A DNA stretch of 32,000 nt, from contig NZ_CP047960.1 of the NCBI RefSeq assembly GCF_014280195.1, positions 60,001 to 92,000 of the forward strand, read 5' to 3'. The translations under genes were made by a program, and so were the position numbers. Positions 1 through 32,000 of this stretch are shown here, one piece after another. The notes under the pieces are model-generated. The model saw only the letters and a list, made by a program, of their open reading frames with translations, did not search any database and was not told the origin of the DNA. The DNA is from Synechococcus sp. A15-24. Its GTDB lineage: Bacteria > Cyanobacteriota > Cyanobacteriia > PCC-6307 > Cyanobiaceae. Each line of letters starts with the position of its first letter. Within the stretch, counting starts at the first letter, position 1.

Positions 1-1
1 C

Positions 2-367
2 ACGGCCCTGCGAGTGGCCTGCGGTTCGAAGCTGGCGATTTATAGCGGTGATGACGGCCTCACCCTGCCGATGATGTCCGTTGGAGCCGTGGGTGTGGTG
101 AGTGTGGCCAGTCATGTGGTCGGCCCCCAGATCCGCGCCATGATTGATGCCTATCTGCAGGGCGACACAGCCGTTGCCCTTGCCCTCCACGAACAGCTGC
201 AGCCCTTGTTAAGGGCTCTGTTCGCCACCACCAATCCGATTCCGGTCAAAGCCGCGCTTCAACTCAACGGCTGGTCCGTCGGCGATCCACGACCACCCCT
301 ATCCCCCTTATCTGACGACATGAGATCAACCCTTGCCCAAACCATGGCTGCCCTTCGTCAGACCTGA
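2..367 (+). CDS. dapA: 4-hydroxy-tetrahydrodipicolinate synthase, C-terminal part (5' end lies outside the window)
   Basis: The frame is open from the window edge to TGA at 365-367. The translation [39 protein letters not shown]...[18 protein letters not shown] matches the conserved C-terminal half of DapA. Codon usage is GC-rich. Confidence 0.85.
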
Positions 368-417
368 CGGTCCGGCTTAACGGCTCACGCAAACAGTTTT
401 TTCAACGGTTTTCTTTC

Positions 418-2442
418 ATGGCTAACAACGCACGATCCGGGAAGGGGCAGGAGCCCTGCTTACGGGTGATTCCCCTGGGGGGACTGCATGAAATCGGCAA
501 GAACACCTGCGTGTTCGAGTACGGCGATGATCTGATGCTGGTGGATGCCGGCCTGGCCTTCCCCAGCGATGGGATGCACGGCGTGAACGTGGTGCTGCCG
601 GACACCAGCTTTCTGCGGGAGAACCAGAAGCGCATCCGCGGCATGATCGTCACCCATGGTCATGAAGACCACATCGGTGGCATCTCACACCACCTCAAGC
701 ACTTCAACATCCCGGTGATCTATGGGCCCCGTCTGGCCCTGTCGATGCTCACCGGAAAGATGGAGGAGGCCGGCGTCTCCGACCGCACCACGCTGCAGAC
801 CGTCAGTCCCCGCGACGTGGTGAAGGTGGGCCAGCACTTCACGGTGGAATTCATCCGCAACACCCACTCGATGGCGGACAGCTACTCGCTGGCCATCAAG
901 ACCCCGGTGGGAACCATCATCTTCACGGGCGATTTCAAGTTCGATCACACCCCGGTCGATGGCGAGCATTTCGACATGGCCCGCCTCGCCCATCACGGGG
1001 AAGAGGGCGTGTTGTGCCTGTTCAGCGATTCCACCAACGCGGAAGTGCCGGGCTTCTGTCCCCCTGAGCGGTCGGTGTTCCCCAATCTCGATCGCCACAT
1101 GGCCGCTGCCGAAGGCCGGGTGATCATCACCACCTTCGCCAGCTCGATCCACCGGGTGTCGATGATCCTGGAGTTGGCCCTGAAGAACGGCCGCAAGGTG
1201 GGTCTGCTGGGTCGCTCGATGCTCAACGTGATCGCCAAGGCCCGCGAGCTGGGCTACATGCGCGCGCCGGATGAACTGTTCGTGCCGATCAAGCAGATCA
1301 ACGATGTTCCCGATCGCGAAACGCTGCTGCTGATGACCGGTAGCCAGGGTGAGCCCTTGGCAGCTCTCAGCCGGATCTCCCGCGGGGAGCATCCTCAGGT
1401 TCGGGTGAAGACCACGGACACGATCATCTTTTCGGCCAGCCCGATCCCTGGTAACACCATCTCGGTGGTGAACACGATCGACAAGCTGATGATGCTTGGT
1501 GCCAAGGTCGTCTACGGCAAGGGCGAGGGCATTCACGTGTCCGGCCATGGCTTCCAGGAAGACCAGAAGCTGATGCTCGCCCTCACCAAGCCCAAGTTCT
1601 TCGTGCCCGTGCACGGTGAGCACCGGATGCTGGTGCAACACTCCAAGACCGGTCACGCCATGGGGGTGCCGGAGAACAACACCCTGATCATTGATAACGG
1701 TGATGTGGTGGAGCTGACCGCGGATTCGATCCGCAAGGGTGATCCGGTGAAGGCTGGTATTGAGCTGCTGGATCAATCCCGTAACGGCATCGTGGACGCC
1801 CGTGTGCTCAAGGAGCGTCAGCAACTGGCCGAAGACGGCGTGGTGACGATCCTGGCGGCCATCAGCACCGATGGCGCGATGGCGGCGCCGCCGCGGGTGA
1901 ACCTGCGGGGGGTGGTGACCACCGCCGATGCCCGCAAGATGTCTCTCTGGACTGAGCGAGAGATCACCTGGGTGTTGGAGAACAAGTGGAAGCAGCTTTG
2001 CCGGAATACCGGTGGCAAGGCACCGGAGGTGGATTGGATGGGTGTACAGCGTGAGGTGGAGGTGGGCCTCGGCCGTCGCATGCGTCGCGAGTTGCAGGTG
2101 GAGCCGCTGATCCTCTGCCTGGTGCAGCCCGCTCCTGGTGGCACACCGGTGTACAAGGGTCGTGTCGATGCGGAACCCGATGACCGTCCGGCGCCTCGCG
2201 GTCGCCGTGGTGGTGGCGGACCCGCTCGTCGCAATGGCCATGGCGGTGGCCAGGGCCGCAACACCCCTGCACCCGTCCGGGCCAATGCGGCTCCGGCTGC
2301 CGCAACGGCTGTGGTGGACAAGCCCGTTGTTCAAAGAACTGTTGCTGCTCCTGCTGTCAGCCAGCCAGTGGCATCAAAGCCTGAACCTGAACCGGAGATG
2401 CCGGCTGGCCGCACCCGCCGCCGCCGTTCAGCGGCTGCCTGA
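418..2442 (+). CDS. rnj: Ribonuclease J (metallo-beta-lactamase/beta-CASP RNase) with a long low-complexity C-terminal tail
   Basis: ATG at 418. The N-terminus LRVIPLGGLHEIGKNTCVFEY and the HxHxDH-type motif THGHEDHIGG are RNase J hallmarks. The dapA-rnj adjacency is as I recall it from picocyanobacteria. The ORF is 674 aa and ends ...GRTRRRRSAAA. Confidence 0.9.
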   Translation: MANNARSGKGQEPCLRVIPLGGLHEIGKNTCVFEYGDDLMLVDAGLAFPSDGMHGVNVVLPDTSFLRENQKRIRGMIVTHGHEDHIGGISHHLKHFNIPVIYGPRLALSMLTGKMEEAGVSDRTTLQTVSPRDVVKVGQHFTVEFIRNTHSMADSYSLAIKTPVGTIIFTGDFKFDHTPVDGEHFDMARLAHHGEEGVLCLFSDSTNAEVPGFCPPERSVFPNLDRHMAAAEGRVIITTFASSIHRVSMILELALKNGRKVGLLGRSMLNVIAKARELGYMRAPDELFVPIKQINDVPDRETLLLMTGSQGEPLAALSRISRGEHPQVRVKTTDTIIFSASPIPGNTISVVNTIDKLMMLGAKVVYGKGEGIHVSGHGFQEDQKLMLALTKPKFFVPVHGEHRMLVQHSKTGHAMGVPENNTLIIDNGDVVELTADSIRKGDPVKAGIELLDQSRNGIVDARVLKERQQLAEDGVVTILAAISTDGAMAAPPRVNLRGVVTTADARKMSLWTEREITWVLENKWKQLCRNTGGKAPEVDWMGVQREVEVGLGRRMRRELQVEPLILCLVQPAPGGTPVYKGRVDAEPDDRPAPRGRRGGGGPARRNGHGGGQGRNTPAPVRANAAPAAATAVVDKPVVQRTVAAPAVSQPVASKPEPEPEMPAGRTRRRRSAAA

Positions 2443-3200
2443 TCAGCGGCGCCTGACCAGGGCCCGCAGCTGCTGGATCCATGACGAACGGGGAGGTTTT
2501 TGTTGGACCTCCCCGTCAGTGGTGTCAGGAAGCTCGATTTTGACTCGCAGAAGACTGCCGGCCAGAACCTTCAGAGGATCCTCCTCAACAATCTTTGGTG
2601 GTGGAGTCGGCTCTGGAGTGACTTCCGGCACCAGCTCCACGTTGAGGATCGGAATCTCTGTTGGTTCGGGAGTGGGTTGAGGGGTCGGCTCTGGACGAGG
2701 CGTGGGTTCGGGAGTTGTCGACTCCAGCCAGGGCATGGCTGTTGCTTTGGAACTGTCAGTTGCCTTAGTGATCAAGGAGTTTGGAGCGCCTGAAGCGACG
2801 GGTTGATCCTTCAGAAACGGATCCCGCAGCATCTCCGGCAGTTGCTCTTCCGCTTCAACAGGAGATTCTTTCGGCTGGTTGGTTGCCGGGCTGATTGGTC
2901 GACAGCGTTCCAGCCCTTGCTGCGCCAGTTCCGCCAGGGTGTCTTGGGGTTGGTTGGCCAGCACCTGCTCGTAGTACCCAACCGCTTGGCTGGGTTTTCG
3001 CGGCCATATAGCTCGATGTGGCCGAGCAACAGCGCCACAAAGGCGCGCCACCCGAGCACCGCAGCCTGAGCCTCCGGATCCTGTGGTTGGTCCACCAGTT
3101 GCTCCAGCAGCCCACTGGCCAGGCGATGGGCCTCGGCGTAGTCGCCTTCGCTGTAGGCACGTTCGGCGTCCTGGTAGTGCTGCTGGAAATCGCCGTCCAC
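2443..3200 (-). pseudogene. TPR-like / proline-rich protein gene split by an apparent 1-nt frameshift (true pseudogene or assembly indel)
   Basis: Two overlapping minus-strand ORFs (2811..3329 and 2443..3051) each carry half of one coherent protein. The upstream frame reads ...AERAYSEGDYAEAHRLASGLLEQL...WRAFVALLLGHIELYG. The other frame continues PSQAVGYYEQVLANQPQDTLAELAQQGLERC, which is TPR-like. The frames switch near the run gggtttt at 2992-2998. GTG at 3200 is the only canonical start downstream of the lysC stop. Confidence 0.5.
2593..2718 (-). repeat. Degenerate tandem (T/E)-P-(E/T)-P codon repeats inside the TPR/Pro-rich gene
   Basis: The translation reads TTPEPTPRPEPTPQPTPEPTE...VPEVTPEPTPPPK. 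It looks like a low-complexity proline-rich linker. Confidence 0.55.
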
Positions 3201-3234
3201 GTGCGGGGAGCCGTTGCTCCAGTTGTATCGCCTC

Positions 3235-5037
3235 TCAGCTGTCGAGGGGTGAGGCGCTGCCCTGAGCGGTGTGCTGCTCCTTCCCCCCCAACCCGAAGCC
3301 GGCGTGAACAGCCTGCAGGGCTGCCACACCGTCCTGCTCCGCTACCACGCAGCTGGTGCGGATCTCGCTGGTGGCGATCAGGGCGATGTTGATGCCGGCA
3401 TCAGCCAGGGCACGGAACATCCGGCCTGCGGTCCCGGGGGTGGCGGGCATGCCAGCGCCGACTGCGCTCACCCGGGCGATCGATTCGCCCTCCTCCAACG
3501 CTGCACCGGGCCATTGCGCCAGCAGTGGTGCCAGGGCGACATCCGCGCGGCTGCGGTCCTCCTTGCGCAGGATGAAGCTGATATCCCGCGAGCCGTCGCC
3601 GTGTTGACGCTCCGATTGGACGATCGCATCGAGGCTGATGCCGCGTTCGGCCAGGGCGGAACAGAGGGCAGCGGCGGTGCCGGGGCGGTCCGGTACGTGG
3701 CGCACCGACAGCTGGGCCTGGTCGCGATCGAGGGCAACCCCGCGCACTTCCGGTTCGTCGCTGCTGCTGAGGTCTGGGTTGAGCTCCACCTGCGCATCGG
3801 CCACATCGAAGGCCTCCTGCACTGCCTGCAGCGCCTTGCGACCGGATTCGGCATCGATCACACAGCTCACCTTCACTTCGCTGGTGGCGATCAGGCGCAG
3901 GTTGATGCCCTGCTGCGAGAGGCAGTGGAACAGTCCAGCGGCGATGCCGGGGCGCCCCATGATTCCGGCGCCACTGATGCTCAGCTTGGTCATGCCCCCC
4001 TCAGCGGCCAGCTCGCCACCAAGGCTGTCCAGCACGGTCTGGCTGACGCGACGGGCGGCCTCCAGATCAGCTTCCGCCACGGTGAAGGTGATGTCGTTGC
4101 TGCTGCCCTCGTGGGTGGACTGGATGATCAGATCCACGTTGATGTCAGCGCCCGAGAGGGTTTCGAACAGGCGGGCGGCAATGCCCGGCTGATCCGGGAT
4201 GTGCGATAGCGCGATCACCGCTTGATGGTCCATTTGCTCAACGCCATCGACAGGGCTGCCCAGTTCGAGTCCGGCCTGGTTGAGCGGCCGGCCGCGGCGG
4301 CTGGTGAGGCGGGTGCCGGGGGCTTCGCTCCAGCTCGAGCGCACCACCATCAGCACGCCGTAATTGCGGGCGATCTCCACCGCCCGGGGATGCAGCACAG
4401 AAGCACCGAGGCTGGCCAGCTCGAGCATTTCATCGCAGCTGATCTCATCCATCAGCTGCGCATCGGCCACCTTGCGGGGATCGGTGCTGAGCACTCCCGG
4501 CACGTCGGTGTAGATCTCACAGGCATCGGCGTTCAACGCAGCCGCCAGGGCGACGGCGGAGGTGTCGGAGCCGCCGCGGCCCAGGGTGGTGATCTCAGCC
4601 ACACCGCCAACGCCACTGCTGGTGCCCTGGAAGCCGGCCACCACCACCACACGGCCATCAGCCAGATGGCCGCGAATTCGGTCGGTGCGGATCTCGAGGA
4701 TGCGAGCCCGGCCGTGGGTGGATTCGGTCACGATGCCCACTTGGGGCCCTGTCATCGAGACAGCGGCAACCCCTTGTTGGTTCAGGGCCATGGCCAGCAG
4801 GGCAATGGACACCTGTTCACCGCTGGCCAGCAGCATGTCCATCTCCCGTTGCGGCGGGCTGTTGGTGATGGCGGACGCCAGTCCGGTGAGTTCATCGGTG
4901 GTGTGGCCCATGGCCGACACCACCACCACCACGTCGTGGCCCTCCTCGCGGCTGCGGCTGATCCGCTCGGCCACCGCCTGGATGCGTTCGACACTGCCGA
5001 CGGAGGTGCCGCCGAACTTCTGCACCAGGAGGGCCAT
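3235..5037 (-). CDS. lysC: Aspartate kinase, cyanobacterial long form with duplicated ACT regulatory region
   Basis: MALLVQKFGGTSVGS...VVVVSAMGHTTDEL is the aspartokinase N-terminus. Two similar C-terminal regulatory halves (…ISGAGIMGRPGIAAGLF… and …VSAVGAGMPATPGTAGRMF…) match the tandem ACT-pair architecture of cyanobacterial LysC. I prefer ATG at 5037 over the GTG at 5070 used by the ORF track. Confidence 0.9.
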   Translation of the reverse strand: MALLVQKFGGTSVGSVERIQAVAERISRSREEGHDVVVVVSAMGHTTDELTGLASAITNSPPQREMDMLLASGEQVSIALLAMALNQQGVAAVSMTGPQVGIVTESTHGRARILEIRTDRIRGHLADGRVVVVAGFQGTSSGVGGVAEITTLGRGGSDTSAVALAAALNADACEIYTDVPGVLSTDPRKVADAQLMDEISCDEMLELASLGASVLHPRAVEIARNYGVLMVVRSSWSEAPGTRLTSRRGRPLNQAGLELGSPVDGVEQMDHQAVIALSHIPDQPGIAARLFETLSGADINVDLIIQSTHEGSSNDITFTVAEADLEAARRVSQTVLDSLGGELAAEGGMTKLSISGAGIMGRPGIAAGLFHCLSQQGINLRLIATSEVKVSCVIDAESGRKALQAVQEAFDVADAQVELNPDLSSSDEPEVRGVALDRDQAQLSVRHVPDRPGTAAALCSALAERGISLDAIVQSERQHGDGSRDISFILRKEDRSRADVALAPLLAQWPGAALEEGESIARVSAVGAGMPATPGTAGRMFRALADAGINIALIATSEIRTSCVVAEQDGVAALQAVHAGFGLGGKEQHTAQGSASPLDS

Positions 5038-5084
5038 GGGCCGGGTTTCAGCAACGCTGGATTTTCTCACCCGGAGGCCTGGCG

Positions 5085-6050
5085 TCAGCCCAGCAGGCCA
5101 TCACGGAAGGCATCACCGGGCTGGGCACCCCGCTTCAGCCGGGCTTCCACCTCCAGCAGCCGCCCCAGCAGGGAGAGGAAGCGCTGGGGTGGTCGGCCCT
5201 GCAGCTGCTTGCGCATCACATAAATCCGTTTCGGGTTGCCGATGCCGGCGGCCTTGGCGATCACCGCCACATCCCGTTCGCCTTGCTGCTCCATCAAGCT
5301 CACCCAGAGCCAGCCGCGGATCTGCCCGCTGAGGGTGGCCACGATGCGCAGGGCCGGTTCACCGGCTTCGATCAGGGCATCCCAGCGGGCGATGGCGTCA
5401 CCGGGGTTGCCTTCCAGCAGGGCATCGCCCACCTGCAGGGCATTGGTCGCCAACCCTCCAACCAGCTCGGCCACCAGCTCGGCACTGATGGTTGTGGACC
5501 GCAGGGAGAGCTTGCGCAGTTCCGATTCCAGCCGGGCGCTGTCCGTGCCGATGGCGTCCACCAGGGCATCGATGGCGTCCGGTTCCAGGCGCAGGCCAAG
5601 GGCTTCGGCGGTGCGCTGCACCAGCTGTCGCTGACCGGCCCCATCCCACACGGCCGGCAAGGGGAAGCTCTTTTCCTGGTCTAGGCCGGCTTTGATGCGC
5701 TTCTGCAGGGCCTTGGTGGTGCGCAGGCGACCGTCGGGCTTGGAGGGATTGACCAGCACCAGATGGCTGCTGTCGGGGATCAGCGTCAGTGCGGCTTCGA
5801 AGCGATCCGCCAGCTCGGTGGGACAGCCATTGCAGAAAGGACTGCGTTGCAGCAGCACCAGGCGTTCACCGGCCGCGAAGGGCGGCGTTCGGGCCTCATC
5901 GAGGGCCTGGACGGCCTGACCGGCTTCAGCGCCATCGAGGCGGCTGAGGTTGAGGCTGGCCCAGCTGGGATCCACCACCGTCTCGATCAGGCCGTTGATG
6001 GCCCGATCCCGCGCGGCGGCGTCATCACCCCAGATCAGATGGATCGGCAT
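5085..6050 (-). CDS. holA: DNA polymerase III subunit delta
   Basis: MPIHLIWGDDAAARDRAINGLIE... is a HolA-like N-terminus. The product is about 321 aa from ATG 6050 and lies upstream of lysC on the same strand. The part of the ORF upstream of 6050 overlaps cobH and is probably not translated. Confidence 0.7.
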   Translation of the reverse strand: MPIHLIWGDDAAARDRAINGLIETVVDPSWASLNLSRLDGAEAGQAVQALDEARTPPFAAGERLVLLQRSPFCNGCPTELADRFEAALTLIPDSSHLVLVNPSKPDGRLRTTKALQKRIKAGLDQEKSFPLPAVWDGAGQRQLVQRTAEALGLRLEPDAIDALVDAIGTDSARLESELRKLSLRSTTISAELVAELVGGLATNALQVGDALLEGNPGDAIARWDALIEAGEPALRIVATLSGQIRGWLWVSLMEQQGERDVAVIAKAAGIGNPKRIYVMRKQLQGRPPQRFLSLLGRLLEVEARLKRGAQPGDAFRDGLLG

Positions 6051-6056
6051 GGGTCG

Positions 6057-6686
6057 ATGATGGCGGCGATGGCCCAGGACCACCCGATCTTCACCGAAAG
6101 CATCCGGCGGATCCGTGAGGCCCTGGGTCCCACGGATCTGGAGCCGTTGCAACAGCAGGTGTTGGAGCGGTTAGTGCATAGCAGCGGCGATCTGGCCCTG
6201 GGGGACTTGCTGCGCTTCAGTACCGGCGCCTGTGACGCAGGCCTGACGGCCCTGCAGCAGGGAGCAGCGATCCTGACGGACACAGTCATGGCGGCAGCGG
6301 CGGTGGCGCCGATGGCCCAGCGCACATTGCAAACGACGGTGCGCACGGTGCTGGAGTGGGCCCCGAATCAGGCGCCGCTGGGGTCGACACGAACGGCAGC
6401 GGGGATGGAGCGGGCCTGGCAAGAGCTGTCAGCGGCTGGCCCTGCACCTCTGGTGTTGATCGGCAGTGCCCCCACGGCCCTGGAGGTGCTGCTGGAGCAG
6501 GTGGCGGCTGGAGCGCCAGCCCCCAGCCTGGTGATCGGCATGCCGGTGGGCTTTGTCGGGGTGGCCGAAAGCAAGCGCTATCTGGCTGAGAGCGGCTTGG
6601 ATCACATCCGTCTGGAGGGCAGCCGCGGTGGGGCGGGCCTGGTGGCTGCGGCGGTCAATGCCCTGTTGCGGGCGGCCGCAGGCTGA
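6057..6686 (+). CDS. cobH: Precorrin-8X methylmutase (CobH/CbiC)
   Basis: AQDHPIFTESIRRIREAL...VLIGSAPTALEVLL...VIGMPVGFVGVAESK are typical CobH/CbiC blocks. Candidate ATG starts are at 6057, 6060 and 6069. The 5763-6056 part of the ORF is antisense to holA. Confidence 0.8.
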   Translation: MMAAMAQDHPIFTESIRRIREALGPTDLEPLQQQVLERLVHSSGDLALGDLLRFSTGACDAGLTALQQGAAILTDTVMAAAAVAPMAQRTLQTTVRTVLEWAPNQAPLGSTRTAAGMERAWQELSAAGPAPLVLIGSAPTALEVLLEQVAAGAPAPSLVIGMPVGFVGVAESKRYLAESGLDHIRLEGSRGGAGLVAAAVNALLRAAAG

Positions 6687-7704
6687 GGTTGTCCCCCTGC
6701 CATTGCAGCCGCCAGCCTCCGGGGAGGTCGCAGCCGCCGCCGGCAGCGCCGAGGACCAGGTGTTCACTGAGCTGCTCCAGCAGAGCGGCGTTGAGGCCAG
6801 AAACCCCCTGCTCCACTAGCCACACCGCCAGCAGCTGACGGCGGGTGGAGGGTTGCAGTGCCCCCAGCCGGCGACGATCCAGGCCGGTGCTGGTGCGCAG
6901 CGGCTCGAGTGCCAGCTGGCTCAACTCCTGCTGAGTGTCCTGCAGCTGGGACGTTCGTTCCGCCAAGTTGGCCATCCGCTGGCTGCTGCCGGGGTGGAGC
7001 TGCTCCAGCACCGGCAGCACCTCAGCCCGGATCCGGTTGCGGGCAAAGGCCGCTGATTGGTTGCTGGGGTCCTGCCAGATCGGGATGGCCAGATCCCGGC
7101 ACACTGCGGCGGTATCGGCGCGGCTGAAGCCCAGCAAAGGGCGCCGCAGCTGCGCAGCGTCGGGGCTGTCGTTGCAGAGGGGCCGCACGGGCCGCAGGGC
7201 ACCGAGGCCGGCCAGGTCCGTGCCGCGGGCCAGTTGCAGCAGCAGGGTTTCCGCCCGGTCGCTGGCGGTGTGGCCTGTGACCACATCGGCACTCAGCTGT
7301 CCGGCCCGCTGCTGGAGTTGGCTGTAGCGCCACTGGCGGGCACTTGCTTCGCTGGTTGTGCTGTTCTGTGGTGCTTGGTCCACCTGAATCGGTAGGTCCC
7401 GCTGTTGGCACCAGCTCTTCAAGTCAGCCGCAATCGCGGCTGAACCCGGATGCCAGCCGTGGTCGCCATGCCAGATGTTCAGCGGCCAGTGGTGCAGCCG
7501 CTGCAGCTCCTGCAGCAGCACCAACAGGGCCATCGAGTCCTGGCCGCCGGATACCGCCAGCAGCAGCGGTTGCCCATCTGGCAGCAGCAGCGGATGTTGC
7601 TGCAGCCGCCGGTGCAGACGGTCGTGCCAGGGGCTCCAGGCCAAAGCGAGTGGGCGTTGTTCCCCCACGGTGTGAGAATCAGGGGATCGCTGTCCAGTCC
7701 CCAT
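6655..7704 (-). CDS. tilS: tRNA(Ile)-lysidine synthase
   Basis: PP-loop ATPase motif LLLAVSGGQDSMALLVLL. The product is about 349 aa from ATG 7704. The ORF upstream of 7704 is antisense to the next gene. Confidence 0.8.
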   Translation of the reverse strand: MGTGQRSPDSHTVGEQRPLALAWSPWHDRLHRRLQQHPLLLPDGQPLLLAVSGGQDSMALLVLLQELQRLHHWPLNIWHGDHGWHPGSAAIAADLKSWCQQRDLPIQVDQAPQNSTTSEASARQWRYSQLQQRAGQLSADVVTGHTASDRAETLLLQLARGTDLAGLGALRPVRPLCNDSPDAAQLRRPLLGFSRADTAAVCRDLAIPIWQDPSNQSAAFARNRIRAEVLPVLEQLHPGSSQRMANLAERTSQLQDTQQELSQLALEPLRTSTGLDRRRLGALQPSTRRQLLAVWLVEQGVSGLNAALLEQLSEHLVLGAAGGGCDLPGGWRLQWQGDNLSLRPPATGH

Positions 7705-8461
7705 GTCCCGTCTCCAGCAGCTGCCCGTCGCTCTGCAGCGCAGCCTCGAGCAGCGGTCCACCCTCAAGGTGATCGCCGGCCTGATGAATTTCGACGCCGC
7801 CAGCGTCGCCCGGGTGGCCCGTGCTGCGGGGCATGGCGGGGCGGATTTGATTGATGTGGCCTGCGACGCCGAACTGGTGAGCCTGGCGATCGAAGCCTCC
7901 GGTGGTGTGCCGGTGTGCGTGTCCTCGGTGGAGCCGGAACAGTTCCCTGCTGCCGTGGCCGCCGGTGCCGTGATGGTCGAGATCGGCAATTTCGATGCCT
8001 TCTATCCCCAGGGCAGGATCTTCGGTGCCGCGGAGGTGCTCGAGCTCACCAGTCGCACCCGCGAGCTGCTGCCGGAGGTGGTGCTGAGTGTCACCGTGCC
8101 CCACGTGTTGCCGATGGATCAGCAGGAACAGCTGGCGATCGATCTAGTGGCCGCCGGTGCCGACCTGATCCAGACCGAAGGTGGCACCAGCGCCAAGCCC
8201 TTCAGTGCCGGCAGCCTCGGCCTGATCGAGAAGGCGGCCCCCACCTTGGCGGCGGCCCACAGCATCAGCCGTGTGTCGGAGGCTCCGGTGCTCTGCGCCT
8301 CCGGTCTGTCGGCGGTCACCGTGCCGATGGCGATCGCCGCCGGTGCCGCTGGCGTTGGTGTGGGATCAGCCGTGAACCGCCTGAACGATGAGCTGGCCAT
8401 GGTGGCGGTGGTGCGCGGTCTGCGGGATGCCCTCAGCAGCGCTGTAACGGCCCGCGTCTGA
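7703..8461 (+). CDS. ycf23: Ycf23-like DUF561 protein (TIM-barrel-like, conserved in cyanobacteria and plastids)
   Basis: ATG at 7703, 252 aa. LKVIAGLMNFDAASV...GADLIDVA...GADLIQTEGGTS matches the pattern I recall for Ycf23/DUF561. The family assignment is from memory only. Confidence 0.55.
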   Translation: MSRLQQLPVALQRSLEQRSTLKVIAGLMNFDAASVARVARAAGHGGADLIDVACDAELVSLAIEASGGVPVCVSSVEPEQFPAAVAAGAVMVEIGNFDAFYPQGRIFGAAEVLELTSRTRELLPEVVLSVTVPHVLPMDQQEQLAIDLVAAGADLIQTEGGTSAKPFSAGSLGLIEKAAPTLAAAHSISRVSEAPVLCASGLSAVTVPMAIAAGAAGVGVGSAVNRLNDELAMVAVVRGLRDALSSAVTARV

Positions 8462-8546
8462 AACACCTTCATGGTGTGAAGAGTGCTGGCATCCCTCTCG
8501 GAGGCCACCGCTTTCGTGTGAAAATCTTGTCCTGCCTTTAAGACCC

Positions 8547-8735
8547 ATGCAGTTCCTCAACACGCTGACGGTTCTGGCCCTCGTGGTGGCGTCCTTTGCG
8601 CTCATCGTGGCGGTTCCGGTGCTGTATGCCTCCAGCGAAGACAGCGGTCGTTCCAACCGTCTGATCCTGCTGGGCAGTGCTGTTTGGGTGGCGCTGGTGT
8701 TGCTGAACTGGGGTGTGAGCTTCTTTGTGGTCTGA
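8547..8735 (+). CDS. psbZ: Photosystem II reaction center protein Z
   Basis: 62 aa with two hydrophobic helices: MQFLNTLTVLALVVASFALIVAVPVLYASSEDSGRSNRLILLGSAVWVALVLLNWGVSFFVV. Length and pattern match PsbZ/Ycf9. Confidence 0.85.
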   Translation: MQFLNTLTVLALVVASFALIVAVPVLYASSEDSGRSNRLILLGSAVWVALVLLNWGVSFFVV

Positions 8736-8797
8736 CGGCGGCGTCGGTTGCAACCCAGGTGGTGCCACGATGGCTGTGATTCAGCTGGCACCTCCCC

Positions 8798-9286
8798 ATG
8801 GCCACTTTTGAGGGATGTTTTTCCGATGCGTCAGGGCTGCGCATCGGCATCGTCGTGGCCCGGTTCAATGATCTGGTCACCGCCAAGCTGCTGAGCGGCT
8901 GCCTGGATTGCCTCAAACGTCATGGACTTGATGTGTCCGAGACCAGTGGTCAACTGGATGTGGCCTGGGTGCCGGGATCGTTTGAGCTACCGATCGTGGC
9001 GCAGCAGATGGCCCGCAGCGGTAAGTACCAGGTGCTGATCACCCTGGGCGCTGTGATCCGTGGCGACACCCCCCACTTCGATGTGGTGGTTGCTGAAGCC
9101 AGCAAGGGGATTGCGGCGGTGGCTCGGGATGCCGCGGTGCCTGTGATTTTTGGTGTGCTCACCACAGACACGATGCAGCAGGCGTTGGAGCGTGCAGGCA
9201 TCAAGAGCAACCTGGGCTGGAGCTACGGCTTGGAGGCCCTGGAGATGGGCAGCCTGATGCAAGGGCTGCCCACGCCGGTGGGTTGA
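8798..9286 (+). CDS. ribH: 6,7-dimethyl-8-ribityllumazine synthase
   Basis: [20 protein letters not shown]...VPGSFELP...[15 protein letters not shown] are the canonical RibH blocks. Confidence 0.9.
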
Positions 9287-9301
9287 GTCGCTCCAGGTTC
9301 T

Positions 9302-9835
9302 GTGGGCTGGAAAGGCTGTCTGCTGCCGCTGCTGTTTCCTTTGAGCGTGCTGGTGATCGGCAGCTGGCGTCTTGCTGTGGACGATCACGCGTCAAAAAGC
9401 GCTGACCGTCAAAGCTCGGCTGTTATTGCACCGACCAAGCCGAATTATCAGCAGCCACCGCCAGGGACCTATCCCACCTGTGATGACAACCCTGCCTTAG
9501 GTGATGCGCTGTTGAGCGAGGGCCAGCGCCTTGGGATCTCAGTTCAAGCTGGCGCACCTGAGCTGCCTGGCAAAGACGCCACCTATAAGGCCGAACCCGG
9601 ACGTCTTGGCACGATCACGCTGAAGCAACGGCCGATGAGCCCGCTGGTGCGGTGCTTGTTGATCAGCCATGAATTCATCCATGTGCTGCAGCACCTACAA
9701 GGCAACTTGCGGGGTGTGCCACCGCTGGGCTGGAGTACGGGGCATCCCGATCCAATCCCGCAGGAGGCGGAGGCCTATGGACATCAACGGCGGGCGGGAT
9801 ATGTCTTGTCTCTGTTGCAAGCAACCTCGCCATAA
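9302..9835 (+). CDS. Hypothetical exported protein with HExxH motif (possible small zinc metallopeptidase)
   Basis: GTG start 16 nt after the ribH stop. The N-terminus is hydrophobic (WKGCLLPLLFPLSVLVIGSW). A single HEFIH motif (LLISHEFIHVLQH) is present. I recognise no other family signature. Confidence 0.45.
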   Translation: MGWKGCLLPLLFPLSVLVIGSWRLAVDDHASKSADRQSSAVIAPTKPNYQQPPPGTYPTCDDNPALGDALLSEGQRLGISVQAGAPELPGKDATYKAEPGRLGTITLKQRPMSPLVRCLLISHEFIHVLQHLQGNLRGVPPLGWSTGHPDPIPQEAEAYGHQRRAGYVLSLLQATSP

Positions 9836-9847
9836 AAAAAGCGAGGT
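9824..9847. terminator. 7-bp stem hairpin (ACCTCGC / GCGAGGT, A-rich loop) between convergent genes
   Basis: Read directly: acctcgc-cataaaaaaa-gcgaggt. It spans the stop codon of 9302..9835 and sits 5 nt from the end of 9852..10238. There is no U-tract on either strand, so terminator function is uncertain. Confidence 0.25.
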
Positions 9848-9851
9848 GCTA

Positions 9852-10238
9852 TCAGCTGAACACCTGTTGGTCACTGGTATCAAGGCCGAAGTCGCACTCC
9901 GTGTCGTCACCAAACCAAACCAAGGGAGGTACGGATGGCTCATCAGGTGGTTCGTTAAATCCCAGCAACTCCAGGGGTGAATCCAGGCCTTGGGCATCCA
10001 CGTTCAGGAAGCTGGGCTGATTGGATTCGTCTGTGCGTGCGCTTTGACTTGCGTTGTTGCCTTGATCCTCGAAGCTGACCATTGGTGATCCGCCTTGATA
10101 CACGCTCTTGGCGGGCGTTTGATCGATGACGAGGTGGTCACTATCGACATGGGCCCCAGTGCCGGTCCGTTGCCAGCCAATGTGGGTTTCGTGGGTGTGA
10201 TCAGTGGGATTGTCTGGCATGGGTTTCTCGGGAGTCAC
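9852..10238 (-). CDS. Hypothetical acidic, probably disordered protein
   Basis: 128-aa ORF rich in D/E/P/S/T with no recognisable motif. It overlaps the 3' end of the upstream DUF4177-like gene by 20 nt (ATG start at 10220) or 38 nt (start at 10238). GC content is intermediate. Confidence 0.4.
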   Translation of the reverse strand: MTPEKPMPDNPTDHTHETHIGWQRTGTGAHVDSDHLVIDQTPAKSVYQGGSPMVSFEDQGNNASQSARTDESNQPSFLNVDAQGLDSPLELLGFNEPPDEPSVPPLVWFGDDTECDFGLDTSDQQVFS

Positions 10239-10587
10239 TACCCATTGGCATAGCCATGGATTCCTCGAGAGTGCTTCGCAACGGTCGTTTAAAAATCATC
10301 AGAGGAAGATCTGCAACCTGTTGAACTTGGATGAGCTCCCAGCCGTCGCGGCCTAATTCGTTGAGGAAGTCACAAATCTGAGCTCGCCCGTTTGCGTTGT
10401 TGTAGTACTCAGGAAATTGGTTTCGTAAGGCTTCTGCACTCAATGAACCACCCAACCTTCGGCTGGCATCGTCAGGATTAGCAGGCGCTTGGGCAACCAT
10501 CTGAACGACTTTGTATTGCCAGATAATCGTGTCTTTGGTTTTTCCCCCAAAGAGTGTGCTCTTGAGCTTGCGAAGCCAACGTTTCAT
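10201..10587 (-). CDS. DUF4177-like small protein
   Basis: The WQYKVV ... FLNELGRDGWELIQV pattern resembles DUF4177 as I recall it (YEYKVV...LNELGxEGWELV). ATG start at 10587. Confidence 0.5.
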   Translation of the reverse strand: MKRWLRKLKSTLFGGKTKDTIIWQYKVVQMVAQAPANPDDASRRLGGSLSAEALRNQFPEYYNNANGRAQICDFLNELGRDGWELIQVQQVADLPLMIFKRPLRSTLEESMAMPMGSDSRETHARQSH

Positions 10588-10677
10588 AAACCCACAAGGG
10601 GGTTGGATGTGTTCAGTCTGGCCGATTCAGTGAGCTAAGCATCGCGACCAGGTTTGTCCCTCCATGACGGGCCATGT

Positions 10678-13377
10678 TCATGCTGCCAATTGATCAAGGA
10701 TTTGAAGGGCGCGTCTGACGACCGGCTTGGGGACACCCGCAAGCCGTGCCGCTTCAATGCCGTAGCTGCGGCTGGCACCGCCGGCCTGCACCTGATGGAG
10801 GAACACCAGATCCTCGCCGGTTTCCTCCACCAGCACCTGAAAGTTGGCCACGTTGTCGCGTTCAGCGGCCAGATTGTTGAGCTCGTGGTAGTGGGTGGCA
10901 AACACCGTGCGGCAGCCCAGATCGCCGGCCAAGTGTTCGCTCACGGCCCAGGCGATGGAGAGGCCGTCGAACGTTGCCGTGCCTCGGCCAATTTCATCGA
11001 GCAGCACGAGGGAGCGATCACTGGCGTGGTGAAGGATGTTGGCGGTTTCCGCCATCTCCACCATGAAGGTGGACTGACCGGCCGCCAGATCATCCACAGC
11101 ACCCACGCGGGTGAAGATTCGATCGGCAATGCCAATGGTGGCGGAGCGGGCGGGCACCCAACTGCCGATTTGCGCCATCAGTTGGATGAGGCCGATCTGG
11201 CGCAGGTAGCAGCTCTTGCCACTGGCGTTGGGGCCGGTGAGCACCACCAGGTCGGTGCCATCACCGAGCTGCACATCATTGGCGATGAAGGTGGACTCCA
11301 CCAGCCGTTGCTCCACCACGGGGTGACGGCTGGCCTCCAGCTGCAAGACGCGGCTGTCGTTGATGGTGGGAGCGCAGTAGCCCCCTGTGGCAGCGACATC
11401 GGCCAAGCCCGTGAGCGCATCCAGCGCAGCGACGGCGCGAGCTGCCTGACGGATCGGAGCGGCCATGGCGCCAACCTGCTCACGCAGCTGGCAAAACAGC
11501 TCATATTCCCGCTGGCAGGCGCGAGCCCGCAGTTGGAAGATGCTGCCTTCCCGCTCTTTGAGATCCGGGGTGATGAACCGTTCCTCATTGGCCAGGGTCT
11601 GGCGGCGGATCCAGTGGTTCGGCACCGCCGTGGCCTTGGCTTTGCTCACCGCCAGGAAATAGCCGAAGGTGCGGTGGTGCTGCAGCTTCAGGGTGGCGAT
11701 GCCGCTGCGTTGTCGCTCCAGCTGCTCTTGATCGGCAAGCCAGGCGTCCTGATCATCCAGTTGGTTGCGCAACCCATCAAGGAGAGGGTCAACCCCGTCG
11801 TGGATCAGTCCGCCTTCACTGAGGCTCAGCGGTGGGGTCGCCAGCAGTTGGTGGCGGACGACGGCCGCCAGTTCCGCCAGGGCCGGTTGCGGTTGGGTGA
11901 GTGGCTCCAACCAGTCGGGTTCCTGTGCGATCTGACCGTTCAACTGGGCTGCCAACTGTGGCAACCGTTCGAGTCCATCCGCAATGGCGACGACATCGCG
12001 GGCCCCGGCATGGCCAGCTCCGGCACGACCGGACAGCCGCTCGAGATCACCCATCGGCCGCAGCAGCTTCCGGATCGTCAGCCGCAAGCTGCGTTGCTCC
12101 ACCAGCCGTGAGACCACGGCCTGGCGTTGCTGAATTGTGGTGAGGTCCATCAGCGGCGCTTCGATCCAGCGCCTTAAGCAGCGGCCGCCCATGGCGGTCA
12201 GGCAACGGTCAATCGCCCAAAGCAGGGAACCCTGCAGTTGCCCATCACGCTGCGTGGCAGTGAGCTCGAGGTTGCGGCGGGTCTGGAGATCAAGCACCAG
12301 GGCATCACCGCGTTGCTCGAGTGTTGGCACCTCGAGGGGAACGGAGCTGACCTCATCGAGGGGTTGGGTGTCGCGCAGGTAGGCCACCAAGCCCCCCAGG
12401 GCCCGCAGTGCGAACGGGGTGTCCGAAAGACCAAGGCCGTCGAGTGTCGCCAATTTGTAGTGGCGCAGCAGCATGGCTTCAGCGTCGGGGCGACTGAAGG
12501 GAGTGCTGGCGACGGGCGTCAGACGCCAGCCATCTGGGCACCAAGCTGGACTGGCTTCTGCTCCGCTCCACAGCAGTTCGGATGCCTGCAACTGTGCCAA
12601 GTACTGATGAAGGCTGTCGCTGCCTTGCCGTTGCAGCACGCGCACCTCACCGGTACTCACATCGGTGCTGGCCAGACCCCAGCGGAAGGGTTGTTCCCCC
12701 TGGGCTGATTCCACGACGACTGCCGCCAGCCAGTTGTTGCGGCGGGCGCTGAGCATGCCCTCCTCCAGCACGGTGCCGGGGGTCAGCACCCGGGTGATGT
12801 CCCGTTTGAGCAGGGCGCCCTTGGTGGGGGTGGTTTCGAGCTGGTCGCACAGAGCCACGCTGTAGCCCTGTTTGATCAGTTCGGTGCAGTAGCGCTCGGC
12901 GGCGTGGTGGGGGATGCCCGCCATCGGCACCCGGCCGATGGCCTTGCCGCCCTCTTTACCGGTAAGGGTGAGTTCCAGCACCCGCGAGAGCTCGATGGCG
13001 TCCTCGAAGAAGCACTCGAAGAAGTCCCCCAGGCGGTAGATCAGCACCCGCTCGGGATGGGCCGCTTTGAGTTCCACGTAGTGACGCAGCATCGGTGTCA
13101 GCTGCAGCGGATCCACCTGGCTGTGATGGGCCCAGGCGGGTTCGTCGCTGCTTGGTTCTGAATCGTTCGCAGCTGGAGCTTCGCTGCTGGCCTTGTTTGT
13201 CGTGGCCTGCCGCTGGCGGGGCCGGGCGGCGGCATCGGCGCCGAGCTCGTCGTCGCTGAGATCGTGGCTGGCGGCCTCAGGTTCGCTGGGGGTCGCAGAC
13301 GAGGCAGTTGACTCAGGGGCGCCGAATAAATTCCCTTGAAGAGCGTTGTCCTGAAGCTGGGAAACGGACCGCGGCAT
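10678..13377 (-). CDS. mutS: DNA mismatch repair protein MutS
   Basis: [29 protein letters not shown] is the mismatch-binding domain and [14 protein letters not shown] is the Walker A motif. An acidic/Ser-rich N-terminal extension of about 85 aa precedes them. I prefer ATG at 13377. The ORF track start is a GTG at 13386. Confidence 0.93.
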
Positions 13378-13430
13378 AGACTGCACTTTCGGTCTCGAAT
13401 CGTACCCAGCTTCTGGGGTTGTATCTGCCT
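13316..13430. repeat. Direct repeat copy A: mutS start region plus upstream spacer, attached to the intact mutS
   Basis: It aligns by eye with 14686-14799. Both copies share GTGCAGnnnATGCCGCG and the upstream block CGTACC(C/T)AGCTTCTGGG (13401-13418 versus 14771-14787). The encoded peptides are [22 protein letters not shown] versus MQPMPRCSSKPLYDALQGYLFG. Confidence 0.75.
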
Positions 13431-14685
13431 AAGCGCCCCAGACCAGTGGCTTAGAGATCACCTGACACGACGATATCGGGGAGCACGTCTAGGCCGTACC
13501 CCATAGGATGTGGCCCAGCTGAAGCACCGCCGCTTGCCGCGTCTGAGACCTATTGGAATATTGTTCTGAAATGTGCTGCAATTGGTTGAATATTTATTAA
13601 AAATTAAAAAGTGATTTTTTGGCAGCAATATATGACCGCCGAAAGTTTTTCAACTTCTAATCCCATCAATTCGCTTTTAGTTCGCGATATAGTTATGTAT
13701 TGGGGGGAGCTGTTCGGTGAGCTTACTTTGCCGTAAATGGCATGGGCAAACATAGTCTAAAAAAGAATACAATATTGTGGTTTATATATTTCAACATGTT
13801 AATTCAAATCAATTTCGGTGTTGGCTATCTTTAGTGCTGGTGGAAAAGGCTACTTAACATAGGCTGCGAACAAATTGCCGCCCATAATATTAGTGACTTT
13901 GTAGCCGCTGCTACTCAATAGGTGGTATTCCATAGACTCCTTATAATTATCAATTCCGAATCCTTGGCTAACCCATTCGATGCATACAAGTCTTGGGTTA
14001 TTCATCGATTTCAAAAATTCTGATAAGTCACTTAAATAATTCACTTGTTCTATGTCTATATTTAAAAATGCTGGACTGAAATTTGGGAGTAACGAAAGTA
14101 TTAAATTAGAAATCTCTGGGAGCGTCTTACACTCTATGTCTAACATATCCCTAAATTCAAACCCCCTCTCTACCCAGGTTCTTGCTACATTTTTATCAAA
14201 TGTGTTGATGGCGCCGGCCTTGAAACGAAAGAATTTAAGGTGCTTAAATTCTGAATTCACCTGGCTTGATTTGATTCCTAAATTAAAAAAAGTATCGGCC
14301 CTTCTGATGTTTTTCCAATGACTCTCCAAATCTGGATTAGCGTCAATAGCTACGCCGTTCCAGCCTGCTAGATTTAAAAGTTTAGTATTTGAGTAAAGTG
14401 TTTCATGGTAACAGCCTATGTCAAGATATGTTCCCTTAATATCTGATAATATGTCATTCCAAAAAAATTCTCGAATAATTTCATCTTCTCCATTCTGGCT
14501 AAAACCTATTTTTAAGAATTGTTCACTTAAAATAGAAGTATTGATTAATGGGCTGTTGATCCAATTTGGGTACATGTTGTCACGAAGGGTGGTTTGAATG
14601 CTTTGACTTTAATTCCATGCCCACAACTCTTTCTTTTTGAGTTGTCCTTGGGCTTATTGGTCGAAGTGGAGGTTTCTTTGTTTCC
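13431..14685. other. Small inserted cassette between the two mutS-5' repeat copies, mostly AT-rich, carrying one FkbM-type methyltransferase gene
   Basis: There is a visible composition shift. The interior at about 13560-14685 is AT-rich, whereas 13431-13560 is GC-rich with no recognisable coding content. The cassette is bounded by the diverged direct repeats. Confidence 0.65.
13850..14575 (-). CDS. FkbM-family (Methyltransf_21-like) SAM-dependent methyltransferase
   Basis: FSQNGEDEIIREFF...GTYLDIGCYHETLYSNTKLLNLAGWNGVAIDANP resembles the FkbM-family N-terminal and SAM-binding blocks. ATG at 14575, TAG at 13850-13852. Codon usage is AT-rich. Confidence 0.65.
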   Translation of the reverse strand: MYPNWINSPLINTSILSEQFLKIGFSQNGEDEIIREFFWNDILSDIKGTYLDIGCYHETLYSNTKLLNLAGWNGVAIDANPDLESHWKNIRRADTFFNLGIKSSQVNSEFKHLKFFRFKAGAINTFDKNVARTWVERGFEFRDMLDIECKTLPEISNLILSLLPNFSPAFLNIDIEQVNYLSDLSEFLKSMNNPRLVCIEWVSQGFGIDNYKESMEYHLLSSSGYKVTNIMGGNLFAAYVK

Positions 14686-14757
14686 GGCGCCCCCAAAGAG
14701 ATAGCCCTGCAGTGCGTCGTAAAGGGGTTTGGAAGAGCATCGCGGCATCGGCTGCAC
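14680..14757 (-). pseudogene. Orphan mutS 5' fragment (about the first 26 codons) upstream of the FkbM gene
   Basis: The 14545..14757 ORF begins MQPMPRCSSKPLYDALQGYLFGGAGN, paralleling the MutS N-terminus [26 protein letters not shown]. Similarity then dissolves into AT-rich sequence, and the ORF overlaps the FkbM start in another frame. Confidence 0.65.
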
Positions 14758-14799
14758 ACTCGATTTAGACCGTACCTAGCTTCTGGGTTGATATAGCCC
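14686..14799. repeat. Direct repeat copy B: mutS start region plus spacer, abutting the GNAT stop codon
   Basis: See copy A. My hand count over the first 22 codons gives about 65% nucleotide identity, so the copies are clearly diverged and not identical. Confidence 0.75.
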
Positions 14800-15255
14800 T
14801 CAACGGCGCAGCACCATCAGCTGTTGGGGGCTTGCATCCTGGAAGCCCAGTTGCCGGTAGAAGCCGGCGCTGTTGGTGGTCATTAAATAGACCCGTTCCA
14901 CCCCCACCACCGGCGGGGTGTGGAGGAGTTCTTCGATCACCCGGCGGCCGAGGCCATGGCCCTGCAGATCGCCGGCCACGACGATGTCCCAGAGCACGGC
15001 GCGGCTGAAGCCATCGGAGGTAGCCCGCCCGAAGCCCACCAGCCGCTTGCCGCGCCAGAGGCTCACCACTGTGCTGCTACCGGCGAGTAAGCGCCGCAGC
15101 TGGGAAAAGCTGCGGCCGCGGGCCCAGAAGGCGTGGCGATCAAACAGCCGTTGCAGCTTGAGCAGCGCCCGGCAGGGACGCAGATCCGGCCCGAGGCCAA
15201 GCCAGCGCAGGCCGGGGGCACCGGGGGCATGGTGGACCAGCCGGATCGGGGTCAC
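14800..15255 (-). CDS. GNAT-family N-acetyltransferase
   Basis: VVAGDLQGHGLGRRVIEELL is the Q/RxxGxG acetyl-CoA motif, followed by the C-terminal ...NSAGFYRQLGF. GTG start at 15255. GC-rich, core-like composition. Confidence 0.7.
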   Translation of the reverse strand: MTPIRLVHHAPGAPGLRWLGLGPDLRPCRALLKLQRLFDRHAFWARGRSFSQLRRLLAGSSTVVSLWRGKRLVGFGRATSDGFSRAVLWDIVVAGDLQGHGLGRRVIEELLHTPPVVGVERVYLMTTNSAGFYRQLGFQDASPQQLMVLRR

Positions 15256-15310
15256 GGGTCGGGGAGCCGCAGCAGTTCATCTTGCTCCCCTGGTGTTGAG
15301 AGGTTGCAGA

Positions 15311-16201
15311 TCAAGGAGCTAGGGCATCTTTCAGGAGTGCTTTGAGGTCCCAGTAGGGCGGTTTTTTGACGGGGATGGCTCGGAGTCTGGTTGGATTAGC
15401 CAAGATTTTTTGAACCAGTGTTTCCAGCTCCTCGATGGAGTTGGCCCAGAACAGATCGGGCCGGTTGACCAGTGGGCTGTTCTGTCCCAGCAGGCTGGGT
15501 TCGCCAAAGATCACCTGGGGCACGCCGGCGGCCATCACTTCAAACAGGCGGTGGTTGAGGTCATGGTTCAAGGGCACATTCAGCACCAAGGCGTGTTGGG
15601 CGTAAAGCCCCGCCGCTTCATTGGCGTTTGAGGTGGTGCAGTGCCGGAACGGCACCTGTTGTCTCTTGAGCAAGCCTTCCACCAGCTCACGGCGCCGGGG
15701 GTGGTGGGGGCCGAGGCTGCCCACGTGCAGCAGCTCAAGCCGTGGGGTTGGGCTGGGTGTGGCAGCTGGATAGCGAAAAAAGGATGGGGCTAAGCAGCGC
15801 ACCGGCATAGGCAAGCGCTGTTGCACGTCGTCCAGCAGCGCCGGATTGAAGGTGAGCAGCACTGCATCGTGTGGCTCAGCCGCGCAGTACTGCTGCAGGG
15901 TGCCGATCGGATCGGGGCCGTGATGGAGATCTCCGCAGACAAGGAGCCGTGGTCCAGGCCATTGGCGGATGCCCCGCATGGGGGCAGCGCGGAGCAGAAA
16001 TGGATCGGTGTACTGAAGCAGCACCCCTTTTGATGCCCATCCCCGGCGCTGTAGCGCGTTGCACAGCCCCGGCACCGACAGCTCGGTCAGCCGCAAACTC
16101 GCGGGCCCATCAGCAATCTGGGGCCCCACCTGAATCAACCCAGGCTGCTGCCAGAGCGGTTGGTAGGCCCCGTGATGGATCAGCAGGGTGGGTGTTCGCA
16201 T
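15311..16201 (-). CDS. GT-B-like glycosyltransferase (CgeB / Glyco_trans_1_2-like C-terminal domain)
   Basis: [28 protein letters not shown] resembles the Glyco_trans_1_2 block (LN...N.R.FE..A.G). ATG at 16201 ([11 protein letters not shown]). The gene itself is well supported by GC-rich codon usage. The function is tentative. Confidence 0.45.
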
Positions 16202-16253
16202 GGCATTGCTTGACCCAGCGATAATTGCGCTTCGTCGTTTGGTCTTGCAACTC

Positions 16254-18287
16254 ATGCCCGCCTACGACCTCACAGCTCCGTATTCCCCCAAGGGCGACCA
16301 GCCCACGGCGATCAAGCAGCTGGTGGCCGGTGTCAATGGCGGGCAGCGCTATCAGACCCTGCTGGGGGCGACGGGCACGGGCAAGACGTTCACGATGGCC
16401 AACGTTATCGCCCAGACCGGACGGCCGGCCCTGGTCTTGGCCCACAACAAAACCCTCGCGGCGCAGCTCTGCAACGAGCTGCGGGAGTTTTTCCCCGAGA
16501 ACGCCGTTGAGTACTTCATCTCCTATTACGACTACTACCAACCGGAGGCCTACGTTCCCGTCAGCGACACCTACATCGCCAAGACGGCGTCGATTAACGA
16601 GGAGATCGACATGTTGCGCCATTCAGCGACGCGCTCGCTGTTTGAACGGCGCGACGTGATCGTGGTGGCCTCGATCAGCTGCATCTACGGCCTGGGTATT
16701 CCGAGTGAATACCTCAAAGCGGCGGTGAAGTTTGAGGTAGGCGAGACCCTCAACATCCGCGGCCAGCTGCGAGAGCTGGTGAACAACCAGTACAGCCGCA
16801 ACGACACCGAGATTGCCCGGGGCCGCTTCCGCATGAAGGGGGACGTGCTGGAGATCGGCCCCGCCTATGAAGACCGGCTGGTGCGGATCGAGTTGTTCGG
16901 CGATGAGGTGGAGGCGATCCGCTACGTGGACCCCACCACTGGCGAGATCCTCCAGAGCCTGGAGGCGGTGAACATCTACCCGGCCAAGCACTTCGTGACG
17001 CCGAAAGACCGGCTGGATACGGCGATCAGTGCCATCCGCTCGGAGCTGCGGGAGCGGCTGGATCTGCTCAACGGCGAGGGCAAGTTGCTGGAGGCTCAGC
17101 GGCTGGAACAGCGCACCAAGTACGACCTGGAGATGCTGGGGCAGGTGGGCTATTGCAACGGGGTGGAGAACTACGCCCGCCATCTTGCTGGCCGCGAGGA
17201 GGGCACGCCGCCTGAGTGCCTGATCGATTACTTCCCCGATGATTGGCTGCTGATCGTGGACGAGAGCCACGTCACCTGCTCCCAATTGCAGGCGATGTAC
17301 AACGGCGACCAGGCTCGCAAGAAGGTGCTGATCGAGCATGGCTTTCGCCTGCCTAGTGCGGCTGACAATCGCCCCCTCAAAGGTGAAGAGTTCTGGGAAA
17401 AGGCGCGGCAAACGGTGTTTGTTTCCGCGACGCCTGGCAACTGGGAGCTAGAGGTGAGCGGCGGTGAGGTGGCGGAGCAGGTGATCCGCCCGACGGGGGT
17501 GCTTGATCCGGTGGTGGAGGTGCGGCCCACCAGCGGCCAGGTGGACGATTTGCTTGGAGAGATCCGCGATCGGGCGGCCAAGAATCAGCGGGTGCTGGTG
17601 ACCACCCTCACCAAGCGAATGGCGGAAGACCTCACCGATTACCTGGCGGAGAACGAGGTGCGGGTGCGCTATCTGCACTCGGAGATCCACTCGATCGAGC
17701 GGATCGAAATCATCCAGGACCTGCGCTTGGGAGAATACGACGTGTTGGTGGGGGTGAACCTGCTGCGGGAGGGTCTGGACTTACCGGAAGTGAGCCTGGT
17801 GGCGATCCTCGATGCCGATAAGGAAGGCTTCCTGCGGGCTGAGCGGTCGTTGATCCAGACCATCGGCCGGGCGGCGCGGCATGTGGAAGGGGTGGCGCTT
17901 CTGTATGCCGACAACATGACCGACTCCATGGCGAAGGCCATCTCAGAAACCGAACGACGTCGGGCGATTCAGCAGGCCCACAACAAGAAGAATGGAATTG
18001 TGCCTACTGCTGCGGGCAAGAAGGCCAGCAACTCGATCCTCAGCTTCCTGGAGCTGAGTCGCAAGCTGAAGCAGGAAGGGCCCGAAGCGGATCTTGTTCA
18101 GGTGGTGGGCAAAGCGGCCAAGGCTCTGGAAGATGATCCCGACGCCAGCCTGGCCCTGGAAGCACTGCCAGAGTTGATCGATCAGCTAGAGGCAAAGATG
18201 AAGGAGGCCGCCAAGAAGCTGGACTTCGAAGAGGCAGCGAACCTGCGGGATCGGGTTAAGCAGCTGCGTCAGAAAATGGCTGGATAG
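16254..18287 (+). CDS. uvrB: Excinuclease ABC subunit B
   Basis: [23 protein letters not shown], Walker [10 protein letters not shown], helicase motifs and the C-terminal UVR domain ([15 protein letters not shown]). ATG at 16254, TAG at 18285-18287. Confidence 0.95.
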
Positions 18288-18324
18288 CAATAGCATCATC
18301 ATAATTTGCCAATTCGTAGTACTT

Positions 18325-18347
18325 AATGGCTGAACTATTGAGCCATT
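18325..18347. terminator. 7-bp hairpin (AATGGCT / AGCCATT) between convergent uvrB and the GT10 gene
   Basis: Read directly: aatggct-gaactattg-agccatt. No clear U-tract follows, so this is only a candidate bidirectional terminator. Confidence 0.25.
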
Positions 18348-18417
18348 TAACGGAATTAAGATGGTATAGTCTCTTGTGAATTATAGCTAAAAGCATATTC
18401 TAATAACTAACAGTATG

Positions 18418-19473
18418 TCAACTGTAAATTTGCAAAATACTTCTTAGCGAATCAACTATCTTAAAACATAAATTATTGATTTGATTTTTTGAGGCAATAG
18501 ATGGCGACGAATAAATATCAAAAAATTTAGATCCAAATTCTTTTATCTCGAGCATACTTTTGCGGATGTCCATAGATGACGAAACATTAAATATCAAAGG
18601 ATGATTTGCAAATGGTTCGTTTGTTAAGCACCCAAAATAAAGTGATATGCATCCAGAAATTAAGGAGTGAGGTAATTTTTCTGTAACGTAGCCAGGATGA
18701 AAAGAATTTTCAAAGCATAAGCTGTATTTATAGTTTTTCAAAAGATCAAATTTATTACCCACCGGGTTAGTATGACTACCAAATCGATCGACTTGAAATC
18801 CAAAGTCTATCAGTTGATTTAGAAAATATTCTCTAAATGGTTCAGCATTATTTCCGATAAAAGCGACGGCGTCTTTTCGTTTTGAGAAATCAACAGACTG
18901 TTCTGAATGGAAAATTTTCTTTTGCAAAGGATTTCTATCATCATAGGACTTATTGAATAAATCAATCTCAAAAAGCCAGAGGGGCATATAAATAATACGA
19001 TTGCAACTTGTAAATTGATCAAATCCAGCAGAATAATCAAAATTAAGAAAATTGGGCCTAACATTCTCACCTAGAAATAAAATTTGCGTAGCATTACTGG
19101 GAAGCACAAGATATTGACCGTAGCAAGATGAGAAATTAATATCAGTATCAGGGGATGAAGGAATAATATTAATCTGGAGATTTTTATCAATTACAGCTAA
19201 TCTTATAAAATCTAAAATTTGATTGTCGATACAATTGAAGTCTGGCCAAAACCCCTCGAATGATATATTGATGCAATCTGTCTTGCGACTTAAAATATGC
19301 TTTAACCTTGATTTTTGACGGGTCCAATACTTATTTTGGCTAGAATTGCAATACTTGTCAATATTTGATATTGCATTCCTATAGTCATGCTTAATAAGCG
19401 AATATTCATGTTTAATCGAGTGGTCTTCTAAGCCAATTTGAGAACCTGGAGAATGCCATTGTCGTTGAAACAT
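18418..19473 (-). CDS. GT10-family alpha-1,3-fucosyltransferase-like glycosyltransferase
   Basis: YKYSLCFENSFHPGYVTEKLPHSLISGCISLYFG matches the GT10 signature (FENS....YxTEK). ATG at 19473 shares one base with the upstream TAA (TAATG). The ORF track start at 19485 is a TTG. Confidence 0.75.
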   Translation of the reverse strand: MFQRQWHSPGSQIGLEDHSIKHEYSLIKHDYRNAISNIDKYCNSSQNKYWTRQKSRLKHILSRKTDCINISFEGFWPDFNCIDNQILDFIRLAVIDKNLQINIIPSSPDTDINFSSCYGQYLVLPSNATQILFLGENVRPNFLNFDYSAGFDQFTSCNRIIYMPLWLFEIDLFNKSYDDRNPLQKKIFHSEQSVDFSKRKDAVAFIGNNAEPFREYFLNQLIDFGFQVDRFGSHTNPVGNKFDLLKNYKYSLCFENSFHPGYVTEKLPHSLISGCISLYFGCLTNEPFANHPLIFNVSSSMDIRKSMLEIKEFGSKFFDIYSSPSIASKNQINNLCFKIVDSLRSILQIYS

Positions 19474-20270
19474 TAGTCCCTCCAACTTTGATAGCTTACT
19501 GTTTCACTACCGTGAAGATATAAGGTTTTTTGCATCCAATAACAAGAAATTGGCATATTTGAATATTTATATAAAATGTACTGCAACTGCCAATCAATTG
19601 GGAAGCATAGAGGTAGATATTTTTGTACAATAATCTTAGCTAATCTCTTGGAGACGACATATCCCGCATTGGTTCTTGTTCTGGGCGGTAATACTTGTAC
19701 AAAAAGTTGAGGTTGAGATGAGTTATCATTTTTACAATGCAATCCTGCTCCCCCTGCAACATCTATATAATCAGGATTTTTTGCATCAATAAATTTTTTA
19801 ACTTCATTAAAGAGCTCAAGAGTATCTGGTTGCTCAAGGATGTCATCTTCAGCAATTAAACCATGACTTTCTTTGCCCTCTGCGATGTGTAAAAGTGCAC
19901 AATAGTGCTTTAAAAGAACACTAATTTCACCCGGCGACAAAATCCTTGATAAGAGCCATTTAGGCAAATTTAAAACATCTTCGTTGGATATATTGAGGAA
20001 AAAAGTCTTTGTTTTTTTGACATAGGTGGAGGAGTTGCTTATATAGTCTCCTTGTGAATTGGCATTGTCAATTAATATTGGGGATAATTCTAGTATTCGA
20101 GACTTCCAAAGTTCACAGTTTCCCAGAGTAAGGCCATCAGAAATTATTTCAGATGAATCAAATATCCTAATAATTTGAATAGACTCAGGATGAAAATTTT
20201 TTTGGAGGAGGCCTACAGCATTCGGCAATCTAGTCTGCGTTGCAGAACAAGTAATTAAAAAGGCCTTCAT
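19473..20270 (-). CDS. GT25-family (LOS/LPS beta-glycosyltransferase-like) protein
   Basis: The N-terminus MKAFLITCSATQTRL together with LSPGEISVLLKHYCALLHIAEGKESHGLIAEDDI parallels the GT25 blocks (MK..VI.L..S..R and LS.GE.GC.LSH...W...IlEDD). Confidence 0.55.
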   Translation of the reverse strand: MKAFLITCSATQTRLPNAVGLLQKNFHPESIQIIRIFDSSEIISDGLTLGNCELWKSRILELSPILIDNANSQGDYISNSSTYVKKTKTFFLNISNEDVLNLPKWLLSRILSPGEISVLLKHYCALLHIAEGKESHGLIAEDDILEQPDTLELFNEVKKFIDAKNPDYIDVAGGAGLHCKNDNSSQPQLFVQVLPPRTRTNAGYVVSKRLAKIIVQKYLPLCFPIDWQLQYILYKYSNMPISCYWMQKTLYLHGSETVSYQSWRD

Positions 20271-20500
20271 AAAAATTTTTCTGTAATTCTAGAACAAACC
20301 TCAAGCAGCAAATGCTAATGCAACTTTTTGTACAAATTGAAGCTTGAAATAATATTCGCAGGTAAGGCATGCATAGTTTATAACTTTTAAGTAAGGCTTC
20401 AGTACGGGGTTCAGGGAGTCTAAGATAGGGTTTGATGTATCGCGTCAAGAACGAGCCAAACACAAAATGCTAAAATTAGACGTATTTTGGACGTTTCAAA

Positions 20501-21478
20501 TTGGGCATCTGTTTCTTACATAAGCACAAAACGGGCGGATCAACACTTGAGAATACATTAAAACTTGATAGTTTGGGATGTAAGTACCTAAGTGAACTAG
20601 ATCCAAAGCTTGTAGAAAAAGATCTAATTATTGAGTTAAGAAAAAAACCAATTACGATAGTAAACGCATATGCAAGATCGCTGAAGCAAAGTCTCGGAAG
20701 TTATTGGCCTGAGTATAAAGAAACTACTACATTTTTATTTACAATAAGGAATCCAATTTCATTATTTGAAAGTGATTGGCAATATCAACATCAACTTGGA
20801 ACAAGTTCAAAATTTAAGAGTACTCACTTGCCACATGATCCTATGATAAAAAAGATATTTAGTGGAAATGATTGGCAAGAAATAATGTGTGATTATCTTG
20901 AACGCGATATTTCGAATCGTATTGATATAAATTCTTATTGTGAGCTGTTGGTTGGACAAAGGGAATCCGAAGAAGATGATATTTATAATACATTCTCATT
21001 GGGGATTGCAAAAGAGACAAGTGAACATTTTTGGATGCATAGTAATAGTTTCTACAGGCCGACTTTTTCATGTGGAGCATTTAACAACCAATGGAATACA
21101 ATAAGAACTCATTTTGGAGAAGATATTTTCGACATTAAACCCTTGCAAGGACAAAAGTCTCAAGTATATTTTTTGCCAACAGAATTAATAAACATAGCAT
21201 TGCCGTTTTATTTGCTGCACGATGCTAACCTTCGTCAGTTCTTTAAAAAAATGGATTTAAATAACCCTAGTCTAGAACTAATATCTGAAGCAATCGCAAG
21301 TCTTAGAAAGAATACAACGCGAAGTGAATTTAAAAGCGATAAAACAATGAAATTAAACCCTAAGAACAGATTAAGCTACTATAAATACTCAGATAAAGAC
21401 TACAAGATTTGGACTTCGTCGATTTCAATTTTAGCATCATTATTCAATCAATCAAACCATATCTTGAAAAGTCAGTGA
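20501..21478 (+). CDS. Sulfotransferase-like protein, paralogue 1
   Basis: FLHKHKTGGSTL is a PAPS 5'-phosphosulfate-binding loop of the HIPKTGG(T/S) type. FTIRNPISLFESDW is a 3'-phosphate RNPxxRxxS-type block. It is collinear with 27725..28690. The apparent start is TTG at 20501, and an upstream ATG at 20466 is out of frame. Confidence 0.6.
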   Translation: MGICFLHKHKTGGSTLENTLKLDSLGCKYLSELDPKLVEKDLIIELRKKPITIVNAYARSLKQSLGSYWPEYKETTTFLFTIRNPISLFESDWQYQHQLGTSSKFKSTHLPHDPMIKKIFSGNDWQEIMCDYLERDISNRIDINSYCELLVGQRESEEDDIYNTFSLGIAKETSEHFWMHSNSFYRPTFSCGAFNNQWNTIRTHFGEDIFDIKPLQGQKSQVYFLPTELINIALPFYLLHDANLRQFFKKMDLNNPSLELISEAIASLRKNTTRSEFKSDKTMKLNPKNRLSYYKYSDKDYKIWTSSISILASLFNQSNHILKSQ

Positions 21479-22550
21479 GACTGTAACTTTTATCATCGAT
21501 ATATTTAACGTTAGTTCCCCATGGCTTCCCGACTTGAATTTCATCATAGGGTATTTGATGCTTATTCAGCCATTTTATGAGTTGAGGCAAAGTGTACTTG
21601 TTAATTAAACCAATATTAGATTGAAATGAACGCATATTTCTGGAAGTAAAAAGTATGATATATGAACCCATTTTATCAGCCCTTTGAAGTGCTTCACAAT
21701 GTTCTTTGATAGGAATTGCATCAGAATAATTCTTAGTTTCTGTCAATGTACAAAGGGTTTCATCGATATCAACAACCAAAGTTTCTCTTTGAAAGCCAGT
21801 TATCGAACTGTTAGCAGAGATGAGTTCGTTCATATTTATGTCAAAGGTCTTACATAAGTCATAGGGGGTCCCAAATAATTTAGGCTTTTTGGCTTGTGAA
21901 AGCTGAACAATAAAGCCTTTCTGAATCATATAATTAAGAAAAGGTGCTATGTAGCGTTCGGAAAATCCTGAATGGTCTTCGTATTCTGAAAGAAGATTCT
22001 TAAAATCTAAAACGCTAGAAAAAGCATATGTACCAATAGAGCAAAAGTTAGAGATTCGTTTTTTTTCAACTATTTCAATGATAATATTTGAATCTTCACT
22101 TGATGGCTTTGCAAAAGACCAATGATCTCCTTCACCTATAAAACATGGTACTAAAGAAGAGATTGCAGAATTAGATTGTGAGAAATCTTTAAATAAATTA
22201 CCGGCTTCAAAATAAGTGTCGCAATTATGGACAACAAACTCATTTTGAATGTCAAAAGTATTGATTGTCAATAAAGTAGTATCCAACTGCCCAGGCGTGA
22301 GGTTATCAATTTCTAGCCAATAGATCTTGGCACCATTAACAATATGCCTTAAACTTTTTTCCAAATACTTTTTTACAAAATCACGCTTTAATGTCGTTAT
22401 AAAAATTTGATCGCTGGAAGTATAATTAAAAGATTCGACACTATATTCTAACAAGGTTTTCCCTTTTGCTTTTATTAACGGTTTTGGAGGCTTTATTCCC
22501 TTATTTTTAAATCTTGATCCTTGACCAGCTGCAGTAAAGATGTAATTCAT
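21444..22550 (-). CDS. Fusion protein: sugar-phosphate nucleotidyltransferase (N-terminal) plus HAD-type phosphatase (C-terminal)
   Basis: N-terminus: MNYIFTAAGQGSRF...KPLIKAKGKTLLEY carries the GxGxR and KPL NTase signature. C-terminus: VVDIDETLCT (DxDxT), ILFTSRN, VGKPWG and YIDDKS correspond to HAD motifs I-IV. ATG at 22550 lies 4 nt after the upstream stop. Confidence 0.7.
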   Translation of the reverse strand: MNYIFTAAGQGSRFKNKGIKPPKPLIKAKGKTLLEYSVESFNYTSSDQIFITTLKRDFVKKYLEKSLRHIVNGAKIYWLEIDNLTPGQLDTTLLTINTFDIQNEFVVHNCDTYFEAGNLFKDFSQSNSAISSLVPCFIGEGDHWSFAKPSSEDSNIIIEIVEKKRISNFCSIGTYAFSSVLDFKNLLSEYEDHSGFSERYIAPFLNYMIQKGFIVQLSQAKKPKLFGTPYDLCKTFDINMNELISANSSITGFQRETLVVDIDETLCTLTETKNYSDAIPIKEHCEALQRADKMGSYIILFTSRNMRSFQSNIGLINKYTLPQLIKWLNKHQIPYDEIQVGKPWGTNVKYIDDKSYSLTDFSRYGLID

Positions 22551-22554
22551 GGTT

Positions 22555-24204
22555 TTATTGAAGTAAGTCAATATTACCACGAAGGTAGTAAGTGCTTCCT
22601 ATTAGAGCAAAAGCTAAGCATCGAAGTTCATTCTCAGCATGCAAAGGAATCATGCTAAAGAATAGACTGGAAGTGATGACTCTAAGATCATCATGGTTTA
22701 TTACTTTATTGATAAAAATGTTGTTAAATATACTCTGAATGATCGCATGATTTTGCGGCGAATATATTTTAATATTAATACTGCTCTCATTGATATGTAT
22801 GGAAAATAAATTGTTCACGATTGAGTCGTACAAGCATGTGACAGAATGATTAATTTTACAGATGTCGTATCGTGGGTCAATATTACTTTGATTTCTATTG
22901 TCAATCCCACTCCCTCTTGGGTCAATAATTTTTACTGCCCCAAATATGGGGTCAACAAGAATATTATTAAAGCAAAAATCTCCATGTCCTTTATATAGAT
23001 CTATCGGCTTTGAGTAACTTACAAGTTCATTGGCTAAATTATGACAGATGTCGTTTATAGAGCATGGTAATTGAACACCGTTAATGTTCAGTATTTTATG
23101 CCAAGAATTTGAAAGTATACGATATTTATTGCCTGTAAAAATATTAGACATTGATATCAATCGATTGTTGAATTTTTCATGGTATAAGTGCTTAGGACTA
23201 TCAAAAGCGACTGGTTTCTTATAAAGGAGATCAAAGGCCCTTTTAAGAGCAAGACAAATTTGTTGCCATGAAGCAGGTCCAAATTTTTTGAAGAGAAAAA
23301 TCTCTGACAATGACGGGTATGGAATATATTCTAATTCTAGATAATACTTCCCATTAGCATCATCAAGGTAGTGATTGATAAGCTGTGGATAAAATTGTCT
23401 AAGCCCCTTATCAAGCTCATTGAAATAATTAGCCTCTCTCTGCAGTTTTTCGACATTTGATGAGCATTTAATGAGTGTATTGCTAGATTTTTTATATTCT
23501 ATATTATTAAATTGACGGGATGTGAAGACGTGCTTTGATGCTGTAGTGAATGTTGATTCATGTCCAATATCAATCCACTTTGAATAAATTATCTTTGCCG
23601 CGTTATTCTTGAATAAAGATTGAGCAAGTTGGTTGATATCGTTGTATAGGCTTTTGTCAAGACCAGCCATTGCGCATAAAAGATCTTTTCTATGAGAAAC
23701 TATAATACCGGTAAATGGGTGGCTAGGTTGAGAACTTATGGGTTCATTCTTTCCAATAAATTCAATGGCTAGATTGTCTTCGATTAGGGCAGACCAATTT
23801 TCTTTTGGGATCGATTCTTCGCCATAAACTATTGAAGGAATATCTAATTCATCGAATTTATATGTTGGAATTGTGGTGATTGGATTAACAATTATAATAT
23901 CACTCGACAAGTCACGTATCGTCCTCTCTAAAGTTTCTAATGGTGCTAAAGTTATGCCTATTGACTTAATATTGACCTTGCAAAAAGCCCTGAATGAGTG
24001 AAAAGGATGTTCATCATTTACTGCTAGTATTATATTAGAAATTCCTTTTTCAATATAAAAATTAGCAATTTTTTCAACTACAAGGCTATGACCTATATTC
24101 AACATAAATATTTCTTCATTTGACGAATTCATGTATGCAGGTGGATTTTTAATGGACCCTGCACCAAGAATTACTACGCATGATTTATGGAACAATTGAT
24201 CCAC
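22555..24204 (-). CDS. Fusion protein: degenerate NTase-like N-domain plus APH/choline-kinase-fold small-molecule kinase
   Basis: C-terminal half: LYKGHGDFCFNNILVD is the HGDxxxxN catalytic loop and VKIIDPRG the metal-binding Asp. N-terminal half: VVILGAGS... plus an alternating beta/alpha pattern resembles a GT-A/NTase fold, but the GxGxR signature is absent. GTG start at 24204. Confidence 0.6.
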   Translation of the reverse strand: MDQLFHKSCVVILGAGSIKNPPAYMNSSNEEIFMLNIGHSLVVEKIANFYIEKGISNIILAVNDEHPFHSFRAFCKVNIKSIGITLAPLETLERTIRDLSSDIIIVNPITTIPTYKFDELDIPSIVYGEESIPKENWSALIEDNLAIEFIGKNEPISSQPSHPFTGIIVSHRKDLLCAMAGLDKSLYNDINQLAQSLFKNNAAKIIYSKWIDIGHESTFTTASKHVFTSRQFNNIEYKKSSNTLIKCSSNVEKLQREANYFNELDKGLRQFYPQLINHYLDDANGKYYLELEYIPYPSLSEIFLFKKFGPASWQQICLALKRAFDLLYKKPVAFDSPKHLYHEKFNNRLISMSNIFTGNKYRILSNSWHKILNINGVQLPCSINDICHNLANELVSYSKPIDLYKGHGDFCFNNILVDPIFGAVKIIDPRGSGIDNRNQSNIDPRYDICKINHSVTCLYDSIVNNLFSIHINESSINIKIYSPQNHAIIQSIFNNIFINKVINHDDLRVITSSLFFSMIPLHAENELRCLAFALIGSTYYLRGNIDLLQ

Positions 24205-24209
24205 GAGTA

Positions 24210-24686
24210 TTAAAAGAGATCAATAAAGGAATTAAAAAAATTTTCATCACCCTCTTTTAGGTAATTTGTAAATCCGCAAGATAAGAAAAGATTCTTCGAT
24301 GCAATATTCTGTTTATATCCTTTAGCCCATATTCTTGCCGGTTTTCTGATAATTCTTGTTTGAGCATAGGTCAGCAATTTCTTGCCTAGCCCTTTCTTCC
24401 TATGAGCGGAGTGGATACATACACTTGGCTCAAAATTTGAGGTATAATTATTGTCCATCTCTATATTTTTTAGCCTAAAAAATCCTACGACTGCCCTGTA
24501 TCCCTTGGAATTAAGTTCACAAATTGAATACTCACTGATTCTTTGGCTTACATACTCAAAGTGATCTTCAGGACACGGTATTTCCTTTTTTTCAAACATC
24601 AATAAGTTATCCTGAGAGTATCTTAAATTATATATATCCCAAATATCTTTTAAACTTGCGTTCCTGACTCCATATGTAGTCCCCAT
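24210..24686 (-). CDS. GNAT-family acetyltransferase
   Basis: IHSAHRKKGLGKKLLTYA is the RxxGxG/A acetyl-CoA motif, followed by the C-terminal NIASKNLFLSCGF. ATG at 24686. The stop lies 5 nt before the kinase gene start. Confidence 0.65.
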   Translation of the reverse strand: MGTTYGVRNASLKDIWDIYNLRYSQDNLLMFEKKEIPCPEDHFEYVSQRISEYSICELNSKGYRAVVGFFRLKNIEMDNNYTSNFEPSVCIHSAHRKKGLGKKLLTYAQTRIIRKPARIWAKGYKQNIASKNLFLSCGFTNYLKEGDENFFNSFIDLF

Positions 24687-24723
24687 CAAATGATAAACTC
24701 ATTACATCGACAACCTATCATAA

Positions 24724-25728
24724 ATGAAGTGGGAGAGGCAACACGGAAGATATCCTCGAGATCCTAGGCTGGGTCACCGACCAGGTCTAAGCTATATTCC
24801 GGAAAATCAGGAAGATCTATTGAGAGATCTGTATACGACGTCTGATGGCTACGTATCGCTGACATCGTCGTCTGATGCATCTGGGTTATCCAAAGGTAAA
24901 TCAATAGTTATTTTAGGTGGTTCAACTAGTATGGGATTAGGTGCATCCAGTAATGAAAATACAATAGCTGCAATTCTTCAAAATCTCATGACTATTGATG
25001 GATATGAGCATACCGTTGTAAATGCTGCGTGTGCAAGCTATTGCAGCTGGCAAGAACTTATCAGGTTCGCACTTGAAATCTCTCACTTAAAGCCTGAAAT
25101 AGTAATTTCGTGCTCCGGCTACAATGACTTTATGCACTCGTCGTTAGGAGATAAGTATAGTGGTGAATGGGTGCGTAATCATGATCGCTCAATTGAGGAT
25201 CTAGCAGATTTGATAATAAATAGAGATAAGACTAGTAATTTTAGACACTTGTTTAATTCTCTCAAACGTTTCCCCTTGATCAATGCCATTATACGAGCTT
25301 GTTATAAGATTTTTAGCAGGAAAAACTATTCTGCAAAAGATCTCGTCTATGAAAAAGATAAATGGACCTTTTCTGCGCGACCTTGGGCGTCCGACAACTA
25401 TGTACATAATATGGTGCAAATAAACTCAATCGTCAATGGTTACGGTGGAAATTTTTTCACTTTCATACAACCACACCCAAATGATAATTTAAATTCAAAC
25501 AACCATGTCGGCGAAGAGGTAAGGAATATGTATGCCAAGTATCCTGATATGAGATCAGCTGAGCATGCTTTTTTTGATCGTTTGGCCTTTTTGATCAAAA
25601 GCCATGACTTTATTCATGAGTCTCCAATATTGCCAGCAGAATGTTTCGTTGATCGTGTTCACCTCAGTGATTTAGGCCAATTCCAAATGGCTTCATTCAT
25701 ATATGCTAAAATAAGAGAGTGTATATAA
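24724..25728 (+). CDS. SGNH/GDSL-like hydrolase or O-acyl-handling enzyme
   Basis: Block I IVILGGSTSMGLG, block III CSGYNDF and block V VDRVHLSDLG (DxxH). Confidence 0.6.
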   Translation: MKWERQHGRYPRDPRLGHRPGLSYIPENQEDLLRDLYTTSDGYVSLTSSSDASGLSKGKSIVILGGSTSMGLGASSNENTIAAILQNLMTIDGYEHTVVNAACASYCSWQELIRFALEISHLKPEIVISCSGYNDFMHSSLGDKYSGEWVRNHDRSIEDLADLIINRDKTSNFRHLFNSLKRFPLINAIIRACYKIFSRKNYSAKDLVYEKDKWTFSARPWASDNYVHNMVQINSIVNGYGGNFFTFIQPHPNDNLNSNNHVGEEVRNMYAKYPDMRSAEHAFFDRLAFLIKSHDFIHESPILPAECFVDRVHLSDLGQFQMASFIYAKIRECI

Positions 25729-25911
25729 GATTTTTAATTGCGCAATCCACGACTTAAGCCTTTTCACTCTTTAAACAGCCTTCGATATGGGTGGCGATAT
25801 TTTCTCGTTTTCCAAACCGAAAAATGCTTTGCAATAGTGATGACTATTTTTTGGAATAATCGAAAATCGTCTAATTCACATCCTAATCAGTTCAACTACA
25901 CAATATATTAA

Positions 25912-27711
25912 ATGAAATCACTAGGTATATCATTTGGCTATCACGACTCCGCAGTAGCCTTAGTTGTAGATGGTGAAATAGTTAGCGCTATTCAAGAGGA
26001 AAGATTTTCGCGGATTAAAAATGATCATTCGTTCCCTTTTGGCTGTTTGACACATATATTTAACACTTATTCGGTTAATATTAATTCTATAGACAAAATT
26101 GTATATTATGAAGACCCATTCTTGAAAAATAAAAGACAGATCAAATCTCTTTTAAATACAACTGTATCTGGTCGCTTTCCTCAGGCGACAAGTGTTAAAA
26201 AAGTTGTTTCTGAATCATTAACTCTCAATTCTTTTGTATTTGATGAATTTGTTCGTTGTGGTTTTGCAAGTTCTGAGTTTGAAAAATATCACTTAAAAAA
26301 TATTTTAAGTTATTCAGAGCACCATTTATCCCATGCCGCGAGTGCATATCTTCCAAGCCCTTTTCACGAATCTGCAGTTTTATGCATGGACGGGGTCGGA
26401 GAAGATTTAACCACATCGATCTGGCTTGGATCGCAGGGTAAATTAAAACTTCTAGATAGCGTTAGTTATCCAAATTCTCTAGGGCTTTTCTATTCCACTT
26501 TTACATCATACCTGGGATTTAAAGTTAACGAGGGTGAGTATAAATTAATGGGGTTGGCTCCTTATGGTCAACCTAAATACACGCAGTTAATCCTTGAAAA
26601 TATGATCAAATTGTCTGATGATGGTAAATTCTTTTTAAACAAACGATATTTCTCTTTTGATTATTCACAGATTATGTATACGAAAGATTTCGAAGTTTTG
26701 TTTGGTTTTCCTCCTATAAACCTTAACGATCAAAAATTTAGCCAAGATCATTTTGATCTCGCCCGTTCCGTTCAGGAAGTTATCACTTTAGGCATAATGG
26801 GACTTGTTAAGAATGTGAAAAAACTAACGCAAGCCGAAAACTTGTGCTTATCAGGTGGTGTTGCTTTAAATTGTGTGGCTAACGGTAATATTCTGAAATC
26901 CAGGCTCTTCAAAAACATCTGGATTCAGCCAGCAAGTGGAGATGCAGGTTCTGCCCTTGGGGCTGCCTTACTAGGTTCAGAAGACCTGGATTACTCCAAA
27001 AAGAGTTCCTCCAAAGACCTGATGAAATCAGCTTTGCTTGGACCATCCTACTCAAATGAAGAGATTGTCCGTTTCTTAGATGAGTTTAATATTAATTTTA
27101 AGAAATTACCTGAAAGTGAGCATTTATTATATCTAGTTAACTCAATAATTGACGGCAAAGTTATTGGCTTTTTCGCTGGTCCAATGGAATTTGGCCCAAG
27201 GGCATTAGGTAGTCGATCAATAATTGCGGATCCAAGAATTAAAAATATGCAATCAATATTGAATCAAAAAATAAAATTTAGAGAAGGATTTAGGCCGTTT
27301 GCTCCTGTGTTTTTGGAGTCACATGTAAGAAATTATTTTGATAATGTCGCATGCAGCCCTTATATGCTTCTTGTTGATAAATTAAAAAGCGAGCACCTTA
27401 CAAATCAATCAGTTCTTCAAGAAGCTAAAGGCCTTGATAAGTTAAAAGTGTGCAAGTCAAATCTTCCCGCTACAACACATGTAGATTGCACTTCCCGAAT
27501 TCAGACAGTGTCTTCTGATTATGGTAATCCGCAATTTTATAGTTTGTTAAAATATTTTCATCACGTCACTGGATGTCCCGCATTGATCAATACATCTTTT
27601 AATGTTAAAGATGAACCAATTGTAATGACTCCTTTGGACGCCTATAATTGCTTTATGAAAACTGGCATGGACATACTTGTGCTTGATAACTTTGTTATTG
27701 AAAAATCTTAA
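25912..27711 (+). CDS. NodU/CmcH-family O-carbamoyltransferase
   Basis: LGISFGYHDSAVALVVDGEIVSAIQEERFSRIKNDHSFP is the family's N-terminal block. Also present are LSGGVALNCVANG and the C-terminal YrdC/Kae1-like part (GPMEFGPRALGSRSIIADP, NTSFNVKDEPIV). 599 aa. Confidence 0.85.
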   Translation: MKSLGISFGYHDSAVALVVDGEIVSAIQEERFSRIKNDHSFPFGCLTHIFNTYSVNINSIDKIVYYEDPFLKNKRQIKSLLNTTVSGRFPQATSVKKVVSESLTLNSFVFDEFVRCGFASSEFEKYHLKNILSYSEHHLSHAASAYLPSPFHESAVLCMDGVGEDLTTSIWLGSQGKLKLLDSVSYPNSLGLFYSTFTSYLGFKVNEGEYKLMGLAPYGQPKYTQLILENMIKLSDDGKFFLNKRYFSFDYSQIMYTKDFEVLFGFPPINLNDQKFSQDHFDLARSVQEVITLGIMGLVKNVKKLTQAENLCLSGGVALNCVANGNILKSRLFKNIWIQPASGDAGSALGAALLGSEDLDYSKKSSSKDLMKSALLGPSYSNEEIVRFLDEFNINFKKLPESEHLLYLVNSIIDGKVIGFFAGPMEFGPRALGSRSIIADPRIKNMQSILNQKIKFREGFRPFAPVFLESHVRNYFDNVACSPYMLLVDKLKSEHLTNQSVLQEAKGLDKLKVCKSNLPATTHVDCTSRIQTVSSDYGNPQFYSLLKYFHHVTGCPALINTSFNVKDEPIVMTPLDAYNCFMKTGMDILVLDNFVIEKS

Positions 27712-27724
27712 TCCTGAACATTAG

Positions 27725-28690
27725 ATGAAGCGGCTTATTTTTTTACATATCGGCAAGACTGGGGGCGCTACTCTTGACGAAATGCTTAATAAGAAAAAGA
27801 AGAGGTTTGAGTTATCAGGGCAGATAACCCATATTGACCCACAAGAGATATGTCAAAGACTTTTTGAGTCAGAGATTATTGTTATTCATGGATTTCCCTA
27901 TAACATTAAGTCTATGATTGGAGAAAAATTATGGAATAATTTGGTGGAAGCTTCATATCGTCTATGCATTTTTCGTAATCCACTTGATAGAATAGTCAGT
28001 GAATGGAAATTTGCATATCAGAAGCAAAGCCAATTTTCACTACCCTTTATCCCCTACATAAAAAGTATGAATATAGATCAATTAACCTCACCAGTTGATT
28101 CTGGGAATTTCTTTCCTGGTTATTTCGGTCAACCTGAAACTGACCAAATCTGCTTGGATGATTGGCTAACATTTTATAGTCAAACAAGTCCTAAACATTT
28201 TAGTGAAGCAAAACAATCGCTTTTTAATGATGAGAATAAATCATTTACTTCTATTTACTACTCTTCTGCAAGTTTAAAAAACTCTGAAATGTCACTAGGG
28301 TTTAATTTATCCCGCAATATTCAATACTCTATTCTCTCTCATCACTTTGGACTTGATTTCATTTCAGAACCACGACCAAATAAAGATATCTTGCTTACCA
28401 CAGAATTAATGACTCGTTCACTTTCTTCACTGTTGACTAGGGATTCCGATTTTCGCAACTTTTTTGAGCCGATAAGATCCGATGGAAATCCAACATATAG
28501 AAATTCTATTGATTTTATACGTAAACATTCAAAGAATGTCACCAAGGTCTCCGACGATTCTCAACAACTGTTTCATGTATCACCACAAAATAAAATAAAG
28601 TTTTTTCAGGAGAATCATATTGATTATACTATATGGCAATCAACAAATATCCATCAACTCAAGTCGCTCTCTGATTTAACATTATTTTAG
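27725..28690 (+). CDS. Sulfotransferase-like protein, paralogue 2
   Basis: MKRLIFLHIGKTGGATL is the 5'-PSB loop and CIFRNPLDRIVSEW the 3'-PB block. It shares LTTELM, FRNFF and DYTIW blocks with paralogue 1 (LPTELI, LRQFF, DYKIW). The two are of similar length (321 versus 325 aa). Confidence 0.65.
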   Translation: MKRLIFLHIGKTGGATLDEMLNKKKKRFELSGQITHIDPQEICQRLFESEIIVIHGFPYNIKSMIGEKLWNNLVEASYRLCIFRNPLDRIVSEWKFAYQKQSQFSLPFIPYIKSMNIDQLTSPVDSGNFFPGYFGQPETDQICLDDWLTFYSQTSPKHFSEAKQSLFNDENKSFTSIYYSSASLKNSEMSLGFNLSRNIQYSILSHHFGLDFISEPRPNKDILLTTELMTRSLSSLLTRDSDFRNFFEPIRSDGNPTYRNSIDFIRKHSKNVTKVSDDSQQLFHVSPQNKIKFFQENHIDYTIWQSTNIHQLKSLSDLTLF

Positions 28691-28699
28691 ATTCTTCAC

Positions 28700-29815
28700 A
28701 TGTCTTTAAAGCTTCTAAATGACAGAGTCTTGAGCTTTTCTGGCTCCCCTTTTTGTCTTCCAAGGAATACTATAGAACAATATATAAGTTCAACTACCGG
28801 AGAAACATTCTGGTCTCAAACAGAGTTGTTAAATCATTTTTATTCTAGAACTCATGAACCGATTGCTTCTATTCCCCATAGATCAAAAAAATTGTTTGTG
28901 ATTATTAGCGGTCTTCATCGATCAACAGATATCTCGTTGAAGTCTTTAATCACTTCATTGTCTCCTCATCTTTTTGAATCAGTTGATATTGTTATTTCTC
29001 TTTCTGACACTAAACAAAATGAATTGTTTGAAGAGTATTGTTGTGCGCTTGTTTCTAAATCGACAATGATACGTTCAATCAAGGTTATCTATAACAACTA
29101 TTCTACATCTGAAGTTCAGGCGGATCAAAGCTTATTGTTTAACTCTGAATCATTGAGACATTCCCCCAATAGAGTTTTTCGAATGTATAAGGGTTTTTTA
29201 AATTCGTACGAATATTTACCTAATGATTTTACGGAGCAAGATTTTTTTCTCCGTACTAGGTCCGATATCCTACATTTCCCGTCATTTCTATTATCGTTGA
29301 GTCGTATTTTGTCTTCTGATCAATCATGTTTTCTTTCTACACCTCACCCCGGCAATGGTTTGCATGAGATATCTGATATAGTATTTGCATCTTCAATAAA
29401 GTACCTTAAATTATTAGTCAATCATATACCAAATGAGGATCTTGAATTTTTTAAAAAGTATTATCCATTGCAATTTAATCCTGAATGGATATTGACTAAT
29501 CAAATTTGTCAACTTTCGAAGTCCATTCTATTCAATATATATCATTCGATTTTAGCGGGCAAGGATTATTGGATATTGCGGAGTAATCTAAAACAAACTC
29601 TTGACAGCAATCTTGGTCCTTGGCTACTTTCGGCACCTATTTTCCAAGAATTGATAGCTAAAAGTTTTAAAAATCAATCTCTTTTATCAGCACTTTTGAA
29701 TATCTCACTAAGGATTGAGAATGACTATCCATACAGCGAACTTTTGTTGGTACGCATATTGACAAGCTTATGGGAGCGTAAATCAGATTCCTTTAACTTC
29801 ATACCTTCTGAATAA
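28700..29815 (+). CDS. Hypothetical protein, no recognisable motif (371 aa)
   Basis: ATG lies 9 nt after the sulfotransferase stop. Codon usage is the same AT-rich type and the frame is long and uninterrupted. I cannot place it in a family by eye. Confidence 0.6.
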   Translation: MSLKLLNDRVLSFSGSPFCLPRNTIEQYISSTTGETFWSQTELLNHFYSRTHEPIASIPHRSKKLFVIISGLHRSTDISLKSLITSLSPHLFESVDIVISLSDTKQNELFEEYCCALVSKSTMIRSIKVIYNNYSTSEVQADQSLLFNSESLRHSPNRVFRMYKGFLNSYEYLPNDFTEQDFFLRTRSDILHFPSFLLSLSRILSSDQSCFLSTPHPGNGLHEISDIVFASSIKYLKLLVNHIPNEDLEFFKKYYPLQFNPEWILTNQICQLSKSILFNIYHSILAGKDYWILRSNLKQTLDSNLGPWLLSAPIFQELIAKSFKNQSLLSALLNISLRIENDYPYSELLLVRILTSLWERKSDSFNFIPSE

Positions 29816-29837
29816 ATTAGAACGGCTTATTATCTCT

Positions 29838-31493
29838 TTAAAAGTATTCGATAATTTGACTCTTGTTAGAAAGCAATGTTGCTACCGCATTGTTACTCCA
29901 CGACTCTCTCAAAAATCTATTTTTACTGTAGATAGATAATTCATAAAGGTTGACCACGTTTTTATCTAAGTTTTTTTGTTGTAACGCTGTGTTCATCCTG
30001 TTATCGATGAGAGTATCCAATATATTCTTTATTGCGTTGAGAGTTTCCTGTTGATTATTACAGCGAATTCCTAATTTACCCTCTTCAACTAGCTTATGCC
30101 ACGACTCTGATAAAAAAACTTTGCCATCCCTCCTTGTTGTCAGTTTTATGTATTCGATTACTTTCGGTATATTAATACTTACGCTGCTCCCAAGGTTCCC
30201 TATGAAGCTTGACATTATTGTATTTAAATATATTGATGGTTTTTCTGAAAAAGTAGATGCAATATGACTCGATCCTCCTGATCCACCTATGCAAAATTCT
30301 GCAACTCTAGATAGTGATGTTTGAATTTTATCGTAGATAAGGTCATTACTTCCAAACTTACTTATATCTTCATCAATGAAATTGTTTGCTGTATTCATGT
30401 ATCTTTTTCCAAATCTTACTAAATAACAATTTTTACTTTTCAAGTATTCAAGCATCAGACTCAGATTATCTTCATTTCCATTTCTTAGGCTATTAATATT
30501 ATTGTGCATATCTTCCTTATATCCACTGTCTCGATATGAGATTGCCACAATTATCATGTCTTTTTCGATTGCCTTTAGCGTATTTGGAATATACTCTTTA
30601 AGAATATTATTTGCTTCATTATCAAGCGAGTAGTTAATTGATTTATTCCCAAACTCGATCGGTTTGGAGAGATCTATCTTTTTTTTAAAGAGTAATGTTG
30701 AGTTTTTATTTCTCAGCTCTTTTTGATATTGCAAGTAATAAGAATGTATGTTAAAGGGTATATATTCTGCCAAATCTTTAGCGAATGTCCAATCGTCATC
30801 TTTGTCTAAAGTTTTATATTGTAGATTATAGGCATCATACATTTTTTGAAGCATATATGGGAACGGTTTGAACTTACTGAATCCATATAATACAGGTTTA
30901 GCATATTCTTTGCTCTTTGGCATTTCACTCCGCAAATGAAGAATCTCCAAAAACTGTGTCATATTTGCAGGATTTAATATCATGTCTGGAGCATATATTC
31001 CTTTTGAAATAGCCCTTGTGATTTTTTCTTCGTAGTCTAGTAAATGTCTGTATCTCTTTTCATGATGTTGTGGCCATGTAAAATCACTCTTTTTAATCCA
31101 TGTGGTGTGTAGGAAGTATTTTATCTGTAAACTGTCATTTTTGCGAAAGAATATCGATTCCGTTTTTTCCTTCACTTGATCCAATTCCCAGTGCAATAGG
31201 CAAGCTGACACCGATGGGTATTCTTCAGTTAATTTTTCAATTGCATCTTTTGATATTTGGGCTCGATTAAGTGAGTAGTGTTTTTCGAATCCATGAACTA
31301 GCATCTTTATTAATTTTACGATCCACTCATGTTGTCGTTTTAGTTTGTCATCTTTTTCACTGAATTGATGTTTTCCCCAATAATATATTGAATCTTCAAC
31401 CAAGTCTCTCTTTATATCATTACACAGTGTGCACACTAACTCAAAATGAAAATACTGTGTATTTCTTTTATGTGCAGACAACATGTAGCTCAT
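29838..31493 (-). CDS. Putative GT-B glycosyltransferase, TIGR04372-like (tentative)
   Basis: IVAISYRDSGYKED...SLRNGNEDNLSLMLEYLKSKNCYLVRFGK and CIGGSGGSSHIASTFSEKPSIYLN resemble, from memory, the TIGR04372 and GT9-like blocks (hvRDsgY, RN, G.wVvR.G, G..SG..h.a..f..P). The N-terminal 300 aa are unassigned. Confidence 0.45.
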   Translation of the reverse strand: MSYMLSAHKRNTQYFHFELVCTLCNDIKRDLVEDSIYYWGKHQFSEKDDKLKRQHEWIVKLIKMLVHGFEKHYSLNRAQISKDAIEKLTEEYPSVSACLLHWELDQVKEKTESIFFRKNDSLQIKYFLHTTWIKKSDFTWPQHHEKRYRHLLDYEEKITRAISKGIYAPDMILNPANMTQFLEILHLRSEMPKSKEYAKPVLYGFSKFKPFPYMLQKMYDAYNLQYKTLDKDDDWTFAKDLAEYIPFNIHSYYLQYQKELRNKNSTLLFKKKIDLSKPIEFGNKSINYSLDNEANNILKEYIPNTLKAIEKDMIIVAISYRDSGYKEDMHNNINSLRNGNEDNLSLMLEYLKSKNCYLVRFGKRYMNTANNFIDEDISKFGSNDLIYDKIQTSLSRVAEFCIGGSGGSSHIASTFSEKPSIYLNTIMSSFIGNLGSSVSINIPKVIEYIKLTTRRDGKVFLSESWHKLVEEGKLGIRCNNQQETLNAIKNILDTLIDNRMNTALQQKNLDKNVVNLYELSIYSKNRFLRESWSNNAVATLLSNKSQIIEYF

Positions 31494-31544
31494 GGCTTTC
31501 TTCTTCTATGATAGAATTATATTAACATAAATCTCATCTGCGTT

Positions 31545-32000
31545 ATGCTTGGTGACTGCAGCTCCTATCAAAATAAAGGTTTTTTGGTTGAATTGAATGC
31601 GCTCTCTAGCCATGAGTTAGATATTATACAACGATTTATTGTACTTAATATTCAATCATTATTTAAAGAGTGTGCTGTACCGTATGAATCTCCACTTGAA
31701 TGGCCAAGTCTTATCAATCCCTCTAACCGAAAGTATTGGTTCCACAACCACATTTCTTCTAAGAGTGTACGACGATTCACGGCTGAGCAGGTTTCCAAAA
31801 TTCTTAAATTTACCATTTTTTCTAGACTTCGTGAGCTTCTCGGTGAATTTGTTGTCTCAGATGAGGAGTTAATTGGTTATCCCGATGTCTATTGGAGATT
31901 TGTACGACCTTACGAAGAAGGTGATATTGGCCCACTTCACTGCGATTCGTGGTTTTGGGATTTAAATCCTTCATGGAATCATAACTCAGACTTTAAAAAG
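31545..32000 (+). CDS. PhyH-like Fe(II)/2-oxoglutarate dioxygenase, N-terminal part (runs off the window; absent from the ORF track)
   Basis: Hand translation of the frame with codon starts divisible by 3: a TAG at 31512 is followed by ATG at 31545, and the frame is open to 32000. It reads MLGDCSSYQNKGFLVELNALSSHELDIIQRF...YPDVYWRFVRPYEEGDIGPLHCDSWFWDLNP. The WR.VRP....D..PLH.D block is the HxD iron site typical of PhyH-type enzymes. Confidence 0.55.
   Translation, partial: MLGDCSSYQNKGFLVELNALSSHELDIIQRFIVLNIQSLFKECAVPYESPLEWPSLINPSNRKYWFHNHISSKSVRRFTAEQVSKILKFTIFSRLRELLGEFVVSDEELIGYPDVYWRFVRPYEEGDIGPLHCDSWFWDLNPSWNHNSDFKK

Follow-up and report, generated by a model that had tools for sequence, protein, structure and literature searches.

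How can the beginning of one gene come to lie twice, in the same direction, on either side of an AT-rich gene, with both neighbours of that gene left whole? The question is raised by the junction between mutS and a GNAT acetyltransferase gene in Synechococcus sp. A15-24, which we analysed within a window of 32,000 nucleotides (the whole stretch of DNA under study). A literature search found no description of this GNAT-mutS locus, and exact-protein look-ups returned no record for GNAT, for the product of the inserted gene (cass241) or for P0028. The locus is probably the scar of an old insertion-duplication, with a flexible gene at its centre. Its features, in window coordinates, are as follows.

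10678-13377, minus strand: mutS, complete; a 902-aa ORF that aligns end to end with its relatives (84% aa) and whose divergence fits that of the neighbouring genes.
13378-13428, minus strand: spacer copy A, the native mutS leader, with a hairpin CCCAG-AAG-CTGGG (13417-13405) and a -10-like TACGAT (13404-13399).
13429-13590, minus strand: GNAT' pseudogene remnant, the 5'-truncated right-hand copy (84/114 identical, z = 21, and multiple alignment).
13591-13849, minus strand: cassette tail, AT-rich and non-coding (GC 0.35-0.40; no Rfam match).
13850-14575, minus strand: cass241, the cassette gene, 241 aa; predicted class I SAM-methyltransferase fold, distant FkbM relative.
14576-14644, minus strand: cassette leader with a TAnnnT element (TAAAGT, 14611-14606) that is found in 5/5 cassette loci.
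14645-14748, minus strand: orphan mutS' stub, approximately the first 35-37 codons; start codon and frame not conserved in loci L081, L082, L178 and L179.
14749-14799, minus strand: spacer copy B, with an imperfect hairpin and TACGGT (family D1 repeat and alignment).
14800-15255, minus strand: GNAT acetyltransferase, the complete left-hand copy (PF00583, E=1e-11; 95% aa identity to L001 and L035).
15311-16255, minus strand: GT314, a glycosyltransferase-like gene (PF13524; absent from L001, L003 and L035).

The duplication of the mutS start region, first proposed in the initial annotation, is real: 13300-13440 and 14670-14810 align with 88 of 132 positions identical (67%, z = 23), and the local alignment score of 38 compares with 8.3 ± 1.3 for dinucleotide shuffles (maximum 15 in 2000). 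Both encoded peptides (one of 22 letters, the other MQPMPRCSSKPLYDALQGYLFG) are present in the ORF list, GTGCAGnnnATGCCGCG is found in each repeat copy, and the block CGTACC(C/T)AGCTTCTGGG lies at 13401-13417 and again at 14771-14787. The repeat is thus direct and two-copy as described, but its true extent is larger than the 115 bp or so first reported, since a GNAT remnant lies upstream of the mutS-proximal copy. This remnant (13547-13433) is identical to GNAT 15060-14943 at 84 of 114 positions (74%, z = 21); the firm homology covers GNAT codons ~65-104, weak homology extends back to approximately codon 50 (13590), and the remnant has an internal deletion of ~140-150 nt followed by a relic of the GNAT stop (TAG, 13431-13429). 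With repeats spanning 13590/13547-13270 and 15108-14645, the duplicated unit runs from approximately GNAT codon 50 to approximately mutS codon 37, i.e., ~465 nt. The interval between the copies had been described as 1.25 kb of AT-rich DNA, and GC does drop there to 0.33-0.40 versus 0.62-0.70 in the flanks; because the GNAT remnant falls inside it, however, ~120 nt of this stretch are GC-rich. Within the insert, cass241 is the sole ORF longer than 100 aa.

The start of mutS is most likely the ATG at 13377, rather than the GTG at 13386 of the listed ORF, because the relatives lack this GTG. In its leader, TACGAT stands 21 nt before the ATG, and TACGAT or a TAnnnT variant occurs upstream of mutS across picocyanobacteria, so that the box may be a -10-like element of the mutS promoter. 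A change in mutS expression, as suggested in the initial annotation, is conceivable; approximately 170 nt of native-type upstream context, with this conserved box, remain before mutS after the duplication. A scan for consensus promoters and terminators found sites no more numerous than in shuffles; it flagged the CCCAG...CTGGG hairpin on the plus strand, opposite to GNAT and mutS, for which we make no claim because it is not consistently kept in relatives. A structured RNA in the region was also considered and rejected, the Rfam scan giving one chance miRNA match (E=0.99).

Comparison with other genomes supplies the predicted single junction: in the relatives L001 and L003, GNAT, a spacer of ~47 nt and mutS each occur once without a cassette, and the segment that flanks the insert in the window is contiguous and single-copy. 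These comparison genomes are GTDB representatives, the closest being ~91% nt identical to the window in GNAT, with a best mutS match of 84% aa. Different inserts occupy the GNAT-mutS site in the relatives L035 and L002. The left junction itself was found on four metagenomic contigs (L081, L082, L178 and L179), three of which (L082, L178 and L179) have the full two-copy layout; three of these four supporting loci are short contigs, and at the ~2.4-2.8x coverage of L082 and L179 some frameshifts may be assembly errors. L082 reads GNAT, mutS', cass241, then GNAT' codons 50-150, then the spacer; L179 carries a 151-aa GNAT, cass241, a 69-aa GNAT' and the mutS N-terminus, and the layout of L178 (GNAT, cass241, GNAT', mutS) matches it. 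Truncation is complementary in the window and in these three loci, with full GNAT and mutS' on the left, GNAT' and full mutS on the right. Only the left arm is present in L081, whose clade does not have GNAT next to mutS: its gene order is ribH-psbZ-mutS, its ribH and mutS are of the L004/L051 type, and its GNAT piece, 81.5% nt identical to the window GNAT, is followed by the mutS' stub. Across L081, L082 and the window, the cassette tail shows little conservation.

All five loci have the same left joint, in which CAATAAGCCCA derives from mutS CAGCGAACCTGAGG, with cassette proteins only 62-71% identical. Every orphan mutS' stub is heavily diverged from all functional copies, and its derived states are mostly private (59 unique to one lineage, 14 in two carriers and nine common to at least three of the five stubs); in the pseudo-copies, 94 derived states are unique versus 9 in two copies. 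Functional GNAT copies are 83-91% identical to one another, whereas each GNAT' is 75-83% identical to functional GNAT and only 61-76% to other GNAT' copies. In the GNAT part, 77 changes are GC-to-AT and 13 AT-to-GC; in the mutS part, the corresponding figures are 65 and 28. Long branches separate the redundant stubs, which do not cluster with each other, and in L179, where both arms can be compared, the functional arm is near L001 and the stub is not. With arms this short and at saturation (identity 40-68%), the phylogenetic claims made here are counts of shared and unique states, not a robust tree. On these counts, the stubs indicate old, independent pseudogene decay in each lineage. The shared left joint and the nine derived states common to three or more orphan stubs, for their part, support a single origin of the scar.

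We therefore favour an account in which an ancestor of several marine Synechococcus lineages would have had the gene order uvrB, GNAT, mutS, and an AT-rich methyltransferase-like gene from the gene pool of cell-surface glycan islands would have entered the GNAT-mutS junction, duplicating ~465 nt as it did so (roughly GNAT codon 50 to mutS codon 37). Entry may have been by single-crossover (Campbell-type) integration of a circular DNA bearing the junction segment; alternatively, a tandem duplication may have taken up foreign DNA at the new joint that it created. Neither a circular intermediate nor a donor molecule was found, and the event is ancient. The resulting order is GNAT (full), spacer, mutS', cassette, GNAT', spacer, mutS (full), and therefore neither core gene was broken; both are intact in the window. 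From then on, the two redundant stubs would have degenerated as pseudogenes, separately in every lineage and with mutation biased from GC to AT. The composite is patchily distributed among lineages; it could have been exchanged or replaced by homologous recombination via the flanking core genes, and may have entered a clade of different gene order at least once (L081). The same topology could also have arisen through homology-facilitated illegitimate recombination restoring a disrupted mutS, or if an ancestral GT314-cass241 module was rearranged in several steps.

The initial annotation had offered a different origin, in which a donor carrying the cassette beside its own, lower-GC mutS recombined with the host, leaving the orphan stub as donor mutS sequence. 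The composite does move between lineages with its left arm, as in L081, and the mutS 5' end of L179 is 87.6% identical to L001 although, in the left GNAT, L179 does not come nearer to L001 than the window does; this pattern suggests mosaicism, and the window may thus have acquired its composite, as a whole, from a different Synechococcus lineage. The stubs, however, are not those of a low-GC donor. Lineage-specific GC-to-AT changes account for most of their AT enrichment, they resemble the Synechococcus mutS starts of the clade (ACGACGCACTGCAGGGC, for example, is a better fit to the L001/L002 consensus than is the mutS of the window itself), and our searches yielded neither a low-GC mutS donor nor a foreign match for the orphan stub. 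Present data already point to a high-GC, clade-typical ancestor of the stubs. The drift towards AT-rich and Lys codons, taken earlier as a donor signature, is accounted for by in-place pseudogene decay after one old event, given the shared joint, the divergence of the stubs from every functional copy and the lineage-specific direction of change; a recent acquisition that brought in a donor's mutS 5' end is not what these stubs record. We consider the lower-GC donor unlikely.

Unlikely, too, is a route by knock-out and rescue. Here the cassette would first have disrupted mutS at approximately codon 37, producing a mutator, and the gene would later have been made whole by GNAT'-spacer-mutS DNA from a relative. 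This second step would be homology-facilitated illegitimate recombination, combining a homologous crossover, within mutS or beyond it, with an illegitimate joint at the tail of the cassette. For enterobacteria, Denamur et al. reportedly proposed in 2000 that mismatch-repair genes had been lost and reacquired. Such a route yields the same final topology, and the left arm is indeed collinear with GNAT and ends within mutS coding sequence; at this age nothing tells the route apart from the Campbell model. It needs two rare events instead of one, however, and, judged against uvrB, GNAT and ribH, the window mutS is not unusually diverged. A horizontal replacement of the window mutS was considered in view of its 84% identity against 96.6% for uvrB, and was rejected because, in all pairs compared, mutS evolves faster than uvrB, by a factor of 3.5-9 (4.5 for window-L001, 3.5 for L003-L001 and 9 for L001-L035).

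A broader conjecture, which we regard as very unlikely when taken as a whole, is that the composite may be an integrase-free islet with its own homology arms, spreading among Synechococcus clades as a natural knock-in unit, and may also have arisen by mutS disruption and re-import of a relative's mutS. If mutS was disrupted and re-imported in this way, the scar would be the trace of a period in which an abundant marine phototroph was, transiently, a mutator and hyper-recombining.

The duplication had also been said to give the cassette a start region of its own. This is literally so in the window, where TACGGT and GTGCAG...ATGCCGCG are preserved in the orphan and its 70-codon frame is open and overlaps the start of cass241, but comparison of the loci argues against a function, whether as a copy of the mutS promoter driving cass241 or as the coding region of a 70-aa peptide (14545-14757). 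The orphan ATG has been lost by deletion in L081 and by mutation in L178, the orphan frame stops early in L082, L179 is strongly decayed, and the copied TACGNT box is gone in L082, L178 and L179. The TAnnnT element adjoining cass241 in five of five loci, 30 nt upstream of its ATG in the window and 33-38 nt in the other four (hand count), may instead be the cass241 promoter. A functional orphan start region is thus highly improbable. Finally, a phage vector was rejected, as a viral_contigs scan gave relatives at no more than 31% identity.

As for what the cassette encodes, the label "FkbM-type" applies loosely: 16 of 35 members of the cass241 family give a weak match to PF05050 (Methyltransf_21; best member E=6e-5), carried by distant homologues, but the window protein has no such match at E≤1. 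By itself, cass241 has no Pfam match at E≤0.01 and no NCBIfam match at E≤0.1; extending the scan to E≤1 gave a sub-threshold match to Methyltransf_23 (E=0.03). The cass241 protein falls short of the PF05050 gathering threshold and is only distantly related to the FkbM family: it is similar to FkbM in its predicted class I SAM-dependent methyltransferase fold and differs in belonging to a separate ~240-aa family of picocyanobacterial islands, for which no source gives a named function. This predicted fold comes from an AlphaFold2 model (pLDDT 88.6, pTM 0.85) with 53 Foldseek matches in the PDB at E≤1e-3, those listed being SAM-dependent methyltransferases, mostly COMT-like O-methyltransferases, which are also the top matches (TM ~0.5). 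D52-x-G54 and D78 are invariant across the family, and a PDB sequence search with the family profile returned nothing useful.

GT314, which has no NCBIfam match, is a separate insertion in the uvrB-GNAT spacer that co-occurs with cass241: the two are found together in L082 and L179, and are adjoining in L089 and L094. A duplication flanking GT314 was looked for and rejected, this insertion being clean.

The locus illustrates, in natural and well-resolved form, a way for a flexible gene that lacks an integrase to settle between two core genes of a picocyanobacterium and leave both undamaged, and it shows that such a scar can last and accompany its gene from clade to clade. As sequence free of selection, the decaying stubs let mutation bias be read within the genome itself: the changes run strongly from GC to AT in genomes with 60-65% GC, a pattern relevant to the persistent AT-richness of island genes. 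The GNAT-mutS spacer also emerges as a hot spot at which sugar-modification genes have inserted repeatedly. None of these findings upsets what is currently held about picocyanobacterial islands, and this is fairly ordinary genome-island biology.

Among known systems, transposon and IS insertions similarly leave direct repeats around the inserted DNA, but the repeat here is tens of times longer and includes gene fragments. The features of such elements (a short, identical 2-14 bp duplication, a transposase, terminal inverted repeats) are lacking, with no terminal inverted repeats noted among the repeat pairs listed; with repeats of ~465 nt at 67-74% identity and no transposase, the earlier view of a recombination scar rather than a target-site duplication was well founded. 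Integrase-mediated picocyanobacterial islands, or tycheposons (bioRxiv 10.1101/2020.12.28.424599), share with this locus low-GC flexible genes beside core genes, a partial target-gene duplicate at one end and variable content, seen here as the other inserts in L035 and L002. They differ in that this locus has no tRNA (ARAGORN detected none in the 32 kb window), no integrase and no short conserved att repeat, and its ~465-nt segment spans two protein genes. Given the missing tRNA, the single ORF above 100 aa in the insert and the lack of close viral relatives, the insertion is taken to be neither integrase- nor transposase-mediated. Campbell-type insertion-duplication, which results when circular DNA with an internal piece of the chromosome integrates, differs from this natural and ancient locus in that the repeats here have decayed to 67-74% identity, vector, replication and integrase functions are lacking, and the circular intermediate is hypothetical. 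Nevertheless, the two are alike in having direct repeats of one contiguous chromosomal segment around the insert, with the upstream gene whole and the downstream gene 3'-truncated in the left copy, and a 5'-truncated upstream gene and a whole downstream gene in the right; because the duplicated fragment spans the intergenic region, both genes stay functional.

The interval between the GNAT acetyltransferase gene and mutS carries pieces of both flanking genes, in the order GNAT (full)-spacer-mutS', cassette, GNAT'-spacer-mutS (full), where mutS' and GNAT' are truncated stubs and the cassette holds cass241, a 241-aa gene. The GC of the window is 60-68%, and the genes of the region are as follows.

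Genes of the region, with coordinates and strand
8798-9286, +, ribH
10678-13386, -, mutS
13850-14575, -, cass241
14800-15255, -, GNAT acetyltransferase
15311-16255, -, GT314, glycosyltransferase-like (Glyco_trans_1_2-like)
16188-18287, +, uvrB

The initial annotation had described a diverged duplication of the mutS start region around an AT-rich cassette, and its observations held up: both encoded peptides are in the ORF list, GTGCAGnnnATGCCGCG occurs in both copies, CGTACC(C/T)AGCTTCTGGG lies upstream of each (13401-13417 and 14771-14787), and GC between the copies falls to a trough of 0.33-0.40. Its estimate of about two-thirds identity agrees with an alignment of 13300-13440 to 14670-14810, which matched at 88 of 132 positions (67%; z=23 against 2000 dinucleotide shuffles). 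A second repeated piece had been overlooked, namely a GNAT remnant at 13547-13433 that is identical to GNAT codons 65-104 at 84 of 114 positions (74%, z=21) and whose homology extends weakly to about codon 50 (13590) in a multiple alignment. The remnant lacks about 140-150 nt internally and then continues into what is left of the GNAT stop (TAG, 13431-13429) and into the spacer. The deletion appears to fuse two short stretches that resemble each other, GGCCTCGGCCGC and GGTGCTGCGCCG (13433-13450 versus 14943-14960 and 14803-14815), suggesting deletion between microhomologies. The orphan mutS' stub extends to about codon 37, because its CAATAAGCCCAAGG pairs with CAGCGAACCTGAGG of mutS. The duplicated unit is therefore about 465 nt long and comprises GNAT from roughly codon 50, the spacer, and mutS as far as roughly codon 37.

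The genomes closest to the window are those of marine Synechococcus L001, L002 and L035, each 84% in MutS; UvrB of the window and L001 are 96.6% identical. As predicted by the initial annotation, cassette-free sites with one junction exist: L001 and the related locus L003 have a single uvrB, GNAT, a spacer of ~47 nt and mutS, with cass241 and GT314 both absent. In L035 the GNAT-mutS spacer holds a 3.1-kb insert of another kind (2846-6000), free of duplication, which encodes a NeuB-family sialic-acid-type synthase and a large protein ending in a GNAT domain. In L002 (1-5980) mutS is preceded by four other genes: two unknowns and the genes for an aldehyde dehydrogenase and an Asn-synthase-like protein. 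Both genomes keep the mutS leader and the sequence from GGTACGAT onward. Insertion between GNAT and mutS has thus recurred, making the spacer a hot spot mostly for sugar-modification genes. On the other side of mutS, the ribH-mutS interval, just 14 nt in L001, holds three ORFs of 177, 128 and 128 aa (9302-10587, GC about 0.52-0.58), one of the 128-aa ORFs giving weak DUF4177/Sp36-family matches. ORF177 also adjoins ribH in the metagenomic contig L081, and its homologues in LL-Prochlorococcus L007 and L022 lie far from ribH, near uvrB.

The complementary truncations, with the upstream gene whole and the downstream gene stubbed on the left and the opposite on the right, are the signature of insertion-duplication. 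Such a structure forms if circular DNA carrying the junction fragment integrates through a single homologous crossover, or if a tandem duplication captures DNA at its joint; by both routes GNAT and mutS stay whole. The ORF list, the tRNA search and the viral-relative search implicated neither an integrase or transposase nor a tRNA or phage relative. Alternatively, the cassette may first have disrupted mutS near codon 37, with later re-import of a GNAT'-mutS fragment, but mutS of the window lacks the excess divergence that would favour this two-step route.

In the protein collection the window's copy of the cass241 protein lies on a 2.3-Mb contig. Its homologues, 60-odd proteins of about 240 aa, come mostly from short metagenome contigs of marine or lake origin, and most are without a name in any source, a few being labelled "hypothetical protein" and nothing more. 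For four close homologues (62-71% identity) the gene context was readable.

Gene order in the four metagenomic contigs
L082: uvrB, GT314, GNAT, spacer, decayed mutS', cass241, GNAT' codons 50-150, L001-like spacer at contig end
L179: GT314 end, 151-aa GNAT, decayed mutS', cass241, GNAT' codons about 70-151, spacer, mutS
L178: GNAT end, spacer, mutS' (no ATG, has stop), cass241, GNAT' with internal deletions, spacer, mutS
L081: apparently broken GNAT, spacer, mutS' (start region deleted), cass241, ORF177 homologue, ribH, psbZ (Pfam Ycf9), real mutS

L081 has its genes in the order usual for other picocyanobacterial clades, and L004 and L051 are the nearest to it in ribH and mutS, yet its GNAT piece is 81.5% identical in nucleotides to the window GNAT and is followed by the mutS stub, which points to transfer of the left arm and cassette into that clade, where GNAT and mutS are non-adjacent.

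All five cassette loci share one left joint, and the comparison of copies argues for one old event followed by independent decay of the stubs. Functional GNAT copies are 83-91% identical among themselves, whereas each GNAT' is 75-83% identical to functional GNAT and down to 61-76% to other GNAT' copies. At columns where functional copies are unanimous, 94 derived states are confined to one GNAT pseudo-copy and 9 are common to two; for the mutS' stubs, 59 are unique, 14 common to two and 9 common to three to five. Changes in the stubs (window 13429-13590 and 14645-14748, plus equivalents in the four contigs) are overwhelmingly GC-to-AT rather than AT-to-GC (GNAT part 77:13, mutS part 65:28), which shows directly that mutation in high-GC Synechococcus is biased towards AT. 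Between L179 and cassette-free L001, the functional mutS 5' ends are 87.6% identical and the L179 orphan stub only about 46%, so the duplication far predates their split; cassette presence or absence within this clade reflects whole-locus replacement by recombination rather than a fresh insertion. Of the earlier interpretation, a recombination scar rather than a target-site duplication, with empty sites, stands, and a low-GC donor mutS and a conserved functional start region do not: the Lys-rich AT drift of the orphan is in-place decay, its changes being mostly copy-unique and GC-to-AT.

A TACGAT element 21 nt 5' of the mutS ATG is probably the mutS -10 box. Across both gene orders it is conserved exactly upstream of mutS in 26 of 81 picocyanobacterial loci, and other loci carry TAnnnT variants. 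After the duplication the box still precedes mutS, together with about 170 nt of upstream sequence of native type, and any effect on mutS expression would be limited to lost read-through from GNAT. Where the order is ribH-psbZ-mutS (L004, L006-L009, L012, L015, L018-L022, L034 and others), a CTTCACAnnTTGTGG-like motif is conserved about 30-60 nt 5' of the box; the window clade, where mutS comes after GNAT, lacks this motif. The duplication had been proposed to keep a start region in front of the cassette; the orphan box and start codon are not conserved among other carriers, and a TAnnnT element (TAAAGT, TATAAT, TAGAAT or TAAGGT) lies about 30-38 nt 5' of the cass241 ATG in all five loci, so that cass241 most likely has its own promoter.

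The original "FkbM-type" label for cass241 was overstated, PF05050 being matched weakly by 16 of 35 family members; "SAM-methyltransferase-like" is safe. The window protein has no match in Pfam at E<=0.01 or in NCBIfam at E<=0.1, and scanning to E<=1 adds just one to Methyltransf_23, below threshold (E=0.03). Its AlphaFold2 model is confident (pLDDT 88.6), with COMT-like class I SAM-dependent O-methyltransferases as top PDB matches (TM about 0.5). Compared with L001, L003 and L035, GT314 is cleanly inserted into the spacer between uvrB and GNAT and has no duplication at its flanks. The window, L082 and L179 have both GT314 and cass241, and the two are adjacent in distant picocyanobacterial contigs L089 and L094, which suggests a functional pair at present separated by GNAT. 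Directly 3' of uvrB, an island of >13.7 kb (18300-32000; GC 33%, range 32-38%) encodes a GT10 fucosyltransferase, an NTP-transferase, a carbamoyltransferase, a sulfotransferase and a GDSL-like protein. In distant picocyanobacteria, cass241 homologues adjoin GT314 homologues, uvrB, GT10 fucosyltransferases and sulfatases, and in L083 and L180 they sit beside gene kinds like those of this island; given these neighbourhoods and the like functions in the island, the cassette belongs to the gene pool for cell-surface glycan modification. The locus is a clear-cut natural case of a known type of event, within the known island biology of picocyanobacteria.

Follow-up and report, generated by a model that had tools for sequence, protein, structure and literature searches.

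A probable left arm of a hypervariable surface-glycan island downstream of uvrB in Synechococcus sp. A15-24

Known picocyanobacterial islands and the position of the A15-24 locus

Hypervariable genomic islands of marine picocyanobacteria show an atypical composition and presence or absence at fixed sites beside a tRNA gene, are dominated by glycosyltransferase and carbohydrate-modification genes, and are presumed to have a role in the escape from phages and grazers (PMC2441476, PMC7522525; Prochlorococcus ISL4-type cell-surface islands). Within Synechococcus islands, these two gene classes represent the main known ones, and avoidance of grazers and phages has been proposed (PMC2441476). The island described below resembles them in each of these respects and is an ordinary example of this known and already catalogued kind, carrying strain-specific genes for surface sugars.

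Synechococcus sp. A15-24 belongs to clade III. A published catalogue lists for this strain the island GI01_Syn_A15-24 with a size of 79 kb (73850-153063) and 74 genes, 62 of which are classified as 'gained'. The stretch of DNA analysed here (the window) comprises 32,000 nucleotides starting at genome position 60,001. Subtraction of 60000 from the GI01 start gives 13850, which is exactly the start of a window ORF (13850..14575), whereas approximately 61 kb of GI01 lie beyond the window and the left arm alone is visible. Furthermore, uvrB of strain CC9605 is located at 78.8-80.9 kb, a genome position comparable to that in A15-24. Based on this coordinate fit and the comparable uvrB position rather than on sequence, region 18288-32000 appears to be part of GI01_Syn_A15-24. 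It is likely that this region represents the left arm of a hypervariable island of about 79 kb for surface glycan at the uvrB/tRNA-Gly(GCC)/secA junction.

The left border of the island is not simply located at the uvrB stop, as had been assumed in a sequence-only reading of this DNA, since the published start lies at 13850 and variable genes flank uvrB on both sides, in A15-24 as well as in relatives. The first 'gained' GI01 gene (13850..14575, reverse strand) is a low-GC orphan ORF of 241 aa (GC 0.36, GC3 0.37), for which profile searches returned no family beyond a weak Methyltransf_23 match (E 0.03). A core GNAT acetyltransferase gene (14800..15255, reverse strand; GC 0.69), showing 94-96% identity in MU1617 and CC9605, is enclosed by the island. 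It is followed by an accessory glycosyltransferase gene (15311..16255, reverse strand; Glyco_trans_1_2, Pfam 1e-07) of host-like GC (0.62), which is missing in CC9605 and MU1617, where the GNAT gene abuts uvrB. The core gene uvrB itself (16254..18287, forward strand; TAG at 18285-18287) encodes the Pfam UvrB domains and is 96% identical to its counterparts in CC9605 and MU1617.

Composition and site polymorphism

The abrupt AT-rich shift described previously for the uvrB TAG, persisting to the window edge, was recovered, with G+C of about 0.62 giving way to 0.33 no more than 50 bases from the stop. The three G+C counts given for it (39/60 at 421-480, 14/60 at 18421-18480 and 24/60 at 26401-26460) were reproduced exactly. 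In 50-base windows at the uvrB stop, G+C decreases from 0.62 (18201-18250) via 0.48 to 0.32 (18301-18350). Values of 1-kb windows range from 0.32 to 0.38 within the island up to base 32000 and mostly from 0.56 to 0.69 in the upstream 18 kb, with the exception of an islet at 13.4-14.8 kb. The island harbors 12 tightly packed ORFs (i1 to i12), resulting in a coding share of 95% for region 18288-32000, and GC3 amounts to 0.28-0.35 in all of them versus 0.70-0.82 in core genes. Windowed GC and codon usage, both of which had been suggested as checks, set the island apart from the core genes.

A comparison of the locus downstream of uvrB across relatives, likewise suggested, revealed presence/absence polymorphism. 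In CC9605, the order uvrB-tRNA-Gly-secA is free of any insert. In MU1617, a HlyD-like gene of low GC and a gene for an ABC exporter come after uvrB and tRNA-Gly, while GCA_047286205 features GT8, sulfotransferase and GT2 genes between uvrB and tRNA-Gly and HlyD-like and ABC genes behind the latter. Clade I-type strains, Cyanobium and Prochlorococcus show the arrangement uvrB-ask. The same-site islands of the close strains MU1617 and GCA_047286205 encode HlyD-type/ABC exporters and nonulosonic-acid (NeuB-type) functions, and this low-GC glycan and export cargo differs from that of A15-24. The proposal of a horizontally acquired, strain-specific, low-GC surface-glycan island is borne out by these data, with the site being empty in CC9605 and occupied by other cargo in MU1617 and GCA_047286205.

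No tRNA gene was detected in the window by a tRNA search, which agrees with the earlier statement; this does not extend to the site as such, given that tRNA-Gly(GCC) is placed directly downstream of uvrB in relatives, with variable cargo adjoining it. A remnant of tRNA-Gly was sought in the window and not found, the Rfam search of the window yielded zero matches, repeats in the window are short, of chance level and never att-like, and the window encodes neither an integrase nor a transposase domain. The visible left end therein differs from known picocyanobacterial islands in showing neither integrase nor tRNA.

Glycosyltransferases and decorating enzymes of the island

Among the island genes, i1 (18418..19485, reverse strand) encodes a GT10 alpha-1,3/4-fucosyltransferase, with FucT_N (1.3e-12) and Glyco_transf_10 (6.5e-09) both exceeding their cut-offs, PDB matches to 5zoi and 2nzw (H. 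pylori FucT) at 1e-14 and the motif YKYSLCFENSFHPGYVTEK in its translation. The product of i2 (19473..20270, reverse strand) is possibly a GT25-like glycosyltransferase, as suggested by a weak Glyco_transf_25 match (E 0.005; 17.1 bits at a cut-off of 24), and was not matched in the PDB sequence search. Because i1 and i2 overlap by 13 bases, they are probably co-transcribed. A TIGR04372 glycosyltransferase domain (6e-13; 48.7 bits, cut-off 45) occupies the C-terminal residues 315-496 of i11 (29838..31493, reverse strand), which was without match in Pfam and PDB searches and whose N-terminal 310 residues have no assignment. These three proteins represent candidates for sugar transfer.

Decoration with sulfate would be accomplished by two PAPS-type sulfotransferases, i3 (20501..21478, forward strand) and i9 (27725..28690, forward strand). 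The latter is of the Sulfotransfer_2 type (PF03567, 2.3e-06; 28.4 bits, cut-off 22) and contains the motifs KTGGAT and RNPLDRIVS, and i3, without a match in its own Pfam search, features KTGGST and RNP motifs and is a full-length paralogue of i9 (BLASTP E 1e-17). Acetyl or acyl groups may be added by the GNAT N-acetyltransferase i6 (24210..24689, reverse strand; Acetyltransf_1 3.3e-08, Acetyltransf_7 3.1e-07) and by i7 (24724..25728, forward strand), an SGNH/GDSL hydrolase or acyltransferase with GGSTS and DRVH blocks and a Lipase_GDSL score barely over the cut-off (23.9 versus 23.6 bits).

A carbamoyl group would be contributed by i8 (25912..27711, forward strand), an O-carbamoyltransferase of the NodU/CmcH/TobZ family matching Carbam_trans_N (3e-78) and Carbam_trans_C (2.8e-64), both over their full length. 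Among solved structures, those of NovN, GdmN and TobZ, which tailor antibiotics, are the nearest (PDB matches, 3e-76 to 6e-54). Together with the APH fold of i5 and an SxtJ-like gene adjoining the carbamoyltransferase gene at a related locus, this relationship would fit tailoring of an aminoglycoside- or saxitoxin-like small molecule with carbamoyl, sulfate, phosphate and acetyl groups instead of a surface glycan. This explanation is very improbable, however, considering that scaffold genes (PKS, NRPS, cyclitol synthase) are not visible in the window, that GT10 and TIGR04372 enzymes and a possible GT25-like gene are all present, and that the i5-i4 module described below has a conserved neighborhood of nucleotide-sugar and glycosyltransferase genes.

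Two further ORFs have no assignment. The near-orphan i10 (28700..29815, forward strand) matched itself alone in a word-index search of 5.8 billion proteins, is distantly related to three of 1.84 billion representatives and has zero matches in JGI metagenome contigs; the motifs GLxR, RxRxD and HPGN..E.SD are conserved, and its single-sequence structure model (pLDDT 42.6) was unusable. From i12 (31545..32000, forward strand), the 5' part of 152 codons is visible, its frame being open to the window edge. These residues, earlier called PhyH-like, did not match the PhyH profile and showed no detectable similarity to PhyH genes of related loci. Hence, of the gene calls made previously, those of GT10, the NTase-HAD fusion, the APH-fold kinase, GNAT, SGNH, the carbamoyltransferase, two paralogous sulfotransferases and the TIGR04372 glycosyltransferase stand, whereas GT25 remained under the cut-off and PhyH found no match.

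Since none of the island proteins within the window contains a membrane-spanning segment, the visible enzymes are predicted to be soluble and cytoplasmic, and decoration would take place on nucleotide- or lipid-linked intermediates ahead of export. Profile searches of 18288-32000 returned no flippase, polymerase, ABC exporter or initiating phosphoglycosyl transferase; the absences of export, polymerisation, initiation, mobility, tRNA and repeat features noted in the sequence-only reading are real within the window. From these it had been deduced that the island tailors an existing glycan and builds no polymer, i.e., that a self-contained cassette places fucose, sulfate, carbamoyl and acyl groups onto a glycan made and exported by core genes. 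The absence of membrane proteins and the fact that all matched enzymes are of the activation, transfer or decoration type are in line with this assumption. Nevertheless, it is unlikely and not tenable, given that the greater part of the 79-kb, 74-gene island is unseen (about 14 kb, 13.7 kb of it the basis of that argument, are visible) and that HlyD-like/ABC exporters and NeuB-type genes occur at the same site in the related islands of MU1617 and GCA_047286205. Moreover, the i5-i4 module is elsewhere embedded in full glycan clusters including a phosphoglycosyl transferase. Genes for export, polymerisation and initiation would be located in the unseen 61 kb, if island-borne, or else elsewhere in the genome.

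The solubility of all visible enzymes is also compatible with glycosylation or decoration of a surface protein (S-layer protein, pilin or giant cell-surface protein) in place of a polysaccharide. SwmA is a glycoprotein. Clade III islands encode SwmA and the giant SwmB (PMC7522525), and Synechococcus islands typically contain giant ORFs (PMC2441476). A15-24 lacks swmA and swmB, though (PMC7522525), neither an oligosaccharyltransferase nor a target protein is visible in the window, and the i5-i4 neighbors in other genomes are of the polysaccharide type, all of which renders a protein target improbable. The island most likely yields a polysaccharide of the cell surface (O-antigen or capsule-like) or a surface glycoconjugate that is specific to the strain and would be kept variable by phage and grazer pressure.

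The i5-i4 module in comparison with described systems

Gene i4 (21444..22580, reverse strand) encodes a fusion of a sugar-phosphate nucleotidyltransferase (NTase models, residues 11-255) and a HAD phosphatase (TIGR01689, 1.1e-31, residues 267-373), with PDB matches to 4evw and 1xpj (~2e-24) and intact GQGSRF and DIDET motifs. The neighboring i5 (22555..24204, reverse strand) was without match in Pfam and PDB sequence searches. Its AF2 model (pLDDT 90.7) revealed two domains, the N-terminal one having a nucleotidyltransferase-like fold and the C-terminal one being a small-molecule kinase of the APH fold, with Foldseek matches to APH(3'), glucosamine kinase and maltokinase as well as to RmlA-like and KdsB folds, which upholds the APH-fold kinase call for which a Foldseek check had been advised. 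The kinase catalytic motifs HGD..N and IDP are intact, and HGDxCFNNIL..IDP is invariant across 46 i5 homologues. In active sugar-phosphate nucleotidyltransferases, the arginine of GxGxR is conserved; the N-terminal domain of i5 is without this residue and may therefore be non-catalytic.

An i4-type NTase and/or HAD gene is located within ~1.5 kb of the i5-type kinase gene in 74 of 84 loci, which feature several fusion states and a GC of 0.23-0.73. Neighboring genes encode nucleotide-sugar dehydratases/epimerases, GT1/GT2/GT4, UDP-glucose dehydrogenase, NeuB, CMP-sugar synthetase, Capsule_synth and phosphoglycosyl transferase. Three genes, i4, i5 and i8, were compared with other sequences, and identity to their closest homologues is just 35-52%. 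A GT10 homologue was found in none of the 84 screened loci, the sole other co-occurrence being cyanophage S-SKS1, which encodes the NTase/kinase/HAD triad and a GT10-like gene. This observation, the 98 Synechococcus phage records encoding carbamoyltransferases and the PHROG family matches of i4 and i5 could point to a prophage or other phage-delivered remnant, or to an anti-phage defence island in the strict sense. Of all explanations weighed, this one is the least probable: identity to phage genes is 26-40% and no higher, genes for phage structural proteins, integrase or replication were not detected by profile searches of the window, att-like repeats and tRNA remnants were not found there, and PADLOC defence families gave zero matches.

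Within the preferred surface-glycan island, i5 and i4 would form a three-activity module producing an NDP-sugar from a sugar or its phosphate. AmgK-MurU-MupP of Pseudomonas MurNAc salvage needs no mutase to make an NDP-sugar from a sugar phosphate (PMC5371407). It shares with i5-i4 the same three activities and the same folds (APH-fold anomeric kinase, sugar-1-phosphate nucleotidyltransferase, HAD phosphatase), suggesting a possible route of dephosphorylation, anomeric phosphorylation and nucleotidylation. However, the domains of i5-i4 are fused differently and occur in surface-glycan clusters, not in cell-wall recycling. Membership in the AmgK-MurU-MupP system was rejected, with i4 reaching 25.7 bits where the MurU model has its cut-off at 250, and with i5 lacking an NCBIfam kinase match.

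The heptose nucleotide-sugar pathway employs an HldE or HddA kinase, the GmhB HAD phosphatase and an HldE/HddC nucleotidyltransferase, and Bacteroides FKP is a bifunctional GDP-fucose pyrophosphorylase and fucokinase. By analogy, i5-i4 may follow a comparable kinase, phosphatase and NTase logic, with the heptose pathway providing the alternative reaction order. FKP moreover appears to share the domain order of i5, i.e., an NTase-type N terminus and a kinase C terminus. A fucosyltransferase gene beside the module, in A15-24 and phage S-SKS1, would fit fucose salvage; no GDP-fucose synthesis gene is visible in the window. The kinase fold is APH-like in i5 as opposed to ribokinase or GHMP in the heptose pathway and FKP, and no sequence membership of i5-i4 in these families was found.

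Rhizobial Nod factors are decorated with carbamoyl (NodU/NolO), sulfate (NodH/NoeE), fucose (NodZ) and acetyl groups (NodL/NolL). The island may parallel this combination of cytoplasmic enzymes acting on a glycan, but the window is devoid of the NodABC backbone machinery, i8 reaches 136 bits against the NodU model (cut-off 1000), the island fucosyltransferase belongs to GT10 instead of GT23 (NodZ), and its sulfotransferases are of the Sulfotransfer_2 type. The adjacent, overlapping i2-i1 pair resembles the H. pylori Lewis-antigen genes for a GT25 beta-1,4-galactosyltransferase and the GT10 enzymes FutA/FutB, a likeness to which the alpha-1,3/4-FucT motif of i1 and its matches to H. pylori FucT structures contribute and from which the sub-threshold GT25 match of i2 detracts.

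Contrary to the previous impression of an unrecognised enzyme mix, the island is not unprecedented in kind, since genes for carbohydrate modification make up one of the major classes in Synechococcus islands (PMC2441476). Its particular cargo (GT10, two sulfotransferases, carbamoyltransferase and kinase/NTase/HAD) was not previously described, and the i5-i4 pair may represent poorly understood sugar-activation genes that are worth a look.

Composition and extent of the island

At the stop codon of uvrB (TAG, 18285–18287), the G+C content falls from 0.62 to 0.32 in 50-base windows and remains at 0.32–0.38 up to base 32000 in 1-kb windows, values for the upstream 18 kb being mostly 0.56–0.69 except for an islet at 13.4–14.8 kb. 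Each island ORF shows a GC3 of 0.28–0.35 vs. 0.70–0.82 in core genes. The sharp flip described in the sequence-only reading is therefore real (its three base counts were reproduced exactly), and composition and codon usage are clearly unlike those of the host core, as is characteristic of flexible islands. The region 18288–32000 is coding to 95% and comprises eleven complete ORFs and one that runs off the edge.

For Synechococcus sp. A15-24, a clade IIIa strain of 59.6% G+C, the predicted island GI01_Syn_A15-24 was published at 73850–153063, with 74 genes, 62 of them 'gained' (Doré et al. 2020, Table S5, PMC7522525). Upstream of uvrB, a low-GC ORF begins at window position 13850, which is exactly 73850 minus 60000; on this basis, and with uvrB of CC9605 at 78.8–80.9 kb, the window is inferred to span chromosome positions 60001–92000 and to include part of GI01. 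Furthermore, one CLOG occupies both positions 6 and 12 of the gained-gene list (PMC7522525, Table S5), and this spacing equals that of the paralogous sulfotransferase genes i3 (20501–21478, plus strand) and i9 (27725–28690, plus strand), which fits the identification. By its coordinates, the region would represent the left 18 kb of a published predicted 79-kb island extending approximately 61 kb beyond the window; the island itself thus appears to be already catalogued.

A variable junction between uvrB and secA

In CC9605 (UvrB 96% identical; uvrB at 78.8–80.9 kb), mutS, the GNAT gene, uvrB, tRNA-Gly(GCC) and secA follow each other, all at host G+C, and the site is devoid of the islet, the extra glycosyltransferase and the island. 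In MU1617 (UvrB 96% identical), uvrB and tRNA-Gly are followed by a low-GC block (0.34–0.41) encoding an HlyD-like protein and a cNMP-binding ABC exporter. In GCA_047286205 (UvrB 94% identical), GT8, Sulfotransfer_4 and GT2 genes lie between uvrB and tRNA-Gly, HlyD-like and ABC genes between tRNA-Gly and dnaB, and a low-GC NeuB/epimerase/aminotransferase/PhyH block is located upstream of uvrB. In the relatives examined, the region following uvrB contains none of the twelve island genes. Comparison with these relatives thus bears out the proposal of a strain-specific island: the CC9605 site is empty, and MU1617 and GCA_047286205 carry other cargo, which corresponds to the presence/absence or content polymorphism at a conserved site known for flexible islands.

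The tRNA-Gly(GCC) gene (L083, 12201–12272; L081, the MU1617 locus, 6014–6085; L084, 14416–14487) follows uvrB at a distance of approximately 90 bases in CC9605 and MU1617 and of 2.4 kb in GCA_047286205, where the three inserted glycan genes intervene. Within the window, neither a tRNA nor a tRNA-Gly remnant was detected, so that the A15-24 cargo separates uvrB from wherever tRNA-Gly now sits. The visible island end has neither a tRNA nor a mobility gene at its border, and the far border lies outside the window. Boundary repeats within the window were limited to short two-copy matches at chance level, Rfam gave no match in the window, and promoter and terminator scans did not exceed shuffled expectation. 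Among clade II/III strains, the uvrB/tRNA-Gly/secA junction has thus received insertions repeatedly.

In clade I-type strains, Cyanobium and Prochlorococcus (UvrB 78–88% identical; the Cyanobium and Prochlorococcus loci are the usable ones among the matches listed in the UvrB search of genome contigs), uvrB is followed by ask without an island, and this uvrB-ask order is ancestral. Their gene order is tilS-DUF561-uvrB-ask-holA-cbiC-mutS-ribH-GNAT-GT-secA, and that of A15-24, CC9605 and MU1617 is ask-holA-cbiC-tilS-DUF561-ribH-mutS-GNAT-uvrB-tRNA-Gly-secA (window positions 1–18287 against loci L001, L006, L083, L168 and L169). An assembly artefact as the cause of this scramble relative to Cyanobium and Prochlorococcus was rejected, since CC9605 and MU1617 share the order of the window. 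The shared order therefore reflects a lineage-specific rearrangement, which put uvrB at the variable GNAT/secA junction.

Smaller variable spots were observed upstream. A second low-GC islet (13387–14799, G+C approximately 0.37) separates mutS from the conserved GNAT gene, its direct neighbour in CC9605, and contains a single orphan ORF (13850–14575, minus strand). At its left edge, bases 13455–13547 are 74% identical to the interior of the GNAT gene (14966–15060) and, judged from this similarity, may have been left behind by a GNAT copy that was duplicated or displaced. Between GNAT and uvrB, a Glyco_trans_1_2 glycosyltransferase gene (15311–16255, minus strand) of host-like G+C (0.62) is absent from CC9605 and MU1617 and may have entered this variable region at an earlier time. 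Moreover, approximately 1.4 kb of lower G+C (0.56) between ribH and mutS (9287–10677) harbor two ORFs without a family, 9302–9835 (plus strand) and 10201–10587 (minus strand), the latter with a weak, below-threshold Sp36-family match; ribH abuts mutS in CC9605, which marks this stretch as another small variable spot.

Transfer and decoration enzymes of the island

Profile matches above cut-off to families of sugar activation, transfer or decoration were obtained for eight of the twelve ORFs, with one further ORF added as a paralogue and one by fold, giving a cargo rich in cell-envelope and glycan genes, as expected of a flexible island. The gene i1 (18418–19485, minus strand) encodes a GT10 alpha-1,3/4-fucosyltransferase, as deduced from both Pfam domains (FucT_N, 48.4 bits vs. 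a gathering score of 27.2; Glyco_transf_10, 36.1 vs. 23.9), from the motif CFENSFHPGYVTEK in its translation (expected FxxxFENSxxxxYxTEK, here with FENS...YVTEK) and from matches to the H. pylori FucT structures PDB 5zoi and 2nzw. The i9 product passes the Sulfotransfer_2 profile (PF03567, 28.4 bits vs. 22, covering just profile positions 10–117 of 252). Its paralogue i3 was assigned solely via this relationship, and both proteins carry the PAPS-binding motifs KTGG(A/S)T (5'-PSB) and RNPxxxxxS (3'-PB). Furthermore, i6 (24210–24689, minus strand) was assigned by Pfam to the GNAT family, i7 (24724–25728, plus strand), at threshold, to the SGNH/GDSL proteins, and i11 (29838–31493, minus strand) to the TIGR04372 glycosyltransferases through its C-terminal domain only (48.7 bits vs. 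45, residues 315–496).

The product of i8 (25912–27711, plus strand) belongs to the NodU/CmcH/TobZ O-carbamoyltransferases, with full profile coverage by the Kae1-like Carbam_trans_N (264 bits) and the YrdC-like Carbam_trans_C (216 bits) domains. With 136 bits vs. 1000, it does not qualify as a NodU equivalog. Its PDB relatives are NovN, GdmN and TobZ; that the island enzymes tailor a natural product is nevertheless regarded as less likely than a surface-glycan function, given a cargo that also includes GT10 and TIGR04372 enzymes. A recent phage origin of i8 was considered separately and rejected, phage homologues being just 28–34% identical.

Most family calls made from the sequence by eye were upheld, namely GT10, the sulfotransferases, the NTase/HAD fusion, the APH-fold kinase, GNAT, SGNH, the carbamoyltransferase and TIGR04372; those of GT25 and PhyH were not. 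For i2 (19473–20270, minus strand), the Glyco_transf_25 match is sub-threshold (17.1 bits vs. a cut-off of 24, profile positions 56–140 of 199) and no PDB match was found, leaving a weak GT25-like protein. The visible 152 residues of i12 (31545–32000, plus strand) show neither a PhyH match in Pfam nor similarity to the PhyH genes of related loci, the C-terminal part lying outside the window. The i10 protein (28700–29815, plus strand) is a near-orphan from a very rare family, with only three distant relatives (25–30% identity) among 1.84 billion representative proteins and none in JGI metagenome contigs. Invariant GLxR, RxRxD and HPGN..E.SD motifs run through this family and suggest an enzyme of unknown type; a single-sequence AlphaFold model was unusable (pLDDT 42.6).

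The enzymes of the visible arm, acting in the cytoplasm, would provide an activated sugar, carry out glycosyl transfer and add sulfate, carbamoyl and acetyl groups. Proteins encoded in 18288–32000 lack membrane-spanning segments, and this region contains no initiating phosphoglycosyl transferase, flippase, ABC exporter or polymerase; approximately 61 kb of the island would lie beyond the window. The absences reported previously (exporter, initiating transferase, mobility gene, tRNA, boundary repeat) hold within the window. The conclusion drawn from them, that the role of the cassette is confined to tailoring a glycan made elsewhere, is weak, because the visible part is one sixth of the island and equivalent islands of relatives carry exporters; of the earlier interpretation, the observation was thus confirmed and the glycan-island part supported, the restriction to tailoring not. 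The same set of cytoplasmic enzymes could also serve protein glycosylation, which is considered less likely than the surface-glycan reading. Best supported is a flexible, strain-specific island of the ordinary kind, made up of surface-glycan genes, whose cargo is a further example within a known class. Flexible surface-glycan islands are thought to decide which phages and grazers attack each Synechococcus strain, and their content therefore bears on strain coexistence in the ocean. The surface-glycan reading is also in line with what has been published on Synechococcus islands (PMC2441476).

A conserved kinase, nucleotidyltransferase and phosphatase module

The i4 product (21444–22580, minus strand) is a nucleotidyltransferase fused to a TIGR01689-type HAD phosphatase, with GQGSRF and DIDET motifs intact. 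The adjacent i5 (22555–24204, minus strand) has no sequence-family match. Its structural model (pLDDT 90.7) predicts an RmlA/KdsB-like, NTase-like N-domain, in which the W-x-D-x-G-H motif is kept and the usual GxGxR arginine is missing, and an APH-fold C-domain matching APH(3'), glucosamine kinase and maltokinase (Foldseek probability 1.00). H383-G-D385...N390 and D404 are invariant in 46 sequences (catalytic loop HGDxCFNN, IDP metal site); with this HxDxxxxN loop and metal-binding Asp, the C-domain is predicted to be an APH-fold small-molecule kinase. In NCBI, i5 corresponds with 100% identity to a hypothetical protein of A15-24, 525 aa long, whose annotated start lies 24 codons inside the ORF that opens with the GTG at 24204 (24133–24204). 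The longer reading brings back, as VVILGAGS, the 'LILAAG' strand conserved at the N terminus of the family, so that the deposited protein is probably truncated at its start.

Homologues of i5 (approximately 550 aa, 29–37% identity) originate mostly from marine metagenomes, and an i4-type NTase and/or HAD phosphatase is encoded within approximately 1.5 kb in 74 of the 84 loci carrying an i5-type kinase. Several fused and split arrangements of the domains occur, and the G+C of the loci spans 0.23–0.73. Neighbouring genes encode nucleotide-sugar dehydratases/epimerases, UDP-glucose dehydrogenase, ManC, methyltransferases, GT1/GT2/GT4 glycosyltransferases, NeuB, CMP-sugar synthetase, a Capsule_synth protein, phosphoglycosyl transferase and PhyH; in one case, a carbamoyltransferase sharing 48% identity with i8 is also encoded nearby. 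In MU1617 (L081, 8994–14688), i5/i4 homologues were observed on the opposite side of uvrB, where they and a sulfatase-family gene lie between GNAT and mutS; the module thus occupies different sub-sites of one variable region, strain by strain.

In cyanophage S-SKS1, the genes for NTase, kinase and HAD directly follow one another and a GT10-like gene lies at a distance of 6 kb; PHROG families cover both i4 and i5. Among 50,697 phage records, S-SKS1 alone matched i1. These matches raise the possibility of a phage remnant, which is judged less likely than a flexible glycan island; 18288–32000 gave no match to a mobility family or, in PADLOC, to a defence family. The S-SKS1 glycan-gene cluster (L170, HQ633071, 31140–44060) was also inspected: its NTase, kinase and HAD are 26–40% identical to i4 and i5, it additionally encodes a GT10-like 'alpha-1,4 fucosyltransferase' and a nucleotide-sugar epimerase, and its G+C of 0.28–0.40 is similar to that of the A15-24 island.

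We tentatively propose that i5-i4 may constitute a widespread, uncharacterised three-activity route to a nucleotide-activated sugar, used in the surface-glycan clusters of many marine bacteria and of at least one cyanophage (S-SKS1), and possibly feeding in A15-24 the synthesis of a surface glycan that bears fucose, sulfate and carbamoyl groups and has no described counterpart in cyanobacteria. Residing always in glycan clusters, on hundreds of environmental contigs and in a cyanophage, the module is the most promising lead of this analysis, and once its product is named, many marine genomes could be annotated together. It is distinct from the AmgK/MurU/MupP equivalogs, i4 scoring 25.7 bits vs. 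250 for MurU and i5 having no NCBIfam match, and no membership in the heptose pathway was found either. Nonetheless, the AmgK/MurU/MupP conversion of MurNAc-6-P to UDP-MurNAc (PMC5371407) involves a parallel set of three activities, a likeness in fold and logic only, and the kinase/phosphatase/NTase logic is also shared with the heptose pathway.

Follow-up and report, generated by a model that had tools for sequence, protein, structure and literature searches.

The 32,000-nucleotide stretch of DNA analysed here (the window), from marine Synechococcus sp. A15-24, contains a foreign, low-GC (33% GC) island of cell-surface-sugar genes. Two genes on the minus strand of this island are the subject of this study. 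One (22555..24204, GTG start) encodes a 549-residue protein with a nucleotidyltransferase (NTase)-fold N-terminal domain and an APH-fold kinase domain; the other (21444..22550, ATG start) encodes a 368-residue fusion of a canonical sugar-1-phosphate NTase and a HAD phosphatase. The mechanical open reading frame of the 368-residue protein reaches further, to a GTG at 22580. A GNAT acetyltransferase gene (24210..24689, minus strand; Pfam Acetyltransf_1, 3.3e-8) precedes the pair, and the tight packing of the three genes described in the original prediction is borne out: 5 nt lie between the GNAT stop and the start of the 549-residue protein, and 4 nt between the stop of the latter and the ATG of the 368-residue protein. 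Lying so close upstream on the same strand, the GNAT gene is probably co-transcribed with the pair. It is outside the conserved module, having no homologue beside the module in other loci. The same island holds a GT10 fucosyltransferase gene (18418-19485) and numerous decorating enzymes (sulfotransferases, a carbamoyltransferase, the GNAT and a GDSL hydrolase); neither gmd nor fcl was found among the island genes scanned.

Open reading frames of 549 and 368 codons in DNA of 33% GC were counted as beyond chance, and each protein has >100 full-length homologues. The NCBI annotation of the larger protein (525 aa) starts at Met25 and so would lack the first β-strand, VVILGAG. Because homologues align from residue 1, the 549-residue start is better supported.

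Searches of the 549-residue protein against Pfam and NCBIfam returned no match, so its assignment rests on structure and motifs. The AF2 model has a pLDDT of 91.5 and a pTM of 0.91, and the kinase domain modelled alone has a pLDDT of 92.8. This C-terminal domain (residues 226-549; 22555..23529, minus strand) has an APH/eukaryotic-like-kinase fold and is a homologue of the C-terminal kinase of the phage enzyme AfhE. Its top Foldseek matches are maltokinase (4u94), APH(3'), APH(2'') and glucosamine kinase (6hwl); maltokinase, among the nearest solved folds, is an anomeric sugar kinase. The translation places the catalytic loop H407-G-D409-F-C-F-N-N414 (HGDFCFNN) at 22963..22986 and the Mg-binding I427-D428-P429 of the IIDPRG region, 3' of the loop, at 22918-22926, both on the minus strand. 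Residues K246, H407, G408, D409, N413, N414, I427, D428 and P429 are invariant in 70 homologues. Fold and catalytic residues thus both uphold the kinase assignment made originally.

The N-terminal domain (residues 1-225; 23530..24204, minus strand) adopts a sugar-nucleotidyltransferase fold, but its NTP-binding loop is degenerate. Foldseek against the PDB matched it to RmlA (3hl3), KdsB (2y6p), IspD, GlmU and HddC with E values of about 1e-7. The original prediction of an NTase/GT-A-like domain lacking GxGxR is confirmed by the AlphaFold model, by Foldseek and by conservation. Per-column conservation in the picocyanobacterial alignment shows that residues 17-33, the expected site of the GxGxR...K loop, are unconserved, and GxGxR is absent from all 75 primary members aligned; of the 76 sequences, only one, a second paralogue resembling AfhE, carries it. 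When these 76 members were compared, INPITTIP in the window protein aligned with GDT of other lineages, which we read as the position of the canonical catalytic G-D; picocyanobacterial members likewise have NPITTIP in place of GD. The conserved residues are E135/W137, F164-T-G166, D189 and W210-x-D212-x-G-H215 (P108, W137, G166, D189, W210, D212 and H215 are invariant), and the retained C-terminal W-x-D-x-G motif is, in our reading, typical of RmlA-type NTases. There is no conserved DxD motif in the domain.

The degenerate NTase of the N-terminal domain appears to have its function supplied by the 368-residue protein, a relationship that the original prediction had missed. In the window, in E. 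coli, in Vibrio and in phage phiRSL1 (ORF236), the degenerate loop is always paired with a canonical GxxSRF...PK NTase, either adjacent or HAD-fused. The canonical-loop proteins RB69 gp53 and Enterococcus phage 9183 gp047 lie in gene clusters with no separate annotated NTase. The hhalign comparison of the N-terminal domain family with the 368-residue NTase family gave no significant similarity (probability 0.4%), so pairing of these NTase-fold domains as a heterodimer is pure conjecture.

The 368-residue protein is a canonical NTase joined to a complete HAD phosphatase, as had been proposed, and every motif quoted for the two proteins is present. Its NTase domain (residues 1 to about 250; 21801..22550, minus strand) has an intact G9-x-G11-x-R13...K20/K23 loop (the GQGSR within AAGQGSRF...KPL is at 22512-22526), D111 and E162-K163, all invariant in 59 homologues. 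It is closest to sugar-1-phosphate NTases: residues 5-216 match PDB 4evw at 1.8e-24, and the Arch_glmU and rmlA_long models match at 1e-13 and 1.5e-8. The HAD domain (residues about 251-368; 21444..21800, minus strand) is of the 1XPJ/EcbF-BcbF type and is a homologue of phage AfhF. Its motifs D261-x-D263-x-T265 (DIDET, 21756-21770), T302 (TSR), K342 (GKP) and D352-D353 (DD) are invariant in the same 59 homologues. Residues 257-365 match PDB 1xpj at 2.1e-24, and 9iqw is also matched. The protein matches TIGR01689 at 1e-31, its 109.5 bits falling below the curated cut-off of 162, and the HAD domain also matches the NCBIfam HAD-IIIC and IIIA models.

The module is far from confined to Synechococcus. 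At 50% identity the kinase family falls into 4,494 clusters. Of 83 distinct loci, drawn from many phyla, about 75 have kinase, NTase and HAD next to one another, a linkage that holds across many genomes. The arrangement varies, taking four or more forms that differ in gene order or fusion; adjacency kept across phyla, gene orders and fusions is the mark of a functional unit. No gene other than these three is conserved around the module, and the island genes apart from the pair, GT10 included, have no homologue in any other locus searched. The loci include an E. coli capsule locus and a Vibrio LPS-core cluster; in that of Vibrio mimicus, orthologues of 4evw and 1xpj flank a 527-aa gene for the N-terminal domain and kinase. 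In cyanobacterial loci L004, L010-L012 and L018 and in phage phiRSL1, kinase and NTase occur with no detectable HAD nearby. The Prochlorococcus-type loci L003 and L006 carry manC and GDP-mannose-dehydratase/epimerase-family genes beside the module.

Characterized relatives come from phages. According to the account in PMC13326640, which cites He et al. 2026 (doi 10.1038/s41589-026-02150-z), AfhE phosphorylates Araf-5-P to Araf-1,5-P2, AfhF dephosphorylates this to Araf-1-P, and the N-terminal domain of AfhE makes UDP-Araf. The same account places UDP-D-arabinofuranose systems in E. coli phage HY126, RB69 (gp52:53 and gp51) and DLP3 (gp82 and gp81). The window kinase is related to RB69 gp52 (hhalign probability 95.9%, E 6e-9; BLASTP 5e-4), and the HAD to RB69 gp51 (AfhF; PDB 9iqw; BLASTP 2e-7, 28% identity). 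Direct matches to gp51 and gp52 were found in 61 and 51 cellular loci. The Synechococcus pair thus represents a very widespread bacterial version, as yet without a name, of a pathway that has been characterized only in phages. The original prediction had recognized neither domain architecture as characterized, but the phage pathway also starts with an NTase-kinase fusion and a 1XPJ-like HAD. Cellular and phage enzymes share about 25-30% identity, so homology does not fix the substrate.

The folds, the motifs (intact or degenerate), the linkage of the genes and their homology with phage enzymes are directly established. The reading we favour, and hold to be somewhat better than an even bet, is that the two genes specify one three-activity pathway from an omega-phosphosugar to an NDP-sugar for an island glycosyltransferase, with the N-terminal domain a dead relic. 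The APH-fold kinase of the 549-residue protein would use ATP to phosphorylate the anomeric hydroxyl, giving a sugar-1,omega-bisphosphate; the HAD domain would then strip the omega-phosphate, and the NTase of the 368-residue protein would join the resulting sugar-1-phosphate to an NTP. We infer this order of steps, and the roles of the domains, with the reported phage precedent making kinase, phosphatase, NTase the likely sequence, via a 1,omega-bisphosphate. The N-terminal domain would be a catalytically dead relic of an AfhE-type NTase, probably a sugar-binding or docking domain that may pair with the active NTase. As candidate sugars, furanose phosphates of D-arabino configuration, arabinose-5-P and fructose-6-P among them, come most naturally to mind. 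If made as proposed, the NDP-sugar would feed surface-glycan synthesis of the island.

The original prediction saw the pair as a salvage-style route to an activated sugar. Its end point survives, the most likely product being an NDP-sugar for a surface glycan, and the AmgK/MurU/MupP parallel on which it drew holds for the folds, all three of which are shared. The salvage order fares less well. The HAD would act on a sugar-6-P, or free sugar would be taken up, before C1 phosphorylation and nucleotidyl transfer; we consider this unlikely. The loci with no detectable HAD are awkward for an obligatory-phosphatase route, whereas the salvage order still works there, and the nearest solved kinase folds, maltokinase and glucosamine kinase, use unphosphorylated sugars. 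These loci are more easily explained if a free sugar is phosphorylated directly, or if the phosphatase gene lies elsewhere. A MurU NCBIfam match (9.3e-6) is weak, scoring 25.6 bits against a cut-off of 250, and the AmgK model has no match. Moreover, the HAD is of the 1XPJ/TIGR01689 type and homologous to AfhF, whereas MupP is a HAD-IA enzyme, and AfhE and AfhF, the sole characterized homologues, are reported to work kinase-first on a sugar-5-P and then as phosphatase on the bisphosphate. It is rather improbable that the N-terminal domain is alive, either as a second, non-canonical NTase or as a GT-A-type glycosyltransferase using the partner's NDP-sugar, which would bring the pair to four activities. 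NTases and GT-A transferases share a common fold, and the domain keeps its own invariant residues and the W-x-D-x-G motif. In many lineages GDT, where we place the catalytic Asp, is also kept together with other invariant residues, so some catalytic or ligand-binding role is possible. Against this stand the unconserved picocyanobacterial phosphate-binding loop, the lack of GxGxR in all 75 primary members, the replacement of GD by NPITTIP in picocyanobacteria, the want of a conserved DxD and the separate canonical NTase found with each degenerate domain examined.

We give little credence to a LicA/LicC-type activation, in which a small alcohol (choline, ethanolamine, an alditol or glycerate) would be the kinase substrate, while the NTase would make a CDP-head group to decorate a glycan. 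LicA and LicC also pair an APH-fold kinase with an NTase, a marginal IspD profile match was seen (E 0.18), and the island is rich in decorating enzymes. Yet this scheme has no role for the phosphatase that is linked in most loci, the active NTase is nearest to sugar-1-phosphate NTases, and the closest characterized kinase relative is reported to act on a pentose phosphate. Most improbable of all is the proposal that the pair acts as an FKP analogue and supplies GDP-L-fucose to the GT10 fucosyltransferase nearby. The presence of GT10 and the lack of visible gmd/fcl genes suggested it, but neither GT10 nor the other island genes recur beside the module in the other loci searched. L003 and L006 pair the module with manC and GDP-mannose-dehydratase/epimerase genes, so that a de novo GDP-deoxyhexose route coexists there, and no similarity to a GHMP kinase or to the FKP pyrophosphorylase was found. 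Fucose, as a 6-deoxy sugar, would also be unable to bear the omega-phosphate that would justify an invariant HAD.

The proposed three-step pathway can be set beside several known systems. NDP-heptose synthesis uses GmhA, the kinase HldE or HddA, the phosphatase GmhB (a HAD-IIIA enzyme) and the NTase HldE/HldC or HddC. Its logic is the one proposed here: sugar-omega-P, anomeric kinase, 1,omega-bisphosphate, HAD, sugar-1-P, NTase. HldE, like the 549-residue protein, is a kinase-NTase fusion, and HddC is among the fold matches of the N-terminal domain. Heptose kinases, however, have ribokinase or GHMP folds rather than the APH fold, and in none of the loci searched does the module have a GmhA/SIS isomerase linked to it. 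The AmgK/MurU/MupP shunt of Pseudomonas peptidoglycan recycling works in the order phosphatase, kinase, NTase on a free sugar; it shares an APH-like anomeric kinase, a small sugar-1-P NTase, a HAD and an NDP-sugar end product, but its genes are unfused and its phosphatase, MupP, comes from another HAD subfamily. Each half of the 368-residue protein has direct sequence relatives that are separate, unfused proteins: 4evw and 1xpj, which are Vibrio cholerae structural-genomics proteins, and TIGR01689, the EcbF-BcbF 'capsule biosynthesis phosphatase'. In GMPPA/GMPPB and in the large and small subunits of ADP-glucose pyrophosphorylase, an inactive NTase paralogue partners an active one. The retention of an NTase-fold domain lacking the catalytic loop beside an active NTase is similar, as a functional analogy only; here the putatively dead domain forms one protein with a kinase.

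Another parallel is with phage AfhE/AfhF. In both, one protein joins an NTase-fold N-terminal domain to a C-terminal kinase and is accompanied by a 1XPJ-like HAD; kinase and HAD are homologous and encoded side by side, and the predicted end product is likewise an NDP-sugar for a glycosyltransferase. In AfhE, the GxGTR...K loop of the N-terminal domain is canonical and the domain is reportedly the active NTase. In the 549-residue protein of Synechococcus this loop has degenerated, and the HAD has a separate 4evw-type NTase as its fusion partner. The phage NTase is MurU-like and has no close similarity to its cellular counterpart (E 0.03). An arabinose-5-P isomerase gene belongs to the phage clusters but occurs in none of the 84 loci searched, which counts against the pathway proposed here. 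Finally, the phage pathway serves DNA, whereas the Synechococcus pathway would serve a surface glycan.

The two genes of the module belong to a tightly packed group of three on the minus strand, as the original prediction described. A GNAT gene (24210-24689) lies 5 nt before the 549-codon ORF (22555-24204), which lies 4 nt before the 368-codon ORF (21444-22550), and the motifs quoted in that prediction were each found in the ORFs of the window. For both proteins, 100%-identical database entries exist. The prediction sketched a module of kinase, phosphatase and nucleotidyltransferase (NTase) whose architecture was not recognised. The sketch was broadly right, but the architecture does have relatives. 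Judged by sequence comparison, the module represents, in the fused form seen in picocyanobacteria, a large cellular family that has no name and is akin to AfhE and AfhF, the recently characterised phage enzymes that make UDP-arabinofuranose.

Searches with the 549-residue protein against Pfam, NCBIfam and PDB sequences gave nothing usable, and a profile of its family returned only marginal APH and IspD matches from the PDB. An AlphaFold model based on a 70-sequence alignment is a confident two-domain structure (pLDDT 91.5, pTM 0.91), from which Foldseek recovers both an NTase fold and an APH kinase fold. Residues after about position 225 match aminoglycoside phosphotransferases. When this C-terminal domain is modelled alone (pLDDT 92.8), its nearest structures are those of mycobacterial maltokinase, APH(3'), APH(2'') and glucosamine kinase, and the bilobal kinase fold is present (APH(3')-Ia/VIII, APH(2''), maltokinase and glucosamine kinase, E 3e-6 to 2e-5). 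The catalytic set (K246, H407, G408, D409, N413, N414, I427, D428 and P429) is invariant in 70 sequences and includes the APH signature: the catalytic loop HxDxxxxN, a downstream Mg-binding Asp (D428) and an N-lobe Lys (K246). Fold and invariant residues together bear out the APH/choline-kinase core first proposed for this protein. PF01636 has no match in the 549-residue protein of the window; a few homologues have a precomputed match, and the orthologue from Vibrio mimicus, at 20.3 bits, stays below the cut-off of 23.2.

The NCBI annotation starts this protein at Met25, giving 525 residues and removing the first β-strand, VVILGAG. A GTG at 24204 restores the strand (region 24130-24204, minus strand), which is conserved in all homologues. 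We prefer the 549-residue start because the homologues align from residue 1, and the deposited start is probably wrong.

The N-terminal domain has the fold of an NTase and lacks its signature. Foldseek matches residues 1 to about 225 to the sugar nucleotidyltransferases RmlA, KdsB, IspD, GlmU and HddC, and alignment agrees with the prediction that GxGxR is missing from this NTase/GT-A-like domain: residues 17-33, which follow the first strand (consensus LILAAG) where NTases have GxGxR...K, are unconserved. The canonical GxG[ST]R loop is missing from 75 of 76 aligned family members drawn from many phyla, the single exception being a second, AfhE-like paralogue in a bacterial MAG. At the position where, from the alignment, we place the canonical catalytic G-D, many lineages keep GDT; in picocyanobacteria and Verrucomicrobiota it is replaced by (N/I)P(I/V)TT(I/V)P, which in the window is INPITTIP. 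Conserved elsewhere in the domain are E135/W137, F164-T-G166 and W210-x-D212-x-G-H215, motifs that we take to be on the sugar-binding side.

For the canonical-loop proteins (RB69 gp53 and Enterococcus phage 9183 gp047), the annotation of the gene cluster lists no further NTase. Degenerate-loop proteins (window, E. coli, Vibrio and phiRSL1 ORF236) are always accompanied by an NTase with canonical GxxSRF...PK, either adjacent or fused to the HAD. The simplest reading of these alignments and linkages is that the NTase-kinase fusion is ancestral, that its NTase ceased to be catalytic in the cellular lineage and that a separate NTase took over; this would show clearly how a catalytic domain can turn into a pseudo-enzyme as its role passes to the gene next door. 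That the relic domain is retained for binding or docking we can only infer. An hhalign comparison of the N-domain family with the family of the 368-residue NTase was not significant (probability 0.4%), so we do not claim that the two NTase-fold families are close paralogues.

Both halves of the 368-residue protein, by contrast with this degenerate domain, look active from their conserved residues. Residues 5-216 match a Vibrio cholerae 'nucleoside-diphosphate-sugar pyrophosphorylase' (PDB 4evw, 1.8e-24) and residues 257-365 a V. cholerae HAD protein (PDB 1xpj, 2.1e-24). The predicted fusion of an NTase signature to a complete HAD motif set holds throughout 59 homologues, in which the NTase residues (G9xG11xR13, K20, K23, D111 and E162-K163) and all four HAD motifs (D261xD263xT265, T302, K342 and D352-D353) are invariant. 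Against curated family models both halves score below the cut-offs: the NTase half scores 26.2 against 27 for Pfam NTP_transf_3 and 20.2 against 21.2 for NTP_transferase, and the C-terminal domain matches TIGR01689 ('EcbF-BcbF capsule biosynthesis phosphatase') at 1e-31 and 109.5 bits, where the curated cut-off is 162.

The family is large and widespread. For each protein, over 100 homologues of full length are known, most of them from picocyanobacteria or marine metagenomes, and five other cyanobacterial contexts have the two genes side by side among glycan genes that are wholly different. A profile search of 1.84 billion cluster representatives found 4,494 family members, counted as clusters at 50% identity and mostly 530-560 residues long, 3,075 of them at E<=1e-10. 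A scan of one genome per GTDB species found at least 566 relatives, including members of the Cyanobacteria, Verrucomicrobiota, Bacteroidota, Vibrio, Aeromonas, Photobacterium, Gastranaerophilales, Thaumarchaeota, Clostridia, Treponema and Akkermansia. The neighbourhood survey suggested in the original prediction places the kinase, a 4evw-type NTase and a 1xpj-type HAD side by side in about 75 of 83 distinct loci, in at least four arrangements: N-domain-kinase with NTase-HAD; kinase, HAD, NTase; HAD, kinase, NTase; and NTase, kinase, HAD. Across 77 loci the median kinase ORF encodes 546 residues, so fusion to the NTase-fold domain is general. Clustering of all neighbouring ORFs gave no fourth conserved enzyme or feeder; the recurring neighbours are all polysaccharide genes of a generic kind (GT2, GT4, GT9 heptosyltransferase, RmlB, Wzm/Wzt and acetyltransferase).

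Two loci have recognisable surface-glycan settings. The V. mimicus triad (7282-10896 of its locus; HAD of 126 residues, N-domain/kinase of 527 and NTase of 247) sits in the LPS inner-core cluster between waaA and wavE/kdkA. A WavE-family gene (PF07507, 8.6e-125) directly follows it and could encode the transferase using the V. mimicus product; the window showed no homologue of WavE. In E. coli NZ_CP042878.1 the triad lies in region 2 of a group-2 kps capsule locus, and its NTase matches that of the window at 1e-23 though annotated 'glycosyltransferase family 2'. Also encoded in this locus (6325-13846) is a 1,157-residue Capsule_synth plus HAD protein, by its look a capsule polymerase of several domains. 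Family members are annotated 'hypothetical', 'GT2', 'phosphoheptose isomerase' or 'capsule biosynthesis phosphatase', and it is the AfhF-type HAD that bears the name 'phosphoheptose isomerase' in the phages RB69 (7709-8095 of its locus), Enterococcus phage 9183 (3006-3350) and Synechococcus phage S-SKS1. Mis-annotation of the module's NTase and HAD is thus systematic. The kinase protein family still has neither a Pfam nor an NCBIfam model despite its roughly 4,500 clusters, and the literature on EcbF/BcbF, wav genes, kfoD/kfoE and bacterial UDP-fructose or UDP-arabinofuranose yielded no characterised cellular member.

Up to about position 18000 the window has 60-69% GC; from there to the window end the value is 32-37%. 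The module therefore sits in a horizontally acquired island (18000-32000, boundary near 18300) directly after uvrB (16188-18287). A related kinase/NTase pair in Synechococcus sp. MU1617 likewise lies between uvrB and mutS, and the two cases suggest a recurrent insertion hotspot for glycan islands beside uvrB. In marine picocyanobacteria, surface-glycan islands with low GC are hypervariable and probably influence how susceptible the cells are to phages and grazers. Besides the module, this one encodes a GT10 fucosyltransferase, a weak GT25-like protein, a GDSL hydrolase, a carbamoyltransferase, a TIGR04372 glycosyltransferase and two paralogous sulfotransferases. One of these is a Sulfotransfer_2 protein (27725-28690); the other (20501-21478, plus strand), without a Pfam match, is 24% identical to it over 331 residues (E 1.4e-16), and its 3' end overlaps the convergent 368-codon gene by 35 nt. 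From its sulfotransferase, carbamoyltransferase, GNAT and GDSL genes, the island glycan appears heavily decorated (sulfated, carbamoylated and acylated). None of the island genes other than the module recurred in any of the other loci searched, and the two-gene module is the only recurring unit in the picocyanobacterial islands of this kind that we compared. We had considered the GNAT as a conserved part of the pathway, for example in an amino-sugar route, and dropped the idea because it is absent next to the module elsewhere. A promoter and terminator scan was uninformative (19 sites, 18.9 expected).

What do the phage relatives do? The phage study (PMC13326640, NAR 2026) reports that phages arabinosylating 5-hydroxycytosine make UDP-arabinofuranose, starting from Araf-5-P produced by an arabinose-5-P isomerase (RB69 gp55). 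AfhE of phage HY126, the counterpart of RB69 gp52:53 and DLP3 gp82, is an N-terminal NTase fused to a C-terminal kinase; it phosphorylates Araf-5-P to Araf-1,5-P2 (PMC13326640, citing He et al. 2026, doi 10.1038/s41589-026-02150-z). The Mg-dependent HAD AfhF (RB69 gp51) removes the 5-phosphate and the N-domain of AfhE forms UDP-Araf; 1XPJ is named there as the structural match of a phage phosphatase (PMC13326640).

The kinase family profile matches RB69 gp52 with an hhalign probability of 95.9% (E 6e-9; BLASTP 5e-4), and the two have in common the motifs HGDxxFxN...IDPRG...YDxxK. The HAD domain matches RB69 gp51 at 2e-7 with 28% identity (BLASTP), and also matches PDB 9iqw, a 'capsule biosynthesis protein' identical to gp51 over the aligned stretch. 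Run against cellular loci with tblastn, gp51 and gp52 matched 61 and 51 of them, respectively. Further matches to the kinase domain are proteins that fuse NTase and kinase, from Enterococcus phage 9183, Ralstonia phage phiRSL1 and Enterobacter phage Q7622; in S-SKS1 the matching kinase stands alone.

Some of these relatives show variations of their own. The MAG locus carries, beside its degenerate-loop triad, a second NTase-kinase protein (3271-4812, minus strand) whose loop is canonical (QAGGKGTRL...KPK). Among cellular proteins it matches RB69 gp52 best (E 4e-22), and we therefore regard it as a true AfhE-like protein in a cellular genome. In S-SKS1 (NC_020851.1; 3568-7106 of the locus) a 475-residue protein fuses the NTase to a RibB (DHBP synthase) domain and is followed by a standalone kinase (320 residues), a HAD (118 residues), a transaldolase and a GT1-like gene; the fusion to a ribulose-5-P-consuming domain hints at a different substrate in this phage. 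In phiRSL1 (1861-8098 of the locus) the module lies among three annotated HMC-glucosyltransferases, a sulfotransferase and an APS kinase, a co-occurrence with sulfation genes that resembles the window island.

From homology and linkage we propose that the kinase acts before the HAD, and the HAD before the NTase. The C-terminal domain of the 549-residue protein would phosphorylate a sugar-omega-phosphate (phosphate on the terminal hydroxyl) to a sugar-1,omega-bisphosphate, the HAD of the 368-residue protein would convert this to the sugar-1-phosphate, and its NTase would turn that into an NDP-sugar. Queries with RB69 gp55 and E. coli KpsF found no homologue in the window or the other loci (84 loci, 1.24 Mb). 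As neither an arabinose-5-P isomerase nor any other feeder is conserved, a central-metabolism sugar phosphate is suggested as the substrate.

The main challenge to this order comes from loci of Synechococcus, Cyanobium and Prochlorococcus (L004, L010, L011, L012 and L018) and from phiRSL1 (L091), in which the N-domain/kinase is followed by a standalone NTase of about 250 residues and no HAD domain is detectable. Either the phosphatase is encoded elsewhere in these variants or their substrate is a free sugar. They weaken a scheme in which the phosphatase is obligatory and keep alive, as a rival, a free-sugar order like that of AmgK. Membership of the AmgK/MurU/MupP pathway itself is not supported: the MurU model scores 25.6 bits against a cut-off of 250, AmgK has no match, and the HAD is of the 1XPJ/TIGR01689 type, not the MupP type. 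The original prediction had also offered an analogue of FKP, supplying GDP-fucose to the neighbouring GT10. That proposal drew on the GT10 in the island and finds no support in our comparisons. In other loci the module has no GT10 for company, the kinase has an APH fold and not that of a GHMP fucokinase, manC and genes of the GDP-mannose-dehydratase family lie next to the module in related loci, and a 6-deoxy sugar would offer no omega-phosphate to the invariant HAD.

Returning to the kinase-HAD-NTase order, a bolder version, which we think improbable, is that the module is a general, unnamed route, lacking a feeder enzyme of its own, from a central-metabolism furanose phosphate, not arabinose, to an undescribed NDP-furanose such as NDP-D-fructofuranose. 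Fructose is D-arabino-hexulose, the hydroxymethyl analogue of the phage substrate Araf-5-P. The most attractive case would run from fructose-6-P through fructose-2,6-bisphosphate and fructose-2-P to NDP-D-fructofuranose, with the pseudo-NTase domain acting as a docking or channelling subunit. Fructofuranose residues are reported in the LPS core of V. cholerae and in certain capsules of E. coli and Campylobacter, and NDP-fructofuranose would, if this were true, be their missing donor.

The tie to AfhE/AfhF biochemistry gives the cellular family a concrete and testable mechanism, and suggests a route to an NDP-sugar that the annotation of bacterial glycan genes lacks. The logic of the proposed route is that of the heptose pathway, here built from APH-fold and 1XPJ-type parts. 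Like the phage pathway, the module has a kinase domain homologous to the C-terminal domain of AfhE and a 1XPJ-like HAD homologous to AfhF. Unlike AfhE, the kinase protein carries an NTase-fold domain without GxGxR...K, and the active-type NTase is on the other protein; unlike the phage clusters, the cellular loci have no linked arabinose-5-phosphate isomerase. What is new relative to AfhE/AfhF is thus the absence of an arabinose feeder, a pseudo-NTase apparently complemented in trans, the fusion of NTase to HAD, and a setting among surface-glycan genes.
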